DNA from: Clostridia bacterium
GTDB taxonomy: Bacteria > Bacillota > Clostridia > UMGS1883
Length of the DNA: 64,000 nucleotides
Assembly (NCBI GenBank): GCA_045545055.1
Contig: JAZQAB010000070.1
Span: 131 to 64,130 of the forward strand
Direction: 5' to 3'
The notes under the pieces are model-generated. The model saw only the letters and a list, made by a program, of their open reading frames with translations, was not told the origin of the DNA and did not search any database. The translations under genes were made by a program, and so were the position numbers. Numbering within the stretch: the first letter of the stretch is position 1; each line of letters opens with the position of its first letter. Positions 1 through 64,000 of this stretch are shown here, piece by piece.

Positions 1-92
1 AGGTTCCCTAAAGTTTTTGGGTAAGCAATAAGATATATAAATTGCGGAATACAGAGTGAAATCAAATCGTTCACCCTGATCTCGGAGGTTTT

Positions 93-1115
93 ATGAAAAT
101 TTACAAAAAAGCCACTTCCTGCTTATTAAGCGGAATTTTATGTATTTCTGCTCAGGCTCAGCCAATGGCAAACGCCATACGCACAAACACCGACATTACT
201 GAATTAAAAGGTTTTGAACTGCTTAACACAAGCTGTTATACGGTGCATAATTCATCGAAATCACCTCTTGACGGTCACAAAGCAGTCTATGATATGTATG
301 TGAAAGTCGATACAGAAGGTTTTTCATTAAAAGACACACCCTCTATCAAAACCCCTTCTGATGAAAAGGTTACAAACGTATCAGCCTATATAGACAACAA
401 CGACGGTTCATACATTTATGCGGATATTATTGACTTTACCCCTGCACAAATGGATTTCCTCAACGTTGCATTTCCCGTAAATGGTACGTATAAATTAGAT
501 GTACGCACTACCACGGGAGGCGATATGCTGTACCCTGTAGAAGTAACCGAAGCTTGCTTTCCCTACAATCAATCAGACAAAACACCTCCGCAGCTTAAAG
601 TTAACATCGCCCAGCCCGATGAATACATTACTATAAACGGCTTGACTGTTACTATAACTTCCGATGAAGTGTGCTATATGCGAATCAGCGGAATTGAATA
701 CAAATTAAGCAACAGCGCAAGCTGCAGAGTATTTAGCGACGGCGTATATCGAGTAACTGCAACCGATGTAAACGGAAACACTATAGAAATGCCTTTTACT
801 ATAGATGTTTTTAATAAACTTACAACCACAACTACCACCAAGACAACAACAACAACTACAACTACTACTACTGCAACCACTACTACAACCACACCGCCCG
901 AAAAAATACTTTACGGCGATGCAAATTGCGATGCTAAGGTTACAATTGCTGATGCCGCAGCTATATTACAGTTTCTTGCAAATCCGGATAAATACAAACT
1001 CAATGAAAAAGGCGTAAGAAATGCCGATTGTTTTGACCCGGGCAGCGGAGTTACAATCAACGATGCAATTTCTATTCAGCAGTTTGACGCTAAAATAAAA
1101 TTATCCCTTCCGTAA
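93..1115 (+). CDS. secreted dockerin-containing protein with poly-Thr linker
   Basis: ORF track. GGAGG lies just upstream of the ATG. N-terminal hydrophobic signal-like segment LLSGILCISAQA. Thr-rich linker. C-terminal duplicated dockerin segments GDANCDAKVTIADAAAILQFL and NADCFDPGSGVTINDAISIQQF. Confidence 0.8.
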   Translation: MKIYKKATSCLLSGILCISAQAQPMANAIRTNTDITELKGFELLNTSCYTVHNSSKSPLDGHKAVYDMYVKVDTEGFSLKDTPSIKTPSDEKVTNVSAYIDNNDGSYIYADIIDFTPAQMDFLNVAFPVNGTYKLDVRTTTGGDMLYPVEVTEACFPYNQSDKTPPQLKVNIAQPDEYITINGLTVTITSDEVCYMRISGIEYKLSNSASCRVFSDGVYRVTATDVNGNTIEMPFTIDVFNKLTTTTTTKTTTTTTTTTTATTTTTTPPEKILYGDANCDAKVTIADAAAILQFLANPDKYKLNEKGVRNADCFDPGSGVTINDAISIQQFDAKIKLSLP

Positions 1116-1156
1116 AAAACAACTAAAATTTTAATTGACAATTCATAATTTAATTG

Positions 1157-1185
1157 TTGACATATTCCGCAATAAATGGTATAAT
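1157..1185 (+). promoter_or_regulatory. sigma-A type promoter candidate
   Basis: TTGACA at 1157-1162, 17-nt spacer, extended -10 TGgTATAAT at 1177-1185. It sits about 195 nt upstream of the ATG at 1380. Confidence 0.5.
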
Positions 1186-1379
1186 TGATATGTAAATTTC
1201 AATTAATGCAGATATATCGTTATTATCGCAGTTGAATTCCGCAAAAAACGACTGATCGTATTTATTTTCTTCGATAATACTATTTGTATTAAATAATATC
1301 TGAAAAACTCGTATATTTTTTTTACAGTTAAGGGATTCTCTAACAGGATTCCCTGATGTAATACTTCAAGGAGGATACT

Positions 1380-3395
1380 ATGAGTATACTAAAAAAAGCA
1401 CTAAGCTTTATTCTGAGCGGAGCAATAGCAGCTTCCACTTCCGTTTCTACATTGTTTACAGGAAATGCAGCTTTTACTGTTTCCCCCGACACCACAGATT
1501 CAATTCTTAACAACAAAAAAGGGTATCACACGACAGCTTGTCTATTAAAAAACGCCTCGCTTTCATCATCATACAACTACCGCAAACTCGCCTACGATGT
1601 ATGGGCTAAAATTGATACAACAGGATATTCCTCAAGTACTACCGACTATGAAAGCGTTACCACCAAACTTGACGAGTACCTTACAGGTGTTACAGCGGAA
1701 TTTACTAATCCCGACGGCAGTATGGTCCAAGCTGAAGTTCTGGATTTCGAACAGAAACAAGTTGATAAATTTACCCTACTTTTCCCAAGAAATGGTACAT
1801 ATCAGTTTAATATCTATACAACAGATACTAATTTCGGTTACAGATTAGAAATTACAGATGTAAATGAAGCAGTTGACAGAAACGATAAAACTATTCCCGA
1901 ATTATCTATATTTATTCCTATGCCTACCCAATATAAGGGTCAGGAAATAAATATAACGACTAAAACAAATGAAATCTGTTCTATACAGATGGGTGACAAA
2001 GTTTATAGCAACTGTAACTATGCAACCTTTAATATTCCTTGTGACGGAACATACGAAGTAACCGCCACAGACCGCAACGGAAACTCCCGTACCAAATCGT
2101 TCAAGATAGATTATATGGACGAATATTTCAAAACATCCACAACTACAACTACTACCAAACCCACCACAACTACGACAACGACTACAAGTCCTCCCACAAC
2201 CACCACAACGACAACTACAACTGTTCAGCCTACCACGACAACCACAACAACTACGACGACAACGACAACGACGACTACCACAACAACGACGACGACTACC
2301 ACAACAACGACGACGACTACCACCACTACGACCACAGAACCAACAACTACCACTACCAAAGTCACAAATTGGTATCTGGCAATTAATCAGCCAATCAAAA
2401 ATGAATACGAATTCGGCGAAGCACTTGATTTGTCAAATATAACAGCTTCTATTTATTCAAACGAGAATTATTATAAAGTCAAGGATAAACCGATTACAAG
2501 CGATGATTTTATTGTTGACACCTCACGATATAACCCCAATAAAGAGGGCGGGTATCTAATATATGTCCATGACGCCGATGACAGCTCTGTAAATTCATCT
2601 TTTTATGTAAAAGTTAATGCTCCCGTCACCACAACTACAGAATCCACAACAACGACGACTACGACAACAACAACAACTACTACTACGACTACAACGACCA
2701 CCACTACGACAACTACTACCACTACAAAATCCACTACCACAACAACTGCCACGACTCCGTCATACCAGCTGATTACTCCCGATAAATCAGAGTTCTACGC
2801 AGGAAACAGCTTTAATATTGACGTGAAATCCCCCGAAGGAAAATCACTTCAGATATACTGGCTTGAATCCAGCGATTACAGCAAAGCAAGCGGCAACGGC
2901 AATAAGCTGTCACTTTACAATGAGGGAAATGTTACCATTACTGCCCATTGTCAGGACAACATCACCGTTAAATTAAACCTTTACATTGCTCCTAAACCCA
3001 CAGAAACAACTATTCAAACCACAACTACAACAGTGCCGCCAACTACCACCACCACTACAACGACTACCACCACCACAACAACTACTACTACGACAACTAC
3101 AACCACAGTTCCGCCAACAACCACTACCACAACGACAACTGCTCCGCCCGTTTCAACTGAACCGGCATACACCCTCGGCGATGTAAACGAGGACGGAAAG
3201 GTTGACTCATCAGATGCCTCATCAGTTCTCTTGGAATATGCGCTTTTGCAGACAGGCGGAAATTCATCTTTGACAGAAACAGGCAAAAAAGCAAGTGATG
3301 TCAACAAGGACGGAAAAATTGACTCCTCCGATGCTTCAAAAATCCTTGCTTATTATGCTATGATTTCCACAGGAAAAATTCCCACTTGGGATTAA
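1380..3395 (+). CDS. secreted dockerin-containing protein, paralog of 93..1115, three poly-Thr linkers
   Basis: AAGGAGG RBS and a signal-like N-terminus. The N-terminal domains align by eye with ORF 93..1115 (NGTYKLDV vs NGTYQFNI, VTATDVNGN vs VTATDRNGN). C-terminal dockerin GDVNEDGKVDSSDASSVLLEYA and DVNKDGKIDSSDASKILAYYA. Confidence 0.85.
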   Translation: MSILKKALSFILSGAIAASTSVSTLFTGNAAFTVSPDTTDSILNNKKGYHTTACLLKNASLSSSYNYRKLAYDVWAKIDTTGYSSSTTDYESVTTKLDEYLTGVTAEFTNPDGSMVQAEVLDFEQKQVDKFTLLFPRNGTYQFNIYTTDTNFGYRLEITDVNEAVDRNDKTIPELSIFIPMPTQYKGQEINITTKTNEICSIQMGDKVYSNCNYATFNIPCDGTYEVTATDRNGNSRTKSFKIDYMDEYFKTSTTTTTTKPTTTTTTTTSPPTTTTTTTTTVQPTTTTTTTTTTTTTTTTTTTTTTTTTTTTTTTTTTTEPTTTTTKVTNWYLAINQPIKNEYEFGEALDLSNITASIYSNENYYKVKDKPITSDDFIVDTSRYNPNKEGGYLIYVHDADDSSVNSSFYVKVNAPVTTTTESTTTTTTTTTTTTTTTTTTTTTTTTTTTKSTTTTTATTPSYQLITPDKSEFYAGNSFNIDVKSPEGKSLQIYWLESSDYSKASGNGNKLSLYNEGNVTITAHCQDNITVKLNLYIAPKPTETTIQTTTTTVPPTTTTTTTTTTTTTTTTTTTTTTVPPTTTTTTTTAPPVSTEPAYTLGDVNEDGKVDSSDASSVLLEYALLQTGGNSSLTETGKKASDVNKDGKIDSSDASKILAYYAMISTGKIPTWD

Positions 3396-3400
3396 TTCAA

Positions 3401-3428
3401 GGCGGCAGATTAATTCTGCCGCTTTTTT
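3401..3428 (+). terminator. rho-independent terminator
   Basis: GGCGGCAGA / TCTGCCGC stem followed by a T-run, 6 nt after the stop at 3395. Confidence 0.7.
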
Positions 3429-3449
3429 ATTTTCGGCTTATGAACTTTT

Positions 3450-3608
3450 ATACCAATCCCTAAAATGTTAGTAGACAAAGATGATGAGCAGAAATACTGT
3501 ATGTCAAGGCGGACGACAAAAGCATACCGCCGTACGGTGAAAAGGACAACGACGACATACGGCATTTATGCCATTAGATTTGTCTACTGTTGTTTTAGGG
3601 ATTAGTAT
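3450..3608. repeat. imperfect 30-bp inverted repeat pair flanking a 99-bp spacer (MITE-like or long hairpin)
   Basis: ATACCAATCCCTAAAATGTTAGTAGACAAA (3450-3479) is the near reverse complement of TTTGTCTACTGTTGTTTTAGGGATTAGTAT (3579-3608). Confidence 0.5.
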
Positions 3609-3643
3609 TAGTACGGTCAATTGTTAACATTCTTTAAACTTTA

Positions 3644-3672
3644 TTGACAAAACTATTTGACAGGTGTATAAT
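3644..3672 (+). promoter_or_regulatory. consensus sigma-A promoter
   Basis: TTGACA at 3644-3649, 17-nt spacer, TATAAT at 3667-3672. The track ORF starting at 3644 begins inside this -35 box. Confidence 0.6.
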
Positions 3673-3709
3673 GTTTATATGGATATTTCACATTGAAAGG
3701 ATGGTTTAT

Positions 3710-4459
3710 ATGACAAACATTAAAAAGAGTACTGTAATTGCTGCTGCCGTTTCTGTAATTGCATCATTCGCAATCCCCTTTTTTAATCCACAGCAAAATA
3801 TGCAGACATCAGCTGCATCTCTGTCAACTGAAATGAAAAAAGCCTACCCCGACAGCAAAGAAGTTTACAATACTTTAATGTCGTTTGAAAGCAAATATCC
3901 GCAAGGCACGCCTTGGGGAAACGATAAGTATTTCACTTGGAAAGGCGGCACTTATTCCACAGGTTACGGTTGTGCAGGTTTTGCCTTTATGCTGAGTGAT
4001 GCCGCTTTCGGCAATTTACCTGCAAAATTCCTGCGTACTTTTAACCCGTCAGCTGTTCAGGTTGGCGATATTCTCCACTATAACAACCATTTTATCGTAG
4101 TTCTTGAACGTGCCAACAACGGCTTTATCGTCGCTGAGGGCAATGTTAACCAACAGGTAATGTGGGGCCGTCTGATTACAGATGCTGAAATCAGAGCAAA
4201 TTTTGAGCATCATATTACCCGTTATCCCGAAGTAGTTTTAGGCGATGTAAACCTTGACGGCAAAATTGATTCCTCCGATTCATCAGTTGTTCTCGAAGAT
4301 TTCGCTCTCATTCAGACAGGAAACTCCTCTTTATTTAATGACAGCACAAAAAAAGCTGCCGATGTAAACAAAGACGGCAGAGCTGATTCTGTGGATGCAT
4401 CGAAAATTCTTGAATACTACGGTTTACTTTCCACAGGCAGAAATCCCTCTTGGAATTAA
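3710..4459 (+). CDS. secreted dockerin protein with putative papain-fold (NlpC/P60- or CHAP-like) domain
   Basis: ATG at 3710 after an AAAGGA RBS, then a signal/TM segment. Cys in GYGCAGFAF and His in NNHFIVVLE are spaced like a Cys-His hydrolase. C-terminal dockerin GDVNLDGKIDSSDSSVVLEDFA and DVNKDGRADSVDASKILEYY. Confidence 0.75.
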   Translation: MTNIKKSTVIAAAVSVIASFAIPFFNPQQNMQTSAASLSTEMKKAYPDSKEVYNTLMSFESKYPQGTPWGNDKYFTWKGGTYSTGYGCAGFAFMLSDAAFGNLPAKFLRTFNPSAVQVGDILHYNNHFIVVLERANNGFIVAEGNVNQQVMWGRLITDAEIRANFEHHITRYPEVVLGDVNLDGKIDSSDSSVVLEDFALIQTGNSSLFNDSTKKAADVNKDGRADSVDASKILEYYGLLSTGRNPSWN

Positions 4460-4664
4460 CTAAATGGAGCAGTCATATCAATCCCAGCTATTCTATGTAT
4501 CGAAATTGAAAACTTATCCATCATCTCCCCTACCAATCGCCGAAATCCTTCTCATCAAAAATTTTTAAATACTCCATACCTCCCTATTTTTCGCCATTTT
4601 TTAAAAAATCCACTTTATAATCCGCCTGTTTTATAGTTAAATATAAAAAATATCTCAAAACCCC

Positions 4665-4693
4665 TTGACAAAACTGAAATTCTTTGATATAAT
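4665..4693 (+). promoter_or_regulatory. consensus sigma-A promoter for tRNA-Trp
   Basis: TTGACA at 4665-4670, 17-nt spacer, TATAAT at 4688-4693. The tRNA starts 28 nt downstream. Confidence 0.6.
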
Positions 4694-4720
4694 ATTATTG
4701 TTGCTTACGGCAAATAATTT

Positions 4721-4796
4721 AGGGGTATAGCTCAGTTGGTAGAGCAGCGGTCTCCAAAACCGCGTGCCGAGGGTTCAAGTCCTTCTGCCCCTGCCA
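4721..4796 (+). tRNA. trnW: tRNA-Trp (anticodon CCA)
   Basis: 76 nt. Acceptor stem AGGGGTA/TGCCCCT. D arm GCTCAGTTGGTAGAGC. Anticodon loop CTCCAAA with CCA at 4754-4756. T arm GAGGGTTCAAGTCCTTC. Encoded 3' CCA. Confidence 0.93.
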
Positions 4797-4960
4797 TCTC
4801 TGTTATACAAAATAGATGACAGACCAAAAAAGTCCGATTTTTCGGGCTTTTTTGCGCATCTGGTGCCAAAAATTTTTAGTGTAAAACCGTAGATGACATT
4901 TTGCCTTTTCAAGTCTAAAACACGACTCGAACGGGCGTTTTTTGATTTTCAAGAGAATTG

Positions 4961-5002
4961 AGAGCAGATTTGGAAGAAAAATTCCAAAGTCTGCTCTTTT
5001 TT
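4961..5002 (+). terminator. strong hairpin plus T-run in the tRNA/ICE junction region
   Basis: AGAGCAGATTTGGA / TCCAAAGTCTGCTCT stem followed by TTTTTT. Confidence 0.6.
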
Positions 5003-5129
5003 ATTGCGAAAAACTTTCACAAAGTTTCAGACGGTTTCTTGTTCGTTATGCCGAATTGATTGAGAAGTAAATTCTCGATTGGTTCGGCATTTTTGTTTTC
5101 CCCTATACATTTATAAAGAAAGAGAGTTG

Positions 5130-6215
5130 ATGCTAATGAAAAAAATCACATTCAATGCTCTGCTCAATCACAAGGCTCATAACTATAAGCCGATGCAGAT
5201 TGAAGTGGAGAAAGTCATTCCCATCTACGGTAAGAGGTTCGAACAGATAAGAGAACATCCCCTGGATGACTGTCCTGAAATCATCGAGAACAGAGATCTG
5301 ATGTATATGAAAGGCAACACCGCACACTGTATCCTCTTCCTTGATGCCAACGGCAGCGATGGAATCCTTGTTGAAGCCGAGGGTGCTGACTACGCCCGCA
5401 AGTCACAGTTCATTCCGAATGCAAGAGCAATCGTTGAGGCGAATGACATTACTGCCGGAGAACATCAGCTCCACGCAGAGCTGAAAGCTATGGCAGATCG
5501 CATTGCAGAGCTTGCTCACACAGGTCAGAAGCACTTCATCTTTGAAGATATGCTCGGCGATGAAGATTTGCGAGTTCTGATGATTCGAACAGTAGCAGAA
5601 ATGCTTGGCAGACGTGAAGATCTTGCAGAGGTTCGTGATCACTACCTCGGAATTACAGGTCAGGCAGATTTCACGGTAACTGCAAAGCCTGCACAGGAAA
5701 TGAAACTCTATTGTCCCCTTGAAATTCAGGCTGAACCGCAGATCTACGAAACAGACTGGGATGCACCGTATGAAGATGACCTTGAGGTTATTCCATCAAG
5801 CTGTGCTTGTGGCTGTGAGGATGAAATCAATGCCGCCATTGAAAAATACTCCGAACCAGAGGAAAAACACCGTGGACTCATGATTTATTACAATGAGGAT
5901 TCACCAGTCAATGAAAAGGTTATCTCCGCATTCCCTTCAGTAGAGGTCAGAAACGGAGAGCTTGTTGGAGTCCTCACCTGCCAGATTACAGAACCACTTA
6001 CTGACAGCGAAATGGCTGAATTTCAGGATTGGTGGTCTGGACAAGCATCAGATGGCTGGGGCGAGGGTTTTGAGCAGAGAGAAATCAAGACTGACGCATT
6101 CGGTACAATTTACGTCAGCTTCTGGAATTCCTCTGACAGCTGGCAGATTGAAGTTGAGATGATGGATGAAACCAATGATATCGAGGAAGAAGAAAGCTTC
6201 GATATGTCGATGTAA
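5130..6215 (+). CDS. ICE-associated conserved hypothetical protein, acidic C-terminus ending DMSM
   Basis: ORF track with an internal ATG at 5130 or 5136 after AAAGAGAG. No family recognised with confidence. Highly acidic tail EEEESFDMSM. Confidence 0.65.
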   Translation: MLMKKITFNALLNHKAHNYKPMQIEVEKVIPIYGKRFEQIREHPLDDCPEIIENRDLMYMKGNTAHCILFLDANGSDGILVEAEGADYARKSQFIPNARAIVEANDITAGEHQLHAELKAMADRIAELAHTGQKHFIFEDMLGDEDLRVLMIRTVAEMLGRREDLAEVRDHYLGITGQADFTVTAKPAQEMKLYCPLEIQAEPQIYETDWDAPYEDDLEVIPSSCACGCEDEINAAIEKYSEPEEKHRGLMIYYNEDSPVNEKVISAFPSVEVRNGELVGVLTCQITEPLTDSEMAEFQDWWSGQASDGWGEGFEQREIKTDAFGTIYVSFWNSSDSWQIEVEMMDETNDIEEEESFDMSM

Positions 6216-6227
6216 AGGAAGAATTTT

Positions 6228-6746
6228 ATGAGTCAGTTTCCAAGTCCAAAAGAAGTAGAACGCATCAAAAAGATGTATCCAAAGGGTACAAGAATTCAGA
6301 TTGAGAGAATGAATGATCCGTATCATCCGATTGAACGTGGAACTAAAGGCACTGTTGACCATGTAGATGATGCAGGCACACTTCATTGCACTTTTGACAA
6401 TGGACGCACTCTGGGAGTCGTTACCGATGCAGATATTTTTCATGTCATTGACAGATTGAATGTTCCGGTTGCTGAACGTTACGCTTGTCTTCTCGGCTCT
6501 GCAATTGATGGCAACAAACGACTCCACAATGTTCAGGAGGTTGCCGAGTTTATCTGTAAGCATGGTCAGTACGGCGATGTACGAATCACAACTATGGAAG
6601 GCAAAGAACTTCTGGACACCTTTGGAATCTATATCAACAAGATTTCGGATATGGAATACCGTGAGGAACTTCTCAAGGTGCTGATTCCGATGCAGCATGA
6701 AGTAGAAAATGCCGCGTTCTCGGAAGATGTGGATATGACGATGTAA
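6228..6746 (+). CDS. DUF4314-like ICE protein, C-terminus DVDMTM
   Basis: The N-terminus SPKEVERIKKMYPKGTRIQIERMNDPYHPIERGTKGTVDHVDDAGTLHCTFDNGRTLGV matches my memory of the DUF4314 signature. It follows the previous gene tightly. Confidence 0.7.
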   Translation: MSQFPSPKEVERIKKMYPKGTRIQIERMNDPYHPIERGTKGTVDHVDDAGTLHCTFDNGRTLGVVTDADIFHVIDRLNVPVAERYACLLGSAIDGNKRLHNVQEVAEFICKHGQYGDVRITTMEGKELLDTFGIYINKISDMEYREELLKVLIPMQHEVENAAFSEDVDMTM

Positions 6747-6904
6747 CTATTAGTCGCAGATTTTCTGCGACTATACATACTTGCAGTAATATGCGAAAAG
6801 TGATATAATAAGAACAGAAATTTATAAAACTGTATGTCCACAATCATACACAATCACGCTTTTTTATGATATACTTTCTTTAGAATCTAAAGGGAGGCGC
6901 TCTT

Positions 6905-7267
6905 ATGAGCAAGGAAATAAAGAACTATTTTGAGGTCAAGGAAATTTGCAGAAAAGCCACGTCATATTTTATAGGTTCGTTTATCGAATATATAATAGAC
7001 AGGCGTGAAGAATGGGAAAACCCACAAACCAAGAAAATCTTTATCGCAAACTTTCACAAAGAGTTCTTTGATTGGGACAATGAATGTACATTTGAAAGAA
7101 CTCAGAATCGAGTTAATTGTGCTATCCGTCTTATTGAACATCATATGGTAGAAGAAGCTTTAGAATATGTCTTGAATTCAAATGACAAGAAGATGGATAT
7201 TCAAGAAGCGAAAATAAATGCACAAGAAACATTGGATCGTCTTAAATCTGGCGAATTGAAATACTAA
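6905..7267 (+). CDS. hypothetical protein (low-GC cassette gene)
   Basis: GGGAGG RBS upstream. Preceded by promoter TTGCAG-N17-TATAAT at 6781-6809. No family recognised. Confidence 0.55.
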   Translation: MSKEIKNYFEVKEICRKATSYFIGSFIEYIIDRREEWENPQTKKIFIANFHKEFFDWDNECTFERTQNRVNCAIRLIEHHMVEEALEYVLNSNDKKMDIQEAKINAQETLDRLKSGELKY

Positions 7268-7281
7268 GAGGTGAACAAAAA

Positions 7282-7548
7282 ATGAAAAATAGTTTTGAAG
7301 ATTTTCTGATTAAAAAAGGATATAGTCTCAGAACTCCAAGTGGAAATCCAAGCACAGTATACGATTATTTAAAACGTATTGATTTTGTTTGCAAGGTAGA
7401 AAAGACTGACTGGAATGGGTTAGCAAATAACATACAAAATATATTGACTGAATATGAAGAAGGTGGAACAAAAGAACAGTTGGGTGCAAAATCACATAAC
7501 GCTGTAAGATGTGCGTTGCGCTGTTTCAAGGAATTTATAGAAAAATAG
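7282..7548 (+). CDS. hypothetical protein (low-GC cassette gene)
   Basis: GAGGTG RBS, 14 nt after the previous stop. Followed by the terminator at 7563-7596. Confidence 0.55.
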   Translation: MKNSFEDFLIKKGYSLRTPSGNPSTVYDYLKRIDFVCKVEKTDWNGLANNIQNILTEYEEGGTKEQLGAKSHNAVRCALRCFKEFIEK

Positions 7549-7557
7549 GTTGATTAA

Positions 7558-7616
7558 TACATAGCCATTCGTGAGCAATCACGGATGGCTTTTTTATACC
7601 CAAAACAAGAAAGGAG
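7558..7616 (+). repeat. B-type junction element, degenerate copy (terminator hairpin plus RBS)
   Basis: ATAGCCATTCGTGAGCAATCACGGATGGCTTTTTT then CCCAAAACAAGAAAGGAG parallels the copies at 16191, 18160 and 28559. The downstream ATG is followed at once by a stop. Confidence 0.55.
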
Positions 7617-8070
7617 TTTTGAGAATGATATAATATACAAGACTTCTTGGTATTCCGAGTTTTTTACACATGGCGCTGATACTGTACTTATGTCTGCTTG
7701 CAAGAATTATTTTGACTTTCGTGCCATTATCAGCGCCGCTTGTTTTAAAATATCAGCCTCCATTTCGAGTTCCTTTACACGCTTCCTTAGCTCTATCAGC
7801 TCATTTTCCTCAGGCGTTCTGTTATCTTTGGCTCTGAATGAACCTGAATTATTGAAATCTCTCACCCACTTTGTTACACTTGATTTTGCTATTCCATATT
7901 CTTTTGCTACAGAATTTGAGGATTTTCCGCTTTTTACAAGCATTACTATCTGCCTTTTAAATTCGTCTGTATAATTTCTTGTTTTTCCTGACATTTTTAC
8001 CACCTTACCTTTTTTTACTTCTATTATATCATGGCTAAATGTTTTCTGTCCAATTTATTATAACCGATCC
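7617..8070 (-). mobile_element. IS3-family remnant (orfA intact, orfB cut after about 25 codons)
   Basis: After the orfA stop, the minus strand reads KYSISAMCKKLGIPRSLVYY, a typical start of IS3 orfB. It then runs into the B-type element. The upstream end near 8070 is approximate. Confidence 0.6.
7707..8003 (-). CDS. IS3-family transposase OrfA (HTH)
   Basis: MSGKTRNYTDEFKRQIVMLVKSGKSSNSVAKEYGIAKSSVTKWVRDF is a classic IS3/IS150 OrfA helix-turn-helix, followed by a leucine-zipper-like C-terminus. Confidence 0.8.
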   Translation of the reverse strand: MVKMSGKTRNYTDEFKRQIVMLVKSGKSSNSVAKEYGIAKSSVTKWVRDFNNSGSFRAKDNRTPEENELIELRKRVKELEMEADILKQAALIMARKSK

Positions 8071-8309
8071 AATACCTACCTCAAAGAGTTTCGGGAAATT
8101 GAGGAGCAGATCTATGCGATCTGGAAAATTGATATGTTTATCAGGTGGCTTGCTGTTCATGTGCCGAGTAGTGAATCGTAAAACTGCACCAGACAGGCTT
8201 TTGAAATTGCTGCGCCCTGCACAAGAATTATTACAATTCTTCCGATATGCTGGTCTCTGAAATCATTGTCGGCTATAATATAGTTACTATGAAATTGGAG
8301 GTATCAGCT

Positions 8310-8522
8310 ATGTCGAAAACACCTGAATTGGCAATGCCGAGATCACGCAAGGTCACTACCGTGTGCAACAGCAGGCGTGAGGTCTGGACCGACTACGAAG
8401 AAGCGAAAGCGTATTTCCTTGAACTTATGATGTCAACAGACGATGAGAAACATGACCAAGCAGAGTGCGTATATATTCAACTGCTTCACGGGCTGGACGA
8501 GTGCAGTGACGAGAACGAATAA
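8310..8522 (+). CDS. small acidic hypothetical protein
   Basis: ATG at 8310 after a GGAGG RBS. A hairpin terminator follows near 8528-8565. Confidence 0.5.
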   Translation: MSKTPELAMPRSRKVTTVCNSRREVWTDYEEAKAYFLELMMSTDDEKHDQAECVYIQLLHGLDECSDENE

Positions 8523-8775
8523 TGATAGCAGAGGGCTTTGCAGAAATGCAGAGCCTTTTGCTATGCCCTGCCGCGAACGGAAACGTCCCTCACAGCCGTC
8601 TGAGCCTGCGGAGCTGAAAACTAAACGCCGAAAAGAAACAGCCCTGAGAAATGCTTGTATTGCAAATCTCAGGGCTTGTCTGTTATTCAGTTCCACCAAT
8701 AGGGTTTCCGCTGATTTCGGTGCTCGCCATAATCATAATGCGGAACAGAAAGTGAGTCCGCCATTAGGCTATACT

Positions 8776-10851
8776 TTATTTATACAGCAGTTCTCGCTTC
8801 ATCAGACACAGATCAAATACATCTAATCGGTTATCCTTACATAAATTGGCAGCCTGCCATTGTGATAGGTGTGTATCAGGTACAGCAAGAAGCCACTTCT
8901 GTAATAATACAATATCGGCTATATCCAATACGCCGTCACCGTTCACATCGCCTTTAACATAAGTATATGGTTTCCACAAATCGCCAAGCCAATTTTTACG
9001 TTGATTGATGTATTTTCGGACAATATCAACTGAATCCATAAATGTTGCACCACTTGATGAACCGAATACACAGTAAGATGCGCCGCCGTAGGTATGCCAC
9101 CGAGCATTGCTCATCTCTGCCGAGGACTGGATGCTCTCAGCCATTTGCGTGAGATATGGTTTCTCACTTTCGGTCAGTGATTGCAGGAAAGGATCAAATC
9201 GTTCAAAATATATCTCAGCCACACGCTTTACAAAATCTTCATTCTTGTAAAGCTGTCCGATCCAACTGATACCAACAGTCGGGCGCCCGCTGCCCGATGA
9301 GGATGTTTTACCGCCGTCCTCATATCCGTGTATGGGGAAATAGGCGGCAAACAGATTATCAGGCTTGTAGGAATATCCACTATTACCATCTGAATTGATA
9401 CGCTGAGTAGGGAAATTGTTATAGCTGAGGTCAAAATCCCAAGCAGGGCTGAAATGCAGCTTGCCGTCACCGGTGAGGTCAGAATCCTTCCAAAGAAAGA
9501 AGCTGGAATATGTTGCATCAATATTCTCGCTGATCTCCTGCACAAGATAGGCTATGATAAACGAATCCTCGTCAAGATACTCAGTATAGTGCTTTCCTTT
9601 GGCGTTATATCCAGTATCAGAGTATATCGCATCTTCCATATCCTGACCGAAGGAACGGATATACTCGACCTGTTCCTTTGAAGCATATTCTGGTCCGTCT
9701 ATTCCGATTGCCTGTCCTCTTGAGGTTACAAATCCACTCTGACACTTGTGTCCGTATCTGTTCCATTGCTGAAACTGCAAAAGATAACCGCCTGTTATAT
9801 CACCGGGATTATTAGGTATATCATAGTATTTATAGCTGTTTTCCTTATATTCGCCCGCGCTGTCAGCACCAACGACCTTTTGTGCATACCCATCGAGATC
9901 ACGGCTGTTCAACTTCTCCGTCACTTCTTCAAGATCACGGATATTGATACGATTTTTCTGTATCTGTACCCGTTCATAGAGCTGATAAGTGCCACGATAA
10001 GAACCGTCAGCATAAAGATCAACAAAAACAGAATCCATAACACATTCCATTCCTGCTGCCTTGCACATTTCTTCTGTCAGTTTATTCCTAAGCATAGAGT
10101 GATCGAGATAATTCGCCAATAAAGTCCATTTCTTCGCCTTTCCCATACCATAAAGGTTTTCTTTTTGTGGGAGTTTCAGATTATATGGCTTCTTCTTGCT
10201 GTAATCCCATGATGAATTACCGTGAGCAGTAAGTTTCTCATAAGCTCCGCTATACTCAGTGCTACCGTCAGCATTCAGCATGATAGTTGTTCCTGTTTCG
10301 GTAATATTGCGGTTTTCATCAAGTGCATCTGTTCCGCCGTGTGAAGTTGAGAGATAGATACAGCCGATATTGGACTGCATTATTTTCAGTTTACCGCAGT
10401 CTTTATCTCCGACTGTAATCTGAAAGGTATCATCATCACCGAGCAAAGAAGTCGTTTCTCCCGATTTAACAGGCTGCCCGTTGAGATATATCGTATCATC
10501 GGCAGAATATGTGATAACAAGACTATCACGGTCAGCCGTTACGGGAAGAAATATATAGCGGCAATCGTCCCATTCGCTGTACCACCAATCCGTATAATCA
10601 AGGTCTGTCACTATATTGGGAGACAGATTGCTCACTTCAAAAGAAGAAACAGGAATATCGCTGTAATATAATGCATCTGCCTCTGAAAGCCCGTAGCTTT
10701 CCCCTTTTGCCCCGTCAAGTTCTATCAGGTCTTTTGATCTGTCGTATGGTTTATAATCATCAGCATAAGCGATGAAACTGCTATGTGAAAGCAGTCCTAA
10801 AATCGAAACAACCAATCCTGATGCAAGAAAAAATGACTTTATACGCTTCAT
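8776..10851 (-). CDS. secreted CotH-family (kinase-like) protein with C-terminal dockerin
   Basis: Signal peptide. CotH-like core (KKKPYNLKL, KKWTLLANYLDHSMLRNKL). C-terminal GDVNGDGVLDIADIVLLQKWLL ... NLCKDNRLDVFDLCLMKREL dockerin. Confidence 0.78.
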   Translation of the reverse strand: MKRIKSFFLASGLVVSILGLLSHSSFIAYADDYKPYDRSKDLIELDGAKGESYGLSEADALYYSDIPVSSFEVSNLSPNIVTDLDYTDWWYSEWDDCRYIFLPVTADRDSLVITYSADDTIYLNGQPVKSGETTSLLGDDDTFQITVGDKDCGKLKIMQSNIGCIYLSTSHGGTDALDENRNITETGTTIMLNADGSTEYSGAYEKLTAHGNSSWDYSKKKPYNLKLPQKENLYGMGKAKKWTLLANYLDHSMLRNKLTEEMCKAAGMECVMDSVFVDLYADGSYRGTYQLYERVQIQKNRINIRDLEEVTEKLNSRDLDGYAQKVVGADSAGEYKENSYKYYDIPNNPGDITGGYLLQFQQWNRYGHKCQSGFVTSRGQAIGIDGPEYASKEQVEYIRSFGQDMEDAIYSDTGYNAKGKHYTEYLDEDSFIIAYLVQEISENIDATYSSFFLWKDSDLTGDGKLHFSPAWDFDLSYNNFPTQRINSDGNSGYSYKPDNLFAAYFPIHGYEDGGKTSSSGSGRPTVGISWIGQLYKNEDFVKRVAEIYFERFDPFLQSLTESEKPYLTQMAESIQSSAEMSNARWHTYGGASYCVFGSSSGATFMDSVDIVRKYINQRKNWLGDLWKPYTYVKGDVNGDGVLDIADIVLLQKWLLAVPDTHLSQWQAANLCKDNRLDVFDLCLMKRELLYK

Positions 10852-11006
10852 TGTATCCCTCCGTCCTACTTTTATTATACTTTCTCTTGAATATTAAATC
10901 AATAGATTTTATATATCTTCCTATATTTGGAATATGTCAAACTACTTCTATATATTAGACGCATAATTTCTAACAAAACACTAAGTTGTCAACTGATTCG
11001 TATTGA

Positions 11007-11518
11007 TTAGTGTTTATATATTCCAACAATGACTTGACGCTGTGTCCCATCATCGGTGCAGGATATGACCGTAATCCTATTGTCTCCGAAGCCGTTCAGT
11101 ACCCATGTATCATTAGGCTCAACGGTTCTATACTCAGTAACAATATACAGATAACGTGTGCGATTATCATCTGTATCAACGAGATACATCTCATCGCCGA
11201 TCTGAATCTGGTCAAGGTCATTGAATATCTCAGCATATATCGTGCTGTATGTCCTGCAATACAATAGTTGCCCTTGCCGAGTGCGCCTGTTCCCTCAAAA
11301 TGTCCTGCTGATACTTGCAGAGCCTTTGCGTCCGTCCCCTCAAGCACAGGCACGTTGATATTCAAGCGAGGGATCTCGAAGTTTATGTTGCTGTTGAGCA
11401 GTTTACGAAGATATAGCTCTCTGTTGATCCTTTTGTATCCATAGAATGAAAGAATACCGATACCGCATACAATCATGAGAATGCCTATAATCCGAATTAT
11501 CTTTTGCTTCTTTTTCAT
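11007..11518 (-). pseudogene. small sortase, frameshifted (1-nt deletion near 11248)
   Basis: Two overlapping ORFs (11096..11518 and 11007..11264) together align with the intact paralog at 45224..45736. The paralog reads GGACATAACAGCACA where this copy reads GGACATACAGCACG, just after the catalytic His codon. Confidence 0.8.
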
Positions 11519-11572
11519 ATTTCTCCCGATATGAGTGAGAGCGTCACCCGATGAGCGACGCTCCCTTATTAT

Positions 11573-12589
11573 TTATTTGTCTTTCTTTTTGCTCTTAGCA
11601 ATCAATGCTGTACCTGTTACTGTCATAAGAGCTGCAAGTCCTGTAATCGCTTTGTGTATGTTGGAATAGCCTGTCTGCGGAAGGATTGAGTCATCGCTCT
11701 TATCAGGCGTTTCGCCAGTGCCTTCCATTACTAAAATCGTAATTTCATCAGCATCAATGCTCTTTTCGCTGATAAAATTCTTGAACATATCTTCCTGTTC
11801 AGGGTGAACATAGTAGTAAGATAAGATTACCTTGCCGGACGGCTCATCAGCACCCACGATTACATCAGCCAACTGTTTTTCTTTGATGAAGTCATTCAGC
11901 ATGGCAATGATAGTCTCATGATCGGTAATTAAGCTGTTTTCCTCCTTATCGGGAACTTCGGCAGCACCTTCCATTACTAAAATCGTAATTTCATCGGAAT
12001 CAATGTTCTTTTCGCTGATAAAGCTCTTGAATATATCTTCCTGTTCAGGGTGAACATAGTAGTAAGATAAGATTACCTTGCCGGACGGCTCATCATCACC
12101 CACGATCACATTAGCCAACTGATTTTCCTTGATGAAGTCATTCAGCATGGCGATGATAGTTTCATGATCGGTGATTAATTCAGTGTTTTCTTCATGGATT
12201 AGAATGAAGAAAACCAAATCAAGATTGATTCCATTATCAGAACAGTATGCTTTAGCTGCGTCTATGTCCTGCTGCTTTTCGCTTCCGAAGATAACAAGTT
12301 TCTCTCTTTTAGCAACATAAATGGTATCTGCATCCAGAATGTTATTTCGCAGGGCTTCACAGATTGCTTCAAGTTCTTCGTTGATAATATCTGTCGGCGC
12401 TGCGATTACATTTGGGATATTTGTATCCGTTTCGACACTTATTCCGTCAGGAATATACGCATCTGTAGTTCTAACTTCCTCGGATACATTATCTGCATCG
12501 GGTGAATATGCGGCCTCTGCAAATGCTGTGATTTGAGCCGGTGCTGCCAGCAAGAGCAAAGAGGCAATAAATGCGATAGTTTTCTTCAT
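11573..12589 (-). CDS. LPQTG cell-wall-anchored surface protein with internal 82-aa tandem duplication
   Basis: Signal peptide. C-terminal LPQTG, hydrophobic segment and KSKKKDK tail. A 246-bp direct repeat has copies offset 11891 vs 12137. Confidence 0.8.
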   Translation of the reverse strand: MKKTIAFIASLLLLAAPAQITAFAEAAYSPDADNVSEEVRTTDAYIPDGISVETDTNIPNVIAAPTDIINEELEAICEALRNNILDADTIYVAKREKLVIFGSEKQQDIDAAKAYCSDNGINLDLVFFILIHEENTELITDHETIIAMLNDFIKENQLANVIVGDDEPSGKVILSYYYVHPEQEDIFKSFISEKNIDSDEITILVMEGAAEVPDKEENSLITDHETIIAMLNDFIKEKQLADVIVGADEPSGKVILSYYYVHPEQEDMFKNFISEKSIDADEITILVMEGTGETPDKSDDSILPQTGYSNIHKAITGLAALMTVTGTALIAKSKKKDK

Positions 12590-12743
12590 AAGATCACCTT
12601 ACCTTTAATTATTTGGATTTATAATTACAGCCAACAAAGCTGAAATCGTTGAAATCATATCATTTTTCAGAATTATGTTGATATTTACAAACGTTTTTAA
12701 CTAATATATCATCTTGTTGGTCATGATACAGAACGTAAAACGC

Positions 12744-13901
12744 TCATTCTTCATAAATGACTTCTTCCGGATTGAAAATTTGTGGCGTAGTATCTCGTTC
12801 AATATTGTCAATTCCGAGCCTGTCAGCTATTTCTCTTGCTTTATCTTCACCGATATAGAATGTGTATGCCCATTCCATAATATTGGTCTTGATATAGCCG
12901 TCTTCAGTAACGGCAAACGATTTGTTACTGATGCCCAACATATCAACGTTTGTTGAAATACTGAACAATTTTCTATGAGTGTCGCTATCAAATCTGTTCT
13001 CGCAGTCCCGATACTTATTCAGAAGCTCTACAATAATAGCTCTATCATAATCTGTAACAAAAGTCCTGTCATCTTCAAGAGACAATGTGCCGAACGCAAT
13101 AGTGTTGTTCAAATCAAGAGCATCTACCAACTCGCCAAGCGTTGCAGGAGAATAGCATCTGTTGGTGTAGACATAGTAGCTGTCATATCCGTTGAATTTC
13201 ACAGCAACGGCACAATTAGTTGAAATACCATTGATGCTGAACACTTCTGCGTTAATGATATGGATTTTATCCTCATAAACATCCTGACCTTCCATTGTGA
13301 CAGTACCGAGGATACCACCGATATGATTGCCTTCGATACTATGTTCCCTTGTGCTGTATGCGATGCCATTAAGGTCAAATTCCATGAATTGAGTGGGAAG
13401 TGTTCTCTCGTCCCATTTTGGAATAGTTACTGCTTCAGTTCTACTTTCCGCCGTTTGCTGTTCTGAGGGTGCTGTATTGCTAATTGTCGGTTCTATGCCT
13501 GTTGTCTCTGCATTATCGTTCTCTGCCGGTGTAAGAGTCGTTTTTTCAGTTGAGTGAGTGCTGTTTTCAAGTTTCTCAGCAGATGTGCTTTCTTTTACGG
13601 CGTTTTCAGTGGATTCTGTCGGGTGCTCTGTACCAGTGCTATCGTTTGTGCTATTTTCTGTATCTGAGGTAGTTGTCGGAGTTTCAGTATTGATTATAGT
13701 ATTATTATCGATTGTAGGAATTCCGCCCTGAGACAATTTCAAATTTCTGACTGCAAGTATGACAGTGCAAAATACGAGCATAGATGAAGCACCTGCCGTT
13801 ACTCTTTTGATGTTGCGATTGCGAAGCATGAGCTTTTTCTGCTCTTCATCCCGTATTCTTAGTACGGTTGCAGCAATCTGCTCAGTATTCTTCATAAACA
13901 A
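12744..13901 (-). CDS. single-pass membrane protein, putative anti-sigma factor
   Basis: The start overlaps the sigma gene stop by 20 nt. Short cytoplasmic N-terminus, one TM (GASSMLVFCTVILAV), Thr/Glu-rich linker and a roughly 230-aa extracytoplasmic domain. Confidence 0.55.
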   Translation of the reverse strand: MFMKNTEQIAATVLRIRDEEQKKLMLRNRNIKRVTAGASSMLVFCTVILAVRNLKLSQGGIPTIDNNTIINTETPTTTSDTENSTNDSTGTEHPTESTENAVKESTSAEKLENSTHSTEKTTLTPAENDNAETTGIEPTISNTAPSEQQTAESRTEAVTIPKWDERTLPTQFMEFDLNGIAYSTREHSIEGNHIGGILGTVTMEGQDVYEDKIHIINAEVFSINGISTNCAVAVKFNGYDSYYVYTNRCYSPATLGELVDALDLNNTIAFGTLSLEDDRTFVTDYDRAIIVELLNKYRDCENRFDSDTHRKLFSISTNVDMLGISNKSFAVTEDGYIKTNIMEWAYTFYIGEDKAREIADRLGIDNIERDTTPQIFNPEEVIYEE

Positions 13902-14436
13902 AGCCCTCCTTTTCGAGTTCTGATTTTAACGTCTTTTTGGCTCGGTATAATAAGTCACCGATCTGTCTTTTTGACTTCTTCATAATCCTGGCAATTTCAG
14001 CAGTGTTAAAATCTTCAAAATACATCAAGTACAATACTTGTGCATATTCAGGTTTCAACCGTCTCATAGCTAGGTGCAGCTCAATTTTCTGTTCTTCTTT
14101 CAGATATTGTCGTTCAATGTCTTCCTCATCCGACATCTGAAAGGCTTCATCAATCGGAAAGTCAGCCATTTTTGAGCTTTTACGCAAGTAATCCAGCGCA
14201 CAATGCTTTGCAATGCTGTACAGCCATGTCTTAAAATAGATCTTACCGTTGAATCTGGGTTTCTTTACAGCTAATCTTACAAAAGTCTCCTGCATCAGTT
14301 CTTCGGCAACACATATATTATCAACAATACTGTTCAGGTACAAAGTCAGACCCTCATGGTATATATCAATGATCTCTATTATTCCATTGTCATCACCATC
14401 AAGGTAACGGCGGTAGCGATCCGCATCGTTCCCCAT
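13882..14436 (-). CDS. ECF-like sigma-70 family RNA polymerase sigma factor
   Basis: 184 aa. Region 2-like segment FKTWLYSIAKHCALDYLRK and region 4 HTH (FEDFNTAEIARIMKKSKRQIGDLLYRAKKTL). Confidence 0.85.
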   Translation of the reverse strand: MGNDADRYRRYLDGDDNGIIEIIDIYHEGLTLYLNSIVDNICVAEELMQETFVRLAVKKPRFNGKIYFKTWLYSIAKHCALDYLRKSSKMADFPIDEAFQMSDEEDIERQYLKEEQKIELHLAMRRLKPEYAQVLYLMYFEDFNTAEIARIMKKSKRQIGDLLYRAKKTLKSELEKEGFVYEEY

Positions 14437-14481
14437 TTGATTTCCTCCTTCTTGTGATGTGGCATATATGCTTTTTATATA

Positions 14482-14512
14482 TTAATCGCACGAACTCCTG
14501 ATTTTTCGCAGT
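14482..14512 (-). promoter_or_regulatory. candidate ECF-type promoter (ACTGCGA-N17-CGATTAA on the minus strand)
   Basis: The same bipartite motif occurs twice in the 42.7-42.9 kb divergent region of the paralogous module. Confidence 0.4.
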
Positions 14513-14699
14513 GATTTTCAAAAAATTTTCGATTTATGATAATTTACTTTATTATAGACGATTATAAGCCAAAAAGCAATAAAGGAGATGCTTCTACTAT
14601 GAAACATCTCCTTTTATACTGATATGTTATTATCGAATTTGATTCTGCTTGTTGCTTGGGGTTACTTAATGGTTATTTGACATTAGTGAAAGGTATCCT

Positions 14700-14984
14700 C
14701 TGTTGATTGGCTCTGCAAGTTGCGGAAATAAGCGACTTCATAACATTCAGGAGGTTGCAGAGTTTATCTGTGAACACGGTCGATATAATGATGTCTGTAT
14801 CAGAACGGAGGATGGTTTTGAGCTTCTGGGAACCTTTGGAATCTATATCAATAAAATCTCGGATATGGAGTACCGTGAGGAACTTCTCAAGGTGCTGATT
14901 CCGATGCAGCATGAAGTAGAAAATGCTGCGTTCTCAAATGATGAGGACATGGACGAAACCGAAGATGTGGATATGACGATGTAA
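14700..14984 (+). pseudogene. 5'-truncated duplicate of the 3' half of gene 6228..6746
   Basis: It aligns with 6489-6746 at the nucleotide and protein level (GNKRLHNIQEVAEFICEHG ... FGIYINKISDMEYREELLKVLIPMQHEVENAAFS ... DVDMTM). It lacks the N-terminal DUF4314-like half and any RBS. Confidence 0.7.
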
Positions 14985-15083
14985 GACGATTGAGGTTGCA
15001 GATTTCTTTTTGAGATCTGCGACCTCATTTCTATTGAAAAATGCGGTGGGATGTGGTATAATATAGGAGGTTGGACAGACCGA
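14964..15083 (+). repeat. A-type junction element copy 1 (gene 3' end, hairpin, promoter, conserved leader)
   Basis: About 93 percent identical by eye to 17401-17518. Hairpin GAGGTTGCAGAT/ATCTGCGACCTC. TTGAAA (15034-15039), N17, TGgTATAAT (15057-15062). Leader ATAGGAGGTTGGACAGACCG. Confidence 0.8.
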
Positions 15084-15109
15084 AAAATAAGAATTAAGGA
15101 GATAATATA

Positions 15110-16069
15110 ATGACTGATTCAAAGAAGAAAGTAATAAAGAAGAAAGTAAAAAAGATACTGCTGATATTTCTTGTTATAGTGACTGTATTCTTATTGTTCA
15201 CCTTTGTACGACACAGAATTATGCTTAAACAGGAGGAAGATTTAGTAAAACCTGTTGGGCAGATGGTCGATATGGACGGTCATAAAATGTGCGTATATAC
15301 CGAGGGTGAAGGCGATAAAACGCTAGTGTTCATGGCAGGTCACGGAACAATCACCCCGATACTTGATTTCAAAAGCATATATCCTCAGCTGACCGATAAA
15401 TACCGTATAGTGGTAGTAGAGAAATTCGGTTACGGATACAGTGAACACGTTAATAAACCGCACGATGTTGATTCGATTCTTGCGGATACGAGAACTGCGC
15501 TTGCGGGTGCGGGTTTGGAAGGACCTTATGTGCTTTGCCCACATTCCTACTCGGGATTAGAGGCATTGTATTGGGCGCAGACCTATCCTGACGAGGTAGA
15601 GGCTATCATCGGGTTGGATATGGCGCTTCCCGAATACTACAATTACACAACTGACGGTACACTTGCTGTGCCGTATTTCAGACTGTTACACGGATTGCTT
15701 GACTTAGGTATAGGCAGATACTTGCCCGATAGTACCTTTCTGCCCTCGGGCGATTTTCTCACGGAGGAAGAACGCAGAACGTGGATAGCGCTTGGCAACC
15801 GCAATTACGCCAACATATCCACCGCAAGAGAAGCCAATATGGCTAAGGATAATGCGGCAGTGGTAGCTTCGGGGGACAAGCCCGATGTCCCGATGCTTAT
15901 GTTTGTAGCCACAGGCATGGGAGATAAGTGGATGGAGGTCAGTTACCGTTTCGCCGAGAATATGCCAAATATAAAGACGATTGAGCTTGATTGTGACCAT
16001 TACATCTTTCACTATGAAGCCGATAAGATGACGGAGGAGATCGGTTTGTTCCTTGATGATCTCGAATAA
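15110..16069 (+). CDS. membrane-anchored alpha/beta hydrolase
   Basis: N-terminal TM. Hydrolase-fold landmarks: LVFMAGHG oxyanion region, nucleophile elbow variant HSYSG, C-terminal DCDHY His. Confidence 0.75.
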   Translation: MTDSKKKVIKKKVKKILLIFLVIVTVFLLFTFVRHRIMLKQEEDLVKPVGQMVDMDGHKMCVYTEGEGDKTLVFMAGHGTITPILDFKSIYPQLTDKYRIVVVEKFGYGYSEHVNKPHDVDSILADTRTALAGAGLEGPYVLCPHSYSGLEALYWAQTYPDEVEAIIGLDMALPEYYNYTTDGTLAVPYFRLLHGLLDLGIGRYLPDSTFLPSGDFLTEEERRTWIALGNRNYANISTAREANMAKDNAAVVASGDKPDVPMLMFVATGMGDKWMEVSYRFAENMPNIKTIELDCDHYIFHYEADKMTEEIGLFLDDLE

Positions 16070-16190
16070 GTACACACTCATATATACATATCACCACGGC
16101 AAGGAGAAACGCTCTCCCTGCCGTTATTTTTATATGACATACACAACGCAATGACAAGACCTATCAGTACCAAAGAAAAAGAAGTAACCA

Positions 16191-16282
16191 AATCCCAATA
16201 TATCGAACTGAATATTATTACATAGCCGTTTGTGACTAACAATCACAGACGGCTTTTTTCATATCCAAAAACGAGAAAGGAG
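16191..16282 (+). repeat. B-type junction element copy 1 (conserved box, terminator hairpin, RBS)
   Basis: AATCCCAATATATCGAACTGAATATTATTACAT, then hairpin AGCCGTTTGTGA/TCACAGACGGCT (16224-16254), T-run, then GAAAGGAG 8 nt before the ATG at 16291. Confidence 0.8.
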
Positions 16283-16290
16283 TTGGTCAG

Positions 16291-17412
16291 ATGATCCGAG
16301 TATTCGACGCTTTTTCGGGTATCGGAGGTTTCCGCAGTGCCTTTGAAAGAGTGGTCGGTTTCAAAACGGTGGGCTGGTGTGAGATTGACCGATTCGCACA
16401 GAAATCCTACCGAGCACTTTTCGACACGGGAGGTGAACAATTTTATGAGAATATCAGAGATATTGACACAGCAGGACTTGCAGATTTTGATCTCCTCGTT
16501 GGAGGTTTTCCTTGTCAGCCATTCTCGGTCGCAGGAAAAAGGCTTGGCACAGCCGATGAACGAGGCGATTTGTTCTTTGAGCTTGCCCGAATCCTTGAAG
16601 CCAAGCGGCCTCGCTATTTTATCTTTGAGAACGTACCCGGACTGCTGGGTATTGAAAAAGGGCAGACTTTCAAAGTCATCCTTGAAACGCTTTCAGAGCT
16701 GGGGTATTGCGTGGAATGGCTTGTGCATGACAGCGCCGGCTTCGGCGTCCCGCAGTCGAGAAAACGAGTGTACCTTGCAGGATGTCTTGGAGTCGATTGT
16801 TCCGGAAAAATACTGGCTTTCGGAAACAGCGACGAGGAAAATAGCCGGAAAGTTAAACAGCTGATCGGCGGTTCACAGGGACAACGAGTGTATGCTCCTG
16901 ACGGATTTGCAGTTACACAATGCAGCGGTTCAGGCGGTATGGGTGGAAAGACGGGATTGTATCTGATAGATATGAATTATCCGCCTACTCTCACGGAAAA
17001 AGCCCGATGTATTACGGCACGTCAGGACAGTGGCGTGAGTAAGCATAAGGGTGAGCATTCAGGAGTACTTGTTGAGGATGGACCGAGAGCCATCCTCAAT
17101 CCATTTAAGGAAGAAGTCTATCAGAACGGCAGGCGTGTGAAAGAACCCAATGAGCCGATGTTTACGCTGACAGTTGTAGACAGGCACGGCATCGTCCATC
17201 AGGGCAGAATCCGCAGACTCATGCCAATTGAGTGCTGGCGACTGCAGGGCTTTACAACTGAGCAGTTCCGTAAGGTAGAAGCCGCAGGACTTTCCGACGC
17301 ACAGCTATACAAGCAGGCTGGCAATGCCGTCACGGTGAATGTGGTCGAGGCACTTGCAAGGAATCTTTTGAAATTTGATGAGGGAATGGATAAACGGGAA
17401 ATGTGGATATGA
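16291..17412 (+). CDS. dcm: DNA (cytosine-5)-methyltransferase (orphan)
   Basis: Motifs FSGIGGF (I), GGFPCQPFS (IV), ENVPGL (VI), QSRKRVY (VIII) and GNAVTVNV (X). No adjacent endonuclease was recognised. Confidence 0.92.
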   Translation: MIRVFDAFSGIGGFRSAFERVVGFKTVGWCEIDRFAQKSYRALFDTGGEQFYENIRDIDTAGLADFDLLVGGFPCQPFSVAGKRLGTADERGDLFFELARILEAKRPRYFIFENVPGLLGIEKGQTFKVILETLSELGYCVEWLVHDSAGFGVPQSRKRVYLAGCLGVDCSGKILAFGNSDEENSRKVKQLIGGSQGQRVYAPDGFAVTQCSGSGGMGGKTGLYLIDMNYPPTLTEKARCITARQDSGVSKHKGEHSGVLVEDGPRAILNPFKEEVYQNGRRVKEPNEPMFTLTVVDRHGIVHQGRIRRLMPIECWRLQGFTTEQFRKVEAAGLSDAQLYKQAGNAVTVNVVEALARNLLKFDEGMDKREMWI

Positions 17413-17518
17413 CGATGTAAGAAAAAGAGGTTGCAGGTATCTTTTGAGATCTGCGACCTCTAATCTATTGAAAAATGCGGTGGGATGTGGTATAATATAG
17501 GAGGTTGGACAGACCGAT
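17401..17518 (+). repeat. A-type junction element copy 2
   Basis: It starts with ATGTGGATATGACGATGTAA, the 3' end of the DUF4314-like gene read in another frame, so dcm terminates inside the repeat. TTGAAA 17468-17473, TATAAT 17491-17496. Confidence 0.8.
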
Positions 17519-17582
17519 AAGAACTTTTAAAGCAGCCTGAAAAATATATTCAGAATGATTAAGTTAACAAAAGGAGAATATT

Positions 17583-18074
17583 ATGAATATTCCAATCAAT
17601 AGCTTAACAAATAAGATAAAAAAGCTTGTAGACTTATGTCAGAAAAACGAATCAGATTACGGTGAAGATTCTTCGTGGTTTAAAGAACCGACACCGAATG
17701 AAATCATTACAAAATGGGAAGATGAACACAATATTTTGATTCCTGAAACATACAAGGAATGGTTATGTTTCACAAATGAAGCACAAATAAGGAATACATT
17801 GGCACATTTTTATGGTCCAGATAAATTTGTTACGAACTCTATGGGTTTATCAGAAGATTTTGTTGTAATTGCAGATTTATCAGGAGATGGTGAGCAGTTA
17901 TGCTTTTCTAAGACAAACGGAAACTTTATTTGGATAGACCATGGCGAGATTGAAACAATATCCGATTTTAGCGATGTTTTAGATGAAATAATTAGAACGC
18001 TTAAGCCCGAAAGCTGTTTATCGCCCAAAATGGAAGAGCTATTAATTAAAATGGCTGAAAAATACAATAAGTAA
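17583..18074 (+). CDS. SMI1/KNR4 (SUKH-1) family protein, immunity-protein-like
   Basis: The pattern WEDEHNILIPETYKEWLCFTNEAQI ... VVIADLSGDGEQLCF resembles SUKH domains. Low-GC single-gene cassette. Confidence 0.55.
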   Translation: MNIPINSLTNKIKKLVDLCQKNESDYGEDSSWFKEPTPNEIITKWEDEHNILIPETYKEWLCFTNEAQIRNTLAHFYGPDKFVTNSMGLSEDFVVIADLSGDGEQLCFSKTNGNFIWIDHGEIETISDFSDVLDEIIRTLKPESCLSPKMEELLIKMAEKYNK

Positions 18075-18159
18075 ATAATGCTTTTGTTGTCGGTAAATTG
18101 TTTGTCAATGTCTTCAACAAAACACTATTTATGGATCAATAATTTTGACTAAATCGCCA

Positions 18160-18255
18160 AATTCCAATATATCGAACTGAATATGATTACATAGCCGTTT
18201 GTGACTAACAATCACAGACGGCTTTTTCTATGCCCAAAACAGAAAAAGAGGAGGT
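18160..18255 (+). repeat. B-type junction element copy 2
   Basis: AATTCCAATATATCGAACTGAATATGATTACAT, hairpin 18193-18223, T-run, then GAGGAGG RBS. Confidence 0.8.
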
Positions 18256-18264
18256 GACACCCGT

Positions 18265-18417
18265 ATGATGCATCTTTTCGTAGGAATGCTCCTCGGCATC
18301 CTTGTAGGACTTGCCGTAGGCAGTGCCTGTGCGTCCCTTGCATGGGCAAAGGCAGAAATCCGCAGACTCAAGCGTGAGCTTAGAAAGGAATATGGCTATG
18401 CAGACGAGCAGAAGTAA
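18265..18417 (+). CDS. 50-aa single-TM protein (below the ORF-track cutoff)
   Basis: GAGGAGG RBS 7 nt upstream. MMHLFVGMLLGILVGLAVGSACASLAWAKAEIRRLKRELRKEYGYADEQK, translated by hand. Confidence 0.45.
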   Translation: MMHLFVGMLLGILVGLAVGSACASLAWAKAEIRRLKRELRKEYGYADEQK

Positions 18418-18595
18418 GACGAAACCCCACTACACCTTCACCGACAGCAGCATTCCCGTGATGCTCCGCAGCACAAAGGCTCTGCTTTCCCATAAGCAGT
18501 ACAAGAACCTGTGCATTGCGGTCAACGAAGCCGAAGGCTATCACGAGAAGAAGAAAGTCATCTTCCGCTGCATCGAACCCGTCATCCGTAAATAA
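18392..18595 (+). CDS. small basic hypothetical protein
   Basis: Internal ATG of track ORF 18323..18595, after AGGAA. It overlaps the end of the previous small ORF. Confidence 0.4.
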   Translation: MAMQTSRSKTKPHYTFTDSSIPVMLRSTKALLSHKQYKNLCIAVNEAEGYHEKKKVIFRCIEPVIRK

Positions 18596-18701
18596 GTAAA
18601 GGTCGTTTTGCCAACAGCAGAAATTTTCTGTTGCTTGCAAAGCGACTTTTGTTGCCTGTACGCTCCTTCTGCTGTTGGTATAAACGGCAGAAAGGAAACG
18701 A

Positions 18702-19541
18702 ATGAACAGTTTTATGTCATGGGTAGGCGGCAAGAAGTCACTGCGTGATGCAGTGCTTGCAAGATTTCCTCCCTATTATGAACGATATATCGAAGTATTC
18801 GGCGGTGCAGGCTGGGTATTGTTCCATAAGCCGCCCGGCAACGACTTCGAGGTTTACAACGATTTTAACAGCAATCTGGTAAATCTGTACCGCTGTGTCA
18901 GAGATAACCCCAACAAGCTGAAATACAAGCTGAGATATGTCCTTGACTCCCGTCAGGACTTCGAATGGATTGCAAGCCTGCACAAGCGTGGGCTTTTCCC
19001 GAGATTTCGGGATTATGACAGAGCTGCGAAGTTTTATCAGCTTGTCAGATACAGCTATGCAAGCGGGCTTGACAGCTTCGGCAGTCAGCCACATTCTATC
19101 TGGTCGGACTTCCCTATGATAGATATGGCAGCTCGCAGATTGCAAAAGGTTGTGATTGAAAACAAAGACTTTGAAAAGCTCATAAGGCAGTATGACCGCC
19201 CTGTGAGCTTTTTTTATTGCGATCCGCCCTATTTTGCAACGGAGAACTATTACAAGGATGTAGGTTTCACGACGAAAGACCACATCAGACTGCGAGATAC
19301 CTTGCTCAGCATTTCGGGAAAGTTCCTTGTTTCCTACAATGATTGCCCCGAAATCCGTGAGCTGTGGGATAAACCCGGCATCTATATTGAGGAAATCAGC
19401 AGAATCAACAACCTTGCACAGCGATATGACGGCGGATGTCAGTATGCCGAGCTGTTAATTTCAAACTACGACACAAGTGAAAGAGCAAAGATGGCACGTC
19501 AGCTGTCTTTTTTTGATGAGAATGGAGGCTTGATAGAATGA
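18702..19541 (+). CDS. dam: DNA adenine (N6) methyltransferase, Dam/D12 class (orphan)
   Basis: N-terminal SWVGGKKSL. AdoMet motif EVFGGAGWV. Catalytic DPPY in FFYCDPPYFATENYY. Confidence 0.88.
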   Translation: MNSFMSWVGGKKSLRDAVLARFPPYYERYIEVFGGAGWVLFHKPPGNDFEVYNDFNSNLVNLYRCVRDNPNKLKYKLRYVLDSRQDFEWIASLHKRGLFPRFRDYDRAAKFYQLVRYSYASGLDSFGSQPHSIWSDFPMIDMAARRLQKVVIENKDFEKLIRQYDRPVSFFYCDPPYFATENYYKDVGFTTKDHIRLRDTLLSISGKFLVSYNDCPEIRELWDKPGIYIEEISRINNLAQRYDGGCQYAELLISNYDTSERAKMARQLSFFDENGGLIE

Positions 19542-19825
19542 ATGATACAAATATTGTGTACACCAAGGGCTTTGTCAATGACGATGGCTGCATTGAAATC
19601 CCCGGTGTGTTTCTTGAAGATGGTGCAGAGGTAGATCTCGCCATCAAAACAAAAGCAGGACGCTTTGAGATTGCGATGTTCCCGTCTGAGGATAATGAGG
19701 AATATCAGGAAATGCAGGACTGTGGTATTTCGGAGGAAGAAATCATGAGGGTGTGTTCCGCACACAATGACTGCTCTGAATGTCCGCTGAACGATTATTG
19801 TGGGGAGGAATTTGCTGATGAATAA
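19538..19825 (+). CDS. hypothetical acidic Cys-containing protein
   Basis: ATGA overlap with the dam stop. No family recognised. Confidence 0.5.
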   Translation: MNDTNIVYTKGFVNDDGCIEIPGVFLEDGAEVDLAIKTKAGRFEIAMFPSEDNEEYQEMQDCGISEEEIMRVCSAHNDCSECPLNDYCGEEFADE

Positions 19826-20081
19826 GATTTATCGCTTTCTCGGAAGAAATGGCAGAACTACAATTCCGATTCAGATTCGCCGTATGCTTAATATCGGCAG
19901 AGGCGACCTGATCGGATACAGCATTCAGGGCAATACCGTCGTTGTAACAAAGGAAAAGGTGTGCAACAACTGCAGAAAGGAACATGACTCTGTGCAGGAA
20001 ATGGCTGAACAGCTGACTCCGCAGGAACGCAGAGAAATGCTCTCCTATCTGATGAAGAAAGCAAGAAGGGAGAAATGCTGA
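19818..20081 (+). CDS. AbrB/MazE/SpoVT-fold DNA-binding protein
   Basis: ATG at 19818. GRNGRTTIPIQIRRMLNIGRGDLIGYSIQGNTVVVTKE fits the swapped-hairpin AbrB-type motif. Confidence 0.6.
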   Translation: MNKIYRFLGRNGRTTIPIQIRRMLNIGRGDLIGYSIQGNTVVVTKEKVCNNCRKEHDSVQEMAEQLTPQERREMLSYLMKKARREKC

Positions 20082-20800
20082 TGAAAATCCGAGTATTCCA
20101 GATTGATCACAAAAAGGACGAGAAGAACCTCGCCTTCCGTGATTACCGGACTGCCATTGCCAAGAACGGCAGAATCGATGAGTCCATCTATAAGCAGGTG
20201 TACGGCGGCGAAGTACCGTGCAGAACCCTTGAAGAAGTTTATGCCCTCTGCAATGGAGAGCATAAGCCTCTCGGATATATTGCAGAATCCATGTCGATCA
20301 GCAATGTGATTGAAGTCACCGATGATGTGAACCATTGCTGTTTTTATGTGGATTCTGTAGGCTTCCGCATGGTGGACTTTGACACATCAAAGGCTGACCA
20401 CAGTGATATGATGAGAATCCTCATTCTTGAAAACGAAAAAGTTCCATATGAAGCGGAAATCAGCCACGATATCCATGCAATGCAGAACGTGGTAGACGGT
20501 TCTATTGAGCCGATCTACTTCACACCCAAGGATGATGCTATCGTGTACTGCAACGACGAATTTCTCCTCCATGACTATGCACCAAACCGCTTTGTGGGAG
20601 AAATCCTTGTTCATGGCACGTTCTTTGTAGTCGGCAATACCAGAAACGACTATGGTGAATGGGAATCCTGTTCCCTTACTGAAGAACAGGTAGCGAAATA
20701 TATGCAGCAGTTCTGGGCATATCTCGTACCCATTGAGAAGCTCGAACAGCAGGAAGAAGAATGTGATGAGTCCGAGGATATCGGGCTTTCGCAGATATAA
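20075..20800 (+). CDS. YodL-like / DUF3846-like ICE protein
   Basis: N-terminal MKIRVFQIDHKKDEKNLAFRDY ... VYGGEV is YodL-like. The central MRILILENEKVPYEAEISHD ... VYCNDEF ... GTFFVVG is DUF3846-like. Both are from memory. Confidence 0.55.
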   Translation: MLMKIRVFQIDHKKDEKNLAFRDYRTAIAKNGRIDESIYKQVYGGEVPCRTLEEVYALCNGEHKPLGYIAESMSISNVIEVTDDVNHCCFYVDSVGFRMVDFDTSKADHSDMMRILILENEKVPYEAEISHDIHAMQNVVDGSIEPIYFTPKDDAIVYCNDEFLLHDYAPNRFVGEILVHGTFFVVGNTRNDYGEWESCSLTEEQVAKYMQQFWAYLVPIEKLEQQEEECDESEDIGLSQI

Positions 20801-20825
20801 CGAAAGAGAAAAGGAGTGAGGCCGA

Positions 20826-21188
20826 ATGAAAATCAGCGCAAGTATCAACAAGATGGTGGACAATCCCGATTCCGCAACCAAGGCGTATGCCAGTGTTACC
20901 CTTGACGGAATGTTCGCCGTACACGGTCTCAGAGTGATGGAGGGCGAAAAGGGCAGATTTGTCAATATGCCGTCCACTTCCTACAAGGACAGGGATGGCA
21001 ATACCCAGTACAATGACACCTTCCATGCCATTACCAAGTCCGCCCGTGAAGCTATTAATCAGGCTGTGCTGAACGCTTATGAATTCAAGCTTCAGCAGGT
21101 GCAGGCAACGGAGATTGATGTACAGCCTTCCGAGGATGATGAGTCCGAGGACATGGACGAGGAAGCTGAACCCGAAATGTCTATGTAA
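20826..21188 (+). CDS. SpoVG-family protein with acidic tail ending EMSM
   Basis: KAYASVTLDGMFAVHGLRVMEGEKGRFVNMPS ... FHAITKSAREAINQAVLNAY parallels the SpoVG core. Confidence 0.8.
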   Translation: MKISASINKMVDNPDSATKAYASVTLDGMFAVHGLRVMEGEKGRFVNMPSTSYKDRDGNTQYNDTFHAITKSAREAINQAVLNAYEFKLQQVQATEIDVQPSEDDESEDMDEEAEPEMSM

Positions 21189-21249
21189 TCTGCAAAAGAA
21201 AAGCTGTGTAACTTGGTACTAAGGTAGAAGTTTCGGAAAAAGACTGGAT

Positions 21250-21278
21250 TTGCAAAACTTCTTGTGATATGGTATAAT
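21250..21278 (+). promoter_or_regulatory. promoter of the surface/adhesin operon
   Basis: TTGCAA 21250-21255, N17, TGgTATAAT ending at 21278. Confidence 0.5.
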
Positions 21279-21304
21279 TAACCTAATACAAGGAGGACTT
21301 GCAT

Positions 21305-22195
21305 ATGAAAAAATCCTTACTGCTTCTGCTGTTGTGTGCAGGTATTCTGACCGGCTGTGGGAATGATAAATTGCCTGCAGAACCTACGGAAACCTCGACG
21401 GTTAGTCAGACAACTTCAGCCGTGCAGGCCGCAGAGCAAAGCACAACAACTACCACAACAAAAACCGAAGGGATACCCGAAGTCACTGAAACTTGTTCGG
21501 AAGTGATCTCATCGGTTACAACGGTCACAAAAACCAATACAGCGACGGAAGAAATTCCGAATGATACCGAAAGTACCACAACCACAGCTTCTGTGCAGGA
21601 GGAAGAAACGCCTGCTGTACAAAGTACAACCACCAATGCTGACGCTGATCCTATAGTGACCACCGGAATTACAACGACCACCAAGGCGATTGTGACAACC
21701 AAGGTAACTACGACAGCTAAGCTGACAACCACGACGAGAATTACTACTACAACGAAGCCAGCGACTACCACCAAGGTGACAACCACTGCTCCGATCCAAA
21801 CCACAACAACCACGACCACTACCGACGGCGATGAATACTATCGTGAAGTTGGAAGAAATCTGAGTCACGACGGTACGGATTACGGTAAGGCAAAGGCTGT
21901 ATATGACTGGATGCGAGCAAATGGTCATGGAACCTGTGTCAACTACTCCTACCAGACATATCTGGTCTGCGAAGGAATCGGACTGGACTGCTATTGCTGC
22001 TGGACGGATGCAGGAATCTATGGTCACACCGCAAATGTGGTAAAGGTCAATGGTGTGTGGTTTGTGCTGGATACGCAAGGCGGATATTTCCTGCGGTTTA
22101 ACTATGGATTCACCGAGATGGTGGATAAGTATGAGAACCATATTGCAGACGGCAGCATGATCAGCGATTACAGCTATGAAGAATTATACGGATAA
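21305..22195 (+). CDS. lipoprotein with Thr-rich linker and transglutaminase-like cysteine protease domain
   Basis: Lipobox LTGCGN. The C-terminal GHGTCVNYSYQTYLVCEGIGL ... GHTANVVKVNGVWFVLDT matches the Cys-His-Asp transglutaminase-core pattern. Confidence 0.7.
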   Translation: MKKSLLLLLLCAGILTGCGNDKLPAEPTETSTVSQTTSAVQAAEQSTTTTTTKTEGIPEVTETCSEVISSVTTVTKTNTATEEIPNDTESTTTTASVQEEETPAVQSTTTNADADPIVTTGITTTTKAIVTTKVTTTAKLTTTTRITTTTKPATTTKVTTTAPIQTTTTTTTTDGDEYYREVGRNLSHDGTDYGKAKAVYDWMRANGHGTCVNYSYQTYLVCEGIGLDCYCCWTDAGIYGHTANVVKVNGVWFVLDTQGGYFLRFNYGFTEMVDKYENHIADGSMISDYSYEELYG

Positions 22196-22257
22196 AGCGA
22201 AAGAGTCGAGAAATCGGCTCTTTTCTTTTACTCAAATAAAAAAGGAGTGATGCGTGA

Positions 22258-25200
22258 ATGTTCAAAAACAACAGAATCATCAAGAAGATCAGCGCAGGGT
22301 TTATGGCAGGACTCTGTGCTTTTTCTATGCTCGGAACGAATCTGAGCAGTACAATTCCTGCCAATGCCGCAAATGTTTCTACCACCGAAAATGCGGCATT
22401 TCCGTCCGCTAACAAGGTTATCGCTCAGGCGGCAACGCTGCTTGGCACACCGTATAACTTTGGTTTCAAGGGCTTTACAGGTGTCTACTATCAGGACAGT
22501 TACAAGGCTCTGGATCTGGATTTTGTCCGTAATCAGGGACTTGACTGTTCGGGACTTGTGTACTACACCCTTACCCACCTTGGCTACAAGACTTCCGGAT
22601 TCAGCTGGAATAATCCTGTTCCTGTTGATACGACGCATTGGCTTACAGTCAATGACAACTGTACCATCAGCTATGGCGGTGTAACATCCAAAATCGACGT
22701 GGAAAAGAAGAAAATCAGCACAGAAGAACGTCCCTATTGGGAATGTGCTGACGGATCGACTATTACTCCCGGTTCTGTTGTCGTAGCAGAAATGCCCGAC
22801 AGCATTGACCACGCATGGATCTATATGGGCGAATTTAATTCCAGAGCTGATGTGGTAACTTATCTTAAGAATATCGGTGTGGATGAATCACTCATTACAA
22901 GTGCAACGGTTGGTAGCGGCAGCGGTGACGGCGGCAGACATTGGCGTATCGAGTCCAATGGCTCTCAGGGTGTTGTGATCAACAACAATACGGACGGCAA
23001 GAAAGCATCTGTCATGAATATGTATGCTTACCGCATTACGCAGGCAGATGTGACCTTTGAGATTACAAAGGTTCTCAAGTCTGATAACAAGGTTGTTATC
23101 AACGGCACAAGCCCGATTGACGGAACAAAGGCGGTTTACGGTGTGTATACGGATAAGGCATGTACTGACAAGGTTGGCGAGATAACAATCGGTACGGACG
23201 GTGTCGGTTCTATCGAGCTTCCCAACCGCCAGTACTACGTCAAGGAAATCTCTGCTCCGACCGGATATAGCATTTCTGAAGAAGTATTCGCACTGAATGC
23301 CAATCAGAATGTGTTTGTAACGGAGGATATTACAAGTGGCAGCATTAAGATTAACAAGACTGCGGAAGATGGTATTCTTGCAGATCACGAATTCAAGCTG
23401 TCATGGGTGGAGGCTGGCAGAAACTGCGAAAAGACTGCTGTTACAGACAGTAATGGTGTTGCAGTGTTCAATGAACTGCCTGTGTATGATCTGATTGGAA
23501 AGAATGTTATTTCTTACACCATCAGCGAAATCAACGTCGAAACCCGTTACGAAACACCGAAGGCACAGAATGTTGTATTGACGGGTGGAAATGTGGATCT
23601 TACGGTTACAGCAAACTTCGTCAACGAGCTGAAAACAGGTTCTATCCGCATCAATAAACAGTCTGAGGACAATCAGAACGGCGACAGAACCTTTACAGTA
23701 ACCGGCAACGGTGAAACCTACACTATCACTACAGGTGCAGACGGTATCGCAATTCTTTCGTATATTCCTGTGTACAACAGCGAAAACGAAAAGATTGTAT
23801 ACACTATCTCCGAAAAGGATGTACCCATCCGCTATGTAGTGCCTGCTAATCAGACAGCAACACTCACAGCGGATGCAACTGTGGATGTGGAATTTGAAAA
23901 TGTCCTCAAGAAGTTCACAGTAGAAGTTGTGAAGAAGGACATCGAAAAAGGCACAGCACAGGGCGATGCAAGCCTTGCAGGTGCGGTTTACGGCATTTAC
24001 AACGGCGATGAACTCATCGACACTTACACCACAGACGAATACGGCAGCTTCACCACACACGAGTTTGAATGTGGCGATAGCTGGACAATCAAGGAACTTA
24101 CTCCCTCCGAGGGTTATCTCCTTGATTCTACTGTATATGAAGTAGGGGCAGCGGAAAAGAAATACACCATCGAAAACAACGCAATCGAAATGACAGTATA
24201 TGAAACACCTGTCAAGGGTAAGATCTCCATCATCAAGCACAGCGATGACGGCACAACAGGCATCGAAACTCCCGAAGTCGGTGCAGAGTTTGAGGTGTAT
24301 CTTAAGTCTGCTGGCAGTTATGCAGAAGCAAAGGAATCTGAAAGAGATTACCTTGTATGCGACGAAAACGGCTTTGCACAGACAAAAATGCTCCCTTATG
24401 GTGTGTATGTCGTACACCAGACAGTCGGCTGGGACAACACCGAATGGGTGGATGACTTCGAGGTCAATGTGTGTGAAAACGAAGAAGATTATTTCTATAT
24501 CATCAACGACGCAGTCCTCACATCCTATGTGAAGATTGTCAAGAAGGACGCTGAAACAGGCAATATCATTCCTGTGGCAGGTATCGGCTTCAAGGTGTGG
24601 AACTGTGATACCAAGAGTTATGTGGTACAGGAGATCAAGTATCCTGCTGTGACTGCACTCGACACATTCTATACTGACGAAACAGGTACACTTATGCTCC
24701 CGAATGAGCTTGTCTACGGCAATTACGAGCTTCACGAGGTACAGTCCGCAAACGGATATGTTCTCGACAGCAAGCCTGTACCGTTCACTATTGATGGTAC
24801 GGTGGATACTGTGACAGTCGAAAAGACAAACAAGCCTCAGAAGGGCAAAATCTCCGTACAGAAGTCCGGTGATGCATTCGCATCTGTAACGGTACTCGGC
24901 CCAGCAATTTGGGTAGATGAGTATGGTGTAACTCACACAGCAGGCTCAACCACCTATACTCCTGTATTCAAGGAAACAGGTCTTGCAGGTGCAGTATTTG
25001 AAATCACGGCTGCAGAGAATATTGTAACTGCTGACGGTACAATCCGTGCAAAGAAGGGTGACGTTGTTGCTACCCTTACAACCGATGATAACGGCTATGC
25101 AGAGAGTGATCTGCTCTATCTCGGCAAGTACGAGGTAAAGGAAATCAAGGCTCCTTACGGTTACGTTCAGAACGCTGTTTCCGAAACAGTTGAACTGACC

Positions 25201-26643
25201 TATGCAGGACAGGAAATCGAGGTGAGAGATACAGTGAATCAGGCATTTGTCAATGACTATCAGGAGGTAGAGATTACGCTCTCCAAGTTTATGGAGTACG
25301 ATGAGCAGTTTGCAATCGGAAACAACGGCGAGTATCTCTCTGTACGTTTTGGACTGTTTGCAGATGAAGTTATCACTGCAGCAGACGGCACATCCATTCC
25401 TGCTGACGGCATGATTGCAGAAGTATCTCTCAGTGAAGATATGACTGCAAAGTTCGATGCACAGCTTCCGTTTGGTCGCTACTATGTTCAGGAAATCGCA
25501 ACCGATGAACACTATATGCTTAACGGCGAGAAGTATCTCGTGAATTTTGAGTATATGGGACAGGAAATGACCACAGTCAATATCGACTGCGGTACTTTTG
25601 AAAACCACCTCAAGCGTGGTAATGCCAACGGCTACAAGGTGAACGAGGACGATGAACCCCTTGCCAATGCACTCTTCGGTCTTTTCGCTGTTGGTACAGA
25701 AACATTCAATGTGGATACAGCCATCAAGACTGCCATCTCCGATGAAACAGGCTATTTCGAGTTCACAGAAATCCCTTACGGTGAGTATGTGATCAGAGAA
25801 ATTGCAGCTCCCGACGGATATATTCTCTCGGATAAGCAGTATCCTGTAACAATCAATGAGGACGGCGATACCGTCGAAATCACCGCTGAAAACGAGGCGA
25901 TTACGGTAGAAATCAGCAAGCAGGACATCTACGGTTCAGAGCTTGCAGGTGCAGAGATGCAGCTTGTGGATGAGAACGGCGAAGTCATTGATGAATGGGT
26001 ATCCAATGGTACAAACCATGTCGTAACGGAACTTCCTGTGGGCAAGTACACGCTCAAGGAAACCGCAGCTCCTGACGGATATATCATCGCAACAAACATC
26101 AGCTTCGAAGTATTTGCAGACGGTTCTGTAATTGTTGAGAACGTGGATGCAACTGCAACTACCGAGGATGGACATCCTCTCATTGTAATGGTGGATGATA
26201 CAACCAAGGTGGAAATCAGCAAGCTGGACATCACCAATGATGAGGAACTTGTTGGTGCAACGCTTCAGATTATTGATGAAGATGGTGTCGTAGTGGAAGA
26301 ATGGGTGTCCTATGAGCATCCTCATTTTATTGAGGCACAGCTTATTGCAGGCAAGACCTATACGCTCAAGGAAACCATTGCTCCCGATGGTTATACTATC
26401 GCAAACTCCATTGATTTCACAGTCAATGAGGACGGCACAGTCAACACCGTTGTGATGTATGATGAGCCGATCCCCGATACTCCCGACACACCTACAGGCG
26501 ATACCACAAGCAGACTGCCCGGAATTTTGATGATTGCGGCAGGTCTTGTAATGGTTCTCATTGCAGGTATGGGCAGAAAGAAAAAGGACGATGCTGACGA
26601 ATATGCAGCACTCTGTCCCGACTTTATTGAAAGCGAGGAATAA
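22258..26643 (+). CDS. 1461-aa surface adhesin: NlpC/P60 domain plus many Cna-B/SpaA-type repeats and a C-terminal membrane anchor
   Basis: Signal peptide. NlpC/P60 Cys motif GLDCSGLVYY with downstream HAWIYMG. Repeated motif (A/T)P.GY...(Y/F).V. C-terminal hydrophobic segment plus RKKKDD tail. Confidence 0.85.
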   Translation: MFKNNRIIKKISAGFMAGLCAFSMLGTNLSSTIPANAANVSTTENAAFPSANKVIAQAATLLGTPYNFGFKGFTGVYYQDSYKALDLDFVRNQGLDCSGLVYYTLTHLGYKTSGFSWNNPVPVDTTHWLTVNDNCTISYGGVTSKIDVEKKKISTEERPYWECADGSTITPGSVVVAEMPDSIDHAWIYMGEFNSRADVVTYLKNIGVDESLITSATVGSGSGDGGRHWRIESNGSQGVVINNNTDGKKASVMNMYAYRITQADVTFEITKVLKSDNKVVINGTSPIDGTKAVYGVYTDKACTDKVGEITIGTDGVGSIELPNRQYYVKEISAPTGYSISEEVFALNANQNVFVTEDITSGSIKINKTAEDGILADHEFKLSWVEAGRNCEKTAVTDSNGVAVFNELPVYDLIGKNVISYTISEINVETRYETPKAQNVVLTGGNVDLTVTANFVNELKTGSIRINKQSEDNQNGDRTFTVTGNGETYTITTGADGIAILSYIPVYNSENEKIVYTISEKDVPIRYVVPANQTATLTADATVDVEFENVLKKFTVEVVKKDIEKGTAQGDASLAGAVYGIYNGDELIDTYTTDEYGSFTTHEFECGDSWTIKELTPSEGYLLDSTVYEVGAAEKKYTIENNAIEMTVYETPVKGKISIIKHSDDGTTGIETPEVGAEFEVYLKSAGSYAEAKESERDYLVCDENGFAQTKMLPYGVYVVHQTVGWDNTEWVDDFEVNVCENEEDYFYIINDAVLTSYVKIVKKDAETGNIIPVAGIGFKVWNCDTKSYVVQEIKYPAVTALDTFYTDETGTLMLPNELVYGNYELHEVQSANGYVLDSKPVPFTIDGTVDTVTVEKTNKPQKGKISVQKSGDAFASVTVLGPAIWVDEYGVTHTAGSTTYTPVFKETGLAGAVFEITAAENIVTADGTIRAKKGDVVATLTTDDNGYAESDLLYLGKYEVKEIKAPYGYVQNAVSETVELTYAGQEIEVRDTVNQAFVNDYQEVEITLSKFMEYDEQFAIGNNGEYLSVRFGLFADEVITAADGTSIPADGMIAEVSLSEDMTAKFDAQLPFGRYYVQEIATDEHYMLNGEKYLVNFEYMGQEMTTVNIDCGTFENHLKRGNANGYKVNEDDEPLANALFGLFAVGTETFNVDTAIKTAISDETGYFEFTEIPYGEYVIREIAAPDGYILSDKQYPVTINEDGDTVEITAENEAITVEISKQDIYGSELAGAEMQLVDENGEVIDEWVSNGTNHVVTELPVGKYTLKETAAPDGYIIATNISFEVFADGSVIVENVDATATTEDGHPLIVMVDDTTKVEISKLDITNDEELVGATLQIIDEDGVVVEEWVSYEHPHFIEAQLIAGKTYTLKETIAPDGYTIANSIDFTVNEDGTVNTVVMYDEPIPDTPDTPTGDTTSRLPGILMIAAGLVMVLIAGMGRKKKDDADEYAALCPDFIESEE

Positions 26644-26646
26644 CGC

Positions 26647-27513
26647 ATGAAAAAGAAAACCATTCGCATTCTGGCGGTTGCTGTGGCAGCCGCCCTCCTT
26701 TTTGGAGGTATATATCTGCTTACAAAGGACGATATTGCACAGAAAAAAGCTGAAGGAGATCTTGCACCCTTTATGCCGTCTGTAATTATGCAGGATGCTC
26801 TGGCATATGCACCGACAGAGTCTGTAACGACTACTACAGGTACAAGCACTTCTGAAACGACATCTGAGGAAGGCACAACAAGTTCCACAACATCGGAAAC
26901 TGTTCCAAGTGTGCAGGAAAATGTTCTGTCACCTGAAATTTGTGAAGAACTGAAAGAACAGGCACAGGAACTGCAGGAAACCTATCCCGATGCCATCGGC
27001 TGGATCTATATTCCCGATACAAGCATCAACTACCCGATTATGCAGGGAGAGGACAATGATTTCTATCTTACCCATGGTACGGACGGACACAGTCTGAAAT
27101 GCGGATGTATTGAACTGGATTTCCGCTGTGAAAACCGCTTTCAGAACAACTTCAACATCCTGTACGGCCACAACATGAAGAACGGCTCAATGTTCGCAAA
27201 CGTATGCAGATTCAAGGAAAGAAGCTATTATGACAGTCATCCCTACGGCTGGGTGTATACCTCCGATGCTGTGTACAGACTGGACTTTTTCTCTGTGGCT
27301 GTGACAGATTGGCATGATGAAATCTACAATGGTTTTCGCAGCCTTGACGAATGGACACCGCATCTGAAAGAGATTTCCCGAATCTATGAGGAAGTCGAGC
27401 TGACAGAACAGGACAGGCTTGTACTGCTTTCAACCTGTTCCTATGAATTTGACAATGCCAGAACTGTGCTGATAGGCAGGCTGGTGGAAATGGAGAGTGA
27501 TATGAATGCTTAA
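26647..27513 (+). CDS. srtB: class B sortase
   Basis: N-terminal TM. ILYGHNMKNGSMF His motif. LVLLSTCSY Cys motif. NARTVLIGR Arg. Confidence 0.85.
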   Translation: MKKKTIRILAVAVAAALLFGGIYLLTKDDIAQKKAEGDLAPFMPSVIMQDALAYAPTESVTTTTGTSTSETTSEEGTTSSTTSETVPSVQENVLSPEICEELKEQAQELQETYPDAIGWIYIPDTSINYPIMQGEDNDFYLTHGTDGHSLKCGCIELDFRCENRFQNNFNILYGHNMKNGSMFANVCRFKERSYYDSHPYGWVYTSDAVYRLDFFSVAVTDWHDEIYNGFRSLDEWTPHLKEISRIYEEVELTEQDRLVLLSTCSYEFDNARTVLIGRLVEMESDMNA

Positions 27514-27847
27514 AAAGACCAAAAAGAAAATTGCCGCAACCCTGGCAAGTGCCGTCGCATTCGCTAATATGTTGACGATGCAGGCATATGCGGCAGGCGA
27601 TGTTTCAGGAGCCATCCAGTCCACATGGAATGATGCAAAGTCCCAGATCAAGTCCATTGTGAACAACGTTGTGTTCCCCGTACTGGATGTCGTACTCGTA
27701 ATTCTGCTGTTCGTCAAGATTGGCACGCTCTATATGGAGTATCGCAAGCACGGACAGTTCGAGTGGACGCCGGTGGCAATCATCTTCGGATGTTTGCTGT
27801 TTACGCTGACAGCACCGCTGTATATCTGGAACGTCGTAAACATCTAA
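27506..27847 (+). CDS. Maff2-like small membrane protein (pilin/VirB2 position)
   Basis: Signal-like N-terminus and two TM segments. The position upstream of T4SS genes and the family name are from memory. Confidence 0.55.
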   Translation: MLKKTKKKIAATLASAVAFANMLTMQAYAAGDVSGAIQSTWNDAKSQIKSIVNNVVFPVLDVVLVILLFVKIGTLYMEYRKHGQFEWTPVAIIFGCLLFTLTAPLYIWNVVNI

Positions 27848-27851
27848 CCAC

Positions 27852-27905
27852 AAGCCCGGTTTCCGGGCTTTACATATTGAAGTTTAAAGGAATTTGTGGT
27901 ATAAT
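27852..27905 (+). promoter_or_regulatory. A-like junction: terminator hairpin plus promoter
   Basis: AAGCCCGG/CCGGGCTT hairpin at 27852-27871. TTGAAG 27877-27882, N17, TGgTATAAT ending at 27905. Confidence 0.55.
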
Positions 27906-27954
27906 GAATGAAGCGTTAATAGGCGTACAAATAAGAATTTATAGAGGTGACTAA

Positions 27955-28560
27955 ATGCTAGTTTTATGTTCAAATGGTTTATCAAGTGAAGAAATTTTGG
28001 CATATACAAGAGAAAAGGTAAAATATTGTAAAACGGCTGTATTAGTAGTTACAGCGGATAATGAATATAAGGAAAACAATTATCATGTAGCAAGATGTAT
28101 TTCTGAATTAGAATCATTAAATCTAAAAGTCGATATATTTGACTTGGATAAGCAACCTGCCGAGTTATTATTGGATTATGATGTAGTAGAATTTATTGGA
28201 GGGAATCCATATTACTTATTAAATTCTATCAGAGAACATAATGCAACAGAAGTGTTAAAGGATATTGCTAAAAATAAAGTATTGATTGGTTGGAGTGCGG
28301 CTGCATTCGTTTTTAGTCCTACACTTGAATTGGTAAATTGCTATTCTCCAGAAATGAATTTTTTGAGATTGACGGATTTAAGAGGTCTTTCATTAACACA
28401 AGTCCAAGTGTTGCCTCACTATAATAAATTTCTTTCAAAATTTGATAAGTTTGAAGAAAGATGTTGTGCATATGAAAAAGAGCATAGTGTTAATGTAATT
28501 CGTATAAATGATGGAGACGGAATTTTTATTGATTCGGAAGTTTATATTTGTAAAAATTAA
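27955..28560 (+). CDS. peptidase S51 (dipeptidase E)-like / class I glutamine amidotransferase-like protein
   Basis: FIGGGNPYYLL and the nucleophile-elbow-like LIGWSAAAF. Low-GC single-gene cassette. Confidence 0.55.
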   Translation: MLVLCSNGLSSEEILAYTREKVKYCKTAVLVVTADNEYKENNYHVARCISELESLNLKVDIFDLDKQPAELLLDYDVVEFIGGNPYYLLNSIREHNATEVLKDIAKNKVLIGWSAAAFVFSPTLELVNCYSPEMNFLRLTDLRGLSLTQVQVLPHYNKFLSKFDKFEERCCAYEKEHSVNVIRINDGDGIFIDSEVYICKN

Positions 28561-28645
28561 ATTCCAATTTGTCGAACTGAATATTATTACATAGTCGTCT
28601 GTGATTTCAAATCACAGACGGCTTTTTCTGTCCCCAAAGGAGGTG
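28559..28645 (+). repeat. B-type junction element copy 3
   Basis: AATTCCAATTTGTCGAACTGAATATTATTACAT, hairpin AGTCGTCTGTGAT/ATCACAGACGGCT (28593-28623), T-run, then AAAGGAGG 7 nt before the ATG at 28651. Confidence 0.8.
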
Positions 28646-28650
28646 AAACC

Positions 28651-30054
28651 ATGCCATATATCCCCTACACCGACGAGCAGAAACAGCTCGCCAACAGCGT
28701 AGACCTGACCACATTTCTGAGAATGCGAGGTGAGAAATTAGTCCCCGTGGGCAGAGAATTCAAGCTTGTCTATCATGACGGATACGGCAAGCACGACAGC
28801 ATCACTGTCAGTGGTTCGCAGTGGTATGACCACAAGAATCAGATTGGTGGCGGCCCGATCAAATTCATGCGTGAGCATTACGGGATGAACTTTCAGGAGG
28901 CAATGCAGGCTCTGCTCGGTCACTCAGCTCTGCCACTTCCCCATGTGGTTCAGCCTGTTATGGCAAAAGAGAAAAAGGAGTTCAGGCTCCCCGAAGCCAA
29001 CGACAATATGCACCGTGTCTATGCCTATCTCATCAAGCAGAGGTTCATTGCCCCGGAGGTCATCACCCACTTTGCAAAGCAAAAACTGCTCTACGAGGAC
29101 AAAAAACACCACAATGCCGTGTTCGTGGGCGTGGACGGCAATGGAGTCCCAAGGCAGGCTCACAAACGATCCACAACCACATTCGGAAACAGCTTCCGAC
29201 AGACCATTGAGGGTTCGGATACAAAGTACAGCTTTGCACACTTCGGAAAGAGCAATATGCTGTTCGTCTTTGAAGCCCCCATAGATATGATGTCATTCCT
29301 GACGCTATATCCAAATGACTGGCAGGACAGCTCATATATCGCCATGAATGGTGTGTATGAAAGTGCTGTGCTGACTGCTCTGGAAGAACATCCGAATATT
29401 GATTGGGTTATTATCTGTACCGACAACGATGAAGGAGGCATCGACGCAGCCGACAGGCTCGCAGATATCCTGTCAGAACGTGGATATGATATGTTGTCAC
29501 GGTATCCACCCAACAACAAAGACTGGAATGAGGACTTGAAGGAACTGCACGGTGTGCCGTTTTTGCCTGCTGTTCCACACAGAAGATTGGAGGAATATGA
29601 AAAACAGGCAGAAAGCTTGCAATATTACCCTTGCAGAATCGAAAAGCTGCGGTCACAGCTCAATGCTACATTCGAAAACGGACAATACAGATATCTCGCC
29701 GAGTATGCTCTTGCAGGCTCGGTTTTCTTTTCGCAAAAAACAGGCTCAAAGCAAGATGCCGATCGGGAGTTCAGACACTCTGCTGAAAGGTTGGCAGCAT
29801 TCTACCGCCCATATCACGATCGCTCCAAGTCAGTTAGTCTTCGGAGAGAATTGGGCGAAAAAGTCGCAGATGTATTGCAGGATCTGAAAAATTATGCAAG
29901 AACGGAGGAACAGACAAGAATCACAGCAGATAAGCTGTATGACCTTGCAGATTGCGCACTGCGAGTGTCTGTGGATGAAGCACTGAGGAATCAAGAACAG
30001 TCACAGGAAGAAGAAATCGAACCCGAACCGGATTTTGAATTGCAATTGGAATAG
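28651..30054 (+). CDS. DUF3991/Toprim domain protein (primase-like)
   Basis: Toprim acidic motifs FEAPIDMMS and ICTDNDEGGIDAA. The N-terminal zinc-less DUF3991-like region is called from memory. Confidence 0.72.
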   Translation: MPYIPYTDEQKQLANSVDLTTFLRMRGEKLVPVGREFKLVYHDGYGKHDSITVSGSQWYDHKNQIGGGPIKFMREHYGMNFQEAMQALLGHSALPLPHVVQPVMAKEKKEFRLPEANDNMHRVYAYLIKQRFIAPEVITHFAKQKLLYEDKKHHNAVFVGVDGNGVPRQAHKRSTTTFGNSFRQTIEGSDTKYSFAHFGKSNMLFVFEAPIDMMSFLTLYPNDWQDSSYIAMNGVYESAVLTALEEHPNIDWVIICTDNDEGGIDAADRLADILSERGYDMLSRYPPNNKDWNEDLKELHGVPFLPAVPHRRLEEYEKQAESLQYYPCRIEKLRSQLNATFENGQYRYLAEYALAGSVFFSQKTGSKQDADREFRHSAERLAAFYRPYHDRSKSVSLRRELGEKVADVLQDLKNYARTEEQTRITADKLYDLADCALRVSVDEALRNQEQSQEEEIEPEPDFELQLE

Positions 30055-30130
30055 CGGCTGTGTCATAGCGCAATACCTTGAAGGATTAACATGAAGAAGA
30101 TATAGTTATCTTCAGAAAGAAGAATAATAT

Positions 30131-31936
30131 ATGGGAGGAAGTGAGAATTTGGATGAAAGACAAATGGTGACAATCGGAATTATGATAGCGTTCCTTGCCT
30201 TGTTTTTGGTTCTTGTGAATGTCCTGGACAACAAGAGCATTAACGGAATCAAGGCAAAACAGGTTGGTGACGGTCAGCACGGCACAGCGAGGTGGGCGAC
30301 GAAACAGGAAATCCGTCGCTCTTTTTCCTCTCTGCCATTCGAGCCTGAACTGTGGCGACAGGGAAAGAATCTGCCAGAGATTGAGGGAACTGTGGTAGCC
30401 TGCAGAGGAACAACAAATACAACAGCACTCATTGACACAGGAGATGTCCACACATTGATGGTCGGTGCAGCGGGCGTGGGCAAGACGGCGTATTTCCTGT
30501 ATCCGAATATTGAATTTGCCTGTGCTTCGGGTATGAGCTTTCTCAGTACGGATACCAAGGGAGATGTGGCGCGAAACTACGGTGAAATCGCAAGCAAGTA
30601 TTACGGCTACCATGTTTCTGTACTTGACCTGCGTAATCCGACCAGATCGGATGAAAATAACATTCTGCACATGGTAAACAAGTATATGGACGAATACCTT
30701 GAGGACAGGACAAACCTTTCAGCAAAGGCAAAGGCCGAAAAGTATGCGAAAATCACAGCGAAAACAATCATCAACATCGGCGGTGGTGACGGAAACTACG
30801 GTCAGAACAGCTTCTTTTACGATGCAGCAGAGGGACTCCTCTCCTCCACCATACTGCTTGTAGCAGAGTTCGGTGACAAGAATGAAAGGCATATAGTTAC
30901 TGTGTTCAAGCTTATTCAGGACTTGATTGCAAAGAAGCCAGCCAAGACCGGTAAGGATAAAACACAGATGTATTTTGCGGAATTAATGGAAATGCTTCCC
31001 TCGGAACACAAAGCAAAATGGCTTGCAGGTGCGGCTCTTAATTCATCTGACCAAGCAATGCTTTCTGTTATGAGTACAGCACTGTCACGATTGAACAGCT
31101 TTCTGGATTCCGAGATGGAACAGATTCTGTGCTTCGGTACAGCCATTGACGCTGAAAAGTTCTGCAGTGAAAAGTGTGCTGTATTCGTAATTTTGCCGGA
31201 GGAAGATCAGTCAAAATACTTCATGGTCAGTCTGCTGATTCAGCAGTTATACCGTGAAATCCTGTCCATTGCCGATGAGAAAGGCGGTACACTGGATAAG
31301 AGGGTTATGTTCTATTGTGATGAGCTGGGAACCTTTCCGAAGATTGACGGACTTGAAGCAATGTTCTCCGCAGGACGTTCCAGAAAAATATCCATTGTAG
31401 CAATTATTCAATCCTTTGCACAGCTGGAACAGACCTACGGCAAACAAGGCATGGAAATCATCACAGACAACACACAGCTGACGGTGTTCGGTGGCTTTGC
31501 TCCAAATTCACAGTCAGCTGAAGTGCTTTCAAAAGCTCTTGGAGAGCAAACAGTCTTGTCTGGCTCTGTATCTCACGGACGAGAACAAAGCAAATCCCTG
31601 CAGATGATCGGCAAACCGCTGATGACGGTGGATGAGCTGAAGTCCATGCCAAAGGGACAGTTTATTGTCATGAAAACAGGAACGCATCCTATGATTTCAA
31701 AGCTCAAGCTGTACTTCAAGTGGGGTATCCAGTTTGAAAAGCCATATCTTCTCCCCGACAAGGGTGCAAGAGCTGTGCGGTATCTGGAACGTGACGAGCT
31801 GATGAGAGAGATTGCTGTGAAATATCCGCAGAAGAAAAAAGTGCTTCCGCCGCCCGAATCGGAGGTAGAAATCGTGAACGAATACGAGCCGGAGCCACAC
31901 AAGGCAAAGCTCGACGTGAAAACGGGAGGGAGATGA
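30131..31936 (+). CDS. VirD4/TraG-family type IV coupling protein
   Basis: N-terminal TM. Walker A MVGAAGVGKT. Walker B-like VMFYCDELG. Typical TraG/VirD4 length and context. Confidence 0.9.
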   Translation: MGGSENLDERQMVTIGIMIAFLALFLVLVNVLDNKSINGIKAKQVGDGQHGTARWATKQEIRRSFSSLPFEPELWRQGKNLPEIEGTVVACRGTTNTTALIDTGDVHTLMVGAAGVGKTAYFLYPNIEFACASGMSFLSTDTKGDVARNYGEIASKYYGYHVSVLDLRNPTRSDENNILHMVNKYMDEYLEDRTNLSAKAKAEKYAKITAKTIINIGGGDGNYGQNSFFYDAAEGLLSSTILLVAEFGDKNERHIVTVFKLIQDLIAKKPAKTGKDKTQMYFAELMEMLPSEHKAKWLAGAALNSSDQAMLSVMSTALSRLNSFLDSEMEQILCFGTAIDAEKFCSEKCAVFVILPEEDQSKYFMVSLLIQQLYREILSIADEKGGTLDKRVMFYCDELGTFPKIDGLEAMFSAGRSRKISIVAIIQSFAQLEQTYGKQGMEIITDNTQLTVFGGFAPNSQSAEVLSKALGEQTVLSGSVSHGREQSKSLQMIGKPLMTVDELKSMPKGQFIVMKTGTHPMISKLKLYFKWGIQFEKPYLLPDKGARAVRYLERDELMREIAVKYPQKKKVLPPPESEVEIVNEYEPEPHKAKLDVKTGGR

Positions 31937-31942
31937 TGTGAT

Positions 31943-32236
31943 TTGATACAACCCAGAAGAATCTATGACCTTGGACTGACACACAAGGCGGTAGCGGTGT
32001 ACTGTTATCTGTGTAACCGTGCAGATAAGAATGGCGAATGCTATCCGTCAGTCAGACTCATATCCAAGGACTTAAGTCTTTCAAAAAGTTCGGTGTTCAG
32101 AGCATTCAATGAACTGGAACGAAACGGACTGCTGCAAAGACTTCCGAGATACCATCCAAGCGGTGCAAGGCGAAGTACACTGTATCGCTTAAAGGGTGAG
32201 ATCACAAAGGTTGAAGGAGGTGAACGGAATGTTTGA
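31943..32236 (+). CDS. winged-helix DNA-binding protein
   Basis: TTG start. YPSVRLISKDLSLSKSSVFRAFNELERNGLL is an HTH motif. Confidence 0.5.
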   Translation: MIQPRRIYDLGLTHKAVAVYCYLCNRADKNGECYPSVRLISKDLSLSKSSVFRAFNELERNGLLQRLPRYHPSGARRSTLYRLKGEITKVEGGERNV

Positions 32237-33152
32237 TTGGATCGGCGACGCCATTGACTGGATTGGCGATGGCATTTCTTCATTGTGGGATAGTACGGTC
32301 GGTAATGCGACACAAGCCATTGGTGACTGGATATGGGAAACCATGTTCGAGTGGCTGTTTAATCTTATCTACGGGGGAATTGCAGACCTATTTGAATTCA
32401 TCAACAGCAGCACCTCAGATATCTTTACACTATCATGGGTGCAGGCATTCATTGCTCTGTTCCATAACCTTGCGTGGATGCTGTTTGCCTGCGGACTTAT
32501 TGTGGCAGTATTCGATACTGCCATTGCCTATGAATCAGGGCAGGCAAACATCAAGAATACCTGTCTGAATGTGCTGAAAGGCTTTATGGCTGCAAACCTT
32601 GTAACTGTTGTACCGCAGCGATTATATAGTTTTTGTACAAGTTTACAAGGCACATTTGCGACAGATCTGCTGGGTAACTTCATAGGCTCAACATCGGATA
32701 CAGTTGCAGGCTCTGCACTTTCTGTTATTGTAGCACTGGCATCGGATGTATCACTGTTCAGCTTATTCTTCATTATCCTCTTCGGATACTGTACCATCAA
32801 GGTTGTGTTTGCAAACATAAAGCGAGGCGGTATTCTTTTATGCCAGATTGCGGTGGGCAGTCTTTATCTGTTCTCTGTTCCAAGGGGATTCACAGACGGC
32901 TTCTACAGCTGGATGAAACAGGTCATCGCAACCTGTCTGACAGCATTTTTGCAGACAACGATTCTGTATATAGGGCTTCTGACCTACACACAGCACGCAT
33001 TGCTTGCGGTTGGAATCTGTCTGTCAGCAAATGAGGTACCGAGAATTGCCCAGATGTTCGGACTTGACACAAGCGTCAGGGTCAATATGATGAGTATCAA
33101 TAGTACTGTGAGCATGGGTGCAAAGGCTGCTAAGTTTATTGCGAAAAAGTAG
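32229..33152 (+). CDS. polytopic membrane protein, VirB6/TrbL-like
   Basis: ATG at 32229 after a GGAGG RBS. Five or more hydrophobic segments. Position between the T4CP and VirB4 genes. Confidence 0.6.
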   Translation: MFDWIGDAIDWIGDGISSLWDSTVGNATQAIGDWIWETMFEWLFNLIYGGIADLFEFINSSTSDIFTLSWVQAFIALFHNLAWMLFACGLIVAVFDTAIAYESGQANIKNTCLNVLKGFMAANLVTVVPQRLYSFCTSLQGTFATDLLGNFIGSTSDTVAGSALSVIVALASDVSLFSLFFIILFGYCTIKVVFANIKRGGILLCQIAVGSLYLFSVPRGFTDGFYSWMKQVIATCLTAFLQTTILYIGLLTYTQHALLAVGICLSANEVPRIAQMFGLDTSVRVNMMSINSTVSMGAKAAKFIAKK

Positions 33153-33223
33153 GAAAGGACTTGATTTTTCCATCTGTTGGGAGTATAATGAAAGCATATC
33201 TATTCTTTCTGACGGAGGATTTT

Positions 33224-33511
33224 ATGAAAGTAAAAATTGAAATTGTAAGAGTTATAGATAAATCCTACCCTGTATTTGTAGAAGCAAGACTGACAGATTG
33301 CAATGGAAATGCTCATTGTTTTCACGACAAGCTACCTGTTTTTACTTTGAACGAGCCAAAGAATATCCCGTGTGATGGCATCATTCGATGCACGCTGATA
33401 ACAGAAAATGCTGACACAGTTCTGATTGATACACTTACTCCTGATGATATTGAATCTCTGGATGGAGTAAGCAGATTTGAAATTTGCAAAGATCAGATTG
33501 TATACGAATAA
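33224..33511 (+). CDS. hypothetical protein (low-GC insert within the T4SS operon)
   Basis: ATG at 33224 after GGAGGA. No family recognised. Confidence 0.45.
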   Translation: MKVKIEIVRVIDKSYPVFVEARLTDCNGNAHCFHDKLPVFTLNEPKNIPCDGIIRCTLITENADTVLIDTLTPDDIESLDGVSRFEICKDQIVYE

Positions 33512-33578
33512 CACTATGATACAGTCAAGCCCACCGCTTGGCTGTATTTTTTATGCTCAAAGGAGGACTGATAACCCC

Positions 33579-33845
33579 ATGAAAACCTATATCTACCCCG
33601 AAAACCTGCGAGCCACAGTCAAGCTGTGGTTCTGGAACATCCGTGATTTCTGTATCATCTGTGCCGGCATAATCCTGTCGGCACTTTTGTTTGCAAAGCT
33701 GTATACCGTTGTACCGCTGTCCTTGACAGCTTGCTTTGCATTCCTGAGTCTGAGAGCAGATGATACCGCTATCATGGACTATATGTTCAACGCTGTGAAG
33801 TTCTTTCTGTTTTCACAGCAACAATTCCAATGGAGAAAGGACTGA
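33579..33845 (+). CDS. PrgI-like / VirB3-like two-TM protein
   Basis: ATG at 33579 after AGGAGG. Two TM segments. Located just upstream of the VirB4 region. Confidence 0.55.
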   Translation: MKTYIYPENLRATVKLWFWNIRDFCIICAGIILSALLFAKLYTVVPLSLTACFAFLSLRADDTAIMDYMFNAVKFFLFSQQQFQWRKD

Positions 33846-33850
33846 ACAAT

Positions 33851-34432
33851 ATGAGCAAAAAGAAGAAAAACAGCGTTCAGAAACTCATCGGCTTTGAACG
33901 CTTTACAAAATACGGAGTGCGTACCGACAAGGCAGAGTTTGCATTCTTCGCAGTCGAGCCGACCAACATTTCCGTTATGTCAGCCGCAAGCATCGACACC
34001 AAGGTGCATCACCTTATGATGCTTATGAGCATGGTTCCCGATCTGGAACTCATCGCCCTTGACAGCTGTGAGTGTTTTGACAGCAACAAGGAATATGTCC
34101 GCAGACGCTTGCAGAAAGAAAAGAACGAGGCTGTTCGCAAGCTTCTTGAAGCAGATTACAATTTCCTTGATGAAATCCAGACGGAGATGTCCTCGGCAAG
34201 ACAGTTTCTGTTTGCAGTCAGATTCAGAAAAGAAAAAGAAGAACAGGTATTCAACCTCATTAACAGAATCGACAAGACCATCAGCGACCACGGATTCTCA
34301 GCAAAGCGTATGAGCAAGACCGACATCAAGAGAATGCTGGCACTGTACTTCGGTACGAGCATCACCGGTGACGAAATCCCCGATGTAGAGGGAGAAAACT
34401 ACTTTGACAAGGAGGAATTCGATGAAGAATAA
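33851..34432 (+). CDS. conjugation-associated protein upstream of VirB4
   Basis: ATG at 33851. Its end overlaps the VirB4 start. No motif recognised. Confidence 0.45.
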   Translation: MSKKKKNSVQKLIGFERFTKYGVRTDKAEFAFFAVEPTNISVMSAASIDTKVHHLMMLMSMVPDLELIALDSCECFDSNKEYVRRRLQKEKNEAVRKLLEADYNFLDEIQTEMSSARQFLFAVRFRKEKEEQVFNLINRIDKTISDHGFSAKRMSKTDIKRMLALYFGTSITGDEIPDVEGENYFDKEEFDEE

Positions 34433-36254
34433 GCAGAAAAGAAAAAAGGAATACACCCCCGAACAGCAGGAACGCATCATCACAAAGGAATACTTCGACC
34501 GTATCGCTCCCGGCGTTGTGCGTTTTTACACCGACCACTATATCTGTGGCAATTTTTATAAGTCCTGCTGGGCTGTGACGGAGTACCCTCCCACCACAGA
34601 GGAAACCGCAATCCTTGCACACCTTGCAGACCGCAACGGCGTGACCTTGCGTATCTACAACCGCCTGGTCAACAGCATGGAACAGCGTAAGATTGTTCAG
34701 CAGGCAATGCGAAAGAATCACATGATGAGTACTACTAATGATGTGTCTGAATCCGTTAAGGCACAGGATAACATCAATGACGTGGTAGAGCTTCTCTCAG
34801 AGCTGAGAAGAAACAAGGAGCCTCTCCTGCACACGGCTGTGTTTATTGAGCTGAGAGCGACAACCGAGGATAAGCTCCGTGAGCTGCAGGCAGACATTCA
34901 GATGGAACTTACCAGATCGAAGATTTCTGTTGACAGACTGCTCCTTCGCCAGAAAGAGGGCTTCCTCGCTGTGCTTCCTTGCGGCAATAATGTATTCGCA
35001 AGTCAGTTTGAACGTGTATTGCCTGCAAGCTCTGTTGCGAATCTGTATCCGCTGAACTACTCAGGCAAGACGGATCAGCACGGTTTTTATATCGGCAGAG
35101 ATAAGTACGGCTCGAATGTGCTTGTTGACTTCGATAAGAGAACCGAGGACAAGACCAACTCCAATGTTCTCATCCTCGGCAACAGCGGTCAGGGTAAGTC
35201 GCATCTGTTGAAACTGCTCCTCTGCAATCATCGTGAGGCAGGTAAAAGTGTGTTGGTTCTCGATCCTGAATCGGAATATCAGGAACTGTGTGTAAACCTC
35301 GGCGGCACCTATATCGACATGATGTCGGGCGAATATATGATTAATCCGCTGGAACCTAAGGCTTGGGGTGAAGCGGAAAAGAATATCGACGCTCCCGAAG
35401 TGTTCAGAAAGGTCACAAGGCTGAGTCAGCACATCAGCTATCTGAAAGACTTTTTCAGAGCCTACAAGGACTTCACCGATGCAGAAATCGACACCATCGA
35501 AATCTTGCTCATGAAGCTCTACGGCAGATTCGGAATGGATGACGGCACCAACTTCGATCAGTTCACAGCCGAGGATTACCCGACCATGAGCGACCTCTAC
35601 GAGCTTATCGAAAAAGAATTCATGGCATTTGACAGTGAGAAAAAGCACCTGTACACCGAGGAAATGCTCCAGAATATCTGTCTCGGACTGAACTCTATGT
35701 GCAAGGGTGCGGAGGCAAAATACTTCGACGGGCATACCAATATCCGTGACGCAGAGTTTATCTGTTTCGGTGTGAAAGGTCTTATGGATACTAATAAGCG
35801 GCTGAAAGACACCTTGCTGTTCAACATTCTCAGCTATATGAGCAATCAGCTCCTGGGTAAGGGAAACACGGTGGCGGCCGTCGATGAGCTGTACCTCTTC
35901 CTCACAAACATGACCGCAATTGAATATATCCGCAACGGCATGAAGCGTGTGCGTAAAAAGGAGTCCTCGTTTATTCTGGCAAGTCAGAACATCGAGGACT
36001 TTTTGCTTCCCGAAATCAAGGAATTTACAAAGCCGCTGTTCAGTATCCCGTCCCACCACTTTCTGTTCAATGCAGGTCAGATCAATCCGCAGGAATATAT
36101 GGACGCACTGCAGCTTGAAGAATCCGAGTTCAGTCTTATCCGCTATCCGGAGAGAGGAACCTGTTTGTACCGCTGTGGTAATGAGAGGTATCTGCTTCAG
36201 GTGATCGCACCTGCGTACAAGGCGGCACTGTTTGGTGCGGCAGGAGGTCGATAA
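34422..36254 (+). CDS. VirB4-family conjugative ATPase
   Basis: ATG at 34422 after AAGGAGGAA. Walker A LGNSGQGKSHLLK. Walker B VLVLDPESE. Confidence 0.9.
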   Translation: MKNKQKRKKEYTPEQQERIITKEYFDRIAPGVVRFYTDHYICGNFYKSCWAVTEYPPTTEETAILAHLADRNGVTLRIYNRLVNSMEQRKIVQQAMRKNHMMSTTNDVSESVKAQDNINDVVELLSELRRNKEPLLHTAVFIELRATTEDKLRELQADIQMELTRSKISVDRLLLRQKEGFLAVLPCGNNVFASQFERVLPASSVANLYPLNYSGKTDQHGFYIGRDKYGSNVLVDFDKRTEDKTNSNVLILGNSGQGKSHLLKLLLCNHREAGKSVLVLDPESEYQELCVNLGGTYIDMMSGEYMINPLEPKAWGEAEKNIDAPEVFRKVTRLSQHISYLKDFFRAYKDFTDAEIDTIEILLMKLYGRFGMDDGTNFDQFTAEDYPTMSDLYELIEKEFMAFDSEKKHLYTEEMLQNICLGLNSMCKGAEAKYFDGHTNIRDAEFICFGVKGLMDTNKRLKDTLLFNILSYMSNQLLGKGNTVAAVDELYLFLTNMTAIEYIRNGMKRVRKKESSFILASQNIEDFLLPEIKEFTKPLFSIPSHHFLFNAGQINPQEYMDALQLEESEFSLIRYPERGTCLYRCGNERYLLQVIAPAYKAALFGAAGGR

Positions 36255-36256
36255 GG

Positions 36257-37309
36257 ATGAAAGAAATCCTCATCAAGCTCGCATTGGACATCCTCACTGA
36301 CAAGGAAGCCCGAGACAAGATCCTCATTGTGATTCTGAGTATCGTCGTGGGTGTCGTTCTTCTGCTCTTTGCACCTGTTGCGGTGCTGATGACAATGCAG
36401 GATATCGATCCGCCTGATGTATCGGGAAACTTCGATCAGGCAGCATGGATGCAGTCTCTTGAAAGCGAACAGCAGGACAAGATTGCACAGATGGAATCAG
36501 CCGGTCAGCAGATTGCTTCTGCAATGGAGTCGGTGGGTGTTCGTGAGCAGACCATCAAGGCACAGCTTATCTATATTTCCTGCTTTAAGGATGTGACGGT
36601 AGATGACTTCAATGCCTATGCGAATCTGTTCAGATATGCTCCGGACGATGCAACACTCATCAACAGCATCAATCAGAACTACGGGTTGGAAATTGTGTAC
36701 GAGGACTTCATGAGAAGCTATGCTCTCATCAGTCATGTAGTCATTAATCCGTATATGTTCACGGACGCACAGACGAAGAACTCAACTGACCTTGTGATAT
36801 GGGCAAGGCAGGCATACGAAAACGGCTGGGGTTATGTGTACGGAACCTATGGAAATATTCTGACCGAGGAACTCCTGCAGGACAGGGCTTCCATGTTCGG
36901 AGAACACGTCACAGGCTTTGAAGATTTCATCCGTGAGAACTGGATGCGAAGGAGAACGGCAGACTGCGTTGGTCTCATCAAAGGCTATGGCTGGTACAAT
37001 CCCGACAGCGGTGAAATTGTGGTAGGAACAAATGGCATGGCTGATGTCACTGCCAATGGAATGTTCGATGCGGCAACGCTCAAAGGAACGATTGATACCA
37101 TTCCCGAAACACCCGGACTTGCTGTGTGGCAGGACGGTCACATTGGAATCTATATCGGGAACGGTGAGGTCATCGAAGCCATGGGAACAGAGCAAGGCGT
37201 TGTGAAAACGACGCTCCCAAGTGGCTGGACGCACTGGCTTGAGATTCCGTATATCTCATATGCAGCACAGGAAGAACCGACAACAGAACCCACCGAGGAA
37301 GGAGTGTGA
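36257..37309 (+). CDS. T4SS-associated cell-wall hydrolase (NlpC/P60)
   Basis: N-terminal TM. C-terminal RRRTADCVGLIKGYGWY ... GHIGIYIGNGEVIEA is an NlpC/P60 Cys-His pattern. Confidence 0.78.
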   Translation: MKEILIKLALDILTDKEARDKILIVILSIVVGVVLLLFAPVAVLMTMQDIDPPDVSGNFDQAAWMQSLESEQQDKIAQMESAGQQIASAMESVGVREQTIKAQLIYISCFKDVTVDDFNAYANLFRYAPDDATLINSINQNYGLEIVYEDFMRSYALISHVVINPYMFTDAQTKNSTDLVIWARQAYENGWGYVYGTYGNILTEELLQDRASMFGEHVTGFEDFIRENWMRRRTADCVGLIKGYGWYNPDSGEIVVGTNGMADVTANGMFDAATLKGTIDTIPETPGLAVWQDGHIGIYIGNGEVIEAMGTEQGVVKTTLPSGWTHWLEIPYISYAAQEEPTTEPTEEGV

Positions 37310-37313
37310 GGAA

Positions 37314-37562
37314 ATGAAAAAGACAATCACAGTAAGCATCAATGAAGAAAAGCTCTCGGCGATTGAGATGTACCTCGGTCAGAAGGACACAACTCTTGCT
37401 GCAGAGCTTGATAAGTATGTGGAGCAGACCTACACGAAGGTCGTGCCGCAGAACGTCAGAGATTTCATTGACATGATGGCTGACAAGAAACCGGAAAGGC
37501 GGTCAGGACGCAAGGCAAAACCGACAGAAGAATACACGACGCTACAGCTGAACAAGGACTGA
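37314..37562 (+). CDS. small ICE hypothetical protein
   Basis: Internal ATG at 37314 after GGAGTG...GAGGAA. Confidence 0.5.
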   Translation: MKKTITVSINEEKLSAIEMYLGQKDTTLAAELDKYVEQTYTKVVPQNVRDFIDMMADKKPERRSGRKAKPTEEYTTLQLNKD

Positions 37563-37830
37563 AGTCCCACAGTTCGCTCCAGAATCGCTTGTGTGGCGGT
37601 TTGGGAGTCGCAGTCGGGAAAGGATACTCCACGAGCCGTCAAGCGAAATTTGAGGGCTTTGTGGGCAAGTCCGCAGGGGTCGGGATTTAACGACTTCTGC
37701 CCCGATTTGGGGTAGTTCTTTGGTTTGCTGGTTAAAGTCTGCGCGCCTTACGGCACACAGACAATCACATCGACGAGCAAAGCTCGTCGAGTTTGCGAGG
37801 ATTGTCACGAATAAACCCAAGGGTGCATGA
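37563..37830 (+). other. candidate oriT / structured non-coding region upstream of the mobilisation genes
   Basis: 268 bp with no credible ORF and GC-rich by eye. Nested inverted repeat GACAATC..CGACGAGC AAA GCTCGTCG..GATTGTC at about 37760-37806. Position immediately upstream of the MobC-like and relaxase genes. Confidence 0.35.
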
Positions 37831-37847
37831 AAGAGAGGTTTGGAGAA

Positions 37848-38324
37848 ATGCAGGTGCATGATAAGAAAAATACAACAAAAACAAACGATGTTTCGGAGAA
37901 TAATAGGGCTGCATCAAGTGAATCTAAGGTGAAAATCAGTCTGAAAATATTCCCCGAAACAATTAGCATCGCTGACACACTATATGAACATGATAACTGT
38001 GGATCTCGCTCAGAGTTTATCGAAAAGGCTGTACGCTTTTACTGCGGTTATCTTCTCAATAAGGAACACACCGCAACAGAATTCATTGCACCACAGCTTG
38101 CGGCAATCACCGAAGGTATCGTCAGAGGCAGTGAACAGAATCTGTCTCGTGCGATGTTCAAAATTGCTGTTGAGCTTGGTGCGCTGACGCATATGCTTGC
38201 GGCAATGAATGATGTTGATGATGCAACGCTGTACAAGCTTCGTCTGATGTGTAGTGACGAAGTCAAGCGTATCAATGGTATCATTAACTTTGAAAAGGCG
38301 GTTAGGTATCAGCGGTCAGAGTAA
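37848..38324 (+). CDS. relaxosome accessory protein (MobC/RHH-like)
   Basis: ATG at 37848. SRSEFIEKAVRFY is a ribbon-helix-helix-like motif. Located just upstream of the relaxase. Confidence 0.5.
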   Translation: MQVHDKKNTTKTNDVSENNRAASSESKVKISLKIFPETISIADTLYEHDNCGSRSEFIEKAVRFYCGYLLNKEHTATEFIAPQLAAITEGIVRGSEQNLSRAMFKIAVELGALTHMLAAMNDVDDATLYKLRLMCSDEVKRINGIINFEKAVRYQRSE

Positions 38325-38378
38325 CTATATGCCGTGTCATTGATGCGGCATACATAAGAAAAGGAAGGATGTGAAAAC

Positions 38379-40787
38379 ATGGCTCTATCTCAAATCATCG
38401 TCACAAGCCGTTATCTCAAAAGCGGTAGCGCAAGGAGTGTGACGAAACGCAAAAACTATACAAAGTATATCGCAACCCGTGAAACCGTGGAAAAGCGTGA
38501 GCAGAATCAACTTGCTCCAAACGCTGCTACCACGAAAACACAAAAGGAAATGCTATCCGAATTGCTCAGTGACTTTCCCGAAGCAAAACGCTATCTTGAA
38601 TATGAGGACTACACTGCAAATCCTACAGTGCAGAATGCAAGCGAACTGATCACAACAATCATTGAACGTCACGCAGATGTCATTGGCAACCGTCAGAATT
38701 TTGTCGGTTACATGGCAAAGCGTCCCGGTGCGGAACAGCGTGGTGCTCACGGATTATTCAATGACAGCGATGAACCAATTGTGCTGAATCAGGTTGCAGA
38801 TGAGGTTGCACATCACAAGGGAAATGTGTGGAGTCATGTTGTTTCGCTTCGCCGTGAGGATGCAATTCGTCTTGGCTATGATAACTCCGACCGCTGGCGT
38901 GAGCTTGTCAAGCGGCAGATTCCTGTCATTGCAGAGCAGTCACGAATTCCGATGAGCAATCTGAAATGGTATGCTGCGTTTCATGATACGACGCATCATC
39001 CGCACATTCATCTGATCGTTTATTCCACCAATCCCAAGCAAGGCTATCTGAGCAGAGAGGGCATTGATAAAATCCGTTCTGCGTTTGCAAATGATATCTT
39101 TCATGATGATCTGCAGAGCATCTATCAGGAACAGACGTTGAACCGTGACGAGCTGAAATCTATATCACAGGAACAGGTGCATCAGATAGTGATGCAGATT
39201 CAGAATAGCACTTTCAATAATCCACAGTTGGAAAAGTTGGTGAAAAAACTGCATGAACAATTGCAGACCGTCAGCGGTAAGAAAGTGTACGGCTATCTTC
39301 CGCAGGATGTAAAGAGTACTGTTGATGAAATCCTTGCAGAGCTTGCAAAGGATAAACAGGTATCACAGCTCTATGAAAAATGGTGTGAGTTGGAACGGCT
39401 GAAGTATAAGATCTATACGCAGAAAGAACCGGAACTCCCACCGCTTGCCGACAACAAGGTATTCAAGCCTGTGAAGAATATGGTTATCCGTGCAGTACTT
39501 GATATGAATATGCCAGAACCAAGCCCATACTCTGTTCCGCAGAATGATGACAGCGACGATACTGCTTTCAGTGACATTGATAATGATGTATTCACTTGGA
39601 ACGACGAGGATGCTGTTGAGGTTGAAGTTGAAAATTCTAATCTGCACATTCAATGGTCGAAGGATTATAAAAAAGCCTGCAAACTGTATTACAAAAAGGA
39701 TGCAACGGATGACAACAAGAAAGAAGCTGTTGCATTGCTTCACTCCGAAGCTGAGAAAGGAAACCTGCTTGCAATCCATGACCTTGGAAAAGTGTATGCT
39801 GATGACAAAGAAAAGTCCGATGCATATTACAAGCAGGCACTTGATGGTTTTCTTGAGCTTGAACCAATGTCGCAAAAACTGCAGCCGTATCTGCAATACC
39901 GTATCGGTAAGATGTACTGCTATGGCTCAGGAACTGAACAGAACTACGCAGAATCATTCGGATGGTTTCTGAAATCCGCATACGCAGGAAATAAGTTTGC
40001 GCAGTTTAGTCTTGCAAATCAGTATTACTATGGAAACGGATTTTATAAGGACAAAGGACAGGCTCTGCATTGGTATATGAAATCCGCAGAGCAAGAATTG
40101 CCATATGCAGCGTATGCCGTTGCACAGATGTATGCAAACGGTGACGCAGTCCTGCAGGATGAAGCTACAGCACAGCAATACTACGCACAAGCATTGGCAG
40201 GCTTTCTGAAACTTGAAGCAAGCGACCGTGCAGATGATAACCTGCTGTATAAGCTCGGCAGAATGTATCGATATGGACTTGGAACAGATGAGGATATTCC
40301 CCAAGCCTTGGAATACTTCTCACGTTCAGCAAAACATGGCAATAAAAATGCCAGACGCATGATTGCTATAGAACAACTATCAGGTGAATACATTCCTCAG
40401 GATGTGAATAAAGCTGTGGAAACGCTCACAGAGCTTGCAGAAAATGGAGATGCGGTATCTGCATATCGGCTCGGCAAACTGTATCTATTTGGTGCAGATG
40501 GTATTGAACGTGATGTGCCACAAGCAATACAATGGCTTACCCAGTCCGCAGAAGGTGGTAACGAGTATGCACAACAGCTTCTTGATAACATGGAGCAGAG
40601 GGAAAACGCTGAATTCGCATCAACTATCTTCGGGTTGTTTGTAAGCTTAAGCCATATGATTGAAGATGACTATAACAGGAGTCATAAGAAACTGCAATCC
40701 AAGGTTGACAGTAAGATTCAGCGTATAATTCGTAAGCATAAGCAGGAGCTTGGTATCCGTGATGAACATGATATGACAATGGCATGA
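38379..40787 (+). CDS. relaxase (MOBP-like His motif) fused to C-terminal Sel1/TPR repeats
   Basis: AAFHDTTHHPHIHLIVYS histidine cluster. N-terminal YIATRE Tyr region. The C-terminal half has repeated Sel1-like units (GKMYCYGSGTEQNYAESFGWFLKSA, LGRMYRYGLGTDEDIPQALEYFSRSA and others). Confidence 0.85.
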   Translation: MALSQIIVTSRYLKSGSARSVTKRKNYTKYIATRETVEKREQNQLAPNAATTKTQKEMLSELLSDFPEAKRYLEYEDYTANPTVQNASELITTIIERHADVIGNRQNFVGYMAKRPGAEQRGAHGLFNDSDEPIVLNQVADEVAHHKGNVWSHVVSLRREDAIRLGYDNSDRWRELVKRQIPVIAEQSRIPMSNLKWYAAFHDTTHHPHIHLIVYSTNPKQGYLSREGIDKIRSAFANDIFHDDLQSIYQEQTLNRDELKSISQEQVHQIVMQIQNSTFNNPQLEKLVKKLHEQLQTVSGKKVYGYLPQDVKSTVDEILAELAKDKQVSQLYEKWCELERLKYKIYTQKEPELPPLADNKVFKPVKNMVIRAVLDMNMPEPSPYSVPQNDDSDDTAFSDIDNDVFTWNDEDAVEVEVENSNLHIQWSKDYKKACKLYYKKDATDDNKKEAVALLHSEAEKGNLLAIHDLGKVYADDKEKSDAYYKQALDGFLELEPMSQKLQPYLQYRIGKMYCYGSGTEQNYAESFGWFLKSAYAGNKFAQFSLANQYYYGNGFYKDKGQALHWYMKSAEQELPYAAYAVAQMYANGDAVLQDEATAQQYYAQALAGFLKLEASDRADDNLLYKLGRMYRYGLGTDEDIPQALEYFSRSAKHGNKNARRMIAIEQLSGEYIPQDVNKAVETLTELAENGDAVSAYRLGKLYLFGADGIERDVPQAIQWLTQSAEGGNEYAQQLLDNMEQRENAEFASTIFGLFVSLSHMIEDDYNRSHKKLQSKVDSKIQRIIRKHKQELGIRDEHDMTMA

Positions 40788-40827
40788 TTTTTTACAGATT
40801 TTTTTCGTAGGCTCTAAGCTCATAGAA

Positions 40828-40855
40828 AACGCTCTGCACATCAATGCAGAGCGTT
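40828..40855. terminator. bidirectional terminator between convergent genes
   Basis: AACGCTCTGCA / TGCAGAGCGTT perfect 11-bp stem between the relaxase stop (40787) and the minus-strand stop (40863). Confidence 0.7.
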
Positions 40856-40862
40856 ACTGTTA

Positions 40863-42197
40863 TTAACCATAGTTGTATTTTTGAGCCTCTTCGCTTGTAT
40901 CTTCAAGATATGCAACACAATTCAGCTCGGTTCCGTTTGCGAATTCTTCCAGACCAAAGCCAGAAATACCGTAAAAGTCTCTTTTCTTACCATAGAAAAA
41001 TCTATAGTTCTCTGGCAGATTGGTAATTCTGATAGCATATGTAATATTACCGTTATAGCTGTCAGGGCTGTCAAAGGAATACTGAAGATTTTCTATGTAC
41101 AATTCCTCCGTCTCTGATGTGTTCCATGCTGCAACAACATCGCCAGTCTGAAGATTAAACAGTTCACACTCAAGATTGTGTATAGACACATTGCTGATAA
41201 TATCCAATACTTTTAATCTCAATGAGTATGTACCTTCCAATGGTATACTATTTACAGGTTCTTGTTCCTTAGATAACAGTATATCAATGTTTCTATCTCC
41301 TTCAAAATAGCCGGAGATATTGTATTCAATGAGATTTTGACCACTAAAACTATACTCAGATGGAAGTGTATCGACAACCACTATGTATCTGTATTCCGTT
41401 TCTTCCTTGATAAAACTTGCATAATATGAGGTGTGATCAGATGAATTCCATTCTGCAACTACTATACCATCACCAACATCTGCATATGTTACATCGTCTA
41501 TCCATTCAATCTTTTGTTGTATCAATCTGGCATTAATTGAATTTACAGCTTCGAAACTATTATCATCAAGAAAACTGATATGAAATCCATAGGAATTCGG
41601 ATCAGGTATGATTCCGGGATCTGTATTGCTTGTAGCAGTAGTAGTAGTTGGACGATCTGGAGGTGGATCTACAGTTGATGAAATCTTAGGTGGGGTAGTT
41701 TGTTTGGGTGCAGTTGTGGTAACCGGAGATACCGGAGTTACTACTGTTTCTGTAACAGACGGCAATGTTTCAGGCGATTCCGTCGTTACATTATTCTCAC
41801 CTGTTGTTACAGGCTGAGTGACAGGATTATTGGTTGCAGATTGATTTGTTGCTTCAGTTGTAACAGTAATTATATTATTGGTATCTGCATCTGTTGTGGT
41901 AACTTTAGGAACAGATGATGTATCATTCACATCTGCATCAGGAACATCTGTAGAGTCGATAATAACATTGTCGGGGGGCTGTACCAGCAGATCGCTGTTT
42001 AATACGTTTTTTAATTTATCATTATTCCATACCCCAAGGCAAACTATTATAGCAGCACACAACCCTGAAACGGTTAAGGAAACACGTTTTATGGTGGCTA
42101 TGCGTTTCATTTTTCTCTGTTCCTTTATTTCAACTTCTCTGGCAACTATCTCAGCCATTTTTTTATAGTCCATCATACGTATATCCCTCCTTTTCAA
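40863..42197 (-). CDS. single-pass membrane protein, putative anti-sigma factor whose ectodomain copies the adjacent adhesin
   Basis: The start overlaps the sigma stop by 35 nt. One TM (VSGLCAAIIVCLGVW) and a Thr/Pro linker. The ectodomain matches the first two domain types of ORF 43005..45167. The last 100 aa or so are about 90 percent identical to the adhesin repeats. Confidence 0.6.
   Translation of the reverse strand: MKRRDIRMMDYKKMAEIVAREVEIKEQRKMKRIATIKRVSLTVSGLCAAIIVCLGVWNNDKLKNVLNSDLLVQPPDNVIIDSTDVPDADVNDTSSVPKVTTTDADTNNIITVTTEATNQSATNNPVTQPVTTGENNVTTESPETLPSVTETVVTPVSPVTTTAPKQTTPPKISSTVDPPPDRPTTTTATSNTDPGIIPDPNSYGFHISFLDDNSFEAVNSINARLIQQKIEWIDDVTYADVGDGIVVAEWNSSDHTSYYASFIKEETEYRYIVVVDTLPSEYSFSGQNLIEYNISGYFEGDRNIDILLSKEQEPVNSIPLEGTYSLRLKVLDIISNVSIHNLECELFNLQTGDVVAAWNTSETEELYIENLQYSFDSPDSYNGNITYAIRITNLPENYRFFYGKKRDFYGISGFGLEEFANGTELNCVAYLEDTSEEAQKYNYG
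40866..41174. repeat. inverted copy of the adhesin repeat core (vs about 43521-43821, 44103-44403, 44682-44982)
   Basis: The reverse complement aligns by eye at roughly 85-90 percent nucleotide identity with the three direct copies. Confidence 0.75.
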
Positions 42198-42717
42198 TTT
42201 CCTTTTTTAGCGCAGCCTTGGCACGGTACAAAAGATCAATTATTTGCTTGTTCGATTTGCCCATAATTTCAGCAGTCTCGCTGGTATTGAAGTCTTCAAA
42301 GAATATAAGATACAAAACTTGGCTATATTCAGGTTTCAGTTTTTTGATAGTTTGCCGCAGTCTGATTCGCTCTTTGTTTTTTATGTATTCACGTTCCAGG
42401 TTTTCTCCATCAGAGATATCAAGTGCGTCATCGATAGAAATTTCGGTTACTCGCTTGTTTTTCCTTATATAGTCAAGGGCAGTATATCTTCCAATAGAAA
42501 AAAGCCATGTTTTAAAAGAACACTTTCCTTTGAAATTTGGTTTCTCATAAAACAACTTAACAAAGGTATCTATCGTAAGTTCTTCTGCATGATGAATATC
42601 TCCGACTATATTGTTTAGGTAAAAAACAAGTCCGTCCTTGTAATCTCGGATTATTTCCTCAATCGCATCTTTATCTCCTGAGAGAAAACGGCTATAACAA
42701 TTGGCACCGTTATCCAT
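42163..42717 (-). CDS. ECF-like sigma-70 family sigma factor (paralog of 13882..14436)
   Basis: 184 aa and about half identical to the other copy. FKTWLFSIGRYTALDYIRK and FEDFNTSETAEIMGKSNKQIIDLLYRAKAAL. Confidence 0.85.
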   Translation of the reverse strand: MDNGANCYSRFLSGDKDAIEEIIRDYKDGLVFYLNNIVGDIHHAEELTIDTFVKLFYEKPNFKGKCSFKTWLFSIGRYTALDYIRKNKRVTEISIDDALDISDGENLEREYIKNKERIRLRQTIKKLKPEYSQVLYLIFFEDFNTSETAEIMGKSNKQIIDLLYRAKAALKKEIEKEGYTYDGL

Positions 42718-42772
42718 TTTTCTCTCCTTTCAAATTCGATGAGTAAAAACTCAAAAATCATCTCTCATATAT

Positions 42773-42804
42773 TTAGTCGAAAAAATAAGTGTCAGAATCG
42801 CAGT
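42773..42804 (-). promoter_or_regulatory. candidate ECF-type promoter for the sigma/anti-sigma operon
   Basis: The minus strand reads ACTGCGATTCT-N14-CGACTAA. Confidence 0.45.
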
Positions 42805-42887
42805 CATTTGAGAAGAAAAAACGATTTTTTCATCTACAACTATATTATAGCACATTTTCGGATTTTCTTCAAAATTTTTTTTAAAAA

Positions 42888-42919
42888 ACTGCGATTCTCG
42901 ATGATAAAAATACGACTAA
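42888..42919 (+). promoter_or_regulatory. candidate ECF-type promoter for the adhesin/sortase operon
   Basis: The plus strand reads ACTGCGATTCT-N14-CGACTAA. Boxes and spacing are identical to the divergent copy 84 bp away. Confidence 0.45.
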
Positions 42920-43004
42920 TGAGTGAAGGGTTAAAGCGAGCTCCCCCTTGTAGTTCCGGAATCATCTCTCAAAACTATACCTGAATGAAAAAGGAGGAAT
43001 ATTC

Positions 43005-45167
43005 ATGAAAAAATCCAGAATACTGAGTTTATTGCTCTCCGCAGCAATCTCACTAACACCATTATGCAGTATTTCTGCATCAGCCGAGGAATCTTCTTAT
43101 TCCTTTAACATCTGTTTTATTGCGGAAGAATCAGAGGAATACGTTGAAAATGTAAATGCCAAACTGATTCAGCAAGCGATTGAATGGACAGATGATGAAC
43201 ATTTTGTATATGTCGGAGATGAAATTATTGTTTCCGAGTGGAACACTAATAACGCAAACCCATTCATTACAGAGTCCTTCACTGACAACTGGCACGATTA
43301 TGCATATCGTGTAGTAGTGGACGAATTGCCTGACGGCTACATTTTCAATTCAAGCAAACGTGTCGAAAGTGGAATTTCCGGTTATCTTGATGGAGAAGTC
43401 AAAGTGTCAATCAAACTCGCTGAAGGCGAAATTACCGAAAACACTACTCCTCTGGAAGGTACATATTCATTAAAGCTTAACGTCATGGATATTGTCAGAA
43501 ATGAAAAGATAGCAGGTTTAGACTGCGAACTTTTCAACATTCAGACCGGTGATGTCGTTGCTGCATGGAACACATCTGAAACAGAGGGAATGTATATTGA
43601 AAATCTTCAGTATTCATTTGACAGAGCAGACAGCTACAACGGCAACATTACATATGCCATCAGAATTACAAATCTGCCTGAAAATTATCGTTTCTTCTAT
43701 GGTAAAACCAGAGATCAATACGGAGTATCCGGATTTAGTTTAGAGGAATTCGTCAACGGAACAAATCTGTCGTGTACAGTTTATCTTGAAGATACAAGCG
43801 AAGATGCTCCGAAATACACTTATGTGTCTACTCCTCAGGCTAATATCACAACAGTTACAACCACTACAACAATAGCTGAACCGTCACCACTAACTACCAC
43901 AATTACAGATGAAAACGGAAATTTCATTGACGAGAACGGCAATATTGTTACAACAAGTGAAACATCTAAAACAGAGCCGCAGACAATAATAACAACAACT
44001 ACTTCTGGTCCGGTTGACCTGAACGACATCCCTCTGGAAGGAACATATTCACTGAAACTCAGTGTTATGGATATCGTCAGAAATGAGAAGATCGCAGGAT
44101 TGAACTGTGAACTATTCAATCTCCAGAGTGGTGATGTTGTTGCTGCATGGAACACATCAGAAACTGAAGAAATGTATATTGAAAATCTTCAGTATTCCTT
44201 TGACAGACCTGACAGCTATAACGGCAACATTACATATGCCATCAGAATTACAAATCTGCCAGAGAATTATAGATTTTTCTATGGAAAGAGCAGAGACTTT
44301 TACGGAATTTCCGGCTTTGGTCTGGAAGAATTTGCAAACGGCACTGAACTGAAATGTGTTGCTTATCTTGAAGATACGAGCGAAGAAGCTCCAAAGTACA
44401 CTTACATATCAACTCCGCAGGGTAACACTACAACAGTTACAACTACTACAACAATAGCTGAATCTGCATCATCAACTACCACAGTTACAGATGAACACGG
44501 AAATTACATCGACGAGAATGGTAATATTATTACAACAAGCGATACTTCTAAGACAGAAACTCAGACAACGACAACTACCACATCTGCTTCTTTTGACTTG
44601 AATGACATCCCTCTGGAAGGAACATATTCACTGAAACTCAGTGTTATGGATATCGTCAGAAATGAGAAGATTGCAGGCTTGAACTGCGAATTATTCAACA
44701 TCCAGACTGGTGATGTCGTTGCTGCATGGAACACATCAGAAACTGAAGAAATGTATATTGAAAATCTTCAGTATTCCTTTGACAGACCTGACAGCTATAA
44801 CGGTAACATTACATATGCCATCAGAATTACCAATCTTCCTGAGAATTACAGATTTTTCTACGGTAAAAGCAGAGAGTTTTACGAAATTTCCGGCTTTGCT
44901 CTGGAAGAATTCGCAAATGGCACTGAGCTGAACTGTGTTGCTTATCTTGAAGATACAAGCGATGATGCTCCGAAGTACACTTATGTTACTACTCCACAGG
45001 ATAGCACAACAACAACTACTACAACTACAGCTCAGACTGAGAATAACGAAGAAACACTTCCTCAGACAGGTTACTCTTCCATCTATAAAGTTGTTGCAGG
45101 GCTTGCATCTCTTATGACATTAAGTGGAGCTGCAATTCTTGTTAAGACAAGAAAAAAAGATGAATAA
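43005..45167 (+). CDS. LPQTG-anchored surface protein with three 193-aa repeats
   Basis: Signal peptide. Domain order A-B-linker-B-linker-B. C-terminal LPQTG, hydrophobic segment and KTRKKDE tail. Confidence 0.85.
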   Translation: MKKSRILSLLLSAAISLTPLCSISASAEESSYSFNICFIAEESEEYVENVNAKLIQQAIEWTDDEHFVYVGDEIIVSEWNTNNANPFITESFTDNWHDYAYRVVVDELPDGYIFNSSKRVESGISGYLDGEVKVSIKLAEGEITENTTPLEGTYSLKLNVMDIVRNEKIAGLDCELFNIQTGDVVAAWNTSETEGMYIENLQYSFDRADSYNGNITYAIRITNLPENYRFFYGKTRDQYGVSGFSLEEFVNGTNLSCTVYLEDTSEDAPKYTYVSTPQANITTVTTTTTIAEPSPLTTTITDENGNFIDENGNIVTTSETSKTEPQTIITTTTSGPVDLNDIPLEGTYSLKLSVMDIVRNEKIAGLNCELFNLQSGDVVAAWNTSETEEMYIENLQYSFDRPDSYNGNITYAIRITNLPENYRFFYGKSRDFYGISGFGLEEFANGTELKCVAYLEDTSEEAPKYTYISTPQGNTTTVTTTTTIAESASSTTTVTDEHGNYIDENGNIITTSDTSKTETQTTTTTTSASFDLNDIPLEGTYSLKLSVMDIVRNEKIAGLNCELFNIQTGDVVAAWNTSETEEMYIENLQYSFDRPDSYNGNITYAIRITNLPENYRFFYGKSREFYEISGFALEEFANGTELNCVAYLEDTSDDAPKYTYVTTPQDSTTTTTTTTAQTENNEETLPQTGYSSIYKVVAGLASLMTLSGAAILVKTRKKDE
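43449..45000 (+). repeat. tandem coding repeat, period 579-582 bp, about 2.7 copies
   Basis: CCTCTGGAAGG(A/T)ACATATTCA recurs at 43449, 44031 and 44610. Copies 2 and 3 are nearly identical. Confidence 0.85.
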
Positions 45168-45178
45168 TTGATAAAATG

Positions 45179-45210
45179 AGAGCGCTACTCTCGATAGTAG
45201 CGCTCTTTTC
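45179..45210 (+). terminator. hairpin/attenuator between the adhesin and sortase genes
   Basis: AGAGCGCTACT / AGTAGCGCTCT stem then TTTT. It lies just upstream of the sortase ATG. Confidence 0.55.
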
Positions 45211-45223
45211 GCTATTGAAGGAT

Positions 45224-45736
45224 ATGAAAAGAAGAACAGTACGAATTATCGGCGTTATTATGATTACTTGCGGTGCTTTGATATTGTCTGTTTTCGCATA
45301 TAAACGAATCAGTCGAGAACTATATTTGCAAAAGCTTTTGGAAGAAAATGTGATATTTGAAATCCCAAGTTTAAATATCAGAGTTCCCGTCCTTGAGGGA
45401 ACTGATTCGAAAGCACTTCAAGTATCAGCCGGACATTTTGAGGGAACGGGTTCACCCGGTCATGATAATTACTGCATTGCAGGACATAACAGCACAATAT
45501 ATGCTGAAATTTTCAATGATCTTGATAACATCCAGATTGGTGATGAAATGCATCTGATTGATACAGATGATAAAAGAACCAACTATATCTATATTGTTAC
45601 GGAGTATACTATCGTTGATCCCCACAATGTTAGTGTTCTTAACGATTATGGCGATGACAGACTGACTGTTATATCGTGTACCGACGATGGAGAGTACCGA
45701 CAGGTAGTTGTCGGAATCCTCAAAGAAAATAAATGA
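45224..45736 (+). CDS. small sortase (intact paralog of pseudogene 11007..11518)
   Basis: ATG at 45224. N-terminal TM. CIAGHN His motif. LTVISCTD Cys motif. YRQVVVG Arg. Confidence 0.85.
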   Translation: MKRRTVRIIGVIMITCGALILSVFAYKRISRELYLQKLLEENVIFEIPSLNIRVPVLEGTDSKALQVSAGHFEGTGSPGHDNYCIAGHNSTIYAEIFNDLDNIQIGDEMHLIDTDDKRTNYIYIVTEYTIVDPHNVSVLNDYGDDRLTVISCTDDGEYRQVVVGILKENK

Positions 45737-45756
45737 TATATCGAAAGGAGCTTATT

Positions 45757-47070
45757 ATGAAATTTACAATGATGTTTAACAAATTTTTAGCAGGAGTTAT
45801 TTCCTTAACAAGTGTAATTGGTTTCGGCAGCTTTCCACATAACGTAGCCGAAGATGCTGTGTTTGAGGTTCAAGCAGCTGAAAGCAATAAAGAAATATTT
45901 GATGCTGAATGTTTTTTTGTTTATACAGGAACATATGGCGAGAAGCAATTACCGATCTTTGAGTACTATTACCCATCAAACGACATTTCAGGAACAAATT
46001 ATAAACATCGTAAAAGTTACTTTAAAGGGGATGTTCCGAATGATCTGGAATATGGAGATATTTTTGTAACTGCCGGCGATGTTGTTACAACCTTAGATGA
46101 AAACACAAGAAATACTTACGAACTTGATCAAAGCACTGAATTACAAATCGTTGGCAATTGCTCTGAACTAATGGAAACTCAATCTTTGCAGGTTGTTGAC
46201 AAAACCTATAGTGGAATGACGATGCCACCTGTTTATGCTGTTTTCACATTTCATCTGAGTGATGAGAACGAAAACAAGTATTATTATTCATTTGATAGCT
46301 TTGGAAGTACTCTTGGAATGAACATATCAGGAGCAACCGAGGGAGATACACTGTCTTTTGCTGTATATAATGATAGCGTGATTATCCCTGTAACGCCCAA
46401 GCAGAACGCAGATACAGCAACAGGCGATGTGAATGATGATGGCGAATTTACTATATCGGATGTGGTATTGCTTCAGAAGTGGTTGCTAGCTGTTCCTGAG
46501 ACTCATCTTGCCAATTGGAGAGCTGCAAATTTTTGTGTCGATGAAAGACTCGATGCTTTCGATTTGTGTCTGATGAAAAGACAACTAATAGAAAAACTCA
46601 ACGAAAATGTCAAGTCATCTTTCGAATTGCAAAGTGTTTACAATACACAAACCAATGTCGACAGTCATAATGAATGGCAAGGATATATTGCACATTCTGA
46701 AAACGAATTAAATGAAATAATACAAGAAAACGAAGGATTAAACGGACAGGAGATTTTATTAGAAGGCATTGACAAGAATTGCTTTGAAGATAAATCCATA
46801 ATTATTATTTACAGCCCGTTCTGTCCAAGTAATCAATACTCAATAATTGATGATATTCTTGTTGCAAATGAAACCCTTAACGTTTCTACCACAACAAAAA
46901 AGCCTGATATGCCACGACTTGATATGTGCTACAGAAGGTATCTTTATATCGTAGATAAGAATGAAGTTGCTGATGCAAGTAATATCACTTTTAATGATAC
47001 ATCTTCACGCTATGGAGATATTGATGAAAAAGATGTAGTAAATTGGTTCAACGCATGGTGTGAAGCTTAA
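45757..47070 (+). CDS. secreted protein with an internal dockerin module
   Basis: ATG at 45757 after GAAAGGAG, then a signal peptide. GDVNDDGEFTISDVVLLQKWLL ... NFCVDERLDAFDLCLMKRQL is the same dockerin subtype as in the CotH protein. The roughly 170-aa C-terminal domain is unrecognised. Confidence 0.7.
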   Translation: MKFTMMFNKFLAGVISLTSVIGFGSFPHNVAEDAVFEVQAAESNKEIFDAECFFVYTGTYGEKQLPIFEYYYPSNDISGTNYKHRKSYFKGDVPNDLEYGDIFVTAGDVVTTLDENTRNTYELDQSTELQIVGNCSELMETQSLQVVDKTYSGMTMPPVYAVFTFHLSDENENKYYYSFDSFGSTLGMNISGATEGDTLSFAVYNDSVIIPVTPKQNADTATGDVNDDGEFTISDVVLLQKWLLAVPETHLANWRAANFCVDERLDAFDLCLMKRQLIEKLNENVKSSFELQSVYNTQTNVDSHNEWQGYIAHSENELNEIIQENEGLNGQEILLEGIDKNCFEDKSIIIIYSPFCPSNQYSIIDDILVANETLNVSTTTKKPDMPRLDMCYRRYLYIVDKNEVADASNITFNDTSSRYGDIDEKDVVNWFNAWCEA

Positions 47071-47199
47071 TATAATTAAATACACTCTCTATCTTGAATA
47101 CATGATATACCTTTGCGGCCTCCAGATTTTCTTGGAGGTCGTTTTTTTAATGTTTTTAAAATTTTTTGATTGTTGTCGGTCAACACCGCCAACAAACTA

Positions 47200-47228
47200 T
47201 TTACATTTCAGGAAAAATATGTTATAAT
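47200..47228 (+). promoter_or_regulatory. promoter of the WYL regulator
   Basis: TTTACA 47200-47205, N17, TATAAT 47223-47228. Preceded by the palindromic TTGTTGTCGGTCAACACCGCCAACAA. Confidence 0.45.
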
Positions 47229-47261
47229 ATACTAAGCATATCTTGTTATCGGAGGTGTCAC

Positions 47262-48242
47262 ATGGAAAGAGATAAAAACAGGAAACTCAAGCTGCTGAAA
47301 CTACTGGAAATCCTGCAGAGAGAAACAGATGAACAGCATCCTATGAAAACAACTGACATCTGTCGTCGGATGGAAGATATGGACATCTCCTGTGACCGAA
47401 GAATACTTGCTTCGGAAATTCAGACCTTGCGTGAGCAGGGATATGAGATACAGCAATGTCAGGTTGGCAGAGCAAAAGGCTACTTTATTGCGGATCGTGC
47501 GTTTAAAGTGCCGGAACTTCGCATGCTACTGGATGCTGTAGAGGCCTCGCAGCTTCTCACAGAAAAAAAGACGCAGGAGCTGAAAGATAAAATTGTCAGT
47601 CTGAGCAGTGACAAACAGGCTGAAATATTGAAAAGTACTGTTGTGCGCTTCAATTCTGCAAAATCCACAAATGAACGGATCTACCATACTATCGGGACAT
47701 TGGAAGAAGCAATACGCAAAAAGAAAAAAGTCACGATTCGGTATTTTCATCTGAATGAGCAGCGTGAAAAGGTGTATCGTTCTGAAAACGGAATTCATAC
47801 AGTAGAACCGATTGCTCTTGTTTATAACAACGACAAGTACTATCTTACCTGCTACAATCCTGTTGCTGACAAGAATTACAATTACAGACTTGACCGTATT
47901 GAGTGGGTAGAAATTCTCAAAGAAAAGATAAGCAAAAACGCAGTTATCCGCAGTCGGTCAGTTGCAAAATACACCGCACAGGTTTTCAAAATGTATGGCG
48001 GTGAAACTGTAAATGTAACATTGGCATTCGATGCACACATGATTGATTACATATATGAAAAATTCGGTATGGAAACTAAGATTTTCCCTCTTGACAATGA
48101 GGAATTCACAACAAATGTCGATGTGCAGCTTAGTCCTACATTTTGGGGATGGTTGTTTCAATTCACTGGAAAGATGAGAATTACTGCACCAGAAAGTGCA
48201 TATGAAGAATACGAAGAAATGCTAAAAAGGGCATTAGAATAA
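47262..48242 (+). CDS. HTH-WYL domain transcriptional regulator (BrxR/CapW-like position upstream of a defence locus)
   Basis: ATG at 47262 after GGAGGTG. N-terminal wHTH (KLLEILQRETDEQHPMKTTDICRRM). Central WYL-like segment (VTIRYFHLNEQREKVYRSENGIHTVEPIALVYNNDKYYLTCY). Confidence 0.72.
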   Translation: MERDKNRKLKLLKLLEILQRETDEQHPMKTTDICRRMEDMDISCDRRILASEIQTLREQGYEIQQCQVGRAKGYFIADRAFKVPELRMLLDAVEASQLLTEKKTQELKDKIVSLSSDKQAEILKSTVVRFNSAKSTNERIYHTIGTLEEAIRKKKKVTIRYFHLNEQREKVYRSENGIHTVEPIALVYNNDKYYLTCYNPVADKNYNYRLDRIEWVEILKEKISKNAVIRSRSVAKYTAQVFKMYGGETVNVTLAFDAHMIDYIYEKFGMETKIFPLDNEEFTTNVDVQLSPTFWGWLFQFTGKMRITAPESAYEEYEEMLKRALE

Positions 48243-48293
48243 TCAATATATTTATTCGAATGAAAAAGTAGAAAAAATAAGATTTGTGGAGGT

Positions 48294-50639
48294 GTGAAAA
48301 ATATGACGATATTGACAAAAAAGCAAATGTCCGAGGAGGATATCAAGCTCCAATATATTACCCCTGCCATTCTTGCAAAATGGGACAAGAGCAGAATTAC
48401 AATGGAAACCAAGATTACAGACGGTAAGATCTGTTTGAACGGCAACTTTGTGCATCGTGATAAGAAAAGTGCAAAGTATGCGGATTATGTCCTTTACTAT
48501 AACAGCAGCTTCCCAATTGCGATTGTAGAAGCAAAGGACAATAAGCACAGCGTTTCTTTTGGTTTGCAGCAGGCAATTACATATGCACAGATGATGGACG
48601 TGCCGTTTGTTTACAGCTCCAATGGTGACGCATTTTATGAACATGATATGCTCACAGGTATGGAACGAGAAATAGCTCTTTCTGATTTCCCCTCGCCGGA
48701 TGAGCTAATGGAACGATACAAAGCTGAAGCAAACGGAGGAAACGGTCTGTCAGTTAACGAGTTGACAGCCATGAGTCAGCCTTATTACTCAAGCCAAAAT
48801 ACTTATGAACCGAGATACTATCAGAGAGTTGCTGTCAACAGAACAGTGGACGCGGTTGCACGTGGTGATAACAGATTACTGCTTGTCATGGCAACTGGTA
48901 CAGGTAAGACTTATACGGCTTTCCAGATTGTGTTCCGTCTGCTTAAAAGCGGTATGAAACGGAAGATTTTGTATCTTGCTGACAGAAATATTCTTGTGGA
49001 TCAGTCGATTTCACAGGACTTTGCACCGCTTGAGAAAGTTATTCACAAAATCAATGTGTCCAAGGATGATAAGACTACAATCACATCTCATCAGGTGTAT
49101 TTCTCTTTGTATCAGCAGCTTGTCGGAGATGATGACAAGGAACATTTCTCAGAGCTGTTCGACAAAGACTTCTTTGATCTGATTATTGTAGACGAGTGTC
49201 ATCGTGGCAGTGCAAAAGAAGATAGCCGTTGGCGCAGAATACTGGAATACTTTTCTTCTGCCACACAGATCGGCATGACTGCTACTCCAAAGGAAACGAC
49301 TTACACATCGAATATTACATATTTCGGAGAACCTGTCTACACCTATTCCCTCAAAAACGGAATTGAAGATGGATTCCTTGCCCCTTTCAAGGTAATTAGT
49401 ATTACTACAGACATTAGCGATGGCTGGCGACCGCTGAAAGGACAAAGAGATTATTATGGTAATGAGATTGAGGACAGAATATACAACAACACCGACTATG
49501 ACTACAATATCATTATTGCAGACCGCATCAACCAAGTAGCTCTTGAAATCACCAATTATCTGATCAACACTGACAGAATGCAGAAAACCATTGTGTTCTG
49601 TGCAACAGAGGATGCAGCAGAGCGAATGAGAGTTGCACTCGTTAAGCTGAATGCTGACATGGTTGCAAAAAATCCTGATTATATTGTTCGAATCACTGGT
49701 TCAGATACATATGGAAAAGAAAAACTTGATTACTTTATTTCAGTTTCTTCTCCATATCCCGTTATTGCAACGACCTCCAAGCTCCTCTCTACAGGAGCAG
49801 ACTGTAAGATGACTAAACTCATAGTTCTGGATGAGAATATCGGCTCAATGACGGAATTCAAGCAGATCATCGGCAGAGGTACAAGACTCCGTGAAAAGGA
49901 TGGAAAAACACATTTCGTGGTAATGGATTTCCGTAACATTTCAAGACTGTTCTATGATCCCGATTGGGACGGACCGGTTGAGGTTGATCCGAATTATCAT
50001 CCTCCCAAGCCAAAAGTTGGCCCGGATATTCCTGTAGATCCGCCCGAACCTCCGACAGATCCACAAGAAAAGCCCTATGTGGATGTGGATGGTTGTACAG
50101 TGCGAATCATCAACAAAGTTGTTTCTGTCTATGATGCGGACGGCAAGCTTCTGCGTCATGAAAATATCATAGATTACACCCGTACCAATATCTTGGGTGA
50201 ATATGCAGATCTGCAGCACTTCATCAGAAGCTGGAACAGTGAAGAGAAGAAAAAGACCATTCTGGAACTGTTCAAAGAGCATGGTATTGACCTGATGGCG
50301 TTGAAGGAATCGCAAGGAATGGAAGATGTGGATGTATTCGACTTTATCGTTCATGTTGCCTTCGACAAGAAACCGCTGACAAGAAAAGAACGTGCAAACG
50401 ATGTGAAAAAACGTGATTTCATCAGCAAATACAGCGGTATGGCACGAGAGGTTGTAGAAGCTCTGCTGGAAATGTACTGCAATGAGGGCATTGCACAGAT
50501 TGAAGATACACAGGTATTGAAACTTGATCCGTTCATCCGTATGGGTAAGCCCTCTGCCATTGTCAAGCTGTTTGGCGGTAAGGAAGGATATATGCAGGCC
50601 ATTCGTGAACTGGAAGAAGAAATTTACAAGGTGGTATAA
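48294..50639 (+). CDS. hsdR: Type I restriction enzyme R subunit
   Basis: N-terminal nuclease-type region (IAIVEAKD). Walker A MATGTGKT. DEAD-box IIVDECHRG. Helicase C motifs. Confidence 0.9.
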   Translation: MKNMTILTKKQMSEEDIKLQYITPAILAKWDKSRITMETKITDGKICLNGNFVHRDKKSAKYADYVLYYNSSFPIAIVEAKDNKHSVSFGLQQAITYAQMMDVPFVYSSNGDAFYEHDMLTGMEREIALSDFPSPDELMERYKAEANGGNGLSVNELTAMSQPYYSSQNTYEPRYYQRVAVNRTVDAVARGDNRLLLVMATGTGKTYTAFQIVFRLLKSGMKRKILYLADRNILVDQSISQDFAPLEKVIHKINVSKDDKTTITSHQVYFSLYQQLVGDDDKEHFSELFDKDFFDLIIVDECHRGSAKEDSRWRRILEYFSSATQIGMTATPKETTYTSNITYFGEPVYTYSLKNGIEDGFLAPFKVISITTDISDGWRPLKGQRDYYGNEIEDRIYNNTDYDYNIIIADRINQVALEITNYLINTDRMQKTIVFCATEDAAERMRVALVKLNADMVAKNPDYIVRITGSDTYGKEKLDYFISVSSPYPVIATTSKLLSTGADCKMTKLIVLDENIGSMTEFKQIIGRGTRLREKDGKTHFVVMDFRNISRLFYDPDWDGPVEVDPNYHPPKPKVGPDIPVDPPEPPTDPQEKPYVDVDGCTVRIINKVVSVYDADGKLLRHENIIDYTRTNILGEYADLQHFIRSWNSEEKKKTILELFKEHGIDLMALKESQGMEDVDVFDFIVHVAFDKKPLTRKERANDVKKRDFISKYSGMAREVVEALLEMYCNEGIAQIEDTQVLKLDPFIRMGKPSAIVKLFGGKEGYMQAIRELEEEIYKVV

Positions 50640-50642
50640 CAT

Positions 50643-52157
50643 ATGAGCAGTTTGGGTAATTTCGTAAAGAGATTACGGGATATTATGAGAAATGACGCTG
50701 GTATCAACGGTGATGCACAGCGTATTGAGCAGATTGCGTGGCTCTTGTTTTTGAAAATATACGATACAAAGGAAAATGATTGGGAAGTCGATGATGATAA
50801 CTATGAATCCATCATTCCAGAGGAATGTCGTTGGAGAAACTGGGCTGGTGTAGAAGATGAAAATAACAAAGGACATATTATAAATGAGAGTATGCTCATA
50901 ACGGGTGATGATTTACTTGAATTTGTTAATAACAAACTATTTCCTACATTGAAATCTATTGAAGTTACGAAATCTACACCAGTTCATAAAGCAATTGTTA
51001 AAACGACATTCGAAGATGCTAATAACTATATGAAAGACGGTGTTCTGTTACGGCAAGTTATCAATGTAATCGTACTATTAAGATTGGACAATTATGCCGA
51101 AAGCCACGCTTTCGGAGAAATCTACGAATCCATTCTGAAAGAACTGCAAAGTGCAGGTTCTGCAGGTGAATTCTATACGCCAAGAGCTGTGACGGATTTC
51201 ATGGCACAGATCATTAAGCCGAGAATTGGTGAGAAAATGGCGGACTTTGCCTGCGGTACAGGCGGATTTATTACAAGCTGGCTGAAAGCACTTGAACCGC
51301 AGAGAAAGACGGTCGAGGATATTGAAGCCTTTGATACTTCTGTTTATGGCATTGAGAAGAAGCAGTTCCCGTATATGCTGTGTGTGACAAATCTGCTTCT
51401 GCATAACATTGATACACCGAGAATCTACCATGATAATTCGCTCCTGTACGATGTACTGGACTATACGGAAGAAGATCAGTTTGATGTGGTGCTGATGAAT
51501 CCTCCCTACGGCGGCAGTGAAAAGGCGGAGGTCAAGAATCATTTCCCGACTGACCTTGCAAGCAGTGAAACTGCGGATCTGTTCATGTCCGTGATCATGT
51601 ATCGCTTGAAGCAGAACGGCAGAGCTGCAGTCATTCTCCCCGATGGTTTCTTGTTTGGCACAGATAATGCCAAAGTTGCGATCAAGAAGAAGCTGTTGGG
51701 TGAATTTAATCTGCACACGGTCATTCGTATGCCGCACAGCGTCTTTGCACCGTACACTTCCATTACAACAAATATCCTGTTCTTTGACAAGACAGGACCT
51801 ACCAAGGAAACATGGTTCTATCGTCTGGATATGCCTGATGGCTACAAGAACTTCTCAAAGACAAAGCCAATGAAGCTGGAACATTTTGCACCTGTCATGG
51901 AATGGTGGAATCAACGTGAGGAGATCACGGTGGACGGCTTCGACAAGGCAAAGAAATATACCGCTGCCGAGCTTGTAGAGCGTGGATATAATATTGACCT
52001 CTGTGATTTTCCGCATGAGGAGGAAGAAATTCTCCCGCCGAAGGAACTGATTCAGCAGTATCAGGAAAAGCGTGCAAGTCTGAATGCGGATATTGATCGG
52101 ATTCTGGCACAGATTACAGATATTCTTGGAATTTCGGATACGGAGGACTTGACATGA
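50643..52157 (+). CDS. hsdM: Type I R-M N6-adenine methyltransferase M subunit
   Basis: AdoMet motif DFACGTGGF. Catalytic NPPYGG. Confidence 0.92.
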   Translation: MSSLGNFVKRLRDIMRNDAGINGDAQRIEQIAWLLFLKIYDTKENDWEVDDDNYESIIPEECRWRNWAGVEDENNKGHIINESMLITGDDLLEFVNNKLFPTLKSIEVTKSTPVHKAIVKTTFEDANNYMKDGVLLRQVINVIVLLRLDNYAESHAFGEIYESILKELQSAGSAGEFYTPRAVTDFMAQIIKPRIGEKMADFACGTGGFITSWLKALEPQRKTVEDIEAFDTSVYGIEKKQFPYMLCVTNLLLHNIDTPRIYHDNSLLYDVLDYTEEDQFDVVLMNPPYGGSEKAEVKNHFPTDLASSETADLFMSVIMYRLKQNGRAAVILPDGFLFGTDNAKVAIKKKLLGEFNLHTVIRMPHSVFAPYTSITTNILFFDKTGPTKETWFYRLDMPDGYKNFSKTKPMKLEHFAPVMEWWNQREEITVDGFDKAKKYTAAELVERGYNIDLCDFPHEEEEILPPKELIQQYQEKRASLNADIDRILAQITDILGISDTEDLT

Positions 52158-53758
52158 CCGCACAGCAGTTAAAAAACTCTATCCTCCAGATGGCGGTACA
52201 GGGAAAACTCGTTCCGCAGGATCCAAATGACGAACCTGCCTCCGTCCTGCTTGAACGCATCAAGGCAGAAAAGCAGGAGCTGATTAAGGCTGGCAAGATC
52301 AAAAAGGACAAGAAAACTTCTGAAATTTTCCGTGGGGCTTCCCGTAATCTCCCTTATGCCTTTTGTGAGCAGGTAGGCAAGGAAATACGTGATATTTCGG
52401 ATGAAGTGCCGTTTGAGATTCCTGATTCGTGGGAGTGGGTAAGGTTAGGGAGCATTGTTTATAATCGAGGACAAATGAAACCTACTTCTGATTTCTGCTA
52501 TGTTGATATTGGCTCTATTGATAACAAAAATCAAAAATTAGGAAATATAGATAATATCATAACTCCTGATAAAGCCCCCTCACGAGCAAGGAAAATCATC
52601 GACATTGGTGACATTATTTATTCGACAGTTAGACCCTATCTTCATAATATGTGTATTATAGATAGGCAGTTTTCATTACAGCCAATTGCAAGTACTGGAT
52701 TTGCTGCAATGACTTGTTATGAGGGAATTTTCAATAAGTTCTTGTTTTATTATCTACTTGCCCCAGACTTCGATAATTACGCTAATGATACTGAAAATTC
52801 AAAAGGAGTTGCCTATCCTGCTATCAATGACGATAGGCTATATAAGGCACTTATCCCTATCCCACCTCTCCCCGAACAACACCGTATCGTCGCCAAAATA
52901 GAAGAACTTATTCCTTACATCGAAAAATACGCTCAAGTCGAAACGCAGCTCACCGCCCTCAACACTTCATTCCCAGAAGCCTTGAAAAAATCCATTCTGC
53001 AGGAAGCGGTACAGGGCAGACTTGTTCCGCAGGATCCCAATGATGAACCTGCATCCGTTCTGCTTGAACGTATCCGAGCCGAGAAACAGGCACTTGTCAA
53101 GGCAGGTAAGATCAAAAAAGACAAGCACGAATCGTTCATCGTGACTAGGGATAAAATTCCTTATGAGATCATCGACGGAAAAGAATGCTGTATAGCCGAT
53201 GAAGTGCCGTTTGAGATTCCGAAGGGGTGGTGTTGGTGTAGACTTGGTTCTATATCGTGGTATTTTGATGCAGGTAAAAGTCCAAATTGTATCAAACAGT
53301 CTGTAACTGGCGATGAATATGGTGTAATCACTACTACATCAATACAAATCGGCTACTTTCACGAAAAGCAAAACAAAGTATTACCGCCGAACTTTGAAGT
53401 CAACGAAGATATGAAAGTGAATAAAGGTGATATTCTTATCACCCGTGCCGGACCTATGAACAGGACAGGTGTTGCTTGCGTAGTAAAAAATATTCATTAC
53501 AACCTTATTCTTTCTGATAAGACAATAAGGATCAATATGTCGGACGAGTTATTTGATAAAGACTATATCGTTACCGTTCTCAACTCTCCAAATATCAGAG
53601 AGCAAATCATTGGATTGATGTCCGGTATGGATAAACAGCAAGTGAATATCTCGCAAGATAAGTATAAAACAGTATTTATCCCTCTTCCACCTCTTGCCGA
53701 GCAGAAGCGAATAGTCGAAAAGATAGAAGAACTTATGCAGTATTGTGACAAGCTATAA
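52154..53758 (+). CDS. hsdS: Type I R-M specificity subunit (expressed copy)
   Basis: ATGA overlap with hsdM. Two variable TRDs separated by conserved coiled-coil regions (AVQG(K/R)LVPQDPNDEPASVLLERI(K/R)AEKQ). Confidence 0.9.
   Translation: MTAQQLKNSILQMAVQGKLVPQDPNDEPASVLLERIKAEKQELIKAGKIKKDKKTSEIFRGASRNLPYAFCEQVGKEIRDISDEVPFEIPDSWEWVRLGSIVYNRGQMKPTSDFCYVDIGSIDNKNQKLGNIDNIITPDKAPSRARKIIDIGDIIYSTVRPYLHNMCIIDRQFSLQPIASTGFAAMTCYEGIFNKFLFYYLLAPDFDNYANDTENSKGVAYPAINDDRLYKALIPIPPLPEQHRIVAKIEELIPYIEKYAQVETQLTALNTSFPEALKKSILQEAVQGRLVPQDPNDEPASVLLERIRAEKQALVKAGKIKKDKHESFIVTRDKIPYEIIDGKECCIADEVPFEIPKGWCWCRLGSISWYFDAGKSPNCIKQSVTGDEYGVITTTSIQIGYFHEKQNKVLPPNFEVNEDMKVNKGDILITRAGPMNRTGVACVVKNIHYNLILSDKTIRINMSDELFDKDYIVTVLNSPNIREQIIGLMSGMDKQQVNISQDKYKTVFIPLPPLAEQKRIVEKIEELMQYCDKL
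52337..52440. repeat. hsdS inverted repeat 1, left copy (partner 55932-56035)
   Basis: 104 nt, with one mismatch to the reverse complement of the partner by direct comparison. Confidence 0.9.
52928..53247. repeat. hsdS inverted repeat 2, left copy (partner 55119-55438)
   Basis: About 320 nt. An imperfect reverse-complement match that encodes the central conserved region of both hsdS genes. Confidence 0.85.
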
Positions 53759-53798
53759 AAATCGGGCATACTCTCAAATCGAGGGTATGCCCTTTTCT

Positions 53799-54602
53799 TT
53801 ACCAGTCAATCACTGTATCCACGATTTCACGCTGTTCCGTAGCTGTCTTACGCAAATAGATGCGTGTGGTTTCAATGCTTTCATGCCCCATCAGATCGGC
53901 AAGAAACGCAATGTCATTGCAGCGTTCCAGAAAGCTCTTTGCAAAGCGATGGCGGAATGAATGTGGATAAACCACTTTCGGATCAATGCCATACTTGATT
54001 GCATACTTCTTCAGCTCTCCGGAAATTCCCCTTGTCGTGATACGCTGTCCACGCTGATTCAAGAAGATAAAACCGCTGTCCTGCTTCTTTTCAGCAAGCC
54101 ACGCAAGGGCTTCTGCCTGCAAAGACTTCGGAATGTAGATGCGGCGGAGCTTACCGCCCTTAGAGTACAAGTCAAGATAACCGAGCCTGACATGTTCCAC
54201 CTTGATCTGAATCAGCTCACTTACTCTTGCACCTGTAGCAGCAAGAAAGCGGATCACAAAGTACCAGAACAGTTCGTCATCTTCTTTCAGACGCTGCTTG
54301 AAGTACAAGTAATCCGCTTCACTGATCACATTTTCGAGGAATGGTTTCTGCTGCACCTTGACAAATGAGAGCTTCCACTTCTCCTTGCCTACACTTTCCA
54401 GATAGCAGTTCATACCACGCAGGCGAAGATTCACAGTCTGCGGTCTGAAATTGTCCACCAGCCACACCTTGTACTGATTCAGATTCTTCTTTGTGACTGT
54501 GCGGTACCGTTCTGTGAACTGCCTGAAAGCAAACAGGTACGCAGATTTTGAGTTTTCGGACAGATTTGTCTTGTCCAGATAAGTCTTAAATTCGTCAATC
54601 AT
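53799..54602 (-). CDS. tyrosine site-specific recombinase (hsdS shuffling invertase candidate)
   Basis: ATGARVSEL (Arg), HSFRHRFA (His-x-x-Arg) and GHESIETTRIYL (catalytic Tyr). It sits between the two inverted hsdS genes. Confidence 0.88.
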   Translation of the reverse strand: MIDEFKTYLDKTNLSENSKSAYLFAFRQFTERYRTVTKKNLNQYKVWLVDNFRPQTVNLRLRGMNCYLESVGKEKWKLSFVKVQQKPFLENVISEADYLYFKQRLKEDDELFWYFVIRFLAATGARVSELIQIKVEHVRLGYLDLYSKGGKLRRIYIPKSLQAEALAWLAEKKQDSGFIFLNQRGQRITTRGISGELKKYAIKYGIDPKVVYPHSFRHRFAKSFLERCNDIAFLADLMGHESIETTRIYLRKTATEQREIVDTVIDW

Positions 54603-54637
54603 ATCGAAAGACCTCCTTTCGATATGATTGTAACATA

Positions 54638-55966
54638 TTACTTTGAAATCTGGTTGATGATGGGGAGGAGTTCTTCGATTTTGGCGGCGATGCGTTTTTG
54701 CTCAGAAAGTGGCGGAAGTGGCATGAATAACTGATCAATGGCATTTGATGATAGACCTTGTATACCAATTCCCTTACCGCCTATCAATCCTGCTCTTTTA
54801 TACAGATAAAACACATAATAGTAGAAGTAAACCTCGACTGGAGCATAAGAGCGTAATCGATGTATATGATTCTGAATACGCATAGGACAATCATAATTCC
54901 AGATTGCTGCTCTGCCTATATCTCCGCCCTCACAGACAAGCAAATCACCTTTAGTGACGGTGCATTTTTCAACTTCACTGTCCGTGAATAGCATTTCTTT
55001 GAGCTTATCCAATTCAAATCTATCCCAATACAGATTTGAGGTTGTAATATACTGCATTTTCGTTCCTTGATGATTTGAGGAATTAAGAGCCTTGCCCGTA
55101 TTATGCTGAAATATCGTTCCAAGCCTACACCAACACCACCCCTCCGGAATCTCAAACGGCACTTCATCGGCAATACAGCGTTCTTTTCCGTCTATGATCT
55201 CATAAGGAATTTTATCCCTAGTCACGATGACAGATTCATGCTTGTCCTTCTTGATCTTGCCAGCTTTGACAAGTGCCTGTTTCTCGGCTCGGATGCGTTC
55301 AAGCAGAACGGATGCAGGTTCATCGTTGGGATCTTGTGGAACAAGTCTGCCTTGTACAGCTTCCTGCAGGATGGATTTTTTCAAGGCTTCGGGGAAGGAT
55401 GTGTTAAGGGCGGTGAGTTGTGTTTCGGCTTGGAAGTATGATTTTACACATGGCTCTAACTCTGTGATTTTCTTTACAATACGCACCTGTTCGAAAATTG
55501 GTGGCAAAGGTATTAGCAAGTTACTTAGACTATCAGAATTGAGAGTAGCACCCTTGATAGCTGTTTTAGTATCTCCGTTTTGAGCAATTAAAGGCAAAAT
55601 CTTAAATAGATACGATGTAATAGCTTTATTATCATCAGCAAATGGAAAAATTGATATTATCGCTTCGTTATGATATGCTTCGATACCTAATATTGAGACT
55701 TTGCCAACGGTTAACTTGAAGCTCATAATAAGTGTTCCAATAGGGCTTATACCGTTTTTGAAAGTATTATCGGCTGCGTATTGATTTACTTTTTCTTTTG
55801 TAGACAGTATCATACCGTCAGAGTGCATATCTGCAATAGAAACCCACGGATAAATCGCATTTTCCCAATATTCAAGTTCTTTTCGTGGTGGAGTTTTGCC
55901 CATAGAAAAATTTACAAGATTAGAAAAACGCACCCACTCCCACGAATCAGGAATTTCAAACGGCAC
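54638..55966 (-). CDS. hsdS: silent/alternative hsdS copy lacking the 5' conserved leader
   Basis: It begins inside inverted repeat 1 (MPFEIPDSWEWV). It carries two TRDs different from those of the expressed copy and shares the central conserved region. Confidence 0.85.
   Translation of the reverse strand: MPFEIPDSWEWVRFSNLVNFSMGKTPPRKELEYWENAIYPWVSIADMHSDGMILSTKEKVNQYAADNTFKNGISPIGTLIMSFKLTVGKVSILGIEAYHNEAIISIFPFADDNKAITSYLFKILPLIAQNGDTKTAIKGATLNSDSLSNLLIPLPPIFEQVRIVKKITELEPCVKSYFQAETQLTALNTSFPEALKKSILQEAVQGRLVPQDPNDEPASVLLERIRAEKQALVKAGKIKKDKHESVIVTRDKIPYEIIDGKERCIADEVPFEIPEGWCWCRLGTIFQHNTGKALNSSNHQGTKMQYITTSNLYWDRFELDKLKEMLFTDSEVEKCTVTKGDLLVCEGGDIGRAAIWNYDCPMRIQNHIHRLRSYAPVEVYFYYYVFYLYKRAGLIGGKGIGIQGLSSNAIDQLFMPLPPLSEQKRIAAKIEELLPIINQISK
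55119..55438. repeat. hsdS inverted repeat 2, right copy
   Basis: See 52928-53247. Confidence 0.85.
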
Positions 55967-56035
55967 TTCATCCGAAATATCACGTATTTCCTTGCCTACC
56001 TGCTCACAAAAGGCATAAGGGAGATTACGGGAAGC
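55932..56035. repeat. hsdS inverted repeat 1, right copy
   Basis: See 52337-52440. It extends 69 nt beyond the annotated ORF start. Confidence 0.9.
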
Positions 56036-56053
56036 TGAAATTGGTTCATAATG

Positions 56054-56082
56054 ATTGAAATGTATTGGATTTTATGCTATAA
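56054..56082 (+). promoter_or_regulatory. consensus-like promoter
   Basis: TTGAAA 56054-56059, N17, TATAAT 56077-56082. Confidence 0.5.
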
Positions 56083-56121
56083 TTAATCATAAGGTAAACA
56101 CGTCCAAAGGAGAGGTGCAAT

Positions 56122-56346
56122 ATGGAACAAAAAATGCTCGACAGAGCTACATACAAGAAAATCAAAGGCATGACTCGTGAGGAAATGCAGAATTTCCTCA
56201 CGAATTATTACAACAACGTCATGGATGACGCACCAGCACTTGATCTTAATGAGCTGAGAAAAGAAATCGGCAGTATTAAAGGTGTCGGCGAAAAGCGGCT
56301 GGATGAGATTATGGCGGTAATTGAGAGGCATTTAGAGATAGATTAA
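56122..56346 (+). CDS. small hypothetical protein with a helix-hairpin-helix-like C-terminus
   Basis: GGAGAGG RBS. IKGVGEKRLDEIM resembles an HhH motif. Confidence 0.5.
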   Translation: MEQKMLDRATYKKIKGMTREEMQNFLTNYYNNVMDDAPALDLNELRKEIGSIKGVGEKRLDEIMAVIERHLEID

Positions 56347-56408
56347 ATCGACTAAGATAGCGATCAAGTTATCGACCAAGATAAATTTATCAAAAAAGAG
56401 GGTATTGT

Positions 56409-57218
56409 ATGAAACGTTCCGAAATACGAGAATTATTCGATCAGGCGAAGAACGCTTACAATAGCATATTAGGAACGGATTTTGATGATAAAAATCTCCT
56501 GCTTGAATTTTGCACTGATAAAACTGCTCCAAGGGTTTTTGAAGCGCTCTGTACAGAGCATTTCCCACATTATCTGAAATCCAATCCATATACAGATGCA
56601 GACTTTTTCAAGAACACAAAAGGAATGGCATTTGTTGAAGGCAATATGAATGGTATCATGTACATAACAGATGTCTATGTACCCAAAATCAACAGCGAGT
56701 GGCAAGGAGATGCTTTGTCTGTATTACTACATGAAATAGGTCATATTGTCTGTTTGAGAGCCAAGTTTTCGGATACAAAAACAATTCCAAATATGGAGGG
56801 AAAGTATATTCCAGCTATTTTTCATAATGGAAAAGGTGCATTTGGTTATCGTGTATGGAGAGAACTGATTACAGATATGCTTGGAAATCATATTCATACC
56901 AAAATGACAGGGCGATACCGTGAACAGCTAAACAGAGAACGTCTTGCTGAACTTTTTTATGAAGCGAAATATCGCAAATTCACTACAGAAGCTCTTGCAC
57001 GAGTTGTTTCAGAAATGCTTACGATTAAAGCTGTTGTGAATAGCAACTCATGGGATGAAGCATATAAAGCACTTCAAAATCAGACATATGGACTTGGTTT
57101 TGCAGACAAACTTTTCCCATTCTGCCAAATTGCCTATGATCAGATGAAAGAGAATGGTATCTTTCTCAATAAAGAATTTCTTTGTAAATTCGAAGATGAG
57201 TGTTTGACACTTATGTGA
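56409..57218 (+). CDS. putative zinc metalloprotease (HEIGH motif), family unassigned
   Basis: LLHEIGHIV is an HExxH motif in a 269-aa soluble protein immediately upstream of a LexA-like repressor gene. Confidence 0.5.
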   Translation: MKRSEIRELFDQAKNAYNSILGTDFDDKNLLLEFCTDKTAPRVFEALCTEHFPHYLKSNPYTDADFFKNTKGMAFVEGNMNGIMYITDVYVPKINSEWQGDALSVLLHEIGHIVCLRAKFSDTKTIPNMEGKYIPAIFHNGKGAFGYRVWRELITDMLGNHIHTKMTGRYREQLNRERLAELFYEAKYRKFTTEALARVVSEMLTIKAVVNSNSWDEAYKALQNQTYGLGFADKLFPFCQIAYDQMKENGIFLNKEFLCKFEDECLTLM

Positions 57219-57307
57219 TAATGCATAAAACTATATTCTGCATTTTGTGCAAGTATACAAAATCGTCGTAACCTGTCGGTGTACTCCGACAACAACGAAA
57301 ACCCCTA

Positions 57308-57360
57308 TTGACATTAAAGTTGATAGGGGTTATAATTGTATATAGAACATAGTTCCATTT
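57308..57360 (+). promoter_or_regulatory. lexA-like gene promoter with an operator-like inverted repeat
   Basis: TTGACA-N17-TATAAT embedded in CCCCTAT...ATAGGGG, followed by AGAACATAGTTCC (GAAC-N3-GTTC). Confidence 0.45.
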
Positions 57361-57378
57361 ACAGAAAGGAGCATACAT

Positions 57379-57993
57379 ATGCAGCATCAGAACACAGAAT
57401 ATTATAAATACATACTCAATTTCATTGAAGATTATAAAAGCAAGTTCGGAGAGTCTCCCTCATCACGAGAGATAGGAGAAGCATTGGGGATGCCAAAATC
57501 CACTCTTTCCAGGTATCTTGCCACAATGCGTAAAAACGGAATGCTTGAAATTGCGAATGCCCGTAACATCACTTTAAGCAAGAATAAACCACAGCAGGAA
57601 ATTGTCAATGCCCCGTTAGTTGGCAAGGTTGTATGTGGATTGCCTCAATATGCAGAAGAAAATGTACAGGAGCTTATCCCCTTTCCTGCTGCATATCTTG
57701 GTAAAGGCACATTCTTCGTACTTGAAGCTGATGGTGAATCAATGATTGAGGCAGGGATCGAACCCGGAGATTTGATTGTTGTACGTCAGCAAGCCACCGC
57801 AAATCCCGGAGATATCGTTGTAGCGTTAACAAGCACAACTGATTCTACTGCAACATTGAAACGCTATTATCCGGAACCAAAGATAAAGAAAATTCGATTG
57901 CACCCCGAAAACAGTGAAATGGAAGATCAGTATTATGATGATGTTATCATTCAGGGTGTTGCAATAAGGGTTTTGAAAAATGTAGAACAATAA
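57379..57993 (+). CDS. lexA: LexA-family self-cleaving repressor (S24 peptidase)
   Basis: N-terminal LexA wHTH (SSREIGEALGMPKSTLSRYLATMRKNGML). Cleavage-site region GKVVCGLP (Cys-Gly). Ser motif DGESMIEAGI. Lys motif ATLKRYY. Confidence 0.85.
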   Translation: MQHQNTEYYKYILNFIEDYKSKFGESPSSREIGEALGMPKSTLSRYLATMRKNGMLEIANARNITLSKNKPQQEIVNAPLVGKVVCGLPQYAEENVQELIPFPAAYLGKGTFFVLEADGESMIEAGIEPGDLIVVRQQATANPGDIVVALTSTTDSTATLKRYYPEPKIKKIRLHPENSEMEDQYYDDVIIQGVAIRVLKNVEQ

Positions 57994-58034
57994 GAAAAGA
58001 GGCTTCCATATTATATATTCAGGAGGTCAGGAGC

Positions 58035-58268
58035 ATGAAAAAGAAATTTCAGGAAAGAGAAGAAAAGATTCAGGCTGTTTATGCTATGATTAAAGATGCA
58101 TACGTTCAGCGTCGATATCCACCGTCTATCAGAGAAATCTGTCAGGAGCTTGGCATCAACTCGACCAGTACAATACATGCATATCTTACAGAACTTGAAA
58201 ACAGAGGGTTGATTATTGTACATCGTGGCGTAAACAGAGGCCTTATACTTGCTAAAAATGCAGTATAA
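58035..58268 (+). CDS. LexA DNA-binding-domain-only protein (77 aa)
   Basis: PPSIREICQELGINSTSTIHAYLTELENRGLI is a LexA-type wHTH. There is no S24 domain. Confidence 0.68.
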   Translation: MKKKFQEREEKIQAVYAMIKDAYVQRRYPPSIREICQELGINSTSTIHAYLTELENRGLIIVHRGVNRGLILAKNAV

Positions 58269-58302
58269 CCAAGAAATATTGAAAATGACAGGAGTGAAAT
58301 AG

Positions 58303-59037
58303 ATGAATAAACGAGTCCCACGTTTTCGCAATGTAGAAATTGATGAAATCTGCGAATGTCTTATCCGACAGCATAAGGGGAAGGCTTATGACACCCAACC
58401 CGTAGATATTGTAGACTTTGCAATTAATTACTTCAAGCTGAAGCTGATGTATGTTTCAATTGCAGAAAATGATCCGAATAAGCTCTCTTTTCTTGGCGAT
58501 GGTGTTACAGCAATCAAAGTATACTATCAGGGGAAAATTCAGTCTGTTTTGATTCCCGAAAAGACAATACTGCTGGATAAAGTTCTGAAATATCCGCATG
58601 AACGCAGTAGAAGATACTTCTGTATCGCCCATGAGGTCTTTCATTACATCGAATCTATTCTTACGAATTCACCTGTTGTTTCTGCTTATCACAGGGAGTT
58701 TGACAATAAGATGGAATATCCGTTGAAAGACCTTTCGGAAATGATGAGTTTCAGAGAATGTCAAGCTGACAGGGGTGCGGCAGCATTGCTGATGCCCTCA
58801 GCCCTTGTAAGAAATACCTGCCTGCAGTTTACCGACGGACGAAGTATATGCGTCTTCGGTGAAAATGTCTTTACATCGAAAGATAAAGAAATCCTACAGG
58901 ATATGGCAGAATATCTTGGTGTATCATACACCGCACTTACCATACGAATGAAACAGCTGAAGCTGCTTGAAAGGCATAGACTCGACGAATATATATCCAA
59001 CGAGCTTCATCTGAATAATGGGAAAGCTGGTGGATAA
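58303..59037 (+). CDS. ImmA/IrrE-family (M78-like) metallopeptidase
   Basis: FCIAHEVFHYI is an HExxH motif with a downstream ECQADRGAAALLMP segment typical of DUF955/ImmA. Confidence 0.78.
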   Translation: MNKRVPRFRNVEIDEICECLIRQHKGKAYDTQPVDIVDFAINYFKLKLMYVSIAENDPNKLSFLGDGVTAIKVYYQGKIQSVLIPEKTILLDKVLKYPHERSRRYFCIAHEVFHYIESILTNSPVVSAYHREFDNKMEYPLKDLSEMMSFRECQADRGAAALLMPSALVRNTCLQFTDGRSICVFGENVFTSKDKEILQDMAEYLGVSYTALTIRMKQLKLLERHRLDEYISNELHLNNGKAGG

Positions 59038-59294
59038 TGATCGAATCAATGAATGATGAGATTTTTGAAAAACTGGAAATCTCAAAAGCAGAGGTCGCAA
59101 CGCTGACCAAAAGAGATATACTTTGTCCGAATTGTAATTTCCGTATTTCTACTGTATTTGCAGATGCACGTGGACATATGCAGGTAAAGTGTAAAAAATG
59201 CAAGAATGAATATATTCTTAATTTTGCCTATTTCCGCACATTTGGACACAGCAGAGATCAGGACTTTACAGTATATCTTACTAAAATTGAATAA
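59037..59294 (+). CDS. zinc-ribbon protein (Com-like)
   Basis: ATGA overlap with the previous gene. CPNC-N21-CKKC four-Cys ribbon. Confidence 0.55.
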   Translation: MIESMNDEIFEKLEISKAEVATLTKRDILCPNCNFRISTVFADARGHMQVKCKKCKNEYILNFAYFRTFGHSRDQDFTVYLTKIE

Positions 59295-59590
59295 TAACTA
59301 TTACGATTTTTAATCGTGCAAGCGGAGAAGATTCATTAGAATCAGGCTGCCAAGCGCCGTACGAAACCGGATAGACAAGTTATAGTTACGCTATAGCTAT
59401 GTCTGTTTGTTTCTGCGGCGTTTTTTATTTGCACGATGGTTTCGTATAGCGTTAAAAGTCCTTTCTTCGTTTGACGAGGAAAGGACTTTTTTATGTTATT
59501 CACCTACCCTTGGCTGTGCATGACAGCAAAATATCCATAAGCCTTCGTTTTGATTCAACCAACAACAAGAAATCAAAACGGAGGTATAAC

Positions 59591-60109
59591 ATGAGCGTTA
59601 AGTATTTTGAATACAACACAAATCCAAACGGCGAAAAATACATGGAAGTAACCATGGAAGAATTCCAGAGAGATGTTATGGAAACCGAAGGAAGGTATTA
59701 CATTTCGTTTGGCACTTCTGTATTGGAATGCAGCTACGAGGATTATAAAAAAAATGATAAAGAAAAGAATCATTCTGACTATATCAGCAAAGATGCAAGT
59801 GGAAAGAAACCTGTGGTCATTTCCTTTGAGCAATACCGACTTGAAAAAGGTCAGGATATAACAGAAGTGATTGAGGACACAAACGTCAACGTCGAAAGCG
59901 AGTGTTATGAAAAATACCAATATGAGTTGCTTTACAAAGCACTTGCACAGCTTGATGAAGATGAACTTGAACTTGTGAAATCACTTTATTGGAATATGCT
60001 TTCACAACGTGAAGTAGGAGAATACAGTGGTGAAACTCAACAAAGTATCAGTAAGAAAAACAAAGCAATTTTGGAGAAACTCACAAACTTGATAAATTTC
60101 AAAAAATAG
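59591..60109 (+). CDS. sigma-70 region-4-like HTH protein (ICE regulatory)
   Basis: ATG at 59591 after GGAGG. C-terminal LSQREVGEYSGETQQSISKKNKAILEKL is a region-4-type HTH. Confidence 0.55.
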   Translation: MSVKYFEYNTNPNGEKYMEVTMEEFQRDVMETEGRYYISFGTSVLECSYEDYKKNDKEKNHSDYISKDASGKKPVVISFEQYRLEKGQDITEVIEDTNVNVESECYEKYQYELLYKALAQLDEDELELVKSLYWNMLSQREVGEYSGETQQSISKKNKAILEKLTNLINFKK

Positions 60110-60119
60110 TTGGTTGTGA

Positions 60120-60600
60120 AAACTCAATTTCATTGCTAGAGAAATATAGAGGGGCATGAACGAGATGCTCTTCTGAGAACCTTGAAAATTGAATATCAAC
60201 ACTTCGGTACGTCGTACTCCGATGATGGATGCGTTTCCGTCAGCTGAGATCTCCATACGCCATGACCTTGAAAGAGCGAGCGAGAAAATATGCGAAGATC
60301 AGCAAAGCAGTGCCAGCTTTGTAAGGCAATGAAAGTTGGGGTAAGGTACTTCCGTAAAAAGCGGCTTGGATGTTGTAGTCCAAGAGGCCCAGATCTATGT
60401 GATTGGTAAGGACGCCAATCAGCCGAAGTTGTTCCTTTTGCCGGCGGGGGCAGGAGCAATCCTGTCAGAGAATTTCCGGCACCTTCGATTTGAAGGAAAG
60501 TGTTGCTGCGTGTAGCAGCAGTGAAGTCACCCGGATGGGGTGGCATAAAGGTAAAACGACCTATAGCCGCCGTGTATAAAGCGGCGGCTGTTACATAGAA
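60120..60600 (+). ncRNA. candidate large structured RNA / leader upstream of mazF (class unknown)
   Basis: About 480 nt with no RBS-preceded plus-strand ORF and higher GC than its flanks by eye. At least 8 local hairpins, e.g. 60151-60171, 60365-60384, 60401-60420, 60440-60480 (enclosing 60451-60464), 60482-60496, 60504-60520 and 60565-60589. Confidence 0.4.
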
Positions 60601-60610
60601 AGGATTTACT

Positions 60611-60958
60611 ATGTATAGAAAACCAAGACGAGGTGATGTGTACTTTGCCAATATGAATGGAGCATCAGGCTCTGAGCAAAGCGGTATCCGACCTGTCGTC
60701 ATCATACAGAACGATAAAGGCAACTATTATTCGGATACCACAATCGTAGCAATGGTCACATCGAAACAAAAGAAAACAACCGCAGTCCATGTAACTCTGC
60801 ACAGCAAGGATATATTCAGCAGAAAGTCCTATGTACTGACAGAACAGCTCAGAACAATTACTATCAGCAGACTTGGTAAATTTATAGGGTTACTCAGCGG
60901 AAGTGATATGCGAAAAATTGATAAGGCTCTGAAAAAAAGCCTTGGACTAAATGAATGA
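60611..60958 (+). CDS. mazF: MazF/PemK-family endoribonuclease toxin
   Basis: RRGDVYFANMNGASGSEQSGIRPVVIIQND is the classic PemK/MazF N-terminal signature. AAAGGA RBS. Confidence 0.88.
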   Translation: MYRKPRRGDVYFANMNGASGSEQSGIRPVVIIQNDKGNYYSDTTIVAMVTSKQKKTTAVHVTLHSKDIFSRKSYVLTEQLRTITISRLGKFIGLLSGSDMRKIDKALKKSLGLNE

Positions 60959-62906
60959 AATGAGGAATGAAAATATGATACACTTGATAAAATATCCCCT
61001 TGATGAAACAGTAAAACGCTTCTTCAACGAATCCGCTGCAAAGGGATTTGAAATGCGTGAAGGACAAATGGAAATGGCAAACGAAATCTGTAATGCCATT
61101 ACTGAAAAAAGACCGCTTGCAGTAGAAGCGGAAGTAGGTATCGGTAAATCCTTTGCGTATCTTGTGCCTGCATTGATTCAGTTCTTCAGAGAACGCAGGC
61201 AGGTAATCATTGCAACATCTACAATTGCTTTGCAGGAGCAGTTATACCACGACGCACAGTCTGTTCTGAAAATGCTTGGTGTTCATGCAAATATAATTCT
61301 TGCAAAAGGCATGAAGAATTATGCCTGCATGAAACGAGTACATAGCTTGTACAGCCGTCATAAGGATGATATCTACTATGGTCGCTTGTGGCAGACCGTA
61401 AGAAACGGACAGCAGGATAAGGCTGAGATTACTATGAATATTTCTGATATGGAGTGGGCTAAGATCAGTATTTCCAATTTTGGAAAGGATCAGTGCAAAA
61501 GCTGTCCCTATACACGAAACTGTCAGTACCACAAAATGCGTTCTGCTCTTGTCTATGAAAGTGCAATAGTTATTTGCAATCAGAATATGCTGGTATCGCA
61601 TCTTATGAATCAGCAGAGAGGAAAAGGCTTGTTCAGCCCATCAGTCAATACTTTCATCATTGATGAAGCACATAACATCGAGAGTAAATTCAGAAGTGCA
61701 TATACCACAGCATACAGTAAATCAGACATCGTCAATGTAATAACCGATTCTGTAAAGAATACCCGAAATCCAATTTTAAAATCAAATGCCGAAGAAATCA
61801 TAATGGAACTGGAAGAATTGTTCCGTATGTTTAGAATACAGGTACAAAAGCAGGAATCCGAATCTGAGGGAGATGTGACCTCATTCTTTCTGGAAATGAA
61901 TAAGGATATCAGTGAACAGATTATTCTTATCAGAAGAAATCTTGCAACGCTGAATGCAAGGACGGAAAAGGACGCAGGAAAAATACTGCAGTTTCTGCGA
62001 GAAGTCTCCACCTATGCAAATGATAATCTTGTATGGCTTGAGAAAGATAAAAGGCTCAGACTATGCGTATGTCAGAAAGACATCCGCAAAGATATCTCAA
62101 AACTGCTCTTTTCACAAGGAAGATGTACCATTCTGACATCGGCAACGATTTCGGACAAGCAGACAGGAATGCCGAGAGAGAAGTGCAGTTATTATCTGAA
62201 CAGTATCGGATATCCTGTAATCGGAATGGTATCAGAACCGAAGAAATCCCCTTTTGATTACGATAATCACACAATGCTGTACTGTTCAAAAGGAATGCCA
62301 TATCCGAGCATTGAACACAGAAAACAATACAGGGCAGCTTCCATAGCAGAAATAGTCAAGCTCCTTGAAGTAACAAACGGCAAGACGCTGATTCTGTTCA
62401 CCTCAAAAGAAGATATGGAATATGTATACAAGAAGCTGAGTAATATGCAGCTGCCGTACAAGATACTGATGCAGAGCAAGACTTCATCGCAGGCATATCA
62501 GCTTGAGAAATTCAAGTCAGATACCAATTCCGTAATCCTCGGAACAGGAACCTATTGGGAGGGCATTAATGTAGAGGGCGAAAGCTTGTCACAGGTGATA
62601 ATATATAAACTCCCCTTCCCCGTGCCTGAACCAATTATTGACTATAAAATGTCGCTGACAGAGAACCCGATTGATGAGGTAGCAGTTCCCGAAATGGTAA
62701 TACAGCTCAAACAAGGCGTAGGCAGACTGATACGCTCCGCAAGTGATACAGGTATCGTAACAATACTTGATCCGAGAGTAAGCCTGCGAAAGGCAAAATA
62801 TGCAGATGTTGCACTTGATGCACTCTCTGTAAAAAACAGAGCTGACAGCATTGAAGAACTGCATACATTCTGGGATAAAATAACAAATGAAGGGAGTCAG
62901 AGATAA
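60951..62906 (+). CDS. DinG/XPD-like Fe-S superfamily 2 DNA helicase
   Basis: Walker A EAEVGIGKSFAY. Four-Cys cluster (C-x..-CKSCPYTRNC). DEAH box FIIDEAHN. C-terminal YWEGINV and QGVGRLIRS motifs. The start (60951, or 60975 after GAGGA) overlaps or abuts the mazF stop. Confidence 0.85.
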   Translation: MNEMRNENMIHLIKYPLDETVKRFFNESAAKGFEMREGQMEMANEICNAITEKRPLAVEAEVGIGKSFAYLVPALIQFFRERRQVIIATSTIALQEQLYHDAQSVLKMLGVHANIILAKGMKNYACMKRVHSLYSRHKDDIYYGRLWQTVRNGQQDKAEITMNISDMEWAKISISNFGKDQCKSCPYTRNCQYHKMRSALVYESAIVICNQNMLVSHLMNQQRGKGLFSPSVNTFIIDEAHNIESKFRSAYTTAYSKSDIVNVITDSVKNTRNPILKSNAEEIIMELEELFRMFRIQVQKQESESEGDVTSFFLEMNKDISEQIILIRRNLATLNARTEKDAGKILQFLREVSTYANDNLVWLEKDKRLRLCVCQKDIRKDISKLLFSQGRCTILTSATISDKQTGMPREKCSYYLNSIGYPVIGMVSEPKKSPFDYDNHTMLYCSKGMPYPSIEHRKQYRAASIAEIVKLLEVTNGKTLILFTSKEDMEYVYKKLSNMQLPYKILMQSKTSSQAYQLEKFKSDTNSVILGTGTYWEGINVEGESLSQVIIYKLPFPVPEPIIDYKMSLTENPIDEVAVPEMVIQLKQGVGRLIRSASDTGIVTILDPRVSLRKAKYADVALDALSVKNRADSIEELHTFWDKITNEGSQR

Positions 62907-63070
62907 TGAAAAAATATGGGCAAGCAGAGCTGATGTACGCACTGGTGCAGGTGTTCCTTGAAAACGAGGAACATCTTACCGAGCAGCAGAAAGCAGAGGT
63001 TGCAAAGAAAACAGCCACAGAAGTATTTGCAGAGTTTCCTTCTGCGCGAGATATGGAGGTTGCAGCATGA
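62906..63070 (+). CDS. 54-aa hypothetical protein (below the ORF-track cutoff)
   Basis: The ATG overlaps the helicase stop (TAATG). Translated by hand: MKKYGQAELMYALVQVFLENEEHLTEQQKAEV... Confidence 0.4.
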   Translation: MKKYGQAELMYALVQVFLENEEHLTEQQKAEVAKKTATEVFAEFPSARDMEVAA

Positions 63071-63186
63071 TTGGATTTATTATTGGGTGCATTGTAGGCG
63101 GTACGATTGGAGTAGTTGCCATGTGTTGCTGTATAGCAGGCAAAGAAGCGGACAAGCATATAGATTACACAGATTCCGACGAGTAA
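63067..63186 (+). CDS. 39-aa single-TM protein (DUF3789-like by memory)
   Basis: ATGA overlap with the previous ORF. MIGFIIGCIVGGTIGVVAMCCCIAGKEADKHIDYTDSDE. Confidence 0.45.
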   Translation: MIGFIIGCIVGGTIGVVAMCCCIAGKEADKHIDYTDSDE

Positions 63187-63264
63187 ATTTGTCCGGTTTG
63201 GTGATTCCAATTCACAGAGAAATGTGGTATTGTTGTAAGTAAAAAAGGAAAGGCAGGAGTAAGC

Positions 63265-64000
63265 ATGGCAACGATAACCGTGATACAACCGAGTATTATG
63301 ACCGAAACAGTGAAACGGCGAGTTGCCGCTTACTGCCGAGTCAGCTCAAGCAGCGAGGATCAGCTAAATTCTTATCAGGCACAGCTGACCTACTACAGCC
63401 ACAAGTTTGAGGATTCGGTCACAGAAGAACTTGTAGACCTGTATGCCGATGAAGGCATCACCGGTACCCGTGACGATAAGCGTGACGAGTTCCAAAGGCT
63501 CATGAAGGATTGCAGACGAGGAAAGATCGACAGAATCTACACCAAGTCCATCAGCCGATTCGCACGAAATACAAAGGACTGTCTTAAGAATATCAGAGAA
63601 CTGAAAGCTCTTGGGATTACAGTATTTTTCGAGAAAGAGAACATTGACACATCAAATATGACCGATGAAATAATGATTACAATCCTAGGTGGTTTGGCAC
63701 AAGAAGAATCGACTTCAATTTCAGCAAATATGAAATGGTCTTATCAAAAACAAATGGAAGAAGGTACTATCAACCATCATTCTGCTCCATATGGATATCA
63801 AATAAAAAATGGTGTTCTCGAAATCGTGCAGGAAGAAGCAGAAGTTGTAAGAAAAATATATGCCTTGTTTCTGAGTGGTTACGGATACATGGCTATTTGT
63901 CGGGAACTTAATAAAAGTTGTCAACCAAAAGATAAAAAAGGACATTGTTGGGCTGTTCCCGGAATTCAATACATCCTTACAAATGAAAGATACATTGGAG
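63265..64000 (+). CDS. large serine recombinase (partial, continues beyond the window)
   Basis: AAGGAAAGG RBS. RVAAYCRVSSSSEDQ catalytic Ser motif. Resolvase-domain motifs IDRIYTKSISRFARN and the E-helix. A recombinase-domain start follows (YGYQIKNGVLEIVQEEAEVVRKIY). Confidence 0.9.
   Translation, partial: MATITVIQPSIMTETVKRRVAAYCRVSSSSEDQLNSYQAQLTYYSHKFEDSVTEELVDLYADEGITGTRDDKRDEFQRLMKDCRRGKIDRIYTKSISRFARNTKDCLKNIRELKALGITVFFEKENIDTSNMTDEIMITILGGLAQEESTSISANMKWSYQKQMEEGTINHHSAPYGYQIKNGVLEIVQEEAEVVRKIYALFLSGYGYMAICRELNKSCQPKDKKGHCWAVPGIQYILTNERYIG

Follow-up and report, generated by a model that had tools for sequence, protein, structure and literature searches.

The pemK RNA motif (RF02913, Rfam type 'Cis-reg') has been listed as a candidate cis-regulatory RNA (Weinberg et al. 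2017, PMC5737381). Its Rfam model spans 61 positions. It is found 5' of pemK/mazF in mobile elements of Clostridia, more broadly 5' of pemK and further mobile-element genes in Firmicutes, and belongs to the numerous structured-RNA candidates still classed as orphans. An overlapping motif, dinG (RF03082), is classed as an sRNA by Rfam. Two kinds of toxin-antitoxin system also come close. In type III systems (ToxIN, AbiEi-independent RNA antitoxins), the RNase toxin gene stands right behind a structured non-coding RNA with tandem direct repeats, which the toxin processes and which is linked specifically to it; in type II MazEF/PemIK systems, the MazF/PemK toxin has an adjacent upstream mazE/pemI gene. 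A further parallel is the bipartite ConAn1/conAn2 antitermination system of pLS20 and other Gram-positive conjugative plasmids (PMC8191782), in which conAn2 is a leader RNA about 380 nt long, with an inverted repeat around about 240 nt and a small protein gene upstream.

We analysed a 64,000-nt stretch of Clostridia DNA (hereafter the window), which carries a Ruminococcus-type integrative and conjugative element (ICE) whose cargo includes a type I restriction-modification system. The original prediction had singled out an orphan mazF gene behind a hairpin-dense non-coding region, proposing for the latter an RNA antitoxin, a regulatory leader or a large non-coding RNA class of this ICE family. 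The last two are the reading that survives. The genes around the region are the following:

59588-60109, plus strand: small sigma-70 region-4-like gene (Sigma70_r4, Pfam E=6.6e-5), with ATG 59588 as the likely start
60110-60610, plus strand: non-coding gap of 501 nt between the sigma-like stop at 60109 and the mazF ATG at 60611
60196-60723, minus strand: antisense ORF of 175 aa
60611-60958, plus strand: mazF/pemK toxin gene, 115 aa, full-length PemK_toxin (PF02452, Pfam E=1.8e-28)
60975-62906, plus strand: DinG/XPD-like helicase, 643 aa from ATG 60975 (Pfam, L001 gene call, synteny)
62906-64000, plus strand: segment with a 54-aa ORF, followed by the two genes below
63067-63186, plus strand: DUF3789 ORF (Pfam)
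from 63265, plus strand: large serine recombinase (Resolvase, E=5e-32), truncated at 64000, where the window stops

The program-made ORF list starts the sigma-like ORF at TTG 59471. The two micro-ORFs and the recombinase are as predicted. The helicase is indeed DinG/XPD-like by Pfam (Helicase_C_2, E=3e-35; DEAD, E=3e-18; DEAD_2, E=6e-6), and the four cysteines visible in its insert (YAC...QCKSCPYTRNC) suggest that it binds an Fe-S cluster. The predicted length of 651 aa is probably too long: the most likely start is ATG 60975, 7 nt after the RBS GAGGAA, and the same start is called in L001, a 99%-identical locus. The overlap that had been noticed, between the mazF stop (60956-60958) and a possible start at ATG 60951, does exist; from the likelier start, however, the two genes are separated by 16 nt. 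Since the helicase has its own RBS and this spacer, the proposed translational coupling by overlap is doubtful. Typical relatives have mazF and then, after one small ORF, the recombinase.

MazF is 47-52% identical to the Enterococcus and Staphylococcus proteins. Among 22 relatives, R27 is invariant and T50 nearly so; we take these to be catalytic-type residues, by analogy with B. subtilis MazF, so the toxin is probably active. The gene is an orphan, as claimed: the upstream ORFs show no antitoxin domain or similarity, the downstream neighbour is the helicase, and 38 of the 80 related loci carrying the RNA also have mazF with no adjacent protein antitoxin. It thus shares the ordinary MazF/PemK fold with type II systems but lacks their upstream mazE/pemI, which canonical relatives from the same search do possess as RHH or MazE genes (L089/L090, L110). 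Elsewhere in the window, the ORF at 19818-20081, which the original prediction named as an alternative trans antitoxin and which may or may not act as one, does have a MazE/AbrB domain (E=5e-6), but it is coupled to a YodL/DUF3846 gene.

The gap before mazF proved to be much as first described. Its GC content is 0.49-0.525 over 60200-60700, against 0.33-0.42 in the flanking DNA, and its plus-strand ORFs are only 31-58 aa long. None of these has an antitoxin-type Pfam domain, and tblastn with MazE, RHH and AbrB antitoxins gave no match to the gap at E<=100; a mazE/pemI remnant was therefore not found by either search. The antisense ORF has no Pfam match, and no tandem repeat of the ToxI kind, at a score of at least 30, occurs in 60000-60700. 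The plus strand is much more stably folded than shuffled sequences (z=-5.4), the minus strand less markedly so (z=-2.7).

By homology, the region is a diverged, extended relative of the pemK RNA; the half-remembered pemK-associated motif of Firmicutes in the original prediction does exist, as RF02913. A search at the Rfam gathering threshold gave no match. In a permissive search, both overlapping models match the same place below threshold: RF02913 at 60341-60400 with 18.4 bits (E=1.1; threshold 34.8) and RF03082 at 60342-60396 with 16.8 bits (threshold 46.9). Other evidence, independent of the window-type sequences, ties the region to members that pass the threshold. The mazF relatives carry pemK RNAs of 50-74 bits at the same relative position, and L051 bridges the two forms: it aligns with the window leader, and its own pemK core scores 56 bits. 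A nhmmer profile of 56 family leaders, which passed the Rfam threshold or shared the full leader pattern and from which all window-type clades were excluded, has its sole match in the 64-kb window at 60170-60362 (E=4.7e-11). A covariance model of 30 relatives (R1), 25 of them shown to be above the Rfam threshold, has a single match, 60338-60468, in a search of 128 kb (E=0.0016, at only 18 bits). The architecture agrees as well, with a UACUUC lead-in, three successive hairpins within one closing pair and then AUG, in a leader 5' of mazF, and the flanks are homologous too. The window copy differs in having other sequence in place of the 5' AUAAUGA and of the P9 loop GGUGAAAUUCC, and in its three extra 3' hairpins. 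For the dinG motif, the likeness is the weak match at the pemK core and the DinG-like helicase gene downstream; the window score is far below threshold, and none of the relatives examined reaches it.

The comparison also indicates that the 61 positions of the Rfam motif cover no more than the core of the leader, here and in relatives, where the conserved element is about 400-470 nt long and includes P0, the box, P1-P6, P10 and the pseudoknot. In the window the leader is about 470 nt (about 60148-60615), in the same sense as mazF, and it is real, conserved and folded. Its parts are the following:

60148-60174, plus strand: P0, 10-bp hairpin (60148-60157/60165-60174) just 5' of the box, not followed by a U tract
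60182-60195, plus strand: 14-nt box TTGAAAATTGAATA, near-invariant as TTGAMAAnTGAATA, 2-4 nt 5' of helix P1
60198-60433, plus strand: 5' domain, closed by the long-range helix P1 (60198-60208/60422-60433) and enclosing about 10 helices, with compensatory changes by RNAalifold and a per-helix check
60215-60223/60335-60343, plus strand: P2, inside the P1 domain
60224-60228/60237-60241, plus strand: P2h, inside the P1 domain
60243-60245/60325-60327, plus strand: P3, inside the P1 domain
60248-60257/60289-60300, plus strand: P4, inside the P1 domain
60258-60282, plus strand: P5c and P5, inside the P1 domain
60303-60308/60316-60321, plus strand: P6, inside the P1 domain
60341-60400, plus strand: diverged pemK core within the P1 domain, UACUUCCG followed by P7, P8, P9 and then AUG
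60352-60355/60361-60364, plus strand: P7, CCGU/GCGG
60365-60371/60378-60384, plus strand: P8, CUUGGAU/GUCCAAG
60385-60387/60394-60396, plus strand: P9, AGG/UCU, with compensatory AGG/CCU and AGA/UCU in L002 and L003
60401-60406/60415-60420, plus strand: P10, inside the P1 domain
60432-60480, plus strand: probable pseudoknot domain, S2 (60440-60444/60476-60480) around hairpin P11 (60451-60455/60460-60464)
60432-60435 with 60446-60449, plus strand: putative S1, UUCC with GGGG, conserved and scarcely variable
60482-60496, plus strand: P12, window-type clades only, partly supported
60503-60521, plus strand: P13, window-type clades only, paired in 7 of 7 with differing sequences in four clades
60528-60542, plus strand: P14, window-type clades only, partly supported
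60553-60615, plus strand: 3' tail with conserved AAAACGA (60553-60559), P15, UACAU (60592-60596) and P16
60565-60572/60582-60589, plus strand: P15, 8-bp hairpin, no U tract
60592-60598/60609-60615, plus strand: P16, whose loop holds the RBS AAGGA (60600-60604) and whose stem includes the mazF AUG (60611-60613)

A hairpin occurs at the P0 position in every clade with differing sequence, its usual form being GUGAAGGGG...CCUUUCAC. The box is common to window-type, MazF-type and ParA-type leaders, and no sigma-70 promoter is predicted at it. P12-P14 are confined to the window-type, helicase-linked clades and absent from typical leaders. In P16, the mazF start codon is paired with the conserved UACAU, and the RBS stays in the loop. 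Of 65 leaders, 55 have UAC(A/U)U in the 3' tail, where it is as conserved as the RBS; a further UAC motif is the UACUUCC of the pemK core, and the first one lies inside helix P2. The motif is identical to U^ACAU, the site of Bacillus and Staphylococcus MazF.

The paired structure is maintained by covariation among the relatives. RNAalifold on five window-type clades finds compensatory changes in 34 of 68 pairs, and P2 and P3 are recovered in an alignment of 35 diverse sequences. Duplex energies of cognate and non-cognate P1 strands show that each P1 is specific to its own sequence (p=4e-13). Taking the core, P10 and S2 together over 66 sequences, the window included, 97.3% of the cells are paired, against 63.3% in shuffles; 24 of the 25 pairs have changed on both sides, and the covariation score of 0.84 drops to 0.12 or less when the partners are slid. 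The stem-loops named at the outset are real: the nested pair at 60440-60480 and 60451-60464 is S2 with P11, both kept by compensatory changes, and the stem at 60565-60589 is P15. S1 is conserved yet barely varies, so we infer it.

The gene that follows the leader is not always mazF. In an unbiased metagenome sample of 120 pattern-matched leader loci, 82 (about 70%) have a ParA-type gene (parA-parB) next and about 12 (about 10%) have mazF; others have serine recombinases, and the leader also heads recombinase genes with no mazF in the locus. It always lies directly 5' of the first operon gene, in the same orientation and abutting its RBS, and relatives were found exclusively in conjugative-element contexts. 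The leader is thus a general device of Clostridia conjugative elements, used before parA-parB, recombinase genes and mazF. Terminator-like hairpins precede the RBS in at least 17 of 65 relatives, and in those of the L044 type the P15 position is taken by a canonical terminator. As only about a quarter of relatives have a terminator, attenuation cannot be the universal read-out.

As to the nature of the element, our data support a conserved structured RNA rather than a gene in decay. This is where an antitoxin gene would usually be expected, and short ORFs are present; nevertheless, a degraded mazE/pemI, or chance hairpins of a GC-rich spacer, is scarcely credible and was rejected, since no antitoxin similarity was found, covariation is pervasive, and the leader is better conserved than mazF (93% identity to L002, against 83% for mazF DNA). 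Moreover, leader substitutions fall evenly on the codon phases (7/8/10), whereas third positions dominate in mazF (12/8/40), and the 'ORFs' in relatives' leaders are Arg-rich translations of RNA with GTG starts. The 77 G-U pairs against 10 A-C pairs, like the better fold of the plus strand, speak for an RNA made from the plus strand, although covariation alone cannot separate RNA from single-stranded DNA of the same strand because DNA tolerates G-T wobble. An origin of transfer, single-strand origin or single-strand promoter would suit an element restricted to conjugative contexts, many members of which have a perfect -35-like TTGACA inside the box. We still consider such a DNA element very unlikely: the box has no conserved complementary partner to rebuild a duplex promoter, the relaxase gene is 20 kb away, the element is always co-oriented with the genes behind it and stops at their RBS, and its multi-way junctions, pseudoknot and UNCG-type tetraloop (in P7 of ParA-type members) are typical of RNA architecture.

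Regarding function, a structured RNA directly before an RNase toxin with no protein antitoxin, here and in the 38 RNA-bearing relatives, a probably active MazF and the recurrent UAC(A/U)U motifs in tail and core together make a type III-like antitoxin or decoy tempting, as does a leader bound or cut by MazF for autoregulation. Because most leaders precede parA-parB and only about a tenth precede mazF, a dedicated MazF antidote is improbable. UACWU counts are alike in MazF-linked and ParA-linked leaders (2.27 and 2.52), no depletion of UACAU was found in the operon, the first UAC motif is within a helix and not in single-stranded RNA, and type III features are missing: there are no tandem repeats, the toxin has the MazF fold and not that of ToxN/AbiQ, and the RNA mostly occurs with no toxin gene at all. 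For the same reason, and given that the helicase follows mazF in few clades only, the suggested RNA-toxin-helicase trio is not supported as a functional unit. Equally improbable is a separate stable RNA, trans-acting, ribonucleoprotein-bound or ribozyme-like, that merely lies upstream. More than 15 helices, the probable pseudoknot and a wealth of unpaired yet invariant nucleotides (AUGAMAG, UACUUC, GAGCGAGAA, ACGCC, ACAAAUA) exceed the needs of a simple attenuator, and Rfam classes the dinG motif as an sRNA; however, the orientation is always that of the next gene, whose RBS the RNA abuts, and no terminator is predicted in the window leader or between the RNA and mazF. A complex RNA heading long conjugative-element operons, whatever the first gene, would fit a processive antiterminator equally well, one that modifies polymerase to read through terminators across ICE operons, like conAn2, EAR and put RNAs. 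Some relatives have terminators 3' of the leader, and the inverted repeat and upstream small gene of conAn2 resemble P1 and the small sigma-like gene, which recurs 5' of the leader in eight relatives (L010, L016, L034, L064, L069, L100, L106 and L115). We regard this possibility as doubtful: the upstream protein matches only Sigma70_r4 and not ConAn1 (PF17362), ParA-type loci have no conserved upstream partner gene, no plus-strand terminator to overcome is predicted in 60500-64000, and the hosts are Clostridia ICEs rather than Bacillus or Enterococcus plasmids.

We therefore favour, with a probability of about 0.55, a diverged, extended pemK-class leader that acts in cis as a gate of the mazF-helicase-recombinase operon. 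A cis regulator is probable because most relatives stand before partition or recombinase genes in conjugative elements, always 5' of and co-oriented with the first gene, and because P16 masks the AUG. We propose that the leader would act on mazF, the helicase, the two small ORFs and the serine recombinases of the ICE. Folding of the P1 and pseudoknot domains, perhaps upon ligand or protein binding, may set whether polymerase and ribosomes pass the 3' tail; the gate would be the P16 hairpin in the window, and in a subset of relatives a canonical intrinsic terminator located there would take its part. A riboswitch, with an aptamer coupled to its expression platform by mutually exclusive pairing, would be one form of this: a complex conserved domain is followed by a terminator in some relatives and by the AUG-masking hairpin in the window, but no alternative pairing between the conserved domains and the 3' hairpins emerged, and the gene context points to no ligand. 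The antitoxin-less MazF may be kept harmless by tight cis repression or by some other protein. A bolder and unlikely version is that the RNA, taken as about 450 nt with a pemK core, is a master switch of Clostridia conjugative elements, heading partition/transfer and excision operons, and that UACAU reads MazF-type RNase activity of the host or of the element's own MazF, thus coupling stress to excision, partition and toxin output without a protein antitoxin.

With about 100 relatives and the window, the catalogued motif becomes the mere centre of a larger, covarying multi-domain leader that heads maintenance and excision operons (parA-parB, mazF, serine recombinases) in widespread conjugative elements of gut and rumen Clostridia. 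Its boundaries, helices and invariant nucleotides are now defined for mutagenesis, the tempting RNA-antitoxin reading is argued against, and a MazF toxin subfamily with no adjacent antitoxin has been brought to light. These elements spread resistance and defence cargo; a shared RNA switch over their excision, if true, would be of practical interest.

The mazF toxin gene starts at 60611 and is separated by 501 nt from the stop (60109) of an upstream ORF, whose small protein product matches sigma-70 region 4. This gap holds only ORFs of 31-58 aa, none of which gave an antitoxin-type match in a domain search or resembled an RHH, MazE or AbrB antitoxin by tblastn (E<=100). The original prediction that no antitoxin ORF lies 5' of mazF is thus upheld, and so is its description of the gap: the GC content is 0.49-0.525 vs 0.33-0.42 in the surroundings, the stems at 60440-60480, 60451-60464 and 60565-60589 all exist, and a repeat search found no tandem repeat of the ToxI kind. 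A decayed antitoxin gene, which had been proposed as a check, finds no support, as tblastn gave no antitoxin remnant and the leader has no coding phase bias. The predicted RNA fold of the + strand has an energy of -179 kcal/mol (z=-5.4 vs shuffles), vs z=-2.7 for the - strand. The predicted overlap between the mazF stop and the helicase start does exist for an ATG at 60951; however, a GAGGAA ribosome-binding site with ATG 60975 agrees with the annotated start in a contig of 99% identity, so mazF and the DinG-like helicase gene are neighbours 16 nt apart. Further upstream, a strong intrinsic terminator (59454-59490, + strand; 17-bp stem plus U tract) sits at the start of the sigma-like ORF as annotated (TTG 59471); thus, the real start of this gene is probably ATG 59588, beginning a new transcription unit.

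The sequence of the gap is under stronger conservation than the toxin gene that follows it. Contigs encoding MazF relatives were retrieved and aligned to the leader, the structured RNA directly 5' of mazF, and 60111-60563 aligns throughout in loci with MazF 97%, 84%, 60%, 58%, 50% and 47% identical, mostly from Ruminococcus and Oscillospiraceae genomes of ruminant and other gut samples. Identity to the 84% clade is 93% for the leader and 83% for mazF DNA; substitutions in the leader are spread evenly by phase (7/8/10), and those in mazF gather at third codon positions (12/8/40). Plasmid and phage collections gave no blastn match to the 501 nt, and IMG/VR returned only unrelated 40%-identical MazFs with MazF as query and no match to the core pattern.

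The original prediction had suggested a pemK-associated motif and proposed an Rfam search. At the gathering threshold there was no match in the leader region; a permissive search placed pemK RNA (RF02913) at 60341-60400 with 18.4 bits, below the threshold of 34.8, and dinG RNA (RF03082) on the same 60 nt with 16.8 bits. Homology nevertheless follows from the relatives: mazF relatives carry above-threshold pemK RNAs (50-74 bits) at the equivalent relative position, and one locus, L051, combines an above-threshold pemK RNA with a leader alignable to that of the window along its length. A profile of 56 family leaders, from which every window-type (helicase-linked) clade was excluded, has a single window match at 60170-60362 (E=4.7e-11), and a covariance model from core to pseudoknot, built from 30 relatives (25 of these shown above the Rfam threshold), has a single match at 60338-60468 (18 bits, E about 0.002). 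We therefore class the window copy as a diverged homologue of pemK RNA and, since it falls below the curated cut-off, as a variant and not a plain member. The suggested motif was thus the right class at a sub-threshold score. This class is functionally uncharacterised; no function was found for it in the literature searched, which included work later than Weinberg 2017.

The element extends far beyond the Rfam motif, which forms its core. In all members, the order is a hairpin P0, the near-invariant box TTGAMAAnTGAATA (60182-60195 in the window), a long-range helix P1, nested helices P2-P6 with invariant ACGCC, GAGCGAGAA and AUGAMAG, the pemK core P7-P9, hairpin P10, the P1 return strand, a pseudoknot-type domain (UUCC...GGGG / S2, ACAAAUA loop), variable hairpins, a conserved UAC(A/U)U and then the ribosome-binding site. 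The sequence of P1 differs clade by clade, being AACACUUCGG/CCGAAGUUGUU in the window, AGGCGCUAAGG/CCUUAGCGCUU in L111 and CAUAUAGCAAAU/AGUUUGCUAUAUG in L058, and duplexes of cognate P1 strands are far more stable than those formed with strands of other leaders (p=4e-13). RNAalifold found compensatory changes in 34 of 68 pairs among 11 window-type sequences and recovered P2 and P3 from 35 diverse sequences, with one pair reading UA:17 CG:13 AU:2 UG:2. An initial alifold pairing of the 5' region with P7/P8 strands was dropped for P2/P3 once the 35 sequences and the ParA-type leaders had been aligned. Plain MAFFT alignments left the P1 3' strand, P4, P6, P8 and P14 out of register, and these were judged by eye or duplex energy. 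In a model-guided alignment of 66 sequences, the window among them, 97.3% of cells pair vs 63.3% in shuffles, both sides change in 24 of 25 pairs, and the covariation score is 0.84 vs <=0.12 with slid partners. G-U pairs exceed A-C pairs (77 vs 10), which indicates that folding takes place on the strand in sense with the downstream genes. The feature is real, beyond chance. Window-type clades have three extra hairpins (60482-60542), the best supported being P13 (7/7 paired, with different sequences in four clades).

The leader RNA is not specific to MazF. When metagenome contigs were scanned with a pattern of RNA features only (box, AUGAMAG, UACUUC), 120 loci were found, and the next gene was a ParA-type ATPase followed by parB in 82 and MazF in about 12; in others, a DUF3789 ORF or a serine recombinase came next. 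The Rfam pemK threshold was reached by 18 of 20 tested metagenome leaders. Typical MazF loci consist of leader, mazF, one small ORF and serine recombinase, and the helicase is inserted only in the clades of the window, L010, L033-35 and L037-39. The proposed module of RNA, RNase toxin and helicase is accordingly not supported. In L010-L014, the 58% clade, an IS110-family transposase on the opposite strand lies between mazF and helicase (L010:3242-4456), thus the two genes are not obligatorily coupled. In one relative (L003:1-2228 and 4454-6377), a truncated helicase of 428 aa has a NikA-like gene behind it, and TIR-domain and HEPN-domain genes lie 5' of the leader-mazF block, which thus adjoins defence-type genes. 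A gut-2 RNA (RF02990, 54.9 bits, above threshold) occurs at L010:1183-1230 and L015:1255-1302, in the L010 clade, where it lies 5' of the small sigma-like gene found ahead of the leader; the window has no match to it.

The 45 kb around the leader form an integrative conjugative element (ICE) with coupling protein, VirB4-like ATPase, MobL relaxase, primase, LPXTG adhesins, a LexA-like repressor and terminal serine recombinases. Features of the window in and around it are as follows.

4721-4793: tRNA gene (66 bits), about 10 kb ahead of the first element-like genes
16291-19541: orphan Dam-type and C5 DNA methyltransferases
48294-53758: type I restriction-modification cargo (HsdR, HsdM, HsdS), inside the ICE
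57379-57993: LexA-like S24 peptidase/HTH repressor, just 5' of the sigma-like gene
58303-59037: 244-aa candidate metalloprotease with an HEVFH motif and no Pfam match, just 5' of the sigma-like gene

The methyltransferase region may be the leading region of the ICE, and the tRNA gene may or may not mark its integration site. The layout of repressor and HEVFH protein (57379-59037) recalls ImmR/ImmA-type ICE control modules.

MazF is apparently active, judging from R27, invariant among relatives, and T50, nearly so. In 38 of 80 genome loci with a close MazF relative, the leader is present and no credible antitoxin lies upstream; RHH or MazE genes of the classical kind occur in the rest. The element shows one antitoxin-like fold only, the MazE/AbrB (SpoVT) domain (E=5e-6) of an 87-aa ORF at 19818-20081; this ORF overlaps a YodL/DUF3846 gene (20075-20800) at the latter's start and might be a trans partner of the distant mazF. 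Small ORFs abutting mazF in relatives were rejected as antitoxins: most are spurious translations of the RNA, and the 47-aa ORF of L010 belongs to no family. Those 3' of mazF are part of the recombinase module and occur without mazF too (e.g. L115), and the 54-aa ORF was rejected as a general antitoxin, being found only with the helicase clades and L051. Between mazF and the serine recombinase, beginning about 20 nt past the toxin gene, lie ORFs of 49-63 aa that form two conserved families:

L044:5347-5502, L047:1055-1234, L067:5348-5497 and others: first family, containing NNASFAYSVNLLRLL...ITKEEY
L041:2619-2810, L064, L069, L115: second family, containing NDCLVTVYFAKNRN, also present without mazF

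Both families may encode recombination directionality factors or other partners. In three low-GC relatives (L073:2609-2809, L074:4808-4999, L081:4811-5002), an ORF for a predicted membrane protein of 63-66 aa lies between a weakly scoring leader and mazF, where only the RNA is found elsewhere.

The leader lies directly 5' of the first gene of an operon, in the same sense, with a complex conserved fold and no coding capacity, which suggests a cis-acting role in controlling expression of the genes 3' of it. The original prediction of an RNA antitoxin is weakened, as most leaders are not MazF-linked and tandem repeats are absent. UACAU is the recognition sequence of Bacillus/Staphylococcus MazF; the conserved UACAU is present in ParA-type leaders as well, ParA-linked leaders have as many UACWU as MazF-linked ones, and the operon shows no depletion of the motif, so it was rejected as a MazF-specific feature. 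Covariation alone would be compatible with a single-stranded DNA element; the constant sense orientation argues against it, as does the box, which has no pairing partner. Nor does the box suit a sigma-70 promoter (no consistent -10) or a single-strand promoter arm (no complementary partner, and conservation running upstream into P0).

We favour a gating leader with a variable 3' read-out, given the terminator in some leaders and the masked AUG in the window. In window helix P16, the conserved UACAUAG (60592-60598) pairs with CUAUGUA (60609-60615), so that the mazF AUG is held in the stem and the ribosome-binding site is left in the loop; the 84% clade has the same pairing as AUACAU/AUGUAU. Where P15 lies in the window, one MazF clade has a canonical terminator, and a terminator-like hairpin occupies this site in at least 17 of 65 leaders (about 26%); none is predicted in the window leader, so a universal terminator-based attenuator was rejected. 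The conserved domains would gate translation initiation in the window and termination elsewhere. The main rival is a processive antitermination RNA like conAn2 of Gram-positive conjugative plasmids, which suits the indifference to which gene comes first, but the partner protein is absent here. The RNA class itself is already known; the larger architecture described here goes beyond the catalogued pemK RNA model.
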